Shown piece by piece: positions 1-64,000 of a stretch of 64,000 bases of DNA (position 1 is its first letter; each line of letters starts with the position of its first letter). Source of the DNA: Amphiscolops sp. MND2022 (lineage: Eukaryota); the NCBI GenBank assembly GCA_964187785.1, contig OZ076421.1:54436001-54500000 (forward strand). Reading direction: 5' to 3'. The translations under genes were made by a program, and so were the position numbers. Below the pieces are notes generated by a model. The model made no database searches, had not been told where the DNA came from, and was given only the letters and a program-made list of their open reading frames with translations.

Positions 1-46
1 GTCAGTTTTGCGAAAGATGTAGTGGATTAGAATGTTGGAAATGTTC

Positions 47-1010
47 AACAAGGCAAGAATTCGTTGTCCAGTAGTCGTTTATGAAGAGATTTATATGCGG
101 TTGTTTTGGAAAGAAAAAGACCCAAAAATGACAAAAAACCAATAACTTCCCGAATTTTAACGTTGTTACGTAATTTTCATCAAATTTTCAATAGACTTCA
201 TGTTTTAGAATGTTGAAAACGCTCAACATGGCACTAACACCGAAAATGACAAAATTCAGAAAATTTTCCATTTTTCAAAGTTCTTTCGCATTTTTCGTCA
301 AATTTTTTGACATACTTCGTGGATTGGGATGTTTTAAAGGGTCAACAAGGAAAGGGTTGGTTGTCCAGTAGTATTTTCCAAAGAGTTTATTGCATCTTTC
401 TAAATGAAAACGTCTCAAATTGACACTGAAAATTACAAAACCACAACTTTACAATTTTCAAAGATTTCATACACTTCTTCCCAAATTTTCGACAGACTTC
501 GTCAATTGGAACATTGAAAAAAATCAACAAGGAAAGAATCTGTTGTCCAGTATGCTTAAAAAGTGATAAATAAAGTTTGTCAAACGAACACTGTCCAGAA
601 TTGACATCGTAAAAGACCATTCTCACTATTTTTGGTCAATTTTCGTCAAATTATCGATAAAATTCGTGAACTAGACGTGTTTCGTTGAGCTTTAGTCACG
701 AGATACGTTTAATTTGTAAAAAAATGCCTGAAATTGACCCTGAATTGTCGTTTTTGTCGTTTTCGATTCATTATCTGTACAGGTTTCCAGAGATTTCGTT
801 TCAAGTTCCAACACGATCAACTCAACAACGGTAGAACGAGTTCTGCTTCACAATTTGTGAAGAAAACGTAGCAGCGTTTTGCTTGAAAAACACATCAGAA
901 TGACTCCAAAGGAGTCGAAAAGCTTGTGCAACTTGTGCAACTTTTTGAATCGTTTTGGAGTCAGAATGTTGGCAAATGTTCAACAAAGACTGAAAACATA
1001 ATCCAGTACG
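47..1010. repeat. Degenerate dispersed/tandem AT-rich repeat
   Basis: Motif caacaaggNaagaat(c/t)NNttgtccagta recurs at about 47, 343 and 525, and more divergently at about 981. Confidence 0.5.
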
Positions 1011-2504
1011 CTTTGAAAGAAATATTGCAAACTTCGGTTGGAAAATGGCTCAAAATTGACCGCAAAAAGTCAAAAAGGGCAAAATGTTTGTCAATTTCTG
1101 ACATTTCTAGTGAATTTTTATTCGAGATTAAAACATTTCGGTAAAATAAAAGCTTCGAAAAACTCCAGATAAAGAAACTAGGTCCGAAGCACGTTTCTCA
1201 AAAAATTGCCTAATTTGTTGTCGAAAGTTTTCTCAGAATGACCGATCTATTAGAATCCTGGTACCTCCAGTAGGCGATTTTGAAGAAACAACTGCCTTTT
1301 AATATTGATATTGGAATTGGCTTCAAAAATATCCAAAAATCCATGAAACAACGAAAAGCACGATGTTTGACAAGCTAGTTCTATTTTTTGTTCACACCAC
1401 GAAAGTTTTTGAAAACGAGAATTTCCTCACCTGAGCGTTGAAACAATGTGTTGTGCAATTGAAGGAAAAAAGGATGAATTTCATCAATTTTACAGCAAAG
1501 GTGTCGAAGTTTGCGAACTTTTTTTTTATTCGACAACATAGTCCCAGGTTTAGACCCTTTCCGAAAATTTACTTCAATCAGAAATAACATAGGCCAAATT
1601 ATGTGGGCTCAAAAACATAGACTCAAACTTGTGGCTACCTGTAGTGTTTCGGAAAGATATCAGACAAATGTATTTGCACAACTTCGAAAACGTCACTTTA
1701 AAACATAAATTTCGACCTCATTTGTCCAATAATAATTAATTAAAAACCTCCATACAAAATCACTAAATATGGAGTACCCTTCCCAAAGGAAAGGATTTTT
1801 AGTTACTTCGTGGGTTAGAATAGCGTGAACATTCAACAACAACTAAACTCGGTGTCGAACAGGCTCAATTTTGAAGAGACATCTGTGGATTCATGTTAGG
1901 AAAGTTCCTCAAATTACCCTCAAAAATGTCAAATATATTTCCAATTTTTGAAACTAAGTGCAATAACAAAACTGTGATCGCTCAATTTTCTTGAATTTGC
2001 AAAGGACCTAGATTCAAGCTCTTACCATTTTCTCAGTGCCAAAATTTACACCAAGAAATATGACTGAGACTCTAAAACCACTTTTTCTCCTTCAAGGACT
2101 ACAAAAAATTTCAATTTTTTAAAATGTTTTCGGTAAAATCCTCTTATGGCGAAACATGCTTCAGCTCGCAAACTTGTTTTTCTCAAGCCGAAATCAGCTA
2201 TTAAAGCTAAGAGATACTCTTTGACAAAATGAAAGTTTCGGGAAGACACACGAGCCGGATCAACTGAAATGAGGTATTTTCCACAATCAATAAGAAACCT
2301 CGTCAGTTCCATATGATCAAAAGTAACAAAGAAATCACCCCCAAGATTCGGGAAATTTGTTCCCTCTACACAAAACCTCAAAAACTAAAAATTGCAAAAA
2401 AAATGTTTTTCGACAAATTCAGCATTCATCATAGCAATTATCAAAAACTTTCGAATTGTCAAAAAGTAGCCAATACCAACGCCGTGGCTATAGAATAAAG
2501 TAAC

Positions 2505-4235
2505 GACGTTATCTTACAGCAACTCAAACTCAAAATACAAAAAGAAGAGCATTCAGAAACAATCTTGACCCAAGATACCAGATACCGACGCTACCTACGT
2601 CACTTGGAACGGATGTCCATCCAAGATGAAATCATCACCTGACAGTACTATGATGAAGCAGGAAACGTCAAGTACAATCAAGTGCTTTTACCTATACACC
2701 TGCTGACCGAATTACTCGAATCACTCAACGGAAAGGCAAATCGTCATCCAGGCATTACCAAGATGTTACAGGAAATCCTATGAAAAATTACTACCCTGGA
2801 ATAGCAAAACGTGTCCGCAAATGGGCAAGTGGATGCGAAACTTGCATAAAAGATAAGAGAATCAGCAATGCGCTAATAACTCCCGAGTTTTTAATTTACC
2901 AGAGTGGAACTTAGGTCCAGAAGACGAAAAGCAAATAGACCTTTTACCAAACCTCCCGCCAAGCGGAGCATACGAAACTATTGTTACAGCCATGGAAGTT
3001 TTTTCACGACATCTTTTTGCCTACCCATTTACTGATGCATCAGCAGCAAATACCGCCAAGGTTCTTCCTTTTATTATTTTGACCTATTATTATTATTATT
3101 TTGACATATTGACCAAACATTTTTTTTGGTAACGACTTTGATAACCGAAAGCATCCGCACTTACTTCAAAGTTGGTTGCTGAAATTACACAACTTTTAGG
3201 AATTCAGATCAAATGTGCAATGACCCCCAGACCATAGGGAAGCTAGAAAAGACTCATGCAAGACTCAAAACGAACCTTAAAATGGCCTCAGGGGAATACA
3301 GACGTCAGTGGCACAAATACCTAACTTTAGCATGGATATTCTAATATTTAGCATGACATGGATTTTTCATGGCCGAATACCATATAATATTTTAGATCAC
3401 AAATTGGGACTCAATCCCAACCCTACAGTACTACCAAGAACTGATTTTGCTGAAGAATTCCAACGAAAAACGCAAGTTTTATTCGACGTTACAAAGAAAA
3501 TCATCTTGCAATCTTATTTGAAAAAAAAGGAATACCTTGATCGCAAGGCCACAGCGTCTGTTTTAAACAACACGACTATTGCTTTAATTTACAACCTATG
3601 GCAGACCGACCATCAAGAATGAAAACTTCCTTTTAGAGAGTTTCGCTGGATTGGTCCTTATGTCGTTGAAAAGTTTTGCCCAACGAAAATTACATAGTTA
3701 GAAAACTCATTTCTAACAAAACGCAGATCTTGCATCGGAGACGACGACTACGAAAAAACCACCGAACGTCCCACTACTGGACGAGCGACCTGAAACCAAC
3801 TTGCCGCCAGATGATGAAATTATCATTCCTCATGATGACTTATACGTTATCACGTGAGAAACCAATTAGGTGATTTTAAAGAATTCAAAACGAACCATCG
3901 AAGTTGCCTATGCCAGCTAATACTGACATTATTAGTGACTAAGAGGACCATTCAGAACCCCCCTGATCCAATTTTGACCGATGTGGACCTACGGTCTACC
4001 GGGTCTACCGAACGAACTGAGACCGAGCAAATTCTTCCTGACCAAATGATGCGAGGAGGAAGTGACGAACTAAATCCTGCTGACAAAACATCCTCAGGGG
4101 GAGCGATACTATCGTGCCCGAAGTATTAGAGAGTGAAAACGATGAAATGTTTGAAGAAAATGAAATCCCTAGGGGACAAAAAAACAACATACGACCTAAC
4201 CCAACCCTCAACTTCACTGATGAATGCAGATACTA
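2505..4235 (+). mobile_element. pol: Decayed Ty3/Gypsy integrase region (pol 3' end)
   Basis: Manual translation gives the HHCC zinc-binding remnant (RHPGITKMLQEI...YYPGIAKRVRKWASGCETCIK), the core QIDLLPNLPPSGAYETIVTAMEVFSRHLFAYP, and a C-terminal WIGPYVVEKVLPNENYIVRK. Many stops and frameshifts. Confidence 0.9.
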
Positions 4236-4399
4236 GTCAGACATATTTATTACCAGTCCCGTCATACAATTAGACTGGGACTAATCTGAACTTTGACGAG
4301 TACTATAATAATAAACAGCAAAGAAACTCTCAAGACAAAATAAACAGATTAATACAAAACTCTAAAAGTTTACATATGTACACTATGTACAATTAGTCT

Positions 4400-7300
4400 T
4401 TACTGCTGCATTGACACAGACTCCTGAGTAACTTCAGCGTCTGACAACAATCGAGTGGTGCGTGCGGTCTTCTTGGAATAACGAAGGTTACTGGGGGGCT
4501 GTTGGACCTGGGTAATTTTTGTGGACTTCTCCTTGCCGATCTTGCATTGAAATCTATTTCCGGGATCAAGCTTCGATAAAATATCAGCACGTCCGAATTG
4601 ATCCAAACCCAACCATGGGTCATAAGTATCACTCAATGCACTTCGGCCAGAAGTAGAATCAAGCTCAAGGAAATCCGAAATAGCAGAATCAGAGGTGACA
4701 GCTTCTTTTGAGCCTACTACGGTCCTGATGTAGTAGTACTGTACCGGCAGTACCATGTCAGTTAGTTGGCTAGTGGTGTCGGCCGGGTTGACTGAGCCTA
4801 ATTTAACAGATGGTAAAAAACGTAATGGTTCACATAGGCAGAGGCAAGCAAGTTTAAAACACTGTAACAATAATGGCCGAGTTTGAGTTGTCGTTTGTCC
4901 CTAAATAAAATCGACAGTGTCAGGGATAAGCAAGGTGGGCTGGTCAAACTCGGAGAACTTGACCTTAAGTTCATCAACGAACGATAAATACTCCTCCTGT
5001 GCCAGTGACTCCTCAGTTGCAGAGAAATGACCCCGGAGCCTGAAAGACATGAATACTTTATTGAAGCACTTGGTAGATAGCGTAAGGGGAGACTTCAGGA
5101 GGATTTCATGATCAAAGCTTCCTAGCACTTGTGCAATGATGGTAGTAAGATCAAAGTGACTTCGGGTCTTCTTGAACAAGTGCGTCACGTAACTCCTAGC
5201 TAGCCTGCCGTACTCACACTGCGCTTTGTTTGTAAGTTTTTCAAGTGTCTATTTCTCTCCTTTCTTTCCGTGCACCTCCACTTTGGCCTTGAGTTTACAT
5301 TCCTGGTCCAATTTTCCCCAATTTTTATTCGGTTCAGGAACACCGTTCAGGAACAGAGCAGTGACTACATTGATGTCCAGGTCCAAAATACCAGCTATGT
5401 CATCTTCTGCAGGGAGGGCGCTGGGCATCACCACTCTTTTGGCCAGCTTGCGTAAATATAGGCACAATTGCCTGAAAGAGTGAAAACATTTGTCGCGCCG
5501 TCCACTGAGACTGAGGGAGAAACTGGCGGTGTCTAAACGAAAGAACTGACGATTTACAGAATATATTACCTGAAACTAAGGATCATAGCAACACATGAAT
5601 ACCTCATAGTCATAAGGACCTTATATATACCAAACAAGTATATACAAAAAAGGAGGGTCTACATTAATAAAATCATCTAAGACCTCTAGTATTAGTGCTA
5701 CGGTATACTAGCTAGCTAATGAGGCATCAAGCCACTTACAGTTACGAACTAGTTTGTGAAAGAACTTCAGATGACAGGTGAAGAAGCCATCATGTATTAT
5801 GGGTCACTCAAGGCTCTGAGGCTAAAAAATACGGCTGTTAGCTCAAAAGTGTGAAATTGACCATGAGGCCAACGGAAAGTGGGCGCCCTAACTGATTTCT
5901 TACTCCTTGCATTTGTTGTTGGACCGCGTCGGCAATTAGGTAAGCTGTGACCGCGTTCCAATGGGCAATTAATTCCCGACAGAGCGTTGGCAAAAAGGCG
6001 ACGTCAAGTTTGCTTGACTATATTGCTTAAATTGAAAATACCAAAATGAATTCCTACTCCGAAAATGTTATGGCAAGAGGTATACAACGATACTAACTTT
6101 TACCAATTCATGTGTAAGCAAGGTCCATTCGAACTTTAAGCTCCCTCCCAAACTAATCACAAAGTAATGCAGCACATAGAAAAAGTCTATTCGACCAAAA
6201 ACACTGTAACTGTCCTTATGCATCAGCCTTTTTGTAGCAATTTCATCAAAGTATGTCGGCCGTTGGACGCCGTGTCTTGTGAGAGGGGAGTCGTCAACAA
6301 ATTGGACGAAATTCTGAGTCGCCCCACACACTAAATTCGATTAAGAACAAATGGCGGCTAGCAACGTGGACAAAAATCGCAATTCAGCTGTACGTCCGGT
6401 CCTTAGCAAACAGACTCGAAACAGTCTGCCCCTTTTCCAGAAGCGCACGTGCATGAGTAAGAATACCCCTTGAGTTCAAACTCAATTGTGAACTGACCAT
6501 CGCATCGGTTAGATTGTCGTTACCCAGATTTGGAATCATCTGTTGAAACAGATGATGGAACAACACCTGAAAAACAAACCACTCGTTAGATGAATTATAA
6601 AACATATATTAACTTCACGCAAGTCTACAACCTATAAGTCAACCGATGACTATTGTTCTAAGCCCCTTTCCCAGGACTATTGGTTGTTTTTTTAATTTTC
6701 CTAACACCTTGAGTACTAATATGGACCTTATGTCGAAGAGTTAAATGGAGCCTACATACTGATAGTCTGGCCGTGCTCCAGTCAATGTCGGCAAAGAGAA
6801 ATTGATGATTCACAACAGTACCATTATGTTGCCAAAGCGCTCGAATGACCATAATGTCGCCGGATAGTGGAAGGTAGTTCCCCAAGATCGAGATTTGCAA
6901 CCGGGCTCTGTTGTGCGGAGATGAGACCATGTAGTCCGATCCAGACGTTGCTTCTTCATAAGAGGGGAGTTTTTCCCCGATGTCCACCAACTTAGCATTG
7001 ATGAAGAGTGACAGTTCGAGTTGGAGTCGGTAATGGGAGAGAATTTTCCCGTCGCTTCCTCTCACTTGATAACGTGGTCTCTTCGTTGTCGGGTCTTCAA
7101 TCGTGAGATGTGCATATCTCAAACGTTGATCTTTCCGCAAATGCCTTTCTGTAGATTACTGTCTCAAGATCTCTTTTGGCCATTTAGCCATGACCGACAC
7201 GTTACATTTGCAGATTTGGCAGTAAATCTTGTTGGGGTTCCATTTCGGATCTAGCGGACCAGAAACGATAACGCGAGTTCAAGGCGTCGAGTCAAAATAT

Positions 7301-8702
7301 TCAACCCTCATGATTCTGCCAATTCTCCTTCTCGGCCTTGACGGTCTTTTAGCCTTTGTTGGAATCTGGGACTGTCGCCTGCTCTTCCCTTTCTCTCTGA
7401 CAGCCTCCTGTCTAAGTGCACCTAGTGTTTCCGCACCCGGGTTAGAACATTCAAGGGACATTGGTGAGAACCCTTGGTCCAGGTGCCCTTCTCTGTCTCC
7501 AATGGGAGGAACGGGAAGAGAAACCGAAGATTGGAAGTCACGACGAGATTCTGGGTCACTAGTGAATCCAAGGCTGCTGTCCTCTCGCCTGGTGTTGTAG
7601 GTCATGACAGAATCACCGCCAATATTGGTGTCAATCAGTGGGTCCATAGCGTTTCATGTTCGGGATAGGGAAGTGGTCCCAACAGGGCTACGCAAATTTA
7701 GTCAACTAGCTCGCACGCCCACGCTGTTCAGCATCTCGAAAGAAGGTTGGGCACTCTCAACGGCAACAATTCGTAAGATACTGCTGATTTGGTCTTGATT
7801 AAATGCAACGGTAGCGCGTCCGGGAGACAGGTATATACGGTTCGTCTCCTCGAAACACTGCTTGATGATCAGCCTACTGGAGCTAGTGAGGGGAGCGCAA
7901 CCAGTAACCTCAGGAGGAAGTGGAACGCTTGACTCATTACTAGATTCTGGTGGGCTCGTAGGATCACGTAAATAACTTCTAAATAAATAAGTTCTAAAAT
8001 TATATTAGTAAATAACTTCTAAATAAATAAGTTCTAAAATTATATTAGTAAATAACGTTTAAAATGCATTTGCGTCTGGTAACTTCTAAAATCATTCTAG
8101 TAAAGATTGCTATTCATTATTCCGAAAATAATTTAACCGTTCCATTATTCCGAAAATAAACTTACCGTTCTATTATTCCGAAAACTGTTATTTGAAAAGA
8201 TTAGCATATTTGTTGTATGGCTCGGTCGCTTCGCTCCCTTCGCCAAGTAGCAACATTTAGGCATGGCCATATGGCACGTCGCTCCGCTTCGCTTCGCTCC
8301 TGCATTTAGGGAACTAGGGGTATGTGAACATAGCTAACGACGTTATGGAAATAATTACGTCAAAATAGCTGTTTGGAAGTTATTTACTAGATGCCATTGA
8401 AATTTAGAAGTTATTTACTAAAATAATTTTAGAACTTATTTATTTAGAAGTTGTTTACTATATTAATTAGAAGTTATTTTTTTAGAAGTTATTTACTTCC
8501 CCCGGCTCGTAATGTCAGTTGGCTTTCTATGATAGAGAGCATGAGCAAGGGTTGAGCGCGCTAGGGATCCTGTATCCATCTCCATGCCAAAGCAACAGTC
8601 GTCCTCAGTATGGGACCGATATTCCATCAGTCCTCCGTCGACTCCTTGCTCAGACCAGCCAGTTGCTTCGGGCCTTCCTTCCCCTGTCTGGTCCATCTGC
8701 AC
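4400..8702 (-). pseudogene. Decayed zinc-finger / hAT-like DDE transposase-related gene
   Basis: Minus-strand ORF pieces form one collinear gene. After removing the MITE, 8702-6658 is one frame with 4 stops and includes YCQICKCNVSVMAKWPKEILRQ*STERH (7141-7224). Further pieces (6605-5700, 5560-4400) resemble, from memory, hAT-like transposase segments (LFQQMIP, FVQFVDDS, KRVVMPSAL...ILDLDI, EEYLSFVDELKVKFSEFD, CFKLACLCL). The gene status is well supported; the family assignment is tentative. Confidence 0.5.
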
Positions 8703-11700
8703 TACAGGACCAAGTATTACATCTCATTTAGCCCAGGCGTAATTGCAACGGGGTCACTTTCGCTGGCTTTTTTCTCACCGGGGATTAAGTCATTGGGGCT
8801 CGTAGCAACGGATGCTAAGTTTTTGTGATTCAATCTTTCGGATAAAGTAAGCCTCACAACTCTCAGAATCAGTGTTCCACAATAGTTCGGCAATGGATTT
8901 TTTGTCTAATGGCACTTCGGTGACTTCAGGCTCCGGTATTTGCTCTACGGATTGCTGGTCACTCTCCATTACTTCAGCGTTGTCGTGAATTGGTTGGCCA
9001 CTCATTTCTTTGCTTAATCGGAAAAAATAATTTTGTGCCATCCACTTCCGCTGAAGAAGTCCAGCTTATCGCGTTCGAAAGCCTTTCGAAAGCGAGTTCA
9101 TTTGTTGTTCAAACTTATGGTTGAATATTTCACGATGGAAGAGGTGAACACTTAGTCGATGGGAAGCCTTGATCAAGCTCAAAATTGTCAAAATCTTTTA
9201 GAAGAACTAACCTGATGTTTGTCTAATTTGGCAAGCAGAATTTGAAAGTCAACTGATGGGCACGTGATGTCAGTTGGCTTTGTATGACAATAGAGAGCAT
9301 GAGCAAGGGTTGAGCGCGCTATGGATCCTGTATCCGTCTCTATGCCAACGCAAGAGTTGTCCTCAGTATGAGACCTATGTTCCATCAGTCCTCCGTCGAC
9401 TCCTTGCTCAGACAAGCCAGTTGCTTCAGGCCTTCCTTCCCCTGCCTGGTCTATCTGCACTACAGGACCAAGTATTGCATCTCATTTAGCCCAGGCGTAT
9501 TGCAACGGGGTCACTTTCGCTGGCTTTTTCCTCACCGGGGTTTAAGTCATTGGTTCTCGTAGTAACGGATGCTAAGGCTTTTGGGATTCAATTTTTTGGG
9601 TAAAGTAAGCCTCACATCCTTCAGAACCAGTGTTAGACGATATTTCGGCAGTGGACCTTTTGTCTACTGGCAATTCGGTGAATTCAGGCTCCGGTATTTG
9701 CTCTACGGATTGCTGGTCGCTCTGCATTACTTCAGTGATGTCTTGAATTGGTTGGCCACTCACTTCGTTGCTTAAACGGAAAGAAACAATTTTGTGCGAT
9801 CAACTTCCGCTGAAGAAGTCCATCTTTTCGCGTTCAAAAGCCTTTGGAAAGCGAGTTTATTTGTTATTCAAACTTCTGATTGAATATTTCACGATAGAAA
9901 AAGTGAACACTTAATCGATGGGAAGCCTTGATCAAGCACAGACTTGTCAAAATAGTTTAGAAGAACCAACCTGAAGTTTGTCCAAATTGGCAAGCAGAAT
10001 TTGAAAGTCAACTGGTGGGCACGTGATGTCAGTTGGCTTTGTATGGCAATAGAGAGTCTGGCAAGGGTTGAGCGCGCTAGGGATCCTGTATCCGTCTCCA
10101 TGCCAACGCAAAAGTCGTCCTCAGTATGGGACCGATATTCCATCAGTCCGCCGTCGACTCCTTGCTCAGACAAGCCAGTTGCTTCAGGCCTTCCTTCCCC
10201 TGTCTGGTCCATCTGCACTACAGGACCAAGTATTACATCTCATTCAGCCCAGGCGTAATTGCAACGGCGTCACTTTGGCTGGCTTTTTCCTAACTAGGGA
10301 TTTAGTCATTGGGGCTCGTAGTAACGGATGCTAAGGTTTTTGGGATTCAATCTTTTGGGTAAAGTAAGCCTCAAAACTATCAGAATCAGTGTTCGACGAT
10401 AGTTCGGCAATGGACCTTCTGTCTACTGGCACTTCGGGGACTTCAGGCTCCGGTGTTTGGTCTACGGATTGCTGGTCAGTCTCCATTACTTCAGCGATGT
10501 CGTGAATTGGTTGTCCACTCATTTCTTTGCCTAAACGGAAAAAAAAAACAATTTTGTGCGATCCACTTCCGCTGAAAAAGTCCATCTTATAGCATTCAAA
10601 AGCCTTTCGAATGCAAATTTATTTGTTGTTCAAACTTATGGTTTAATATTTCACGACGGAAGAAGTGAACACTTAGTCGATGGGAAGCATTGATCAAGCT
10701 CAAAATTGTCAAAATTTTTTAGAAGAACCAACCTTATGTTTGTCTAAATTGTCAAGCAGAAATTGAAAGTCAAATGGTGGGCACGTGATGTCAGTTGGCT
10801 TTGTATGGCAATAGAGAGCATGAGCAAGGGTTGAGCGCGCTAGGGATCCCGTATCCGTCTCTATGCCAACGCAAGAGTTGTCCTCAGTATGAGACAGATA
10901 TTCCATCAGTCCTCCGTCGACTCCTTGCTCAGAAAAGCTAGTTGCTTCAGGCCTTCCTTCCCCTCTCTGGTCCATCTGCACTACAGGACCAAGTATTACA
11001 TCTCATTTAGCCCAGGCGTAATTGCAACGGCGTCACTTTGGCTGGCTCTTTCCTCACCTGGGATTAAGTCATTTGGGCTCGTAGTAACGGATGCTAAAGT
11101 TTTTGGGATCCAATCTTTCGGGTGAAGTAAGCCTCACAACTCTCAGAATCAGTGTTAGACGATAGTTCGGCAATGGACCTTCTGTCAACTGGCACTTCGG
11201 CGACTTCAGGCTGCGGTATTTGGTCTACGAATTGCTGGTCACTCTCCATTACTTCAGCGATGTCGTGAATTGGTTGGCCGCTCATTTCTTTGCCGAAACG
11301 GAAAAAAAAAATTGTGCGATCCACTTCCGCTGAAGAAGTCCATCTTATCGCGTTCGAAAGCCTTTCGAAAGCGAGTTTATTTGTTGTTCAAACTTATGGT
11401 TGAATATTTCACGATAGAAAAAGTGAACGCTTAGTCGATGGGAAGCCTTGATCAAGCTCAAAATTGTCAAATCAATTTAGAAGGACCAACCTGATGTTTG
11501 TCTAAATTGGCAAGCAGAAATTGAAAGTCAACTGGTGGGCACGTGATTTCAGTTGTCTTTTTATGGCAATAGAGAGCATGGGCAAGGGTTGAGCGCGCTA
11601 GGGAACCTGTATCCGTCTCCATGCCAAAGCAAGGGTCGTCCTCAGTATAGGACCGATATTCCATCAGTCCTCTGTCGACTTTTTGCTCAGACAAGCCAGT

Positions 11701-14558
11701 TGCTTCAGGCCTTCCTTCCCCTGTCTGGTTCATCTGCACAACAGGACCAAGTATTACATCTCGTTTAGCCCAAGCGTAATTGCAACGGCGTTACTTTTGC
11801 TGGCTTTTTCCTCACCTGGAAATAAGTCATTTGGGCTCGTAGTAACGGATGCTAAGGTTTTTGGGATTCAATCTTTCGGGTAAAGTAAGCCTCACAACTC
11901 TCAGAATCAGTGTTCGACGATAGTTCGGCAATGGACCTTCTGTCTACTGGCACTTCGGCGACTTCAGGCTCCGGTATTTGGTCTACGAATTGCTGGTCAC
12001 TCTCCATTACTTCAGCGATGTCGTGAATTGCTTGGCCACTCATTTCTTTGCCTAAACGGAAAAAAAATTTGTGCGATCCACTTCCGCTGAAGAAGTCCAT
12101 CTTATCGCGTTCGAAAGCCTTTCGAAAGCGAGTTTATTTGTTGTTCAAACTTATGGTTGAATATTTCACGATACAAAAAGTGAACGCTTAGTCGATGGGA
12201 AGCCTTGATCAAGCTCAAAATTGTCAAATCAATTTAGAAGGACCAACTTGATGTTTGTCTAAATTGGCAAGCAGAAATTGAAAGTCAACTGGTGGGCACG
12301 TGATGTCAGTTGTCTTTTGATGGCAATAGAGAGCATGGGCAAGGGTTGAGCGCGCTAGGGATCCTGTATCCGTGTCCATGCCAAAGCAAGGGTCGTCCTC
12401 AGTATAGGACCGATATTCCATCAGTCCTCTGTCGACTCCTTGCTCAGACAAGCCAGTTGCTTCAGGCCTTCCTTCCCCTGTCTGGTCCATCTGCACAACA
12501 GGACCAAGTATTACATCTCATTTAGCCCAGGCGTAATTGCAACGGCGTCACTTTTGCTGGCTTTTTCCTCACCTGGGAATAAGTCATTTGGGCTCGTAGT
12601 AACGGATGCTAAGGCTTTTGGGATTCAATCTTTTGGGTAAAGTAAGCCTCACAACTCTCAGAATCAGTGTTCGACGATAGTTCGGCAATGGACCTTCTGT
12701 CTATTGGCACTTCGGCGACTTCAGGCTCCGGTCTTTGGTCTCCGGATTTCTGGTCACTCTCCATTACTTCAGCGATGTCGTGAATTGGTTGGCCACTCAT
12801 TTCTTTGCCTAAACGGAAAAAAAATTTTGTGCGATCCACTTCCGTTGAAGAAGTCCATCTTATCGCGTTCGAAAGCCTTTCGAAAGCGAGTTTATTTGTT
12901 GTTCAAACTTATGGTTGAATATTTCACGATACAAAAAGTGAACGCTTAGTCGATGGGAAGCCTTGATCAAGCTCAAAATTGTCAAATCAATTTAGAAGGA
13001 CCAACCTGATGTTTGTCTAAAGTGGCAAGCAGAAATTGAAAGTCAACTGGTGGGCACGTGATGTCAGTTGTCTTTTTATGGCATTAGAGAGCATGGGCAA
13101 GGGTTGAGCGCGCTAGGGATCCTGTATCCGTCTCCATGCCAAAGCAAGGGTCGTCCTCAGTATAGGACCGATATTCCATCAGTCCTCTGTCGACTCCTTG
13201 CTCAGACAAGCCAGTTGCTTCAGGCTTTCCTTCCCCTGTCTGGTCCATCTGCACAACAGGACCAAGTACTACATCTCATTTAGCCCAGGCGTAATTGCAA
13301 CGGCGTCACTTTTGCTGGCTTTTTCCTCACCTGGGAATAAGTCATTTGGGCTCGTAGTAACGGATGCTAAGGCTTTTGGGATTCAATCTTTTGGGTGAAG
13401 TAAGCCTCACAACTCTCAGAATCAGTGTTCGACGATAGTTCGGCAATGGACCTTCTGTCTACTGGCACTTCGGCGACTTCAGGCTCCGGTATTTGGTCTC
13501 CGGATTTCTGGTCACTCTCCATTACTTCAGTGATGTCTTGAAATGGTTGGCCACTCACTTCGTTGCCTAAACGGAAAACATTTTGTGCAGTCCACTTCCG
13601 CTGAAGAAGTCCAACTTATCGCATTCGAAAACCTTTCGAAAGCAAGTTTATATGTTGTTCCAACTTATGATTGAATTTTTCACGATGGAATAAGTGAACA
13701 CTTAGTGGATGGGAAGCCTTGATCAAGCTCAAAATTGTCAAAACATTTTAGAAGAACCAACCTGATGTTTGTCTAACTTGGCAAGCAGAATTTGAAAGTC
13801 AACTAGTGGGCACGTAATGTCAGTTGGCTTTGTATGGCAATAGAGAGCATGGGCAAGGGTTGAGCGCGCTAGGGATCCTGTATCCGTCTCCATGCCAAAG
13901 CAAGAGGAGTCGTCCTCAGTATAGGACCAAAATTCCATCAGTCCTCTGTCGACTCCTTGCTCAGACAAGCCAGTTGTTTCAGGCCTTCCTTCCCCTGTCT
14001 GGTCCATCTGCAATACAGGACCAAGTATTACATCTCATTTAGCCCAGGCGTAATTGCAACGGCGTCACTTTGGCTGGCTTTTTCCTCATTTGGGATTAAG
14101 TCATTTGGGCTCGTAGTAACGGATGCTAAGACTTTTGGGATTCAATCTTTCGGGTAAAGTAAGCCTCACAACTCTCAGAATCAGTGTTGCACAATGGTTC
14201 GGCAATGGACCTTTGGCCAATGGCAATTCGGTAACTTCAGGCTCCGGTATTTGCTCTACGGATTGCTGGCCACTCTCCATTACTTCAGTGATGTCTTGAA
14301 TTGGTTGGCCACTCATTTCGTTGCCTAAACGGAAAAAAAACTTTGCGCGATCCACTTCCGCTGAAGAAGTCCATCTTATCGCGTTCGAAAGCTTTTCGGA
14401 AGCAAGTTTATTTGTTGTTCAAACTTATGGTTGACAATTTCAAGATGGAAATGAAAATTTAGTCGTTGCGAAGCCTTGATCAAGCTCAAAATTGTCACAA
14501 TATTTTGAAAGAACCAACCTGATGTTTGTCTAAATTGGCAAGCAGAAATTGAAGTCAA
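7947..14558. repeat. Tandem array of 8 units of ~755-762 bp
   Basis: Unit junction gaaagtcaa|ctggtggg. Units: 7947-9252 (contains the MITE), 9253-10011, 10012-10773, 10774-11531, 11532-12288, 12289-13046, 13047-13802, 13803-14558. The same short ORFs (MSGQPIHD..., MQMDQTGEG...) recur in the units. Confidence 0.97.
7961..8503. mobile_element. Non-autonomous TIR element (MITE), Merlin-like
   Basis: 8-bp direct repeat GGCTCGTA at 7953-7960 and 8504-8511. Inverted ends GG..GTAAATAACTTCTA / TAGAAGTTATTTAC..CC, with longer subterminal inverted arrays. Internal ~40-bp and ~29-bp tandem repeats. The empty site matches other array units (ctggtgggcacgtRatgtcag). GG termini with an 8-bp TSD are Merlin-type features. 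Confidence 0.8.
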
Positions 14559-15584
14559 GTTTCAGCAGTTGAGTTTGGACCTCTGCTCTGTAAACCGCGG
14601 AAATTGCTGTTAAATGGGAATAGAAACTCTGGAGTCATATCGAATTTTTGAATTTAAGTCGAAGTAGGTCGAACAGTCTCACAGTCTAAAAAATGTGAAT
14701 CAGCAGGCGATGCTGCTACATCGACGAAAAGTTGCAAAAGATCAATCTGTTTCAATCCAGATAGCTAATCTGCCTCGGGATAATTAAAATAGGTGATTCG
14801 AATTAACATTGAAACAATGAAACTTATAAAGCTGACAAACTGGTTTACAATGTTCTACGTCAATTCGACCTCAGGTCTGTTTTACCTATAGTTATTTGTT
14901 ACTATCAAACTTCACTCTCAAGACGGCTAATTACACAATTATTAACATCCTAATTCAATCATGCAATAAAGGACGTCGTGGCTACATGTACATTGTATTA
15001 CCAGTCTAACAAATACAATCACTGAAAGTTGCGCTTTCATTATAATTCAGGGTGTTACCGAACCTGCCAGTGAAGTACACTCAACATTTAGACTGGTCAT
15101 GGTCATCATTTCTATCATTTGTATCCTTATTCTATTGCATTATTTCGATCTTTACCTCGGGTCGTCTTATTTCATGAGTATCCATTACTTTGCATATTAC
15201 TCAGAGATTTCATTCATAAACTTCATTTCTTTACCAATTGAATTTGATTGGTTAACTAGCCAAAGCTAGTCGCGCGGACCGGTGGCCTTTGAAGAATGTT
15301 AATGACAGAAAATTAGTGTTGGTAAACACTTTTACAAGTAAGTAACAACACTCCCACTGTTGATGAAACCACTTGATAGACCATCAAGGACCTTTAACTA
15401 GTGGGTACGTTCTCATCAAAAAGAGAAAACCTAGGTCGAATTACTAAAAAAGAAATTTCGGGAAATTTTTGGAAAGTTAGTTATCAGCTTCCCTTGCCAA
15501 AGTTTCCCGCGGAATTTGCTAGATTCGACCTAAGGTCCACTACCCTAAGGTCGCCATTCATCTCTATTTCATCCTATCAACCAG

Positions 15585-16508
15585 TTGACTCCGTCACTTG
15601 TCAAAATTGCCAAGAAATTTTTCTTAGAGAAATCCCGAGTGGAAATGTCACTACAGTTCACAGTAGAGGATTTAATCAATCCACTAGTAAGCCTATCGTA
15701 CCTTTCCTCGGAGAAAGAGATGGAGGTAGATGATCCCCCATCCATCATCGCGGTGCAAAGCAGTCACACTGACATAGAAGTCATTGCTTGTTACTCGGAG
15801 CAACAGCCCCAGGGGCCAATAACAGTAACAGGGCGCGGCATGACAACTGAGCTACCCAGCAGTGAAGATGACTTCTCTCTATACGCCGGACTCCACGGCC
15901 CATCGACTAAGGTGGACTCAGTACCAACCGATGAGGTGGTTGAATTAGTTCTGGGTAACTATCCTCCTCTCGATACCGCTAGGCCGATATACCAACAACC
16001 AATTGCTATATGCGGTCAGTTGGAGCCCTTACCTGATACTCCACAATCTCCTCCTGTCCATGAACGCGGTCAGAATTTCAGCCATTGGACTGACCCATGG
16101 GAGGAAGAGCAGTTCCAATATCAGCCGGAAAACCAGCATATAGGAAGAGGAGTAGCCGTCAGTACTAGTGGGATTTGTGGTAACCCAAATCAAATCTATC
16201 AGGGAGACTGTGCTGTTTGGGGCAATTCTTTCGACACTATCAAAGAGGATATCACCTTTGACTACCTAAAAAGGACCCACATGGCCGACGAAACCTACAT
16301 ATCACGTCTCAGAAGAAGAAAAGCATTCCAAGCAGGTATGGCGTTCATTCTTGTACAAGGGGAGTGTCGCAGGCTGCCGCCTGTGGCGGCAATCAATACC
16401 AGTTTGCGCCCAACCTTATGCCTCTTCCACAGGAGTATTACCACTACAGGACATGTGGACCACCAGTCCACGATTAGTACGATTTTAATCAACAATTCGA
16501 ACGTATAA
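15585..16508 (+). CDS. Orphan 307-aa ORF (likely start at MSLQFTVEDL); acidic/Pro-rich N-half, basic C-terminus
   Basis: Uninterrupted 924-nt frame that is visibly more GC-rich than its flanks. No recognisable domain. Confidence 0.5.
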   Translation: MTPSLVKIAKKFFLEKSRVEMSLQFTVEDLINPLVSLSYLSSEKEMEVDDPPSIIAVQSSHTDIEVIACYSEQQPQGPITVTGRGMTTELPSSEDDFSLYAGLHGPSTKVDSVPTDEVVELVLGNYPPLDTARPIYQQPIAICGQLEPLPDTPQSPPVHERGQNFSHWTDPWEEEQFQYQPENQHIGRGVAVSTSGICGNPNQIYQGDCAVWGNSFDTIKEDITFDYLKRTHMADETYISRLRRRKAFQAGMAFILVQGECRRLPPVAAINTSLRPTLCLFHRSITTTGHVDHQSTISTILINNSNV

Positions 16509-17062
16509 ATTGGCTTTATCATTCTTTTACACTCTCACGGACCTTAGGTCCGCGCAGCTAAGTACGACCTATAGTTGAAATGATATTTTGAATGTTAGTA
16601 TAACTTTGTTTAGAATAACTATTCAGTTTTGTTAGTACAACTTTTTAGAATTGATATAATTTTGTTCAATTGTTCATTTGTTATGATATGTACGTGTTTG
16701 ACATGTAAACCAGATGGCTGGAAGTTTCGATTGGAAGAAGAAAATATCAATTTGTAATACAAGGCAGCTGTAAAGTTATTTGGAAACGCGTTCAAATTGT
16801 CCCCCGCGTTTGTCATTTTGTACGCGGAGTACATCAAAAATCTAGCCAATAACAAGGCAGTATCGCAATTTTCATTTGGTTCCAATTAGTTATCTTGGAC
16901 TACCAGTCCGCTGCAAGTAAATGATGCTTACTAATATGTAAATAAACTAGCTAGAAATACTTGAGAATGAGACTTAAAAGGCGTGCCGCCTTTTGCCCCC
17001 CTTCTATCTGACGTACTCTTGTCCGAAACTGTTGCTACTTATAGTTACTCAAACAATGTAAT

Positions 17063-17310
17063 TGTGACGTATAGTTCAAAGGGAAACTTTCCCTGCGTTT
17101 GTTTCTACTTGTAGAACTATGACACTAGGAAAGATGCTTGTCATGGTCCCCTTAGTATATATACGAGGACCACGAGTCTCGAGGGAGAACCTTTTGAAAT
17201 ACCGATCACACAAATCATACACTGCAATTAAACTTGCATTTTAATCAATTTGTAACCACTAGTCTAATTGAATTGTTGAAACCTTTGTGGTTTATTCTGA
17301 TATCTGTTCA
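17063..17310 (+). mobile_element. Putative LTR of the downstream Gypsy fragment
   Basis: TG...CA-bounded ~250-bp segment with a TATATATA box (~17156) and AATTAAA, immediately upstream of the gag remnant. No second copy in the window to confirm it. Confidence 0.5.
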
Positions 17311-17379
17311 CTGTTGAATTTCTGTTCAGTTCGTAGTAAAAACAAATTCAAACAAAAGTTTTGATTGAAGACACACCAC

Positions 17380-19870
17380 TCTCAATGCTCTCGACTAGAA
17401 AGCAAAAGAAAAACGAAAAGTTTTTTAGACAATCGGACGTAATGTCTGATTTGGAGAATAAGAATGTTATGCTGGGAAACTACCCAGGGTATCGTTCATA
17501 TGAAGAAATAAATAAAAAAACTGAAATAGACTCAAGGGACTAGGACCGACATGACCAGAAATGGCGAACGCTTCAGATCACTATTGAATACTGTGGACAG
17601 GATTGAAAAATAGGTAACGGTTGATACTTCCCGGTTTCTTAGTACAGAAATATCACAAAAAGTGTCGAAGAAATTAGATGAACTAAGAAGAGATTTCAAC
17701 ACTCAAATACCAGAGTCAATAAACTCAGAAATTCAAGAAACTATACTTCCTTCGTTGCAAAAGTTGCTATCAGGTTTGAATAGTGTGTTAGGGACAAACG
17801 TGGACTCACGGTCTAGTCAACTAAGCAGGAACACCGAAGGTAGAAAGCACCAAAGTGCTTGGGCAAATACCCAAACCCCAATCCAAATGAACTCTCACAA
17901 TCATCCCCGTTCTAGAGATAGTTCACTGAGCTCCCTAGACTGCAGGGAAGACCCGCAGAGCCAGGATCATGTAAATCATGCGTCTCAAGACAACTCACAT
18001 TACGTCCAGGAGACCACTGGTCCCAATGCCACCTTTGGCCTACTCACACGCCTTGCAGACGTCTTGGTCGGCATGAACACTAAACAATCCCCACAAACAC
18101 TCATGGTACGACCAGTCAGTACTACCACATTGACATTTGATGGAAAATCTGAAAAAATTGAACTCTTTGAAGATCTTTTCCATACTATGGTTAAAATGCA
18201 ACCAGAAACGATTGAAACCATGAAGATTAATCACTTCTATTCCCTATTGCGCAAAAGTGCACTACAAACTTTCCGCAACATCAAACCTGCCAATCGGCAG
18301 ACGTTGAAAGAAGTACTAGCGGTTTTCAGACGAAAGTATGTCAAACCAGAATCCCAAGCAACTGCCAAGCACAGATGGCACAAATAGTGTTTGACCCAAA
18401 CACCATGATGTTGGCGGATATTCTTGAGGAACTTAATCAGGGAGCAGAAAATGCGTTTGACGAAAACGCGCAGGCAATGATAGACGGGCTTTTATACGCC
18501 GAATTGCCCACAAAACTCAGTCAAACAAGAGGTCAGTCAACATGACACGACTGGAAAATGCCTAATACGAAGAGATCTTCACCCATCTGAAATGCGAAAT
18601 ATAATTTAATGGACCTGAGGGAGCTGACGACATTCCTGTCCCTACAATATCTACCGCCCCTACAGCAACACGACCGGGAACTGGCCTTCTTTCTTCTGGC
18701 ATTGATCCAAATGTCACCTGCAACTATTGCGAAAAACGCGGGCATGTCAAAGACGACAGCTGAAAACTCAAAAGAAAGGAGGAACAAAAGCGCAATGACG
18801 GGCATGATACCAAGAAGGAATATCCAAAATGTCCAACTTGCGAAAGACGAAACACCCGTCGGAACGGTGTTGGAAAGGCGCTGGAGCCCACCTCAAGCCC
18901 AAAACCCTCAAAACGGAGGACGCCAAACACGACAATGCGTCCCCCAGCCAAAATGGTACCAAAAATAAGCAATCAACTTCTATCCTAAAAAACTCAAAAA
19001 ACAAGATTTGCAACGACTCCAATTTAATGAAAAATTACGTGTCGGACAGTATAAAATTTCTGAACCTCCTACTGTTTTTTACACTGAATATTATTCTTCA
19101 CTTAAGGGAATGTCAACAGTTGACTGGCAGCAGCAAATGAGAACCTTCCCTACTCAATTTCATACTTCGGACCACAGGGCCGACGGACTTGACTCGACTT
19201 CAGACTACATCCGCCCCCTCCTGACTACGGTGTTGACCCCTACTGGGACATTCAACTCTACAATCAGCATGATTTACACTTCTATAGCAATTGCACCAAA
19301 CCAAACGCACACATAGAACCCAAATGTCCTGTGACTGATAAGGCTCTAAATGATATCTTGACCAAAGCACTAGATGATGGCAAACGAAAACTGATCCTTG
19401 CGCTTTGTCAGCGCAAGATGAGCAAGAAGATCAATTCTGCAACTTTGAACCACAGGTCTCTTTGACTACAGCCGTCGAAGCACTATTTGTGAATACACCG
19501 GTCACCAGAAAGGGAGAACCAGACTACGTACTGCTGACAACCAACCTTGGATTCAAATACATACGACGAATGCTCTATTTTCCAATGGGTTTTGGCGATT
19601 CCAATGGGTTCCTTAGATTAGATGGCCTTGTAGACACGGGAGCTCTATCTAGCGCAATCCCTGAAGCTGATCTAGGTGAAATCCGTTTATTAGCCCCTCA
19701 GTCAATTGTCAAAGAGGGCCCAGCACCCAATTTCCAAATAATGGTAGCAAATGGGCAGTTGGAAACGCCGAGGAGCACTGTTGAGTTGATATTTGAGGTC
19801 GGCGACATAGAATTTCACGAAATTTTCATTGTAATGGAAAAACTGACAATTCATATCTCAATCATTCTTT
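17380..19870 (+). mobile_element. gag: Decayed Ty3/Gypsy gag-protease, 3'-truncated
   Basis: Capsid-like LTFDGKSEKIELFEDLFHTMVKMQP...FRRKYVKPESQATAKHRWH; frameshifted CCHC knuckle YPKCPTC/KTKHPSERCW (~18820-18880); aspartic protease LDGLVDTGALSSAI in ORF 19405-19872. No RT follows. Confidence 0.88.
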
Positions 19871-21754
19871 GAATCTGTTTCAGCAGCCGTATTATTGCTG
19901 AAATGGCGGCCATTGCCTCGGTTTGGCGACAGTTGTGCAATTGATAAAACAATTTAATCAGTGCCTCTCTGAAAAAGCAGCATAAAGACTCTACAATCAA
20001 ACTTTATACTTTGCTAACAGAAAATTTTCATGTCTAACAATGCAAATCTGCAAAGACGTTGACTTTTGTTGACTTCCTGTCAGATTTTTGCTGGCCAAAT
20101 AGGATTTTATAATAAAAACTTCCTTGGGAGCATGGTTCTCTTGATAAGATTTTACCTTGGTAAAATGGATACCATGATAATATCTTGACAAGATCTTAGC
20201 CAAGATTGTTCCAAGATCTTGCAAAGATCCTGGTAAGATATCCATGGAGTGCCAACTCGGGTAATAAAACCGATTCAGCGTTCAGTGAATCATATCAGAT
20301 GTCAAATGAGCAACCAATAGAAATTGTTTAGCTTGCTACATCAAATCTCAAGTAATGTGAACGAAGTAATAATTCAGATGAACGTTTTCTTTGTTGAAAA
20401 CAAAATAGTGCAGGCAGTATTTTAGTTGATGCTCATAAACGGAGCCGAAGAAATGAAATATTGGACACTTTCAATACTTCGCTTCACGTGACAGCCAATT
20501 CAGTGCACGTAGCTTGTGATTGTAAAGCGCTTTCATTTTGGAGGCCTGTGATAGGCTCAAAGTTTAGAACGATAGCATACGGTTCATTTAACACCTGATA
20601 TGCTTCTCTGATCGCGGAAACGGTGTAATTAACAAATGCGAATTCCATTAGTTACTGCATAATCCTCTACTGTATAACAGTTCTTTTTTGCAGTTTTGGT
20701 CTTCAATCTTGCGTTTGGTAAATCCTGCAAAATTCAATCTTTACAATTTTCAAAGTGAATGCTGACCGGATCGCATTGACTTCTGGTGTTTCTACAAACT
20801 TGGACGGACTTTCGGCTTACATATGCCGATGTGTCAATGACACAAACACCACCAGTAAGCGTTGCAAAAGAACCTTAAGTTCTCGAAGTGGTTGCTACGG
20901 TTTAGGAAGACGTTAATTTGTTTTAATATCTAGTTGATTGACTAAACCGGAAACACTTGGGCAATTTAGTGTCGTTAAGGATGTCTTTATAGTATTCCCT
21001 TTGATCTGTGTGTATGATGCGGTTAACAAACAACTCTTGAAAACACACATGGCGAATTGTTCCATTCTACTAGTCTCGGAGATAACTTTCTCGAAGCTGT
21101 GGGCTTTAGTTATCAGTAAACTGCAGTTGGTAATAAATGCAGAGCTTGGTTTAGTCGAAAGATTGCTATACTCAAACTGCGCAGTTTCTAATCCATCCAA
21201 GTTAGTACTCATTTCATGAGAGAATATAAACAAGTAGTTTTTGCGAATTACAAAAACTAAGTCTTACAAGAGGCGTAATGTGACTGAGATACTTTTGGCA
21301 ATCATCTTACAAGACTCTTGTTTTTGGGGAAACTTCATGCACTTTTCAGCCTCAAGTGTTTGGCCGAAAAAGCAACCGCATTATATAAAATGAAAAACAG
21401 TGGATAGATGCGAAAATTACTTGATAACGTTTGCAGATTGCTTTTCGTTTCAAAACGGTATCCACTAAAAGCATTAGTGTTTACGGGCATTGTGGTTCTC
21501 CAAACCACGTTACTCAGTGGAATGCAAAGAAACTTTCAGCCCTAAACTATCCCTAACCGTTTGATGGCATTACACAACAGACCTTGGTAAATGATGATTG
21601 CAATAATATTCATACTGAAAAATAGGTTATTTTACGGCGTTCGGTTCTAAATAAATGGACTACTTTGTCAAACAATGTTTCATGTTCTCAACAAAAAGTA
21701 GTTCATGCTCTCGCCATGACTAGGGAAAGCAAAAAACCACGTGCCTACATGTTA

Positions 21755-22150
21755 AAAACTCACGCACTTATTCACGCTATTTTGAATTGAAAATCACGCT
21801 AAAATCACGCACAAAAAATCGGAAAAATTCAATCTAATTCCTCAGAATTTATATACAAAATAGCAGAGCAGTTGTTTGATAAATTCTGGGTCCAAAGTTC
21901 GGCGGTCTGTTGTGACAATATTTGAAATCTAGAATACCATAATTCTAGAATTCTTCAAAACCATTATATTCCGCCAATTCCGCCTAGTTCCTTTTTTTGT
22001 TCTATATTTTCCGATTTTCTAGAATATTCTAGAATAGTTACTTCAAAGCCATCATTTTCCGACAATTGATAGTTCCGCTGAAAAATCACGCCATGTCACG
22101 GTGCAATTTGATTGACTAGAAAATCACGCGCGTGATTTTATGCTGGCCTT
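21755..22150. repeat. Low-complexity element with AAATCACGC/CTAGAA motifs and a terminal palindrome
   Basis: Repeated aaatcacgc; perfect 20-bp palindrome AAAATCACGCGCGTGATTTT at 22120-22139. Confidence 0.5.
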
Positions 22151-22689
22151 ATCCACGAGTAGCCTCTGTTTTATTGCGATTCGGTTGAGTGTTTGATGGA
22201 TATGGTAACCAGATTTTGTGTTGTTGCAGCAAACCCCAAATTGCTGCCGTTGTGCATCCAGTTATAACTGGCAGCCATGCATGGATCAGACAGCAACAGC
22301 CTGGATCAGCAGGCCTCAGACAGAAACAGAAATGTGTTGAAGGGTCTGATGGTGACTCTCGCACTGTACCTGTGGATGGCCACAGTTTTGTTGATTGTTG
22401 TTGACAAACAAAAAGACAGTCTCAATTTGTTACACATCGACGAAAAAACTGAACCATAGATTGTGTTAAAACTAACCAAAGTCCGCCCCGCTTCTCAATT
22501 TTTCATTAAATTGGTCAACTTCTTCTTTTTTTATCATTTTTGCAAAGCAGGAATAATATTGAAATCTGTTTCTTTCACCTTTTTTCCAGTAAAAATTTGT
22601 TTGTATCTACTGAAAAATTCAGATATTTTCTTCGGCAGGGAGTGTAAGCGTGAGATTTAAATTTCTCAAGCTGCCGACGACAATTCAAT

Positions 22690-23060
22690 TCTCGTGCGAT
22701 GGAACGAGCGAGTGATGATTATGCATTCGTACGCGGAATTCATTGAGATGAAGCGAGCGAATGTTCGTAATTATGCTTTCGTGCGCCGAGTTACTGAGAT
22801 GAAGCGAATGAGTGTTAATTATTTGTTCACCGAGAGCTTCGCCTGCATTCAAATGCGAAAGAGAAAGTTCGGCTACGCTTAGCAGTTATATTTGCTTTAG
22901 TCCGAGATATAAAGGCGGTTAAAACTGGTACAGTGATTAATTATGCGCTAAATAATGATTAAACAGGAGTGTATTGGTATTCCAGATATGATTCTATTAT
23001 TGCAAATGAAAGATTAAAGCAGAAATAATAGTGTGCCCCGCAGGGGCCTATTTGTTGTTT
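22690..23060. repeat. Interspersed repeat with an internal ~50-bp duplication
   Basis: gagcga..attatgc.ttcgt.cgc.ga.tt..tgagatgaagc occurs twice (about 22706-22806); short hairpin gccccgcaggggc at about 23035. Confidence 0.35.
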
Positions 23061-23846
23061 GTTGAAAAAACAACAACTATTCCAATTAACATTTCACATT
23101 ACTGTGACGTTCTATAACTTGAAAAACATTCATGAAACGTCCCCACCGGCAAACTAAAATTGAAATATTGGAAATTTTTCACCACTAAACTTGCAAAAAC
23201 AGTGACGCTTGTCAAATTCGGTTCATTCAGGTTCACTGGCCTCTACCGAATTGCGGTTCACAAACTGTCTAGATACTAGGAGTTGTTATTGAACAAACTC
23301 AAAATATATTAAATCTGATGCTACATTAACACAGTTGATACGCTACAATACATACGCATTAAACCAGAGTAATCGTTTTAATCCTATTCTTTTCTCTCAA
23401 TAGTTAGTTTAGTACAATAGAACAACCTTAACATGCTTTCTATTGTTTCGCAGCCCGGCTTTTAACCCCTTGACCACCTGTAATTGTATTTTTTCTTGCG
23501 CAATATTTACGCTGCAATACTACTTACAGAGCGACTTCAGGACACGCTGTGTCAAAAAAGCTTCGTCAATACTATCCTGCGTCATTAGGGTACACCAGAA
23601 CATGTTGGTGTGGATCTAATTTTTTGACCGCTGTTCGGGTCAACTAAAATTCTTTTCACGCCAAAAAGCATTTTCAGATGAAAAACCTCCCACCGATATT
23701 CGGTCACCTAGGGATCACCAATGGCTATCGGCGGAAAAAGTAACAAAATAAGAACGTCTAAAGTCGGCTCAATATTTAAGGCTCAAAAAGCGCACAGTTT
23801 TGAAAATAAGCTTAGCACTTTGTTCAAGGAAAACTCTCAAAAATGT

Positions 23847-24542
23847 TGTAACGGCAAGCGCTGAGCGATTGTATCGTAACAAAAAAATGGAGGAACTGGT
23901 ACCACCATGACACCGGCTCACTTTTCCCTCCTAAGATTAGACGGTCCCGAGGAGGGGGGACCGTCTCTAAGGATGCTCTGCTCTCTGGCCTGATACAAAT
24001 CTGTAATTGCTGAGAATCACAGGCATTGTATTTTCTCCTCACAACCACCGCGTAGATATCTTGTAAAAACGGAAAGGTTGTAAATAACTGAATTTCTCCA
24101 GCGGGAATCGGAGTAAATGCAACAAACAAGAAAATGGCCCCCGAGCATAATTGTAAGTATACAACAAACGTACACACATTTTAATAGTGGAGTCCAGTCC
24201 GGCGAAAGCTCTGGATATTCGGGCGGCCTGGCATCAGCGCTCGAGCTGGGCACAACCCCGGGCACGGGTACAGTCTTCAGGCGGTCATGATGTTTCTCGG
24301 TTCAGCACTGCAAAACCTAGACCTCTGCGTGAAATCACCGTCGATTTTGTTTGCTTTTGCTGATTTTTCTGTCTACACTCGCATTTGTCTCGCTCTCTTT
24401 CGCGAGGCAGTTTCCTTGACCGTCTTTCAACACTTTCTGCTGACAGACACATCGCCAAAATCTTGCTTGGGTGCCACTTCAGTTTCGAACGAATTTTTCG
24501 ACCATGGTGTCAAAATGTCGTTGGGAATAGGATGCCGCTACA
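23847..24542 (-). repeat. 3' LTR of the large Gypsy element
   Basis: Starts TGTAACGG and ends CCGCTACA (near-perfect terminal inverted repeat). Homologous to 39092-39731. A weak purine-rich AGTGAGTGG precedes it on the minus strand. Confidence 0.8.
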
Positions 24543-25257
24543 CCACTCACTGGGCTTTTGGCTTGTCGTCCCTGGCAAGCATTGGAGAACCTCGTCCAGG
24601 AAAAGGGTGTTGCTTCCAGTGCTGTGGATACATGATCGAACAAGAACGAATCCTTGTCTGCCAGCTGTTGTTACAACAGCGCTGGCTGGAATCATATGGT
24701 TTCTTACCTTAAGACTTCGTATTAGCACTTTTTTAGCAACTTTTTTAGCACCAGCTCGAGAGCTAGGATTTTTCGGTAGCATTGACCATTTTTGTAGCTT
24801 TTTCATTGGTTAACATGTTTTTTGATGCTAGTACCAGCTGAAGGATTTTTTAGCATAGGTTGTTTGGACTTCCAATTTTTCAGTTTTCGACAAAAGTTTT
24901 TTTTGTTATGGGAGAACGCGAGCTCCGCTACTAGAAAACAATTAGACAGAAAGCACTCAACGATAGATTTACAACTCAGAGTAAAATTTTTTTCTTGCCT
25001 TCAATATTGGAACTCCTTTTATCGACACCGCTCGAGGTGTTAAAAAACAACGAAAGTTTTATTTTCTTGATTAATTTTTTCACCCGTAGTTGAAATAAAA
25101 CACTACAAACTAAGAACTAACTATATAAACTAAAAAATGCACCGATATAGGTCAGCACCGTAACATTAGTCAACGTGATTTGGCATTGAGTTTGGCACTT
25201 CACGAGTTAATTTGGTCGGTGAGCCCTCGAGCTCACCTAGTCATTTGCAAAATAGCT

Positions 25258-28200
25258 TCATTGTAAGGCTGATTTGTGCCTGTTGCGTGGCGAAGTCTCT
25301 GCAGAGGAAGAGACTACACTCACAGAAGCTCGTCGGGTAGGGGACGGCACCAAGGTCTCGGTATCCGTATCGATGTTAAGACCACCAATTGGGTCGAACA
25401 GCGCTGCATTTGGCGTCAGTTCGGCAACATGCTCACCCGACTGCTGTAGTTTCACCCGGAAATCAGCTGGTTCTGGAGCTGCCTCCTCAGCAGGAGCTCC
25501 CACTCTCAAGGACTCCTCTAGAGACATCTCAAATGTTGAGGCAGGTTTCGACTGTGGAAGTTGCGCCAATGTCCTGGCACGCTCAGCTTCAGCTCTGCAG
25601 TTGGCGGCGACTGCTACACGTTTGGATATCCATCCAGATTGCCTCCAGAGCCCCCAAGTTTTTTCCCACACTTCGCAGTTGCTGAATTCGAGGTTCAGAC
25701 TTTCGTCCTTTCCTTCTGCACGCAACTCAGGTCCCAGAACGGAGTTCACGATGTCGTGTAGCAAAATGGGCATCTCACCAGACATGGCCATTTTCCCTTG
25801 TGGATTCCATGCAGGCTCACACTGCACAGGGCCATTCTGTGAGACAGACTGCGTTGCAGCACCTGTGCAGCCACTTCGATCCCCTGTTGGAAACGCGCAA
25901 AGTCCAGGTGTTACAACTGATGGCCCGGATGTTCCTTTCCACGGGCGATGGGGCACGAGGGGGGATATCCCACGGGTTCTTTCAAAAACCGGTTAGGTAT
26001 CTGGATAAAATTGAAGACATAGTTGGATCGTGAGTTGGTGGTAGCACTCAAGCTAGCATTAGGCATTTTTCGTAAGATATCAGTAGGCCGTTGGAATCTG
26101 AATGGTTTCCGGTCCAGATCTCGAAGAGCCTTGTACCAGTTAAGTGGACCATATTCTCTAGGCAGAACGCTCGCCTTCCCCTTGCGGGCCCTGATAACTC
26201 CCATCAGATTCGCCTCTGCTTGTTGTTCCGTTTAATTGGTTGTGTAGACTTGGGGCACTTCACTGCTGAGCAGATCACGGGCGGCATACTCGTAGTCTAT
26301 CGGAAGACTACCCTGCAAGTAAGTGCAGATAGACACAGTGGCCACCTGCACCGCCATCCATATTGGTTTCGTGGGATAACGCAAGAGTCCCAGAGATCCA
26401 AAGAATGGAATCAGGACCGGTGCAACAACAGGCGCCAAGTCTTCCAACTCAGTTAGTGTGAGGTCCGTTAGCTGTTGCGTAATTGGAAACCACGCATTCT
26501 CATTAGGGAGCAGTCTCGCTGGGTTGTGAAGCGCTTCCACCTGATCCACGCCTACGAACAAGTCTAGGAAGTCTAGCGAAGACTAAGGACGAAAGGACGA
26601 GTAGAACTAGTGCTGCAGCGGGGTTGCCCGCAGTTTGAATAGAGGTTCTGTGTAGTTCTGGTTGTTTTGTAGAAACAGCACCTCGACTAAGCCGACCAGG
26701 CCGCTCATCTTGCCTTGTGCCAGCACCAAACAGGTTCCTGACTGCAACAAGGTCAACCAGTATGGCCAAGGGACCGGCCACAAACTTGGTGGGACCCAAA
26801 GCCAGCGCGAGAGTTTCGGTCAACTTTTCCACTTGCGTTCGATTCAACCTAAACTCGTCCGTAATGACATCCAAGTTCCAACCAAGGCCGAAACTCGTCA
26901 TCAGAGCTGGAAAGGATACAAACAGCGCTCGAGTCACTGTTGCGAGTTCAGTCTGGTACCATTCCCTATAGGTGAGCTCACAAGCTTGGACATCCTGTTC
27001 GAGGACTACGGCGTACTGGGGAACGATGTGTCGTAGAACCAAGGGCAGTTTGGTGATCCGCGAAGTGTATCTGCGGTATTGTTCGCTCAATCTCTCGATT
27101 CGCTGGCCAGCGGCAAGATCCGCCTTCACTGTGGTGGGGTGACCCTCACGAGTCAGCCAGTTATACCTGAGCACATGCTTCAGGGAGAAGACTGTTGCCT
27201 TCATGATCAAAGGTTAGTCGCCCCATTTGCATTCCATGGTCATGATGGATGGCGTCATCTCAAGTCAGCTGGGCATTGCCGCTTTGTTCAGTGGGTCGCA
27301 ACAGGCGGAAGAAAGCTGCCAGGTAGTCGTGGGGTGACAGCGCGGCAAGACACAGGTCCACCTGCCCAACGCGCAGGCTGGGTGCACACATGTAGAACTC
27401 AGTACGCCTGGCTGCACAGACTTGGCTGCAGTTAACATGTAAACAAACTGCTGCAAGGCACTACCCCAGTACAGCATGCCTGCAGGGGACTCGAAGAGCG
27501 CAGGAGTGTTCAACTGCGTGTGCAGCAGCTCCACGGTTTTTTTCCATTGCAGGGGCTACCTGGTGAAGGATTCGCGCCAGTCATCTCCGTGCTGCTTCTC
27601 GATTCTTCATCTCGCGCAAGATTTGCTGCAGGTCTAGCAACAAACCCTCGCAAGCCAGGTGGTCTATCAGGTTCGCGAAAAGGAACCGTTTTGATGTGGT
27701 TCCTAGAGGAAACCCTCGATCTCCGGATCAAATATCGCCCTACCACTTCGGCCATTTCCGGTAGGCGTGATAGAAGCAGCGTCACTACCATCAGGTCAGG
27801 TACAATCTTGTCGAATGGCAGATCCCAGGGGATCGTTGAATCTACCAGATACAAAACCGTGTCCGTTGACCCAGGTTCTTCGGTATGGACTTCAACGACT
27901 GTAAGCTCCAGGTGTACACGCTGTGGGTTTTCCCGGTCTCGCCGGTGCGCAGTGTGTACCTCGCAAGGAATTGGTCGTCCAAATTATTTTGCATGGGGCG
28001 AAAGTAATTGTCATGCGCCAGCACCATTCGTGCCATGACACGTCTTTCTCATGCCTGCTCTCCAATGTCTACGTCAAAGTCGCGCAGTGTCCGCGACAAA
28101 TGAGCTACGACGGACAGCTTTTGAAGCTGTGCTTGGTCCGTATTCGACGGGGAAACCCGTTGCCGATCTTTGAATTGAGGTTCCGGCAAGCATGGATCTA

Positions 28201-28300
28201 CCTGTCAGATACGATTAGCATCCCGGGTTACCAAGGATCCCGCCACGTCTTCTGAAGGCAGAGAGTACGGCAGCGTACGGATGCTGCCTTAGACGTGGAA
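25258..28300 (-). pseudogene. Decayed accessory ORF region of the large Gypsy element (unknown function; possible SGNH-like segment at ~27300-27860)
   Basis: Collinear ORF pieces 27854-27510, 27534-27265, 27210-26503, 26561-26232, 26204-25911 and 25956-25258 in GC-rich sequence. No signal peptide, furin site or clear TM anchor seen, so not called env. Confidence 0.55.
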
Positions 28301-28506
28301 GTGGTGCGAGATGAAAACGAGGCTGCCGTGCGGACTTGGTGCGTATGTTTCCAGCACCTCGCTCATTGATAGCCGTGGGTCAAGAACGCCCGTATAGCAC
28401 ACATTGGGAGGCTCTGGAATTACGACCGACCTCGGTATATTGTGGTTTTGGCGCCAATCAGGTGGAGGGCGACTGGTTCGAGTGTCATTGGCACTCATAG
28501 CTCCAA

Positions 28507-29523
28507 CTAGTTCATGAGGCAATGCCCTTTTACGCCCTGGCATTTCTCAGATGTTGGTGACAGTGTGGATACAGGTGACAGCGCGCTAATGGCTGCCGTA
28601 CTGAGCCCTGGAACCTGACTGGCTAGCATGCAGCCCTCGGGCTGCAAATGGACGTCCAGCAGTATTTGCAGACCAGATAACGTACGCGAAATCGTTTCCA
28701 CAAAGTCGATTCGGGGTAATTGGCGACTGTCTGTAGAGCCTGAATTACTGCTTGCTCGCTCGCTTGGTGTTCTGTTTGCCATACTTGGTGCCATCAGCGG
28801 CCGAGCTGAAAGTGGAGCCGATGACTGGACCGATTGTACCTTGGCACTGGAGACTTGACAGGAGCCCGCGAGCTCCAGACTAGCTGGCTGAAATGCAACT
28901 TGTAGCATCATATGAGGGGCTCGCAACTCAGGAGCACTAGCATATGGCGTATGAGTGCTCGGTGCCGTCTGCGTCAGTGTAGGCACTAGCTGCTGTGGGT
29001 GAGGTGGATAAGAGGGAGGCTGTGACTGAGGCTGAGGTTGCAGTTGTATTAACATGTGTGCTGGTGGCAACAAGTGCGGCGCCGCTGGCTGAACAGGCGC
29101 GCACGGAGCCATTCGCAGCGTAGCCTCTTGCTCAAATTACGTGCAGTTCCCTGGTCCATAAATCCACGTACACCGATCATCTAGAAACTGATGGGTGAGG
29201 TCGTACCCATCCCACACACCATATGGGAAGTCATGGTGCACTTGTAGCCAGATACTTCGGCCACTATAGATACTGCGATGCTGGGCAGCGTTTGATGCGC
29301 CTCTAGTTGGGCCAACAAAGCAGTTAGGCCAGCATCCATTGCGGAGAGATGACATTCCACAGCCTTTCTTCCAGGTGATGGGCTTGGTTGACTCGCTGCC
29401 CTCGAGCAGCGTCATAAGGACGTGAGGTGCCAGCAGGGGCGGAGTGACAGGATCGTGTATTCCGGGCGAAAAGACCTGGCGCTTGATTGTAGGCCGTTTT
29501 AGCATACTTCTAAAACTAAGCAC
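28507..29523 (-). pseudogene. Pro/Gln/Ser-rich accessory ORF remnant of the large Gypsy element
   Basis: ORFs 29523-29137 and 29112-28507 (QPQPQSQPPSYPPHPQQ), downstream of an AT-rich spacer at 29530-29800. Confidence 0.45.
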
Positions 29524-29825
29524 TTATTAAACGCATTCTATTCCGTGAAATGCCAGCTACAAAAGACTGCGAGCTCCTTAAAGGAGCTCGTTACATACAT
29601 GCAGTAAATGCTACTATACGTAAGAAATGCTTTAAAGTAGTGCATAGGGCATCATTAACTATTATCTACCTGTGAAACGGTAAAGAAAAAAGAAGCGCTT
29701 ACGGCACTTCGGTAAAAAAACAACAAAACGAAAGTGTGTGAAAGTATGGTTAACAGAAAGGTTAATGCCAATATTGCATTAGGGCATGCAGCAAAAAGTG
29801 CTGGGGCATTTTCATTGGTGGTTTA

Positions 29826-30534
29826 CTTCCCCACCTCGATACCCAATATTGATACATACAGGCGACTATGTAAAACTACAATGATAATTTTATCTGCAAA
29901 AAGATCCATCATGACCTGGTACAGGTTGGCCAGCGAAGGAACTGGTCGTTCAGGGTCCCGTGCCAGAAAGTGAATGTTTGACGCTCCTCTGTCGCCAAGC
30001 CATTGTTTTAATTTTACCAGACAGAGAAAAAGTCATCTGCCATCAGCGGCTCACGCTGATTGGCTCGTACGATACTCAAGTGGGCAAATTGGGAGGGTTT
30101 GTTGGTTATGGAGGAGGTCAGAGTTAAGACCTCTCTGTTGGCCGTAAGGAGAAGGGTTGCTCCCTTCCACACTCGCGCAGCACATAGTGCAACGCAACAG
30201 AATTTGTTTCCAAATCGGCCGGGTAGGCCAATGCAATGTCGCCCTTGGCCTGCAGGAAATCAGTCATGTCATAGGAGATGTATTCCACCAGATTGGGACG
30301 TAGGATACACGATCTTTAGCCCAGGTCCGTTGTCAGGGACATACATATGCGCGGAATGCGACCTTGCACCGCGGCCAAATCCTCCAACACGGAACGCGTT
30401 AGCGCCTGGTTATCCACATTTGCCCGGACCCATGTCTTCAATGTGCTCAACGCTGCCTTAATAGGCAACGGTTCCTCAAAGCTATGTATCCATTCGTCCA
30501 GCAAGCAGATCTGCGGGTAAATGACGAAACACAT
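29826..30534 (-). pseudogene. Frameshifted macrodomain-like (Poa1p/OARD1-type) accessory ORF
   Basis: Joining frames across one stop and two frameshifts gives ISYDMTDFLQAKGDIALAYPADLETNSVALHYVLRECG..GEVLTL..HLSIVRANQREPLMADDFFLCLVKLKQWLGDRGASNIHF..LANLYQVMMDLFADKIIIVVLH. The spacing of elements follows the Poa1p-like macro fold as I recall it. Confidence 0.5.
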
Positions 30535-30650
30535 GATGATTAGTTCTAGTCACCAACGGAACTTCACCTTACCCCGATACCATTCGATGAGGTGGAAACA
30601 GAATTAAACATTTCGTAGTGGAAGTCCTCAGACTTTCCATGCAGAGAAGT

Positions 30651-30761
30651 AGGTGTTTTGGGTTTACCAGCGTCTCAACGCGTGGCGCGGTCACTTGCAA
30701 CCACCCAGGTGTTTTGGGTTTACCAGCGTCTCAACGCGTGGCGCGGTCACTTGCAACCACC
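30651..30761. repeat. Perfect 56-bp-period tandem duplication
   Basis: aggtgttttgggtttaccagcgtctcaacgcgtggcgcggtcacttgcaaccacc occurs at 30651 and 30707. Confidence 0.95.
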
Positions 30762-31149
30762 AGTACGGGACTGGACTATAGACGCCTCCCGGCTAAACCT
30801 CTGCCCCATATCGGCCAAGCAGCAGATCAGCAGTTTAACATCGAGCCATTTGCACCGGCTCTCTGTCAACCTTGAACGGGCCGAACACAATGTTGAGAGG
30901 AACAGGATGGACTACCGTTGCCAGTGTGAACTCTAGGCGTTTGCCATTGTTCGTCCACTCCTTGAATCGAGTAAATGTTGCCTTTGCTACTCCAGGCACT
31001 GCAATTTGCTTCAAGATTATCTCGACTGAAATGTTGTCCGTTCGTTCTGCTCCAGAGGAGGTTTTTTGCTGATCGCACTATGGTACAACGAACTGAATCA
31101 TCAGCTTGTTGTCCTTCCCGGGGGACTCCCCGTGCTCCAATGAGAACCC

Positions 31150-34100
31150 CCTGATTCTCTTTCATTTCAGCCAGTATACAGACGCATTCGCGCAGCCCAC
31201 ACGTTCCGCATTTATATCGTGACTGGCGCTTTTGCCTCAACTGGTACCGGTCGTGAGACCCTGTCTGAATCTTCGTCCTTTCAGGCGGAGTCACTCTCCT
31301 TGCTGATGTTTTGAAAAAAAGGAGCGGTTGGGAGCTTAGGAGCCGATTGGGGATGACCATCCAGTAAATGATGCAGGACGAGCAACTGAAACATCCGATT
31401 CCTCGGCCTGGTGCGGCCAAATTGGATAGTTGCTGGGATAAGTGAAGGATTTGTTAATAAAGGGGCAGATGTCCCAAGCAGAGATTGCGCTGGTGTGTTG
31501 TCCGACGCTGACAGTTGTGTTGATGGAGAGCGCGGTCCCATGGTCAGAAAAAATCTGCAGGAGACAGTCCTGAAACGATATGTCCGAGACCGCGTCCTGA
31601 GCCTCATGCTCAGGGGTAGGTTCAGGGGACACCTCAGGTTGGGCTAAGTCCTGTGGATAAGTAGGAATGGGGAGCATGACAAATTCGTGTGGCAACTCAT
31701 GACTGCGTGGCAATTTCGGGGTAGAAGTTTGTAAGCGGTATCGCTGTTTCTGTACCACGGTCAACATGTAGGGAAAGAACCCTGTGATGGCATGTCGTGT
31801 GAAATTGTACGCACCGAGCACTTTACCAAGATGTTAATCCCAGTCACGTATTCGACGTCAACAATATACTCGCAGTAAAGTGTGTAGTGTGCAATTCTGT
31901 CGCCCCACCAGTCCCTGGGTGCGCGGGTGACCAGCCGTAGAGGTCACTTTGGTGACCTGGGAGGCCTTCAAGTTGGGAACCTTGTCGGAGTGCTTGCGCG
32001 TAAGTGTGCCATGGCGGGCAAACCACTTTTGCCCGAGCAAGGGCGATGTGGTAATCGCGTCGTACCCAATATGACTGCGAAGTACTGCCTCACCAAATTT
32101 GGAAAAATGGTCAATAATGACCAGGATTCCGGTGTTGCCATTGTTCGAATGGCAGATCTGCATATGGTTATACTGGAAAGCTCATTGAAATACCATACTT
32201 TGGATATTCTTGAGGCAAAAACGAACGTCGCCGGGTTTGTCCCGCACCTGTTGACATGCGAGACACTGGCTGACGTATTCCCCGACACTGCGGCGAATAC
32301 CAGGCCACATATGTCACTCCTGGAGGCGCGCCCATAGCATCATGCGCACTGAACAGTATTTCATTCTGATACAACTGGGGCATTAAGATCATGCAGTGTC
32401 GTTCATGTAACAACCGTTGCAAAGGGTTTACTTCGCACGAAGGACCCCATTTGAGTTGATAAATAGTAGATACTTTTTCGCTTCTGAAAAGAAGTCATGA
32501 TCGATGTTTTCGTGTTGGACCAGTTTCTTGAGGGCCAAAACGTGGATATCACGGATTTTGGCTATTACCAAGTCTTTGATCCCATGGATTGTGTGAGCAT
32601 GTTCGTGGAGATCAGTGCTCAGGTCTTGAATTACCAACACAGCCTGCTTGATGTTGGTAGTACGCGAAGCGACGTTGGTGACATGCGTTGGTAATAAATT
32701 GTCCAATACTCCAGTCTTCAGGATAATCAGGATAGAAATCCTCGTGGGCGTGCAAGACATGTGGAAGAGGCGCCGGCAATGGAGCACGGAGAGCCTCCTT
32801 TTGTTTTCCCGTCTCTTGATTCGTTGGGTACGAAGAACAATGCGCAGTACCGCACTGGGAGGAGCGGGCTGCACATGATGCAGGTGTGGAGGTAGGTCGG
32901 GGTGATTGGGCATCACCTGAACCTGCACGTCGAACCATGGTGCAATGGGCGAATGCTCGTACTCATCTTGAGACAAGATGTTCCATCGTTCGGCAACGGG
33001 CGGCAGCTTCTCGAGTTGTTGCTTCCGCCAACGATAATCATTGGTGCGCATTTGATAGGCCATCGATATTAGGATAATGCATTTGCGGGCAATGATCGAC
33101 ACTGAAATGCTACTTTTCAAGGGCCATTATCCAACGACCAATAAAAGCTTGATCGGTGGAATAGGTTTTCAACCACGACATTGCCTGGTTGTCCTCCCTC
33201 AGGGTGAACTTCCGTGGGCACAAGACGCTGTGCATTCTTAGCAATGAAGTGATAGGGGGCGTACATCTCCAGCTTAGGAGCTCCGTACTTTGCGTGTGTT
33301 GCAGTTAGTTTCATGCTGTTGTAAATAATGGGGAGGAGACGTCGATTTCCTGGAGGACCTTACCACTGGTGCAAGATACCAGAAATCGCCACAGCACTGG
33401 CTTCAGTGTCCAATACAAATTCACCTTCTGAGTCAGTCTGCGCGAGGGCAGTCGCCTCGATCAAACCGTTTTTTGATCTCGTTGAAGGCCTGGTTTAGTT
33501 CAGGTCCGCACGCGAAGGTGGCTCTCACTCCAGTGATAGTGTGCAAAGTTGGCACTAGTTTGGTGTCCCCGGTAGTAGTTCGCGAAGTCCAAAAAACTTT
33601 GCATTTTTGTCTTGTTGCGGGGAATTTCCTATTCCCGTAATTTTGCAACTGCCGGGTACCGTTGATACCACGCGGCCCAAATACTTAATTTCCGTCTTTA
33701 TGGAGTCACACTTTGCTACTCGCATCTCGAATTTGCTACTTATCGCAGGGACGCAAAGACCTCGCGGAGGCGTACCATGTGGTCCCCCACGGTTTCGGTG
33801 GCGATCACGATGTCGCCAATGTATGCGTCTCCATTCATGCGTCTCCAAGAGCATGCGTCTCTATTCAAGGAGTCCCAATTCGCCGGCACAAGCAGTTGTT
33901 TGGCGGTCAACCTTTCGGACTGGGATCTGCCAGAAAGCCCAGGCTAGATCGATGCTGGTTTAGATCTTGGCTTTGCCTAGCCTGTTAAAGCTCTCATCGA
34001 TCCTAGGCAGCGGGTACGTTTCTTTGACGGTTACCTCGTTCAGTGGACGGAAGTCAGAGCAAAACCGTTTCTCCCTGTTCTTCGTTCAGACCATGGCGAT

Positions 34101-35290
34101 CCCGCTGAACAAGGGGGGCAGCAAAGGCTGAATCATTCCGAGGGCGAGCAGGTTGCGCACTTCCTTGTTGCCACAATCGGCCTTCTCAGGAGGCATCCGC
34201 GTCACACCCTCACGATGTGGCACGGCGCCTGGCTCCATCTCTAACGGGTGTTTTACGATGGTGCAACTGCCGATGTCAGCCTTATGCTTCATGAACAAGT
34301 CATCGAACTCACCCAATATGTTTTCTAAGGATGTACTCAATTCAGAGCCCCACAGGACTTTACATCTTGTAGCTGGGTTTCTGGCACTGGTTCAGGAGCC
34401 AGATGCTCAGTGTCTGTGCGTTTCTTCTTCTCACGGTCCGAAAGACCTTCCTCAGTAGGATCTGTTGAAGACAAAAACTCAAATTCAGACGAAGAAGTAA
34501 ATTGGGATCTGTGTTTTCGTATACTTTAGAAACAAAATCAACACGGTCTTTATCGACTTCAGTTTTGAGTTCCAAGTCATCCAGCTGCTGGGACATCCCT
34601 GTACATTAGAGATGCGGGTACCACAGTGCCCAGGTGGGTGTCTCCAAGGACGCGTTGTAGGATACTAGTCAAGTTCATTACGCTGACAACGACGTGGCCT
34701 GGCTCACTGACAGTGACAACTCAGTCCTCTAAAAACACAACGTTTTGTTGCGACGCATCCAAAACAGCCGCGTTTAACCCCTAATTTTGAAAAACCTTTG
34801 ATTCAACGTCCGTAGTGACCGACTGTGCTTTTTCAACCGCAAGCTCAAATGGTTGCAATACTAAGTCGTGGTCTAAGGCGACGGGAACTGCTAGAGTGGG
34901 ATCAACTACCTGAGTATGGGCATGATGCCAGACTGGTTGTACTGTTGCGCGAACTACAATCTTCAAGTTGCAGCCTAATACGAAGTCATCGACTCCCATT
35001 GCGTCGTCCACAACCAAGAAGTTCGTTTCCAGTTCATAATCTCTCAGAGCTCACTCTCCGCCATCCCGAAGGTGTTAATGGTCTTGCCGTTAGTGCCATA
35101 CAAGTCGATCTGGTAGGGTTTCAATACTGCCCCCGTTTGAACAGCGACACGGCTGAAGGCGGCGAACGTCAAGATTGATACTGTAGACCCCGTGTCATCC
35201 AAGCCTCTCAGTGGATTTCCTTCGCGACTATTGTTGTAGCATTTGAGTTTCTGGGGACCCAAGCAGGTACCATCCAGGTGGGAACACAAC
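31150..35290 (-). pseudogene. pol: Decayed Gypsy pol (PR-RT-RNaseH-IN)
   Basis: Protease LDDTGSTVSIL (~35170-35200); RT RFCSDFRPLNEVTVKETYPLPRID and IDLAWAFWQIP, with YxDD degraded to YIGD (~33820); RNase H YGAPKLEMYA; integrase ILFSAHDAMG, GILVIIDHFSKF and TAGHPRTQGLVGR. Confidence 0.93.
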
Positions 35291-35633
35291 TACGACCACA
35301 CAGGCCTCAAACTTCACTTTCACGCCATCCATGGTGTCGCAGATCGACACGAGAGAATATGTGGTCAACGTGTCTGAATCTCCCGGAGCGTACTACTCTT
35401 TGGGTCGGGTGAGCTCCGCTCGTTTATACAATATCGCCAATTCAGCCCAAAGCTTTGCTAATGTCAGCGTTTGGCGACGCTGCTGTTCTGCAACTAACAT
35501 CAGATGAAAAACTGGATGAGGGTATGACCTTGAGGGTTGAACGTTGTCGGCTATAAACACGTTTGCACTTGTTTGGCACCGCAGGTACTAGTTAGGGGAG
35601 TATATAAGGCAAGTGTTTCCGCTGCGTGCAGCA

Positions 35634-37400
35634 TCAGTACACGATCATCTTCCAGTGGTACTGTGTGGGTAGCAACACCAACAGCTTCCACTTCCACCCA
35701 TCGGCTGTAAGCAAAGTCACTGTGACGCAACGTGGTCTACCATGCCAAAGTTGACACAGAAGCGGATCCCTGGGGCAATTCTCCGCGATACACTCGACAA
35801 CGTCCTCGGCAGTGGTCTTCACAGCCTCAGGCTCCAGCAGTACTGCTGGTTTGCGGGACTGGTCACTAGTGGAAGAGTCACGAGCAATGTGATCTGTTTG
35901 TTCACAGTTGAAGCAGGTACCTAGCAGTATGCGCACGGCAGGTGGTGCAGCCGCAGTGTCGGCTGGTGGATTGCTCGGAGGAAGTGGTGACAACAATCCT
36001 TGCGGAAACACCATCTTGTTGCGTTGCAATGGTAGGAAGGGATGAATCCTCGTCGTCATGGTATAGCGGAGATCATAGGGTTGTGATTGCTTTGGACGAT
36101 TTCGTTGTAACGGCCTAGTGGTGAACCTCAGGGACGCCACAGTGGTTCGGGCATGCACGGTGGTTTCAGATGCATAAATAATGAATTATTGGACAGCTCC
36201 CGTCGAAGAGCTGCGTCTCGGACACCAATGAAGCGTTGCAGGATCTCATAACATTTAGTGGAGATGGGCTCTTCAGGAAATCCCCGACTACGCAGCTCTT
36301 CCAAGGAATCCAAATATTGCATCCAGTCTTCCTTTTCTAGCTGATATCGATAAGCGAAGTTTTAAACGCACCTGTATGCAATTATTACTTCCGGTGCCGA
36401 ACTGACTGGCTAGCAGTTCGGATACCTTCTCAGGCGTGTCCCGTTCGGACTCGGCCTTGTTGATGATATAGTTGCGATCTGCGCCCTCCAGGTGGCCGTT
36501 GATGCTCCAGGATTTGTCATCCGGAGTTGCTTTGCCCTGCAAACGTTGTAGATAACGGCAGATGACCAAGATCCAGTCGTCAATGGAGCCCTCTTTGGAT
36601 CCACGATAGACACTGGGCCCTGCTTGTGACGGATCACGGCCGGCCAGCAAGGGAGCCAGCTCCTTCGACATTGCTTTGGATAGCGCAGAGTTGGATACGC
36701 TTTATACGGCCGATACGCCGAGGACCGTCGCGAGGATGCAACGGATGTGGCACCAACGCGCATGGAAGGATTGTTATCGCCAACCAGTTCGTCTTGCATG
36801 CACAATGTTGTCGGTCGTACCTTTTGGTGTTTCCCAGAAGCCTTAGTTCGACTGGCTTCCAGGCGATTTTTGGCGTAGTTCATCACGCCCACAAACGTCA
36901 TACTTTCTAAGATCGCATCAGTGTCTTTGCTGCCGGGGCTGCTAGCATCGGCGGGTGCCCTCGAGCACCCTCCTTCACAAAGCGTCGCATTGATGGCAGT
37001 GATAATGGAATTGGGCCAAACCCCACTGTGCGGGAGACATCGTCAACCCACATCGGGTGTCTTGGATCGATTGTTTAGTCCGGATCAACTCTTCCGAAAC
37101 CGTTGATGTGTTCCGAGAAGGAGCCATGTCATATTAGCAGACGTTGTTTTGTCAGACATTCCTTCTGAAAGGGAGGGATTGGTCAGTAGGGACTTCACCG
37201 ATGGCCACTCCCGTAAGCTCAGGTTACTATCACTTCCCGAGCTGTCGTGTTGTACCGAGCTCAACTCAAGTGTTTCACCAGTTTCGGTCATATCGGACGT
37301 GTTGCACCCGTGCAACTCTAAATTCGCCGTTGAGTCACGCGTGAGCAACTTGGCTATGGCTACTGCGGCTGCCCAAAACATTGCGCGGCAGTTTGCTGTA
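35634..37400 (-). pseudogene. gag: Decayed Gypsy gag
   Basis: PSVYRGSKEGSIDDWILV..RNYIINKAESERDTPEKV, MQYLDSLEELRSRGFPEE, and the zinc-knuckle remnant CFNCEQTDHIARD. Confidence 0.85.
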
Positions 37401-39059
37401 CGGGTACGTGCGTGTTTGGCAAACAGAGATCAGTACTGAGAGTACTGACAAGTTCAATTCAGCACTCGGCCGTCGCTTCAGTGGTCAATTAGTCAACGAT
37501 CTGTCGATCAGGGTTCGCTAGTGCGTCTTGGGAGACTAGAGACGACTGGCAGTACCTCCGGGCACCTCCGGGGACCTCCGGGAACAATTCGGTAAGAAAT
37601 TGAGCCAAAAACTCAATATGCACGTCTCAAAAGGGCCGAAATCACTTGTAGGGGTCTTAGCGAGTTCAAATTCACTCACGCAGTTGTTACCAACCCACAA
37701 ACCCAAAAAATGAGCCTATTTTGGAGCTACACTTTCTCTGAGACAAACACAAGGCGTTTTCAACAAATTCTGAATTTTCTCGAGGAGTACAAAAAAAACA
37801 AAAGTTACGGCTCGTGTTTGTCACTCAAGGGTCGGATCCGGCTCAAAATTGACCAGGGCATCCCACACTTACGTAGGTACACGGAATTGAGCACCGATTT
37901 GGGCTCCGAGGCTCGTACACTGTTTCACCTTGGTAAAAACGTGCGGTACACCTCTGCGTCAGTAGGGGTCAAATTGTACTCTCATCGTACAATTTCCAAG
38001 CACCGGATAAAGCTAGCGGTTTGATTTTTTCGCTATCCACGCACCAACCAGAACATATTAAAAATACGATAGTGGGCAGCAATTTATTCTAACTTTTCAT
38101 TGAAGGTGTTCAGGCACTTCCAAAAAGTTTCCTTTTCGCATCTCTTTTTGTGCAGTACGTTTTCATCAATTTCTCAGCCTTTTTCCACTTTTCACACTTT
38201 TCCACCAGAAAAATCACGTTTTTCTACCTAAAAGTGTTGCGGGAATGATCAACACTGATTTTTGCCGACTTTCTCAGGGATCGAAGCTACTTTTGCCTCA
38301 CTTTTTGCAAAGCAATGTTGGACTTACGGAGCACTCGTGCTCCAACCAAAGAAAAACATGAAAAAACACAAACAAGCGCTAAAAAATTTGCTTTCTTTGT
38401 TCAAAACGTTCCATAGCAAAGAATGTCACTGACCTCCACCAACGATTCCCCAATAAAAAGGTGCAAATTCAAACGCGAACCATGACCATCTGAGCGAGGC
38501 TCCTGCCTTTCTCCACGCCCAGACCAGCTGGAGACATGCCGTTTAGACCATTAGCACCGGCCGTACTTGCACTCGCTGTCCAACAAAAGTCGCCTCTCTT
38601 GGACGTCTCCTCGAAAAACAGGAAACAACGAACCGCAACACTCCATCTCGCCCCACCGTCGCATGGGTGAAGTATGGTTTTCCATTCACCCACGGCCATC
38701 TTGCATGGCTCAAAAAGCTGAAAATAGCTGCAAATACCTGTTAAACACCGGCAGCGACGTACTACGGTCACAACTACCTGCAAATAACATAACCGCTGAT
38801 GGGTAAACTCACAACAAAATCACAAAACATGCATTTACTGGTTTTTCCCCTGAAAACGCATGGCATTATCACACCTGAAAACCGGCTTTTTTACGGGTTT
38901 TTCTGAGTCTATTTCGTTCCAGTTCGCAAGAATACGTACAGTCGCTTGAAAGGGAAGCAAAACTCTGGCTCTCTCCCGCCAAGAGTCAAAACTGTCTTGG
39001 CGCTCGACACCGGTGGGCCAGATCTTTCAAAAACCATGCAGGAAAGCTTCCCAAGACGA

Positions 39060-39076
39060 TCCGTTTGTGGTCGCCA
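39060..39076 (-). promoter_or_regulatory. Primer-binding site, tRNA-Arg-like
   Basis: Minus strand reads TGGCGACCACAAACGGA, 15 nt inside the 5' LTR end. It matches 15/17 of the complement of a tRNA-Arg 3' end (TGGCGACCACGAAGGGA), recalled from knowledge. Confidence 0.6.
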
Positions 39077-39091
39077 AAAAATGATGCTTCA

Positions 39092-39731
39092 TGTAACGGC
39101 AAGCGCTGAGCGATTCTATCAAAACAATGGAAAGGAGGAACTGGTACCATGGATATGGTCCGGGAAAAACCACCATGACACCAGCTCACTTTGTCCTCAT
39201 AAGGATAGCCTGTCCCGAGGAAGGAGAACCGTCTCTAAGGGTGCTCTGCTCTCTGGCCTGATACAAATCTGTAATTGCTGAGAATCACAGGCATTGTATT
39301 TTCTTCTCTCAACCACCGCGTAGATATCTTGTAAAAACGGGAAGGTCATAATAAACTGAATTTCTCCAGCGGGAATCGGAGTAAATGCAACAAACAAGAA
39401 AATGACCCTCGAGCATATTGTTAATTGTACAACAAACGTACACACATTAAAATAATGAAGTCCAGTCCGGCGAAAGCTGTGGATATTCGGGCGGCCTGGC
39501 ATCAGCCCTCGAGCTGGGTGGCAATCACCGTGGTTTTTGTTTTCTTTTGCTAATTTTTCTGTCTACACTCGCGTTTGTCTCGCTCTCTTTCGGAGGCGGC
39601 TTCCTTGACCGTCTTTCAACACTTTCTGCTGACAGATACATCGCCAAAATCTTGCTTGGGTGCCACGTCAGTTTCGAAGGAGTTTTTCATAAACGATGTC
39701 AAAATTTCGTTAGCAATAGGATGCCGTTACG
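39092..39731 (-). repeat. 5' LTR of the large Gypsy element
   Basis: TGTAACGG...CCGTTAC(G). Aligns with 23847-24542 apart from an ~25-nt insertion and an ~80-90-nt deletion. Confidence 0.8.
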
Positions 39732-41089
39732 TGTCAAAACACCGAAAAAGTGCCTTTCAGGGTCAGAAAACGGTCCAAAATTCGGATATAGCGTGCTGGG
39801 TCACATTCGAGCACTTTTTTTGAACATCCGCCTCCTCTTTAGTAGAAGGCCGTTTAATTCGGATAAAATGTCATACTCCGGTATTGCGCAAAATTTTAGG
39901 ACTTCGACCTTTTCTTTAGTGGAACGCAACTTACGTCAGATATAACGTCAAAATTTTGGATAGTTTTGAAAAAAAACTTTTAGTGGATTTACATTGAGAA
40001 ACTTTCAACAACAAAGAAATGAGGTTAAACATCTTTCGATTTTTTTTCGGTAAATGTTTCGAGTAATTGTCTCAGGTATGTCGCATAGTGCCTAAACCCT
40101 ATATGCTCTATGCTCACAAAGACTTTCGTTTCTAGTAAAATCGAGGCTTCAAAAAAACAAATGAGAGAAAAAAGTAGCAGAGTACCAAAGAAACTCCCGT
40201 CTTTAGAAAAAAACAAAACTCGCATATAGCGCAATAATTTTGAACCTTCGCTTCTTTTTTAGTGAAACGCAGTATAATTTGGATATAACGCAAAATCTTT
40301 GAAACTCGAACATTTCTGTAATGGAACGCAAGTTACTTCATATAAAACGTAAATTGATAGGCTATAACCTTGTTGAAACTGTATGAACTTGTTGAATGTC
40401 CTTCAATGTTGCCAGCACATTTCAATATTCTTTCCTAAGATTCTTAGAAAAACTTTCATGCAAAAACATTTCGCTCTTGTATATAACTTTCATCAATCTT
40501 GAAACAAAATACATATCCTAACGAAGTTTAATAATTGTCTGACTAACAACCAACTCCTAACCGTTGTTCCAAAAACTCCCGGATCTTTTCTGTTAATTCC
40601 CTCACAGTAAGCGCGGACGTTTCATTTCCCCACCACTATCAGCGATGAGATTCAGTTGCAGTTAGAGTTCTGAAATTCTGCAATTTGATTGATTGATATC
40701 GATGTTTCAGTAATAATTTCACATGACCATTGCTACGAAGTTCGCTCATTTCGCTTTTTTGGGTTCTTTGCGTTAATCACTTGCTGGACTTTTTTCCTTT
40801 ACTCACTTCTAGTTGACATCTTGGTGAAGATATGATTGCTTTGAACAACGTATTCCAAATTTATAGTCTAGGTTCTGCGCTTTACAAAAGTAGAGATTGA
40901 ATGGAAACTGAAAAAAAGGTTGGATCAGAGGTTGAAGCACAAATATGAATGAATGACTTTACAAGTACAAATTAGTTATACCCTCCTAGCATCATTTGTT
41001 CATTTCGACGTACCATAAATTTCCTCGAGATATAGTCACTTCCTGTATTTTCGCGGCCAATTTCATTTTCTATTTCAATCCACGTCAAC

Positions 41090-41228
41090 ATCTTGTCGAT
41101 TTCAAAGACATGAAATCCTCAATTTAGTATTAGTCATCACACATGATCATATCATTTCATTCCAGCGTCATTTTGTTTCCTCCCAAGCAGGAAGTAGACT
41201 CTATTTCAGTCTGTCAAACCGGAAATGA
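41090..41228 (+). repeat. Dispersed repeat copy (inverted partner at 43132-43270)
   Basis: gtcatc..catgatcatatc.tttcattcc.gcgtc.ttttgtttcctcccaagcaggaag..ttcagtctgtcaaaccggaaatg is shared with the reverse complement of 43132-43270. Confidence 0.85.
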
Positions 41229-42039
41229 TTCCTTATTTTACTGCTTTGGTTGGCGTAAAAGTTGACGCGGAGCTATCGATGACGTGAACAACTAATACCT
41301 GATTTTGGATTTCGACCTGAAGAAAAGTTATGACTATTTTCTAAAATGACGATTTATAATGATGCTAGGAAAGGTAAAATGTACACCGTTTAACAGTGAT
41401 TCAAATAGTTTGATGTAATAACCATTTACAATTAGCAAAACGCCATTTGTCATATCAAACAAAAAAATTAGGCAACGAAATGACAACGTCAATTTTTAAA
41501 ATGAACGCAACAGTATCAAAATATTGTACAAATCTTTAGAAAGCATCATTAGAATCATTAATTCTAGTTTTATAAAATTAGACAAATTTGCTTGACACGT
41601 CGAGCAGACGTCAATTCTGTAGAAATGCTACTTAAAAACGTTACAGCAAACAATACTGGCAAGGGATTACTACATATTGTGAATATAAACCGTGATTTAC
41701 ACTTGTGATCATTTAAACAAGTTTCTTGAATTAGACAATTAGGATATCTCACTTTTCTTTTCAAATAATTTGATTCTCACATGACAAGAAGGGGACCTGA
41801 AAACCGACATAATTTAGTTAAAATTGCTCGATGACGTAAAGGTGAGGTGAAAATCTGATGCTTCTATAATTTTCCCTAATACTGACGTTATTCTAACGCA
41901 TATTAGACCAGTTTTAAAGGGCCTTTTCCTGCTAAAATTATTTATTTAAAACCTTTCAAACGCTTATTTTCATAAGATTGCGACGTGGCGTTGACAAGTT
42001 ATATTGCAACTTGCCTAGATTGACGAGATGCTGACTAGT

Positions 42040-42235
42040 ATTTAAGAACGAATTTGTAACTAGCTGCCAGGCTAGTGACGTAGTGTTGACGAGTAATTTG
42101 GAATGAAATTCTAGCTAGCTGCCAAGCAGTGACGTAGTCGCGACGTGATATTGGAATGCTTCATAGCTAGTTGCCAAGCTGTGACGTAGCGGCGGCGCAA
42201 ATTCAATTGTATTGGCGACGCAGTGACGTAGATTA
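42040..42235 (+). repeat. Degenerate ~55-bp tandem repeat with a TGACGTAG core (LTR-like)
   Basis: agct.gccaagc.gtgacgtag occurs 3 times, plus a fourth cagtgacgtag. Confidence 0.6.
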
Positions 42236-43131
42236 GTTTTAGTTTGTTTTTTATTCAATAGAGTCCGGGCGCGGACTGTGACAACCGTTTATCTAGGTGT
42301 AATTAAACTGGTGCGGGGTCAAATTAACAGAAAAGATACAAACTCTCATCTCCCAATTTGGTACCACACGGGTGTTCATCCGGGGCTTCAAAATTCAGGG
42401 TATCAACTTTATAGTTCGATCAGTAAAAAACGCAGAATTGTTAGAAAAACAATTTACGAATTCAACGCAAATCTCGGATTCAGCGTGCTACGAGAAATGG
42501 AGCGCTTCTTTGAACCTCTGCTAAAAACCGGGCTATTTTCCGCCACACGTTTAAAGTGGATAAAGAAAAGTCGAGTGTTGACATAATTTGAAAACAAAAT
42601 GCAACAGTGATGCTGATTTTCATTCCACTTACAAAACAAATTGTTGTGGCGGGAAATAACAACCACTCTTCACTTTCATGGTGTCACAGCCCGCTCCCGG
42701 TCTGGAATGCTGCTGTAAGAGAGTAGGGATCAGCAGAGGTCACGGGTGCAGCTTGAGATTCCCGAGAAGGTATTTCGGTTACTAAAATCAAACTTCAATT
42801 CTAAGCTTGTAATGAACTCTAATTGAAGGTAAAGACGTACGTCCGTTTTGCGGAAAATCCTAAATAGAAATGACCACCAAAATGAACAGATTGAAACAAT
42901 TTCACGCATTTCCGTCAAGACGCTTTAGTTACGACAAAACGAACATTCTCCATCTGAAATCTAAATTATTACGCGTCCCGAAATGAAATCAAAAACTAAT
43001 CTAGATGAAAACCATATCAAAAATAATCGTTGAGAAAGATCATAATTACATCTGAAATACAAATTGAATTGAGATGACACACTAAAAGAATTACACTGAA
43101 AGAAAGAAAAGGAGCTTCGGTTTGACAGACA

Positions 43132-43490
43132 TTTCCGGTTTGACAGACTGAAGTAATATCTTCTTCCTGCTTGGGAGGAAACAAAAGGACGCCGGAATGA
43201 AAAGATATGATCATGATTGATGACTGAAACTAGATTAGAATTGCCGTGTCCTAAAATTTGACGAAATGTCGACGCAAATTTGGGATCATATTAATTTTCG
43301 GAAAGTAAGCGTTTGCTTGTGGAATCCCAAAAGGAAATATTGAAAATACTGAAACCTGAAACGAACAAGAATGTAAGAGAACAAGAAGAAAATGTCTTCC
43401 AGAACGAACCTAGAGAGTTTTACACTCCGACAAGTTCGGTTTGGATTAGCTCTACTTTAAACGACGATACGAACATAAGTCGTAACACAT
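43132..43490 (+). repeat. Inverted copy of the 41.1-kb repeat plus a retroelement-like ORF fragment
   Basis: 43132-43270 is the reverse complement of 41090-41228. The adjoining ESQKEILKILKP..EPREFYTPT fragment ends at cgtaaca. Confidence 0.5.
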
Positions 43491-43843
43491 GGTATTGGCT
43501 AAAACGCGTCCAATCAAATTCGAACTGAAAGTCGAAAAGTGAGAGAGAAAACGAGAGAACAGACTATTCAATGCCTAAAATTGACCAAAACGGTAACAGA
43601 CGCTTCAAGTTGAATTGAAGGAAAGTCAGCATTTTGAAAGGTTCGAGGTACTAGAAGAACTAAAATTCTTTCCAAGTGCAGTTCAGTTTCTGTCCAAGTA
43701 CAGCAATTAGAGTCTATGAGCACACCGCGGCAGCTTTTGAAACAGAAGAATGTTTGGAGCGACACACCACACCACTTCAGAGGCCTCATGATTTTAAATA
43801 TAAATAGCACCAAGCCAGGACCGGCCCAAGTCGGCGCCATATC

Positions 43844-44095
43844 TCAGACTCAAAAATAGCGAGAGCACTTCAAAATGTCAAAGTATTCTCTTCTACAGTA
43901 CCTGAGAAAAATCCAAAATGTTGGACCGAATTGGCACGCTGGGGACCTTTTCGCATTTTTCAACATCCATTGTTGCAAAACATCAAAAAATTGAAGGGGG
44001 ACACTTTTGTGAAAAAACACTTTTCTGAAAAAGTCTCAATGCCGAAAAAACTGAAAGGGACCCTTTAGTCTCGCCATCTTCAAAGTCTTCAGTCT
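43844..44095 (+). repeat. GGGGACCCTTT interspersed repeat family, copy 1
   Basis: Shares aaaacatcaaaaaattgaagggg and aatgccgaaaaaactgaaa with 46197-46640 and the reverse complement of 62350-62670. Confidence 0.8.
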
Positions 44096-44281
44096 GGCAA
44101 TCTTCAAAAAAGGACTCCCTCGCCGTCGATGGATTGAAAAACCCTCCGAAAATACAAAAAAACTTGATAGGGCATGTTGAAATTTTGTTAGGGCAGGTCT
44201 TAATAGAATTCTTCAGTTGTAACAGATTTCTCCGTCACTGCAGTCGTTTTCGAAATGTAATATGGACTTTTTGTCCTGCGG

Positions 44282-44400
44282 TTAGGACATATTTCCGGGT
44301 CTGGTGAGAGGCGCTTGAGAACCAGGAGCACGACGGTTTGAGTCCCATCTGAGACAATTTGTCTTGCGCTTGCGCATGTAGAGGAAAGACAAAATCTCCC
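44282..44400 (+). mobile_element. tRNA-derived SINE-like sequence
   Basis: A-box-like TCTGGTGAGAGG (~44300) and B-box-like GGTTTGAGTCCC (44335-44346); no cloverleaf. Confidence 0.4.
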
Positions 44401-46196
44401 TTTTTGGGGTTCTTATTGGTACTATGTTACTTTTTTCATTCATTTCACCGAAGCCTCCTTCAAGTTTAGCATGCATAAATCAGAGCAGAGGACACTTTAA
44501 TGTTTCCAGCACTTTGCAATTTTTCCAGAAAAAAAATAGAAACAAAAAGTTACCAAATTGTCTTCGAAAAAGTTAAAGGTGATTGTTTGTTCCTACGAAA
44601 TTTAACTTTTGAGGTTTTCAGTTGAAGAAAGCCTTTCTCCGAGTCTAAGAGTGATATCTATGATTATTTTTTGGCCCTTTTAGACTGATAAGAGTTTTCC
44701 AACTAATTGTGGAAAAGACATATTTTTTTCTCGAAAATTTTATTTAGTCGAATGGTACCACCTTCGTATTATGTGACTTTCTTGGCTTCAGAAAAGCGTG
44801 TTGCAAACATGAACGGTCTTGTCGGTTTTTCGGCACTTTGAGACTTTCGAGATAGAAAAAGTTTCAAAGGTTTCTATTTACACTATGCGACATTTATTGG
44901 AACGTCGATCAACTCATGCTACAAAGGTTTTCCAAATTTTCGATGGAGATTCAAAGAATGCGATAGCAAAAAAGTAAAAAATCAAGATGACGACCTAGCA
45001 GGTACTGAAAATCGAAAAGGAAAACAAAACACTAACACAACACCCTCCCCGTAGACACTGACAGGACCCCAAAGAAGCTGATAACTGACAGAAGAACACC
45101 GTGTTGTGCTATCTTACCCAGGAAAATGCCTTGGAAGACCCAGAAACAAGGTATCACCTGTTCATGGATTCTAAAGAAAACCCCAAAACCTGCACGAGAG
45201 TGCTAGAAGAACTCAATTTGGATGATTCTAGTGTCATTGATGTTGTTTTACAGGTTTTTGGTGATTCTGGATCTAGCAGATCCCTAATCTGGTAATTTTA
45301 GATCCTATTCCGGAAATTCAATGTACTCTAGCTAAACCCTCTTTTTGGACCTCGGGAGTATGCAGGAACCTTGAGATACGATTTTTACAGGCTTGTGGGA
45401 CGTGTCCGGACTTTGAGTGTGCCGGCACGTTGCCACGGAGCTCTTATTTGAAGAGTCTCTGTCGACGAGTGAAAAAGTCCCTTGGGAGACCTTTAGCGAC
45501 TAAAAAATAGAGTTTAGGTTAGCTTTAGGACTATTTTCTCCCGTCTAGGCAACCTGAGCATTGTCCCAGTTCTGGCATGTTACTAGCTTGACGTTACATA
45601 CTTTTACCAGAACTTCCCTTAAATTTCTGGGAAAAACAACGTGTTTTGCGAGCAAAGAGAGTTTTTCGGCACTATGCGAGTTATCAAAGACATTTTTCAT
45701 GATCAATTTTTGGTTTTGTGAGCATTTCTGTTAAGGAAAACCATTTTGCGAGCTCCATGGTGACATCTTTGGTTTTCAATATCCTGTGGCACTGATGAGA
45801 AAATTCTCAATACCAGTGGAAACGAAGTTTTTGAAAAAAAGACCTTTCTTGGAGGGTATGAAATCTTCGCAAAAAACAAAAAAAACACAAGTTGTTTATG
45901 AAACGGCCGAAACTTCCTATTTTTCTTAATTCAAGTTAGCAATAAAACAGCCGGAACTTCCTATTTTTCTTTTGTTTTTGTCAACTTTGCAATTTCTTAA
46001 CAAAAACTAGATCAATGTAATTGATACAGGTTAGAAAATGCCTACTGGGTGACAAAATACGACAGGCCTATAAACTGACCATGCTTAAAACCTCAAATAC
46101 TGTGATTTGCAGAAATAAGATAGACATTGATTTCTGTTGGTCATTCTTCCACGCCATCGTGGACGTTCAGCAGATTAGTTGTTTACTCGACAAAAT

Positions 46197-46640
46197 ATCT
46201 AAAGCTCAAACGTAGCAAAAGTACTTCAAAGTGTCAAGAGTTTTTACAGTACCCGAAAAACCCGAAAATTGGGGTCAGACGCCAGGGGTGACGCTTTGGG
46301 ATTTTTCATCCATAGTCACAAAACATCAAAAAAATTGAAGGGGGACCCTTTGGGATTTTTTTTCAAAAAAAGCCTCACAATGCCGAAAAAAACTGAAACA
46401 TCTATTTCCTTTGGTCTCGCCACGTATTGTATGTTGCGGGGGAAAAGGAGAAACCTTTTGGTTCAGTTCTCTGGGCCAAATGGTTCAATTTGACACCAAA
46501 AAATTTGGTAGAACTTTTAAAAACTGTTTTGGTAAGTTCATGTGGATTGTAAAAAATTCACTATAATAGTCGCGTTTCACTTCATGAAGCGTCGACTAGT
46601 GGAGCAAATTTTAATGAAATGTACTTTCTCGTTATAAAAT
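46197..46640 (+). repeat. GGGGACCCTTT interspersed repeat family, copy 2
   Basis: Same motifs as 43844-44095. Confidence 0.8.
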
Positions 46641-47491
46641 CTCATGAATCGTTTTTTTTACTTTGGTCAAACAAATTTGAGGTTCTAGAGTCAATTTGGT
46701 CTGCGTTAGTTTCAGAACATGGCTTCAAATCATAATGCAAGATGGTTCAAATCAAAATGCGATAAAAATGCGAGAGGTTTCAAAATGAAGTGTTTCAGCA
46801 AGCTTTTGCCAGTCGAATGATAAACGAGATATTGTTGAGAGAATTGTGCTCAGTGGTCAAATGTCGCTCTGTGTTTAGTACTAAAACCATTTTAAAACCA
46901 TGTAAGTCTTTCACAACACTCACATCATTTTATTGCGTGCGGTCTTAACCTATATATTCATGTAATATGAAAAACAGAATGTGTTTTGGACATTCAAATT
47001 TTCTTGTGTCAGAGTTCACACAAAATAATTTTCCCAAAATTATATCATCTCCTCCTTACCATTACTTTTAGCGCGCAAAATTCCAAAATTATTAGTTTTT
47101 GTTTTAATCGTTTAATTTTTTGTCGCAATTATTTGTTCATCCACACTCTGAAATGACAAAGGTAAATTGTTTCACAATCTGATGCATTGACTGTGATTTT
47201 GACTAACAATTAAGAAGATGCAGATTGTAAGCCACTTGAAATGAGTTTCGAAATGAAGTCCTAGACCGACCGACAAAAACTCTGATGTGTGAACTATAAA
47301 GATTCTACATGATGAATTTTTGAAGCAACGTATGAGCCAACAAACAAGCGTATTTTGCCGAAACATTCCATTGACGTGATTACGAATGTTGCTGAAGGTT
47401 TGATGAAAAGACAACTCAATCATTTTCGGCAATTCAGAATATTTGAGGATCTGAATTCTCATTGATGCATAATCGCATGATCATCTGTTAG

Positions 47492-50042
47492 TGTGGCAGA
47501 GCGCAAGCTCTCGCAGCTGAACCTGAATTAGCAGGTTGTTGCTGAACACAACTGTGATAAAGAATCTGAGTGAAAATATCATTGCCACATGGACTTCGAG
47601 TTAAAAAAATACAGTTGCCTAATTGAACTCTATTCACTCATCACTTTTATCAATCAATTGATAGCACCAGAATTAGCAGAAGTTTACATGGAGTTGTTGA
47701 GTCCTTTAACATGGCGCTGCGAGACATTTCTGCAAGTGGAGAGATGCCAACATCTGGTGGTTCGTCAGCTGTAGTGGGATTGCAAGCTCTCTGGGATTCG
47801 ACGCTTACAGCACCTAAAACAGAATGGGTTGAATGGTGGGGCAACTTTATGGTTGCTGCTACCATTGCAAACTTTTCAATTTCAGTCAACGAAATACTAC
47901 GAACAGCAACGGAACAACAGCCAAGATTAGCCGCACTAATAAACAACTTGAATGAACAAGCCGCAGAAATGAAATTAGTAATATTTCTGTCATTAGGACT
48001 GGCGGCAATTAGAAGTCTAACAGACAAATTCCCAGACATGCGAGTTGCACAAAATCGCTGAACCAGATGGAGGAAAACTGAACAAGCGTTTATAAAACTG
48101 CCAAACAGAACATTGGAGAGATACAAGTTTTTCTCACGAAAACGAAAATCACACGAAACGCTCCGCCAATTTTGACACACGTTAACAAGTTGAAATATTA
48201 CAAAACCTTGGGAGTTATACGTTTGCCTCCCAATTTGAAGCCGAACACTTGATACAAAAAATCATCCGATTATTGAAAAAACCCGATGCAACCAAAATTA
48301 ATCGCGTTCCCGCTCCGTGGCGAGAAAATTTCAAATGTCTCTGCCTCGATTCCAATAACTTCCTATATATGGATGAAAGGCTAGTTATTGCCAAGTTATT
48401 TCGACCGAATTTACTACGCAGCCTGCATTACGGGCACTCAGGCCGTGACAGTATGTTGGCGACCGTCAGCAACGTGTGGTGGCCCCGCCTCCACAGAAAA
48501 GTGGTCGGAATTGCGCAAACCTGTCAGCGATGCAAAACAGCCGTTAAGAATATCAAGACTATTCTAAGACAAAGCCATGTAGAAAAAATTCCCGCATGTA
48601 CCGAGAAAAACCAAGACATAGCAATTGACTTCGCAGAACCGTTCCAAAATGCCATAAAAGCTCGAAAGTACATATTAGTATCAATCGATCACTTTGCATC
48701 TTGGTCAGAAGCAAACTTCTTTCGCAAACCAAATACAGAAAAAGTAGTCCAGTTTGTACAAAATTTTATAACCAGGCACGGAATCTCAAAAACAATAAGG
48801 ACCGATCCAGCAACCATTTTTAGAAGCGCGATATTTAAAAATTTTGTAAGAAGTGGTACATAAATCACGTAGAATGCCCGATTAGAGATCATGGTGGAAA
48901 CGTGAAAACCGAAAGAATAATCCGTTCAATAAATGAGAGGCTAAGAACAAATAAGAAAGTAGTAGTAACATGGAATAAAACAAGGTTATCAGAAATACTT
49001 TTTGCTCTACGAATTAACCCGTCAGCGACGAAAAATCACCATACGAACGGTACACAGAACAAGAGCCCAACACAATAAAAAGAATAATAACTAACAAAAC
49101 AGCAACCATACAATTACCTTTCTACCAGCAGGTGGAACCCAAAAGACATTAATCTCCAAAAGAGATTTCGGAAAGATGAGGACGAGCAACCATGCAGCTC
49201 AAAATGGCTAATGCAGAGAGAAAAGCCACAAGCAGAAGAAAGGACAAACGAACGAAAAGAAACAGAAAACAACAGCATGCCAATTGAGAACGAAATGCCA
49301 CATGAGAACGAAATTACAGAAGAACAAAAATTAACCAATCAGAACGAAGCAATCAACAAGAAGTCAATGAAGGGGAAGAATGCAATCGAGAAAATGAGAG
49401 AGTTGAAAAAGAAAGCTAAAAGACAACAAAAGAAGGACGAACTGCGAAAGGAGAAAGAATTGCTGAACCAACTGGAAACATTTATATCAGAATTGGAAGA
49501 AGAAATTAACAGCGGAGAACAGACGAACACCGATAAGGAGGAAGGAAAAGAAGAAGCCGACAACCAAGAAGAACAAAAACAATCGACAAAAAGACGAGGG
49601 GAAAGTGCAAGGAAGAATAATGGTTTCTCAATTATCCCCGTTAGGAGAAACCGAACAAGAGGAAAACTAAAAAAGTCAACAGCAAAACAAAAAACCAAAT
49701 AATTTGATGTCAAGTAACTACCATTGCATATATCTTAAACATATGTAAACGAACTGTTGTAAATTTAGTTACCAGTTACCTGGAAAGTAATACAAGTATA
49801 ACTTCGTGTTAAACCGGGGGATGTGGCAGAGCGTAAGCTCTCGCAGCCGAACCTGAAATAGCAGGTTGTTAATAAACACAACCGTAATAAAGAATCTGAG
49901 TGAAATGATCACTACCATATGGACTTCGAGTTAAAAAAAATACAGTTGCCTAATTGAACCCTATTCACTCATCACTTTTATCAATCAAATGATAGCACCA
50001 GAATTAGCAGAAGTTTACGTGGAGTTGTTGAGTCCTTTAACA
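47492..50042 (+). mobile_element. Internally deleted Ty3/Gypsy LTR element (LTR-PBS-gag N-terminus-integrase-PPT-LTR)
   Basis: LTRs at 47492-47711 and 49822-50042 (TG...CA; about 17 differences by manual count). PBS TGGCGCTGCGAG (tRNA-Ser-like); PPT ccggggga; TSD GTTAG/GTTCG. Integrase LHYGHSG..WWPRL..CQRC, IAIDF, IRTDP. No PR, RT or RH. Confidence 0.93.
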
Positions 50043-51156
50043 GTTCGATTTTTGTTGAAAAAACTTAATACATTTTAGATACAACGCTTTCAAATTGGAC
50101 AAATCGCCTGTATTCTTCTGACTTTTCATCAGGAAATGATATCAGTTTTGCGCAAGTTTGTAAGTTTGTAAATACCTTTTGTCAGAAAACGGAATACGTT
50201 TAGATTCTTGCGAAAAAGTGCAAAAATTGGATATAAGTTAGTTTCGAACCTCTACGTCTTCCCTGGCAAAATAATTTCGAATATAACGTCAACGACAAAC
50301 AAGAAAATTTGGTCTCAGGCGGGTTCAACATGTATAATGTTTTTAGGCGGTTCCATGTATTTTTGTTTCTATAACACCTACTCTTTTTGCTGAGACAGGT
50401 TATTTTGGCAAAACAATTCGAGGCTTTATCCGTTGTTCTTCTTGTTGCAAAATTTAGTCAATCATGTAGAAAACTAAAGAAAACACGATTTGATTTTCGC
50501 ACTTCTGTGAAGCCCTTTCAACTTGATTCTTTTTGTCATTTCACAGTGAAATCCGCAAAATCCGTTCCTTTCGAAACTCCTATAATCGAACTAATTACTG
50601 CACAGCAAACAGTTTACATGTTTCCAAGATACCATGGTACAATACTTCCTTTTGTTAACTTGTTGTTCGTTATCTCTTACGCCTCTCGCCACGTTGTGAA
50701 ATACATTCCAGCAGGCATGGCAATAAATCACGGCGTGAATATTCGTGTAATCCGGTGGGTTTCATCTAATCAAACTGTGCTGTGAACTACCGTGTAAGGG
50801 ATTGATTTTAACAACTCGCGGCGCAAAAGTTAACATTTGCTGAAATCCAGGCATGAAATGTAAAGTATCAAGACTTGATGTAAAAACAAAAATCTCTAGA
50901 TCTTCATAATTTTTCCTTTCAAATGGATTGAAAAAAAACCGTAATTTAAGTAGTTTTTTGCCTAAAAATCAAGAAGTTCTCTGATTATTTTTACTGTAAA
51001 AAAGAGACATTTTCAGCGTAAATGAGGAAATGTTCCGCAATTACCTGCCATGCCTTCAAGTTGTCATTAAATAATTTACTTGGAAGCATTGGATACCAAC
51101 AACAATCAATTAAATCCAAACATTCTTTATCAATTAAAAATTTTAAAAGAATTTCA

Positions 51157-51316
51157 ATGGCCCAACGTAATGATATCCCAGAAGGAGATTTGGAATTTTA
51201 CAAAGAGCTGAATGAGTTCGAGATACGATTGCCCGGTAATGTACGGGCAACTTTCTCTTGTGATGGAACTTGGCTACAAATGGCAAAACAACGGTATCCG
51301 AAATGGAGAGACCAGG
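51157..51316 (+). CDS. Exon 1 of the NERD-helicase gene
   Basis: ATG at 51157 gives MAQRNDIPEG...MAKQRYPKWRDQ. The GT donor at 51317 is phase 1, compatible with the acceptor at 53449. Confidence 0.5.
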
Positions 51317-52099
51317 GTTGAAAAATATGTTTCAACCTAAGAACAATTGACCGAATCTTGGTCCAAATCCTAGTCGAGCAGTTTTTTGGCAAAAAATAGA
51401 GCAAAATTATTGTGGAATCATTTTCGAAACCAATTTGTTTTCAATTTTAGAATTTTTTTCAGGCTTTGATTTTTTCACTTGAGAGTTCAAGCAAATCAAA
51501 TTGTCAAAGAAACTAGACAAAATTAACAAGAGTGTAATTCAAGTTATGGACCATAATTGGGTTTCCATGAATTTTGGATGACTCTTTTTCTCAATGAAAT
51601 CAAATTTTAACATGACGGAAATAAGGTAAAAAGTTACCCATGTTTTCGGTCTTTGCAAATTTTGGCGAGAACCTTGAAGATATGTGCAGATTCGGAAAAA
51701 ATGACCAACTCAGAAACACAATAAAAACCTCACAGGGATGTTAAACGAATAATGAAAATGTAGGATTTGAAGATTGTAAAAATTAGCCAAAAGCAACAAA
51801 AACGAGTTGCGGCGAGCCCTCGTAAGGACCATAGTTGACGTTCATCAAATAAATGTCAAAAGCACGGCAAGCCTGGCTCAAGCAGAACACAGAAGGAACC
51901 CACAGCTTCTTAAAATAGTTTGATATATCTCGGGTGTACTAGAGCTCGGATGTTTAGAGTAAGTCAAAAGCTCATTTCAAACTAAGAACAACTTTGGGCA
52001 AATGAAACAAAATGTTTAATTCACGAGTTCGCCTTCCTCAACAAAGCCTTAGAAGTGTCTTCGCAGGACGAGCCTCCTCACTGACATCGTCGTGTAAAT

Positions 52100-52660
52100 G
52101 ATTAGAGGTTGTAAAAAAGTTGGAACTCTTGACAGACCCATGTTCTCGTTCGACGTTTGCAGGGCTCGTTGATGCTCTGCAAAAAGCTTGTAATCGTCTG
52201 TTGCAGGTCACGCAGGGTGTTGTCCGCGCATCTTTTGGCCAGCACTGTCAAGAACGACGTCGCACTGGTTGCGAATCTGCTGCTTGTTTCTATGTCTAGG
52301 GGTATAAAGTCAATTCCGCTTTGTTTGCAAGGCTCAGCTGATGCGGCGAACATTCGCTCTCCAACCAAATTCACGTAAATCCTCTATCTTTCACCGCCCT
52401 GTTATTGACGGATACTGCAATATACGGATATAGTTAGGGTAACGTATAGAGTTTCGGTTTGGGTCTCGCTCAGATGTGGTAGTTATTATAGAAGGGCAGT
52501 CATTGTCAGTGTTTTTTTCTACAGGAACTGCTCCAGCGACCCAGGAGAGCCAATGTGCGAACCCATTAGTCAACCCCTCCTGTAGGGAGCGATCAATGTT
52601 TCCGGGGAAGTCTGACAAGTTGGTGTCGGTAGGCCAGAACAGTTTGCATTTCCAAATTTT
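52100..52660 (-). mobile_element. Fragment resembling the C-terminus of an RLE-type (CRE-like) non-LTR retrotransposon, in intron 1
   Basis: GIDFIPLDIETSSRFATSATSFLTVLAKRCAD..ITSFLQ resembles the FxPlaxEtxG..a..fL..la.r tail of CRE-like elements. Confidence 0.4.
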
Positions 52661-53164
52661 CACTTCGAGCCCAGACTGTATTCATTCAGAAAATGAATTA
52701 TCACACGCTTTCAGTTAATCCGTTCCAACCAATGAAGATACCGTCGTCTAAGTACCCAATGTGTATCGAGAGCGAGCACGATGCATTGATGTGCGCAACG
52801 AGTGTGTTTAGGGGTAACGCAAGACGCAGTGGAACAAGAGGATCACTTTGTAAAACGCTTCACTTCTTAATTGTGAAACCGTGAAATTAGTCGAATAGGC
52901 TTTCGTCGCCATAATCGTACACCACCAAAACGTATTTGCTGGGAAAGTTAACTTTAACCTCGTTTGCGCATGTTTACCTGTCTACCAAATCCAATGCATT
53001 CATTCATTATTATCTATGACTCGAGAACTCGATCCAAAAATCCATGATCGTGGATGGTATTGCACGAGCAATTCATGACAGACTATCTGAAAAATCTGAC
53101 TTTTCAAAAACGGGTCGAATTGGTTCGATCATGATTATATTCCAGATCTTCAACCAAAAATGTG

Positions 53165-53240
53165 ACGCATCAGCACAGGTTCGAACCCATGACCTCGTGT
53201 CTGCATGGCAGACCCACTACCAACTGCGCTACGGTGTCCC
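53165..53240 (-). mobile_element. tRNA-derived SINE or tRNA pseudogene
   Basis: A box TAGCGCAGTTGG and B box GGTTCGAACC at tRNA spacing, but the T-stem and acceptor stem do not pair. Confidence 0.6.
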
Positions 53241-53449
53241 GACTATCGAAACAAATTAGTATTTACTAAATGGAGTAATAAAGTGGAGAATTGGCAGAAT
53301 TTGGAAAAAACGTAACACAGATTATGATTTTTCGCCCCCATTAAATGTGGGCGTAAAATGATATTGACAGACAGCCAAGAAATACTTTCTTCTATTGTGA
53401 TTTTCGTCCCCAATAATTCAACCCTGCGAACCAGGCCGAGTGACGTCAG

Positions 53450-53688
53450 TTCCAGTGTCAAGAGTCCCGAAGCTGTTCATAGACAGCGAGCAAATGCATG
53501 AAGACCTAAAGAAAGAAGTCAAACTTACCACAAAAGGGGAAGAAGCCGAGCAGTTGCTGTACCAGTTATTTATAAAAAACTCTGGTTCAAAAATGCATTC
53601 CTTACAAAAGTATTCAAAATTTTTTGTTTTTGCTCTTCCGAAAATATCGTTGAAATCATTGGAGAAATAACTGGCGAGAACGTTCAAG
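53450..53688 (+). CDS. Exon 2 of the NERD-helicase gene (contains a -1 frameshift in a T run)
   Basis: VPVSRVPKLFIDSEQ..TKGEEAEQLLYQLF, then in a shifted frame CSSENIVEIIGEITGENVQ|G. Strong donor AAG|GTATAG, phase 1, matching the acceptor at 54839. Confidence 0.7.
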
Positions 53689-54269
53689 GTATAGTTTTTT
53701 TGAGAGGACACTTGAAAACTTTAACACAAAATTTCAAACCTTCAGCAGTTGAGAAAGTTTTTTTCAAATGCCTTTTAGCAATTTTCTGGTTATCACAACA
53801 AAATCATAGAACTACAAAATTGACGTCTGATGAAAAAGTCATGATTTCCATGGTGATATAACAAACCCTGCATAAGATTTTTTCATTTTTTAAATACTAG
53901 TGCTTCCGAACACTAGCCGAACTTTTTACCAGCAAAAACTTGGAAAAAATGGACTGCTTGTTCGTTTGTCAAATTATTTACTTAACTTGTTAGGAACAAA
54001 AACCATTTCTTTACTTTTTCACGAAACTCTTACTTGGGTTTTTTGGAATTAGAACCTCAAGTATTATCTTTAAATGCCCGTACCGTTGAAAAAAGCAGGA
54101 ACGACATTAGCTAGATTACTGAGAAGCCAAGGATTAGAATTTTTGGACGCTTTATAACCTTGAATCGCAAATAACTTGTTTTTTTTTTCATTTCGTTTTT
54201 TTTTCGCTGGGAACTTGATATTGTTAGGATCCCAAATGAAACGATCTCCATTTGGAATGATTTTGAAGA

Positions 54270-54670
54270 CCAAGATCTTTAACTGTTAGGATCGTCAATT
54301 ACCAAAAAGTTGAATTGAGATTAGGAATAAAAAAGCATTTGAATTGTCAAGATTTTGAACTGCCATTTTTCTGAGCAACGGGATCTTGAACTGCCAGGAT
54401 GTCCATTTGAGATGATCTTGAATAGCTAGTGTCTCAAATCAAAAGGATCTCGAATAACAAGGCTTTCTAACACTGCATTGTCAGGATCTTAGAACGACAG
54501 GCTTTAGAACTGTCATGATATCGAATTCAGAGCTTTTAGATTGACTAGAATTTTTAAAATGACAGGAGTTCGAATTGAAAAGATTACGCGTTTTCAGGAT
54601 CTCCAATAGACGGTATCTTGGGTTGAGAAGAGCTTGAATTGGCAGGATCTCAAGTTGGGAAGACCATGCA
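54270..54670. repeat. Degenerate ~20-bp minisatellite in intron 2
   Basis: Recurrent aggatct(t/c)gaa..g..aggat-like units. Confidence 0.55.
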
Positions 54671-54839
54671 AGTTCAGGATTTCGAAATGGAAGTCTCTTG
54701 AATTGTCACGTTTTTGAGAAGTGAGGGTTGTTTGAGAATCCAATCAATATCTGCGTGAATTTTTTTATAATGTCTGAGAGCATTGCAAGTGTTTGTAAAA
54801 GTGATGTAATTTGAGAAGAAATGCATTTTTGGTTGACAG

Positions 54840-55594
54840 GAGAACCGTTCAAAGTTAAAGATCAACCTGGAGTAATGATTTTCCCAAACTTTGATGGTTC
54901 TCACATCTTCAAATCTCAAGTTGCCCATGTTGAAATTGACATGATTCTTATTCATCCCACGAAAGGAGTTTTTGTTTTCAACGTGAAAAACAAAGGTAGC
55001 TCCAGAAAATGTACCAAGGAGAAACAATGTGTCAGAGACGATATCGAAAAGCATACAAAGTTCATTCGCTTGCTTATAAACTACACTTCGGAAGTTGCTG
55101 ATACTAATCTTCCAATACACTCAGTAATTTGTGATTTCGCGAGCGAAAAATCCATACATGCTGATTTGGAGAAGAAAAAAGTCCTGGTTCTTCGGAAGAA
55201 TGATCTCACAAAAACGAATTTTGTCAAATCATGGTGCTCTAAACTAGCCGACGTTGAGTGCAAAGCGAATGCCAAGGACGTCGACTTGCTTGCTGCTCGA
55301 TTGATAGCTCTTGCTTCGATCGAAGGAGCGGCAGTTTTGATAAGCGACAAACTGAAAAGAGGCCTACTTCAATCTGTCTCTAATTTGGAACGATTAGAAA
55401 CCCAGTTGAAACCATACGATGCAAAGGATTTCATAGCAAAAATTTCTGAACTCTCCAAAACTGAAAAATCGCAAAACAATGCTGATGAAGTGGAGTTTTT
55501 CTGTGGAGTAAAGACCAGCTGGAAGTTATTGGGAGAATTTATGCTCACCTAACAAAACAATTGAGAGGAGGAGGCGCACGAATTTTAGTCAAAG
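54840..55594 (+). CDS. Exon 3: NERD-like PD-(D/E)xK domain and linker up to the Walker A strand
   Basis: VEIDMILIHPTKGVFVFNVKN. After a -1 shift at T5 (55496-55500) it reads FLWSKDQLEVIGRIYAHLTKQLRGGGARILVK. Confidence 0.8.
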
Positions 55595-55664
55595 GCAGGG
55601 TTTCCTAGAATTTTATTAAAAATTACTCTTCAATACATGGTTCGACGTTTTTGAAAGTTGATAG

Positions 55665-58600
55665 TTTATTTCGTTAGATGGTAAATCAAATACAAGAATT
55701 GTATTATAGAAAGTACAGCATCTAACCAGGACAAAAAATGAGCATTATTGCTCTTTAAAATTTTTGCCCTTGAAAGCCACAATCATAGAATAAAATGCCT
55801 GAGTTTATTGGGAGAACTCAGTAAAACATATCAAATAGTCCCTTCCCGTCAAGGATATAATTAGTTCTTATTTTATCCAGGTGCATTTTAACTTGTTGTT
55901 TGCTGTACCTCTTGATGTCTTCCGGTATCAAACTCATCAACTTCAGCCAGTTATAAGCCTTTGTTAAGACATTTTTTAGGCTTCTCTCTTTCAGAACAGT
56001 TCTCTTTGAAAGAGCTGGTAGCAGCACTTTTCTGTTTCTAGTAGTGTTGTAATCGTGATGGTTGCAGTTAAACTTCAAAAATTCATTCGGCGATTCTCCA
56101 CGTATTTGTTTAAAGACTTCAATGAAGACTTCATGAATGAACATTTCATACACATTGCTTAAGCAATTAGTACTATAAATTTGAGACAATGAGTCATATT
56201 TTGTTTGAAATAAATAGCTCTCAGAATTCTTCTTTGGGCAGAATCAATGCTTCTTAAGGTGGTCTTCAATGCCCTTCCGTATATTATCAGTCCATACCGT
56301 ATCACAGACTCTGCAAAAGCTTTATAAAACATAAGGAGATGCTTTTTTATATATAAATCGCGCACTAATAAAAAATTATAAATTATTCTGCTAAACATGC
56401 TCAAGTTTTTTTGTAACGTAACCGATGTGATATTTAAAGGTTAAATTTTCATCAACATAGACACCCAAACATTTGCAATGGGGTTTTCGTTCTGTTTTTT
56501 CTCCCAAAAGAGGTAATTCATAGCCAAAACTACGTCCGAAAGTCATAAATTCACATTTAGTTATATTAACTGATAAGGAATTTATTTGAAACCACGTGGA
56601 TAAGGATTCTATGTCATTATCTAATTGACGCTCACAATTGTGACCTGCATTCAAAATTGTAGTATCATCTGCGTATATCGCAACTTTGCTAGTATCACAT
56701 TGTTTCGGAAGGTCATTTATATACACAAGAAATAGGAAAGGACCCATGATGAAACCTTGAGGAACACCAAACTTGATTTGAAGTTTGCTTGACTTATATT
56801 TTTCACTTGAACAAATTGGAAACGATTCTTCAAATATACTTACAAAATTTTCAAAATAGGTCCTCTGAAGCCACAATCCGCAGGTTTTTGAAGGAGAATT
56901 CTATGATCTATTGAGTCGAAGGCCTTTTGGAAGTCGATAAATCAAGACACTCCGCTTTCCTTCTGATCAATTTTGTCCCGTATGATTTCAGTGATAATTT
57001 TAATTGCATTGCAGCACGAACGTTTTTTCCTGAAACCATATTGATGTTCAGAGAAGGAGTCGTTTTTAGAGAAAAATTTAGTCATTTGTTTCAGCAAAAT
57101 TGATTCAAAGATTTTCGAGATTGGGCTCAGAAGACTTATAGGCCTGTAATTCTCAGGTTTGGTGTTATCGGCTTTTTTGTACATAGCAATTACTTTAGAA
57201 ATTTTCAGGGAGTTAGGAAATTGTCGTTCAAGAATACAATTATTGAAAGCTTCGCATAAATACTTTTCTATAAAAGGTGAACAGCACTTAAGTATTTCGT
57301 TACTAATACCATCATGACCTGTGCTTTTCTTGTTTCCCAGATTATTAAGTATTTTTCCAATTTCAACTTCATCTGTTTGTTTCAAGACCATTGTTTTTTC
57401 ACTTTTCTTAACTGAAGATTGATTTGAGTCTCTTTGAATATTTCCAGCTATTTTTTCGCCAACTGTTGAGAAAAAAGAATTAGGTTCGTCGGCTGCTAAA
57501 CTAACCGCTGGGTTATTATGAGTTTTTAGGGTTCGATAGACTGCCTTTGACGATGGATTTTCGCCCAGTTTTTTGAAGTTCGCTTCCCGTTTAGCTTCTC
57601 TGATCATCGATGTTACTTTATTTCTGAATTTTTTGTGTTTTACCCGCGTTTGATCGCTTGGATTCTTTACCCAATTTTGAAATAATTCATCTCGTTTCGA
57701 GATGGCATTTTTCAATTTGTTAGTGATCCAATCTGCACTATTCTTTGGTTTGGGATGTGTTTGGAGTGGTGCGAACCGGTTAACTGTCGACATAATATTT
57801 TCACCAATAAGTACCGATTGCTCATCCGCTTTCCTGTTATAGTCTATTCCTTTAAGTTTTTGATCTGGCAAAAATAAAAAGTTCAGGGTATTAGGATCTT
57901 TACTTTTTTTTAGATTTCGAGATTCGAGATGGGCACAGATTCGAAGGGATGATAGTTTTCGATGTCTTCAATTGAATCGTTCTCACTGAGCCAGGTTTCG
58001 GTGATCAGTATTAGTGCTGGGTCAGCATGTAGCGTTTTTAACAAAAGGATAAGTTCACCGTGATGGTATCTTAAAGATCTTATATTCAATCCCAAGAAGA
58101 AGGATTTCTCCCTTGCTATCAAAAATGTTTTTGTGGCTTTCAACTTTTGAACGTATTTATTGAGAAAAAAACTGAGAGGTTGGTGTTTCAGTTTCTTTGG
58201 ACACAGCAGGAGGCAAGCATAGGCAACATCAATCATTCGAAGAGCAATGAGTATCTCTAATTGCGGAGCTGAGTGAGCTGTATAAGTTTCCACAGTAGGC
58301 TGAATCTGTGACTGATTTCGAAAATTGTATACTTCTTTCATCAGAAGACTCTCGGAGGCATTTGAGAAAATCTGGCCAATCTGTTTTGTCCACTTTGCTA
58401 GCCTTCATCTTCCGTCCTCCCGTTTGAGAACTTATCTGTTGCACGTTGTTGAAACTACTTACCTGGCTGGTTGCTTTTTTGACCGCTTTGTATTGAAGAT
58501 CATCCACGCTTTTGAAACTAATTACGCCTACTGATTGTGCAATACCATTCGGTCCATATCGAAACACTCTCACCTGAGAATTCGAAGTTGTTGTCACTAA

Positions 58601-59340
58601 AACTTTTCCATCAGCAAAGTTTTTGATATCATTGTCTGTTTTTGATAGATATTCTTTTATCAGAATAGGTTTGTTGTTGAATTTGTTAGGGTTTCTCGCT
58701 AGCCATGCCTTTCTTTTGAAAACCTCCATTTTGTCATCAAAGTACACGAACTTAACGATTACTGCAGGTGGATAATTGTTTGACTTCCAAGGCGATAGAA
58801 AATGACAAGCTTTGAAGTTAGCTGGCTCTGTTTTGAAGTCCAGGAAACAGGCCAAAAAAGAACACATTTGATCTTCTAAGCGACAATTTTTGTCATTTAT
58901 CAGAGGAAAATTTTCAAAAATCAGAGAATCTTTCGAACTGTACCTTTCTTAAACTGCACACGACTTTCCAAGGAGCAAACACGTTCTTCCAATTCTTCTA
59001 TTTTTTGTCCTTCTCAGTTAAGTTTTTTACTAACTGACGAAGTAGCTGCTTGATAATGCCGTCGTAAAGCTGTTGAATCTGCTGATGTAAGTCGGTAAGA
59101 GTCTCCATTATTAACCAATTTGATAAACGGAATAGTTCGTTAACGGTAAGAATTTTGTTGATATTACGTAATGTTTCACATGCATTAATTTTTTGCTTGC
59201 TCTCACTGCTTGAATTCGATGCTTATCCAGCGCGCATCACAAACCGACCGTTTGTCAACAAAGCGTTTCTTCGTCGTTTTTCTAATCCTCCGAACTTCAG
59301 GCGATAGTAGCCCAGTCGAAACCTTTTGATCACATTTGAC
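55665..59340 (-). mobile_element. Near full-length LINE (CR1/L2/Jockey-like), antisense in intron 3
   Basis: ORF1 with coiled coil and FKACHFL..VIVKF (59100-58229); APE start LNIRSL..LITETWL; RT KSTGHDGI, NYRPISLLSPISKIFE, QYGFRK, GVPQG, YINDLP, YADD. Has frameshifts and a truncated endonuclease. Confidence 0.93.
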
Positions 59341-59411
59341 AAATAGATGTTTTAATCCGTTTCTTCATTTTAACTTTTCAATATTCACTTTCTATTGAAC
59401 CCTGATTACAG

Positions 59412-59651
59412 GTGGTAAAGGCACAGGAAAAACGATGTTACTAGTTTTCCTCGCCAAAATGGCACATATACTGCTGGAATCGAAACAAGAAGAAACCGAA
59501 ATATGTCCAGACGAGTCAGAACCGAATGAAGAAAAGAAAAACAAGAAAACGGCAGTTTTAGTGTGCAACGCTGATGTCACTTGTCGGAATTTTACAGCTG
59601 CTCTCCGAGATGCTCTAGAGTGCTTTGACGTCACTGTGGAGGATTTGAAAC
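59412..59651 (+). CDS. Exon 4: Walker A (GGKGTGKT) of an SF1-like NTPase
   Basis: Acceptor attacag|gt ggt aaa ggc aca gga aaa acg; donor c|gttagc at 59652. Confidence 0.8.
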
Positions 59652-60487
59652 GTTAGCCTACTGCACTAATTACCTTGAGCTAAATTCATCTCATTCAATC
59701 AACAGGGATGTCGTTTCTTAAAAACCTAACTGCAAAAAAATACATCACAAAATTCCAAAATTCGAAAGTTTTTGGCTAATTAAATACTTTCTAAAATCTT
59801 ATCAATATTCACAAAACGATGTTTTGTTGTTTTAACACTTGCGCACAAAAATTTGGATTAAAAACAGAAACCTGACATTTTCTGGTTCATTTTAAGCTTT
59901 TCCACGTTTACCTCCATGAAGATTTCTCTCTACAAAAGGTATGTAGCTACTTTTCGATTTGCTGTCGAACTCTCTGAATACTCATGCACATGGACACACT
60001 CAATAAGGATACACGAATTGCATGAAGCGTTCAAAAACTGGAAACGTTGACACTTTTTGCTTACTTAAAGCAATTTTTGAGAGAAATTTTTCAGACAATC
60101 AAATTAGATATGTAATGGTGCGTTTTGTACTTGAACTCTCTGGATACATACATCTACCAGAAAAACAACCAAAAAGTATACACAAAATGCATGGGAGGTC
60201 TCGGGTTTCCCTTCCATACAAAGACTTCAGAAACAATCTGCCCAATAATTACAGTATCATTTGAGGCTAATTTTAGTCCGCTGACATGGAACGGTATGAT
60301 TTTAACAGATTTGGCTGTGGTTACAAACTTCCTGTTGACTGGACCAAATAAGGTTCGGTCTTGCTCCATGGTTGGTCTAGCTTCATGAAGAACAAGTTTG
60401 CTTTGCGGAGTCAATCAATTGAAACAAGATGCCCGCTAAGCACCGGGATATTTTCCTCCCTTTTCGCCTTCATCACTTGAGCCATAG

Positions 60488-60737
60488 CTATTTTGGGAGG
60501 GGAATAGGATCTAAATAATAAGATCTAAAATTTAGTGATTTTAGATCTTATTCCCTTTAGATCTTATTCCCGTCCTGAAATTTTAGATCTTATTCCCTTT
60601 GGATCTTAATCCCATTTTTTCTTTAGATCTTATTCCCATGAGATTTTATACTCGTCCTGAAATTTTAGATCTTGTTCCCTTTGGATCTTATTCCCTTTTT
60701 TCACTTTAGATCTTATTCCCCCCTCCTACTAAAATAG
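60488..60737. repeat. Fold-back/MITE-like element with internal TTTAGATCTTATTCCC repeats
   Basis: About 9 copies of the agatcttattccc motif. The ends ctatttt..ggaggggaataggatctaaa and tttagatcttattcccccctcc..aaaatag are inverted. Confidence 0.75.
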
Positions 60738-61476
60738 TCAAGTAACTAAATAGTCAAGTGATGGAGCGTGGAGATTTGGCAGAATTTGCAAAAAAAAACG
60801 CAACACAGATGATGATTTTCCTCCCCATTGAAAATGCGGGTCGGAAAATACCAATGATGGAACTATTGAGTATATTTGAGCATTTGAGTACGTTTTTTCT
60901 TAACTGGTGAAAAGAATGGCTGTTTTTTTTACTTTTTCAATCATGAGTGATTCCATTGAAGCTCAAGTATTCCCAAAAGGTATGGACTGCTGCAATTAAC
61001 TATTGAAAACAAAAATAGTGGCTGTATGCTTTTCGCTTTAAATATTCGAAAACCGTACATAAATTGCAAATACTCTTGGTATTTTGAGGAAAAAACTTGT
61101 TTCAAATAGAAAGATGATAATCCCCACAGATAATTACGCCACAAAATTATTGGTAGTGTAGATTTACAGACCAATTGCTGTTTTTAATATACAAAAATTG
61201 GCAAATTTGAGCAAAAGCCATCCATAAACTCTGCCGATGGACCCCACTTAAGTCTCAAATAGTTCTTTCTTTTGAATATGATCAAGAGAGTTTTCAAATT
61301 TCAAAGAAAGTCCTGAAAATCCATCTCTGCCAAATATTCAACTTGGCCCCTTTTGATACAAAAATGGCCTTTCTTTATTGAAAACATATAAAAAAAGGTT
61401 TCTTTGATGAAATGAAAAACAAACCTCTAAGATTCTCATGGTGCCAAAAAAAGAAAATTTTGCTTTATTAATATAG

Positions 61477-61973
61477 CTAATAACCTCCAAGAGCAGTTGA
61501 GAAGCTTCAAGATGATACTATGCGACGAAGCCAAGGACCGAATAAATCGAATTTTGCTAGAAAACGTGAGAAAAGAGCAACATTTGGTTCTGTTCACCGC
61601 AGAAAAGAAAAGAAACGTGGACCCACGGTTTGAACAGTTCCTTCTCAGAAGTTGCCTCCGATCAACTTCCCAGTTGGCATGGGTCTCAAACACTTACCAT
61701 GCGAGACAGTTGAAACATGTCTCAGTACATACGGCCTCTCCATCCAAGACTTTTCACGGTGAATATCCAGACGTGAGATGGGCCGACGAATCCTGTCCAG
61801 CTGAAAAGTCAAATGGAAATGACTTCATGCGAAAAAGCGTCGAAGCAATTCGTGAACTTGCTGCTGAACCCGGACTTGATTTTGTTGTGGTGCCCTTGAT
61901 ACGAAAAGATCTTCTTCAGAAAATAGTTGACGACCTGAGTAGAGATCATCTATGTAACGTCGACGAAGACTTG
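61477..61973 (+). CDS. Exon 5: Walker B (ILCDE) and LRSCLRST motif
   Basis: Acceptor aatatag|ct is phase-compatible with exon 4. The 497-nt exon ends phase 0 at TTG|GTTGAG; this donor is less certain. Confidence 0.75.
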
Positions 61974-62349
61974 GTTGAGAAAAAGACTTTTCTTGTCAAA
62001 ATCTTTCTGAATTACCCCTTGCAAAGTAACGTACTTTCCATAGAATTTTTTTCAATTTTTGAAAGTTTTTTCTCATTGTGGAATTCTTTCATCTATCATA
62101 TATTTGCTGGAATAGGCATTTTTAGTCGGCGTTTTCGAAGAAAATCCCGACTCTTACAGTGGCTAGTTTTTTTTCGTCAGTTCAACGCGATCGGTCCACT
62201 TTTTTGATCATTTTTTCATCATCAACTTTAACTACGGACCTCCAAAACATACTCGAAACGCCAGACCTCGTCTAAAACAAAAACATCGACGTCCAGAAGT
62301 CCAGAACCTCGATAACATAGGATCTCTCCTTTTGGTGTTTTTCACTCGG

Positions 62350-62670
62350 ATTTTTTTTTGGCACTATGCGACTTTTTTAAAAGCTTTTTGGATTCCACCA
62401 AAGGGTCCCACCTTCATTTTTTTTATATTTTGCAACACAATGGATGTCAAAAAATCCCAAAGGATCCCCCCTATTACATTTTTCGGCACTGTGACACTGT
62501 TTTAAAATCTCAATTTCAAATTTTTTCGAATTTTTTTGATGTCTCCAAAGGGTCCTCCCTTTAATTTTGATATTTTGCAACCACCTGGAGTTTCACAAAG
62601 CCTAAAGGGTCCCCCCTTTTACAATTTTGAGCCTTAGATATAGCGCCAACTTTGGCCGTTACCGGCTTGT
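62350..62670 (-). repeat. GGGGACCCTTT interspersed repeat family, copy 3 (intron 5)
   Basis: aaagggtcccc motifs, reverse complement of the 43.8-kb and 46.2-kb copies. Confidence 0.8.
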
Positions 62671-62885
62671 TTGTCTTTGCTACATGGGATGAAAGCTATA
62701 GTTTTTGGAATACTTGCATGCAAATGATGGTAGGTTTGACTGGTGACTAGAGATTGACGTTACACGGGAACACTTGCTCTCTTGATAACATTCTAACATC
62801 GAAGAACATCCCGGAGAATGTTTTAAGAATGAGGAGCTTGGAAGTTCTTTAGAGTTAGTATTTTTCTCAAACATTTCTCAACCAG

Positions 62886-64000
62886 GGAACGCTGCATCTC
62901 AAGAGTGGCGTCGAAGTTGAAAAACGAAAACGAAATCAAACCAAAATCAACTTTTTCCATCCTCGCACAATCGAAGGTTTCGAATTTTCAAAAGTTCTAA
63001 TTTTGCTCGAGAACAACAGCAAGAGTTTCTTCCAATTTACAGACAGTGATTTCTTCACTGCTTGTACAAGAGCCTGTCTCAAGCTGCTGGTCGTAACTGA
63101 TGCATGCACTGAGCAAAATGAAGTCTGGTGGCAAGATATCTACCGAGATTTTCTAAGAAGTGAGGTGGACAAACTTTTAACTGAAATTTCATCCGATGAA
63201 AAAACTCCATTTGTGATGTTTGTTGGACAAATGGAACATTTGCTTGAATCTTTGAAATTCTGCAGAACGGAACAAGGACCTGAATACTTAAGTTTCCCAT
63301 CGACCGTTTACGAAAAAGATGGGCGAAGATTTTTCCATTCTGATGACGTATATCTGGAATCAGATTTGGCAGAAATGTCAGAAAAGGGGGTCAAAAGAAT
63401 ATTATTCATGGATGACAACATTACCAATTTATGGCAACACTACTTCACAGCTCTTTCACGTTGGTTCTGTTTCGACTTCAGCCGTCGGCATGCGAACTGT
63501 TTTCAGGTCGAGGATTGGTTGGAGATTGTTCATGAATTGAACTTCCAGATGAAATTCCGTAGAGCTTTTCTTCGGCGAATTTCAGGCCACGCCGATGTCA
63601 CGTTTCCTCGTTTCTGGCTCAAGTTGGAGATGAATTCTTTGCCTTCTCCTGTATTAATTGGTTGGGAAAAGTGGATAATGAAAGCGGAAAAATGCCATGA
63701 AAAAGGATACATTACACAAGCTATTTTCATTTATGAGTGTGGAATGAAAACTTTACAACAGCAAATCACGTCTAATGGACCACAAAGCTCTCTTCGGAAG
63801 AAACTCGCTGATTTATCACGTTTTGTTTCCGAAGTTTATATCAAAAGTATAAAAATTATTGTCGAAGAAAGCAAATGTTCGTACTGGGTCCCAACCACCC
63901 AATATGAAGTATGTTTGCTGAAAGCTTTCAGACATGCTGCGAATGCCCTCAAATGGCATGCCTCTGATGCCAATTCCAAGTTTCAACTACTTGAACGAAT
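62886..64000 (+). CDS. Exon 6: helicase motifs V/VI (UvrD_C_2-like) and helical TPR-like tail; runs off the window
   Basis: Open frame of about 371 codons to the window end, absent from the ORF track because it has no stop. TIEGFEFSKVLIL (62967), FFTACTRACLKLLVV (~63051), WEKWIMKAEKCHEKGYITQAIFIYECG (~63660). Confidence 0.85.

Follow-up and report, generated by a model that had tools for sequence, protein, structure and literature searches.

Nuclease-helicase fusions are antiviral in bacteria, as in the case of Nhi, and vertebrates have a different form of such proteins, the Schlafens. Bacterial single-chain NERD-helicases occur in several versions (NERD + UvrD_C_2, NERD + DUF2075/SLFN-g3_helicase, the PADLOC NERD+UvrD system and the DRT-associated RTasNERD-Hel), with an N-terminal NERD domain followed by an SF1 motor. 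Nhi, from Staphylococcus, combines a PD-(D/E)xK domain with DUF2075 and has been proven to act against phage as a single-protein nuclease-helicase (10.1101/776245). According to a report on acoels (PMC12849515), these animals lack the canonical immune signalling pathways, and their response draws on genes specific to acoels.

We have analysed a window of 64,000 nucleotides from Amphiscolops sp. MND2022 (contig OZ076421.1), and our main reading, to which we give a probability of about 0.6, is that it carries a six-exon gene (51157-64517, + strand) from a family with 30 or more loci, encoding some 1146 aa arranged as NERD nuclease, helical linker, SF1 helicase, α/β domain and helical tail, and plausibly acting in nucleic-acid defence by a helicase-nuclease mechanism. 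The domain order is that of the bacterial NERD-helicases, from which the animal gene differs in having introns, NVK in place of ExK and a helical linker of ~110 aa between nuclease and motor, and its α/β domain and 300-aa helical tail are without counterpart there. Nhi has the same one-polypeptide plan, in which a PD-(D/E)xK nuclease at the N-terminus is joined to an SF1 helicase, and offers a working model for helicase-coupled breakdown of foreign nucleic acid, although its motor is a DUF2075 (SF1B-like) one and it has no C-terminal repeat region. A parallel with Schlafens, drawn in an earlier sequence-only reading of this DNA for the layout of nuclease and SF1 helicase, does not extend to the nuclease itself: in the long group III Schlafens (SLFN11, SLFN5, SLFN14) this has a different fold, the Schlafen core, which the N-terminal model does not resemble (TM 0.26-0.29, rmsd 12-13), such a helical tail is missing, and for the motor UvrD and Upf1 outscore SLFN11. 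Avs/STAND proteins and SAMD9 follow the same logic of effector nuclease, NTPase and helical or TPR-like C-terminus, the difference being that the present family has an SF1 helicase, and no STAND ATPase, as its NTPase.

Exon structure and the exon 3 deletion

A splice-site and phase check of the window confirmed six + strand exons with joining phases, as had been proposed from the sequence, and the exon pieces tile gap-free along single-exon paralogues.

51157-51316, + strand: exon 1, ATG start (MAQRND...), ending in phase 1
53435-53584, + strand: exon 2 as revised, GRVTSVPVSRVPKLF...KGEEAEQLLYQLFIKNS-G, with GEEAE, the first NERD acidic motif, at 53536-53550
54840-55594, + strand: exon 3, NERD core (VEIDM 54929-54943, FNVK 54977-54988), helical linker and helicase start (LWSKDQ 55501-55518), with a GC donor
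59412-59651, + strand: exon 4, Walker A G-GKGTGKT (59414-59434), aligned with the Walker A motifs of paralogues, and an acidic insert
61477-61973, + strand: exon 5, motif II ILCDEA (61515-61532), LRST (61653-61673) and the first half of helicase domain 2A
62886-64000, on past the window to 64517, + strand: exon 6, motif V TIEGFEF (62967-62987), motif VI TACTRA (63051-63074), α/β domain and helical tail

Contigs of four sequencing runs (X1-X4) were compared over 53448-59447; X3 is called RNA-like solely because its contigs skip introns, library types of the runs not being on record. Spliced contigs cover two of the proposed junctions, 2-3 and 3-4, whereas 1-2, 4-5 and 5-6 are placed solely by canonical sites and paralogue colinearity. 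All splice sites are AG/GT with the sole exception of the GC donor after 55594, which is backed by a spliced contig spanning the GC-AG intron (joint 55592>59410, which slides by up to 3 and equals 55594|59412) and is also kept in the C13 neighbour copy. These spliced contigs indicate that this animal gene is transcribed and spliced. The introns are full of retroelements, the one in intron 3 being antisense and unrelated to the gene.

The second exon, formerly drawn at 53450-53688, had to be corrected on the evidence of the X3 joint (53583>54839, GT..AG, cut +1), which sets the donor at G|GTTCAA, and of colinear paralogues; in the C1 paralogue a stop codon lies immediately past the same donor site. 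Since the 104 nt that had been appended are intron, no frameshift is needed at this exon. Its probable acceptor, at 53433-34, is placed from paralogue colinearity; it adds GRVTS, which fits the paralogue consensus G(K/E)xTS(V/I)P. At the 5' end, the MA... start is conserved in the C1 paralogue, where stops precede it, and exon 1 is colinear with single-exon paralogues; since a spliced contig extends ~660 nt upstream of exon 2, the transcript may have a long 5' UTR or one more 5' exon. Exon 5 has 56% identity to P0042, a paralogue with its exons 5 and 6 fused into one. The start given earlier for the last exon stands, whereas its end lies beyond the window: exon 6 is a 543-aa open frame closed by a TGA stop at 64515-64517, and the in-frame CDS amounts to 3441 nt, or 1146 codons rather than about 1000.

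Within exon 3 the reference sequence is out of frame.

55489-55500, + strand: site of a 7-nt deletion in the reference haplotype (frameshift), from contigs of four runs
55550-55552, + strand: premature stop TAA of the reference allele, leaving a 340-aa NERD-only product

The X1 and X2 contigs, from two DNA runs, match the window with no gap at this site. The X4 contig, from the same sample, has 459 nt over 452 nt of the window, and the X3 spliced contig, from a second sample, has 729 nt over 722 nt; both are 7 nt longer and in frame, and at this site the paralogues, too, are longer and keep the frame. We read this as a derived 7-nt deletion on the reference haplotype, which truncates its product to 340 aa, alongside an in-frame allele that occurs in the same sample and in the second one; alternatively, an unassembled near-identical copy could give rise to the longer contigs. 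The reference allele is itself a null.

Domains of the predicted protein and their relatives

All the motifs listed in the sequence-only reading (GEEAE, GKGTGKT, ILCDE, LRST, EGFEF and TRA) are found in the order claimed, and the layout of NERD domain, SF1 helicase and long helical tail is supported; the domain list was incomplete, as the AF2 secondary structure of P0042 reveals an extra α/β domain between motor and tail. For the nuclease, Pfam NERD (PF08378) matches window exon 3 with 26.0 bits against a gathering cut-off of 22.1, even without the part of the domain encoded by exon 2, and is matched in 13 of the 19 alignment rows scanned (best E 4.7e-7). The α-β-β-β-α-β core of restriction endonucleases, i.e. 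the PD-(D/E)xK fold, is present in the predicted model of a paralogue. From the catalytic set GEEAE and EID are kept; the third motif is NVK, in which Asn stands where ExK has Glu. This holds for the window and for all paralogues seen, and it makes nuclease activity uncertain.

The motor carries Walker A, motif II and motif VI with its Arg in the order expected for SF1 helicases, and predicted folds of paralogues or homologues show two SF1-type RecA-like domains; motifs and models together describe a compact SF1 helicase lacking 1B or 2B inserts. Its structural neighbours are the repair and RNA-surveillance helicases UvrD, Rep, AdnB, Upf1, IGHMBP2 and Dna2. Profile searches, which had been expected to recover nuclease, helicase and TPR families, bore this out for NERD: no Pfam helicase family attains its gathering score in a test weakened by exon-by-exon scanning (Viral_helicase1 16.4 vs 21; AAA_11 13.4 vs 27; UvrD_C_2 18.3 vs 27.4, on a paralogue), PF09848 (DUF2075) has no match in the same scans of exons and paralogues, and a PDB sequence-profile search recovered no helicase and a single TPR-like motif.

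Two features make up the C-terminal part that follows the motor.

63207-63596, + strand: family-specific α/β domain (VMFVG...DDVYLESDL...), predicted from the AF2 secondary structure of P0042 (49% identical)
63663-64000, continuing to ~64478, + strand: start of the all-helical tail, ~300 aa, with a single weak TPR-like motif, found by profile, at 63663-63767

The α/β domain has no Pfam match at E<=10 that recurs across members and no Atlas look-alike by features, and it shows the highest dN/dS within the last exon. In Foldseek searches the C-terminal model gave SAMD9 (E 4e-5) and the Avs5 filament as its top matches. Neither was retained as a specific relative: SAMD9 falls outside the top 50 on realignment by Z, and its likeness is therefore generic.

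Searches and folds used exons and single-exon paralogues as queries. When the last exon was searched by phmmer in a set of 1.84 billion representatives, 39 matches came back, all ENA ORFs, plus a spurious repeat protein (P0020); two profile searches returned 85 and 8, the sole named one being an uncharacterized protein of Symsagittifera roscoffensis, which has no match at E<=1e-100 in the present genome. Within the sensitivity set by the length filter and word index, these sequence searches (39 and 85 matches) recovered no full-length annotated protein and no orthologue outside acoel-type genomes, and no bacterial protein was reached by sequence from this family. At the level of fold, the family resembles NERD-helicases of bacteria as well as hypothetical proteins of molluscs or cnidarians, the former being the closest Atlas clusters (TM by query 0.39-0.49 for shape; 0.93-0.94 for language-model features). 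PADLOC matches are weak: RTasNERD-Hel scores 27.6 bits and NERD+UvrD 12-17 bits on paralogues, 'Helicase' scores 16.8 bits on window exon 3, and Nhi (PDLC02372) has no match on window exons at E<=1 and 16.3 bits on paralogue L008, in the Walker A region only.

The gene family and alternative explanations

Genome-wide matches number at least 32 for the NERD exon and at least 41 for the tail exon, in keeping with the earlier view of a poorly described, expanded family; the loci, at least 30, are arranged in tandem clusters. Across the wide family, the C-terminal part shows 24-34% identity against 39-50% for the N-terminal part of the same loci. With dN/dS values of 0.29-0.41 against a C1 paralogue, the family is under moderate purifying selection, and for the tail (dN/dS ~0.37) pairwise NG86 did not indicate positive selection. 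A tail comparison between the window and the pseudogene copy was discarded as probably out of register.

The frameshift of the reference allele, reproduced in contigs of two DNA runs, invites the view that the window copy is a young pseudogene, its transcripts being noise or the product of another copy. Indeed, the nearest paralogue (C13:54.92 Mb; 87-92% nucleotide identity) is dead, with a stop codon, frameshifts and a 700-bp insertion, and stops within several genome matches tell of gene birth and death in the family. We nevertheless consider this unlikely, as DNA of the same sample and a spliced contig both contain the in-frame form, the remaining exons are all open, including the 543-codon last one, dN/dS is 0.3-0.4, and identity to the neighbour copy is ~90% in exons against 72-82% in introns. 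The frame breaks had previously been explained as assembly homopolymer errors in an intact gene, each to be repaired by adding one T. The exon 3 break does adjoin a T5 run, and one added base restores the frame; however, the first break vanishes once the exon 2 donor is taken from the spliced contig, and at the second one contigs of two runs agree fully with the reference while the other form is set apart by 7 nt rather than 1, which renders this explanation highly improbable.

As to function, the structural neighbours of the motor and the purifying selection would also suit a family engaged in housekeeping DNA or RNA metabolism, as a repair, replication-fork or RNA-decay helicase-nuclease (cf. 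Dna2, AddAB, Upf1). Housekeeping enzymes are usually single-copy and widely conserved, whereas here at least 30 divergent copies form tandem arrays, pseudogenes and a null allele occur among them, the tail is lineage-specific and sequence searches found no orthologue outside acoel-type genomes, so that such a role seems to us quite improbable. That a mobile or selfish element carries the copies, as a nuclease-helicase borne by a transposon, is suggested by their number, by the combination of nuclease and SF1 helicase and by the retroelement-rich introns; against this very remote alternative stand protein identities of 25-69% rather than near-identity, common intron positions with differing lengths, the tandem clusters, and the antisense orientation and unrelatedness of the intron 3 retroelement.

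Proposed role

The reading we favour, a nucleic-acid defence family, draws on the expansion in tandem arrays, the dead neighbour copy and the segregating null allele, on the faster divergence of the C-terminal part, on the bacterial NERD+UvrD and NERD+DUF2075 proteins as closest look-alikes, and on the precedents of Nhi (10.1101/776245) and of the acoel immune-gene report (PMC12849515). An antiviral, anti-transposon or otherwise immune role is what we infer from these. The ATP-driven motor would load on nucleic acid that is foreign or aberrant, be it DNA or RNA of a virus or transposon or from damage, and would bring or license the N-terminal nuclease, by analogy with bacterial nuclease-helicases such as Nhi, while the fast-diverging α/β domain and the helical tail may set target or partner specificity, or auto-inhibition. 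A wider and rather doubtful proposal is that the family consists of lineage-specific, stand-alone immune sensor-effectors, in which an SF1 helicase replaces the STAND/NLR switch between the nuclease and a diversifying C-terminal sensor, expanded in acoels and with distant structural relatives among molluscs and cnidarians whose line would go back to NERD-helicase defence genes of bacteria.

For annotation, the locus illustrates that exon-by-exon ORF tracks and homopolymer 'repairs' can mislead. The null and in-frame alleles, side by side, provide a ready-made genetic contrast. If the proposed role is true, the family would connect nucleic-acid defence in prokaryotes with that in animals in a way open to test, and it would be a concrete candidate for the acoel-specific immunity postulated in PMC12849515.

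Gene model and the exon 3 deletion

The six + strand exons of the gene, and every motif quoted for it in the sequence-only reading, were all located in the window, although several borders required revision. The exons are flanked by AG acceptors and GT donors, the sole exception being a GC donor after 55594, and exon 6 extends to a TGA at 64515-64517, with an open frame of 543 codons.

Features of the gene and the window
51157-51316, + strand: exon 1
53435-53584, + strand: exon 2 (revised borders)
54840-55594, + strand: exon 3
59412-59651, + strand: exon 4
61477-61973, + strand: exon 5
62886-64517, + strand: exon 6
55818-58867, - strand: degraded non-LTR retrotransposon in intron 3, antisense to the gene
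24000-38000: block of about 50% G+C, against 35-40% elsewhere in the window

We have checked exons and frame by aligning the Logan contigs of four public runs (X1-X4) over 53448-59447. Contigs of X1, X2 and X4, three runs of one sample, span the introns and hence behave as DNA; those of X3, a second sample, contain exons only, with joints, and behave as RNA, this assignment coming from contig behaviour and not from the library record. X3 joins 53583 to 54839 (GT..AG, cut +1), which places the end of exon 2 at 53584 (donor G/GTTCAA), 104 nt before the 53688 previously proposed. In a C1 paralogue a stop codon lies immediately 3' of the equivalent ...SG/GTTGA site, and in paralogues having exons 1-4 as a single open frame LYxLF...G runs straight into ...QPGxxVFPNFDGS. 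Also, the paralogue alignment reveals five conserved residues, GRVTS, just 5' of the former exon 2 acceptor; an AG at 53433-34 gives these in phase, so that exon 2 becomes 53435-53584. With these borders the frame remains intact, and the first frameshift repair, formerly introduced in exon 2, is not required.

The GC-AG intron 55595-59411 is confirmed by the X3 joint 55592 to 59410 (shiftable by up to 3); for junctions 1-2, 4-5 and 5-6 the support comes from canonical splice sites and from the colinear arrangement of paralogues and of P0042, a homologous ENA-contig ORF in which exons 5 and 6 are fused. A second X3 spliced contig, about 10x deeper (55592-59414), has the same exon borders and four odd letters (TGGG) at the junction, being most simply the transcript of a more highly expressed C1-type paralogue (ILVNG/GKG). 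The reverse transcriptase of the intron 3 element is broken across several ORFs (RVT_1, E 1e-15 and 2e-8), and its contig depth in the DNA runs, 10-40x that of flanking unique sequence, indicates a high-copy family.

At the second break, in exon 3, the window is indeed out of frame, but one missing T is not the cause. Contigs of X1 and X2 equal the window, gap-free, at this site, whereas an X4 contig (459 nt over 452 nt of window) and a spliced X3 contig (729 nt over 722 nt) both carry seven additional bases around 55489-55492, which restore the frame. Since the paralogues have a longer, in-frame sequence at this site, the 7-nt deletion is the derived state. The reference allele has a CDS of 3434 nt and a stop at 55550-55552 after 340 aa; the +7 allele has 3441 nt and 1146 codons, replacing the earlier estimate of about 1000, with exon 6 extending to 64517.

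Predicted nuclease, motor and C-terminal region

The anticipated NERD domain is recognised in window exon 3 alone (26.0 bits, Pfam cut-off 22.1) and in 13 of the 19 alignment rows scanned. The N-terminal fold was predicted for the single-exon N-terminal ORF of paralogue L009, which has 420 aa and shares about 45% identity with the window; the model (pLDDT 74) evidences an alpha-beta-beta-beta-alpha-beta core with GDEAE on helix 1, EID on strand 2 and NVK on strand 3. Profile and model together class the product as a predicted NERD protein; as Asn replaces the Glu of ExK in the window and all paralogues seen, this predicted nuclease may or may not be catalytically competent.

Pfam helicase families expected for the motor did not reach their cut-offs, matches to AAA_11, Viral_helicase1 and UvrD_C_2 being all sub-threshold, and a sequence search of the PDB with the family profile found no helicase. 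Its SF1 identity is nevertheless clear from the modelled fold and motifs. P0042, 49% identical to the window in a nearly gap-free alignment, gave a model (pLDDT 83.6, pTM 0.84) in which all matches to residues 1-400 are SF1 helicases (UvrD 14.0, AdnB 14.0, Rep 13.6, Upf1 12.9, IGHMBP2 12.8, HelD 12.1, SLFN11 10.2). In the Atlas this motor neighbours UvrD_C and UvrD_C_2 clusters. The N-terminal model contributes, in its residues 300-420, a match to the first RecA lobe of both PcrA and reverse gyrase, and the Walker A, DE and TRA motifs occur in the expected order. The motor is compact, with no space for 1B or 2B inserts.

Motif VI is followed by a long helix, an alpha/beta domain (63207-63596, about 130 aa), a loop and about 280 aa of helices. 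The alpha/beta domain has conserved VLFVG and DDVYLESDL motifs, and neither a Pfam match nor an Atlas look-alike was found for it. The tail is thus helical, as proposed, but its TPR likeness amounts to a single unit in the family profile search (E 0.004), the fold matches (MIT domains, XAP2 TPR, consensus TPR proteins) lying within background for helical proteins. SAMD9 and Avs5, top Foldseek matches, were lost on realignment.

Paralogues and relatives

In the 1.07 Gb genome, of which the window is C13:54436001-54500000, the NERD exon has at least 32 matches and the tail exon at least 41, in agreement with the suspected paralogue expansion. Many copies are arranged in tandem: C1 41.3-41.5 Mb (three copies), C11 6.8-7.25 Mb (two), C8 about 11 Mb, C12 11.55-11.73 Mb, and C13 54.49, 54.64-54.69 and 54.92 Mb. 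The nearest paralogue (C13:54914000-54943999; L011, L013, L014), 430 kb downstream, has 87-92% nucleotide identity in exons and 72-82% in introns, and its sequence marks it as a dead pseudogene: exon 1 was not found there, and the last exon has frameshifts and a 700-bp insertion. A TGA lies within the stretch formerly appended to exon 2, intronic by the revised borders. Exon 3 has kept an open reading frame through the position at which the window carries the 7-nt deletion.

Between the window and a C1 copy dN/dS is 0.29-0.41 in all exons. In a six-copy subfamily the alpha/beta domain evolves fastest (0.5-1.06; tail mean about 0.37), and over the wide family identity is 24-34% in the last exon, against 39-50% in the NERD exon of those loci. 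Within a single gene pair, dS can change about threefold from one domain to the next (L035-L038 and L018; C1 and C11 copies), as in C1a vs C1b (tail 0.16, alpha/beta domain 0.45), a pattern suggestive of gene conversion or recombination among the tandem copies. In a distant member (L019 1483-4074, - strand; C7:14.26 Mb) helicase domain 2A is interrupted by a long, acidic stretch of low complexity made of AEKV repeats, and just upstream on the same strand lies a tandem pair of NERD exons, one with HVD for NVK.

Outside the genome, sequence searches led to nothing but unnamed ENA contigs and a single 'uncharacterized protein', which is 37% identical and belongs to the acoel Symsagittifera roscoffensis. 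The latter protein is without a match at E<=1e-100 in the studied genome, and the window is therefore from a different species. By shape and language-model features, which provide leads and not proof, the N-terminal module resembles bacterial NERD+UvrD_C_2, NERD+DUF2075 and NERD+ResIII proteins, mollusc and cnidarian 'hypothetical protein' clusters and, more weakly, Schlafen GTPase-like fragments. PADLOC gave weak matches to DRT-associated NERD-helicase, NERD+UvrD and Nhi. The product probably works as bacterial NERD-helicases do; it falls outside Nhi and lacks the Schlafen core, so that the Schlafen parallel drawn earlier holds for layout only. A literature search found no paper on animal NERD-helicases, and helicases and nucleases go unmentioned in a study of acoel immunity (PMC12849515).

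Proposed function

The gene is expressed and under selection, and its multi-domain product combines a nuclease fold, an SF1 motor and helical modules. Three rival readings are less probable. A dead locus, as the truncated reference allele might indicate, has to be weighed against the spliced, in-frame X3 contig and the dN/dS values. A housekeeping repair or RNA-decay enzyme could account for the constraint and the Upf1-like scores, and is to be set beside the tandem copies; a transposon gene might likewise be multicopy, but the copies here are in tandem and have intron positions in common.

By analogy with Nhi, a PD-(D/E)xK + DUF2075 protein (10.1101/776245), and Hachiman, a nuclease-helicase pair (PMC12278908), we infer that a helicase-coupled nuclease would act on foreign or aberrant nucleic acid, its variable C-terminus possibly being a specificity or regulatory module. 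Acoels reportedly are without canonical immune signalling (PMC12849515); this lack, the birth-and-death pattern of the family and the segregating null allele, while no proof, are compatible with a role in defence.
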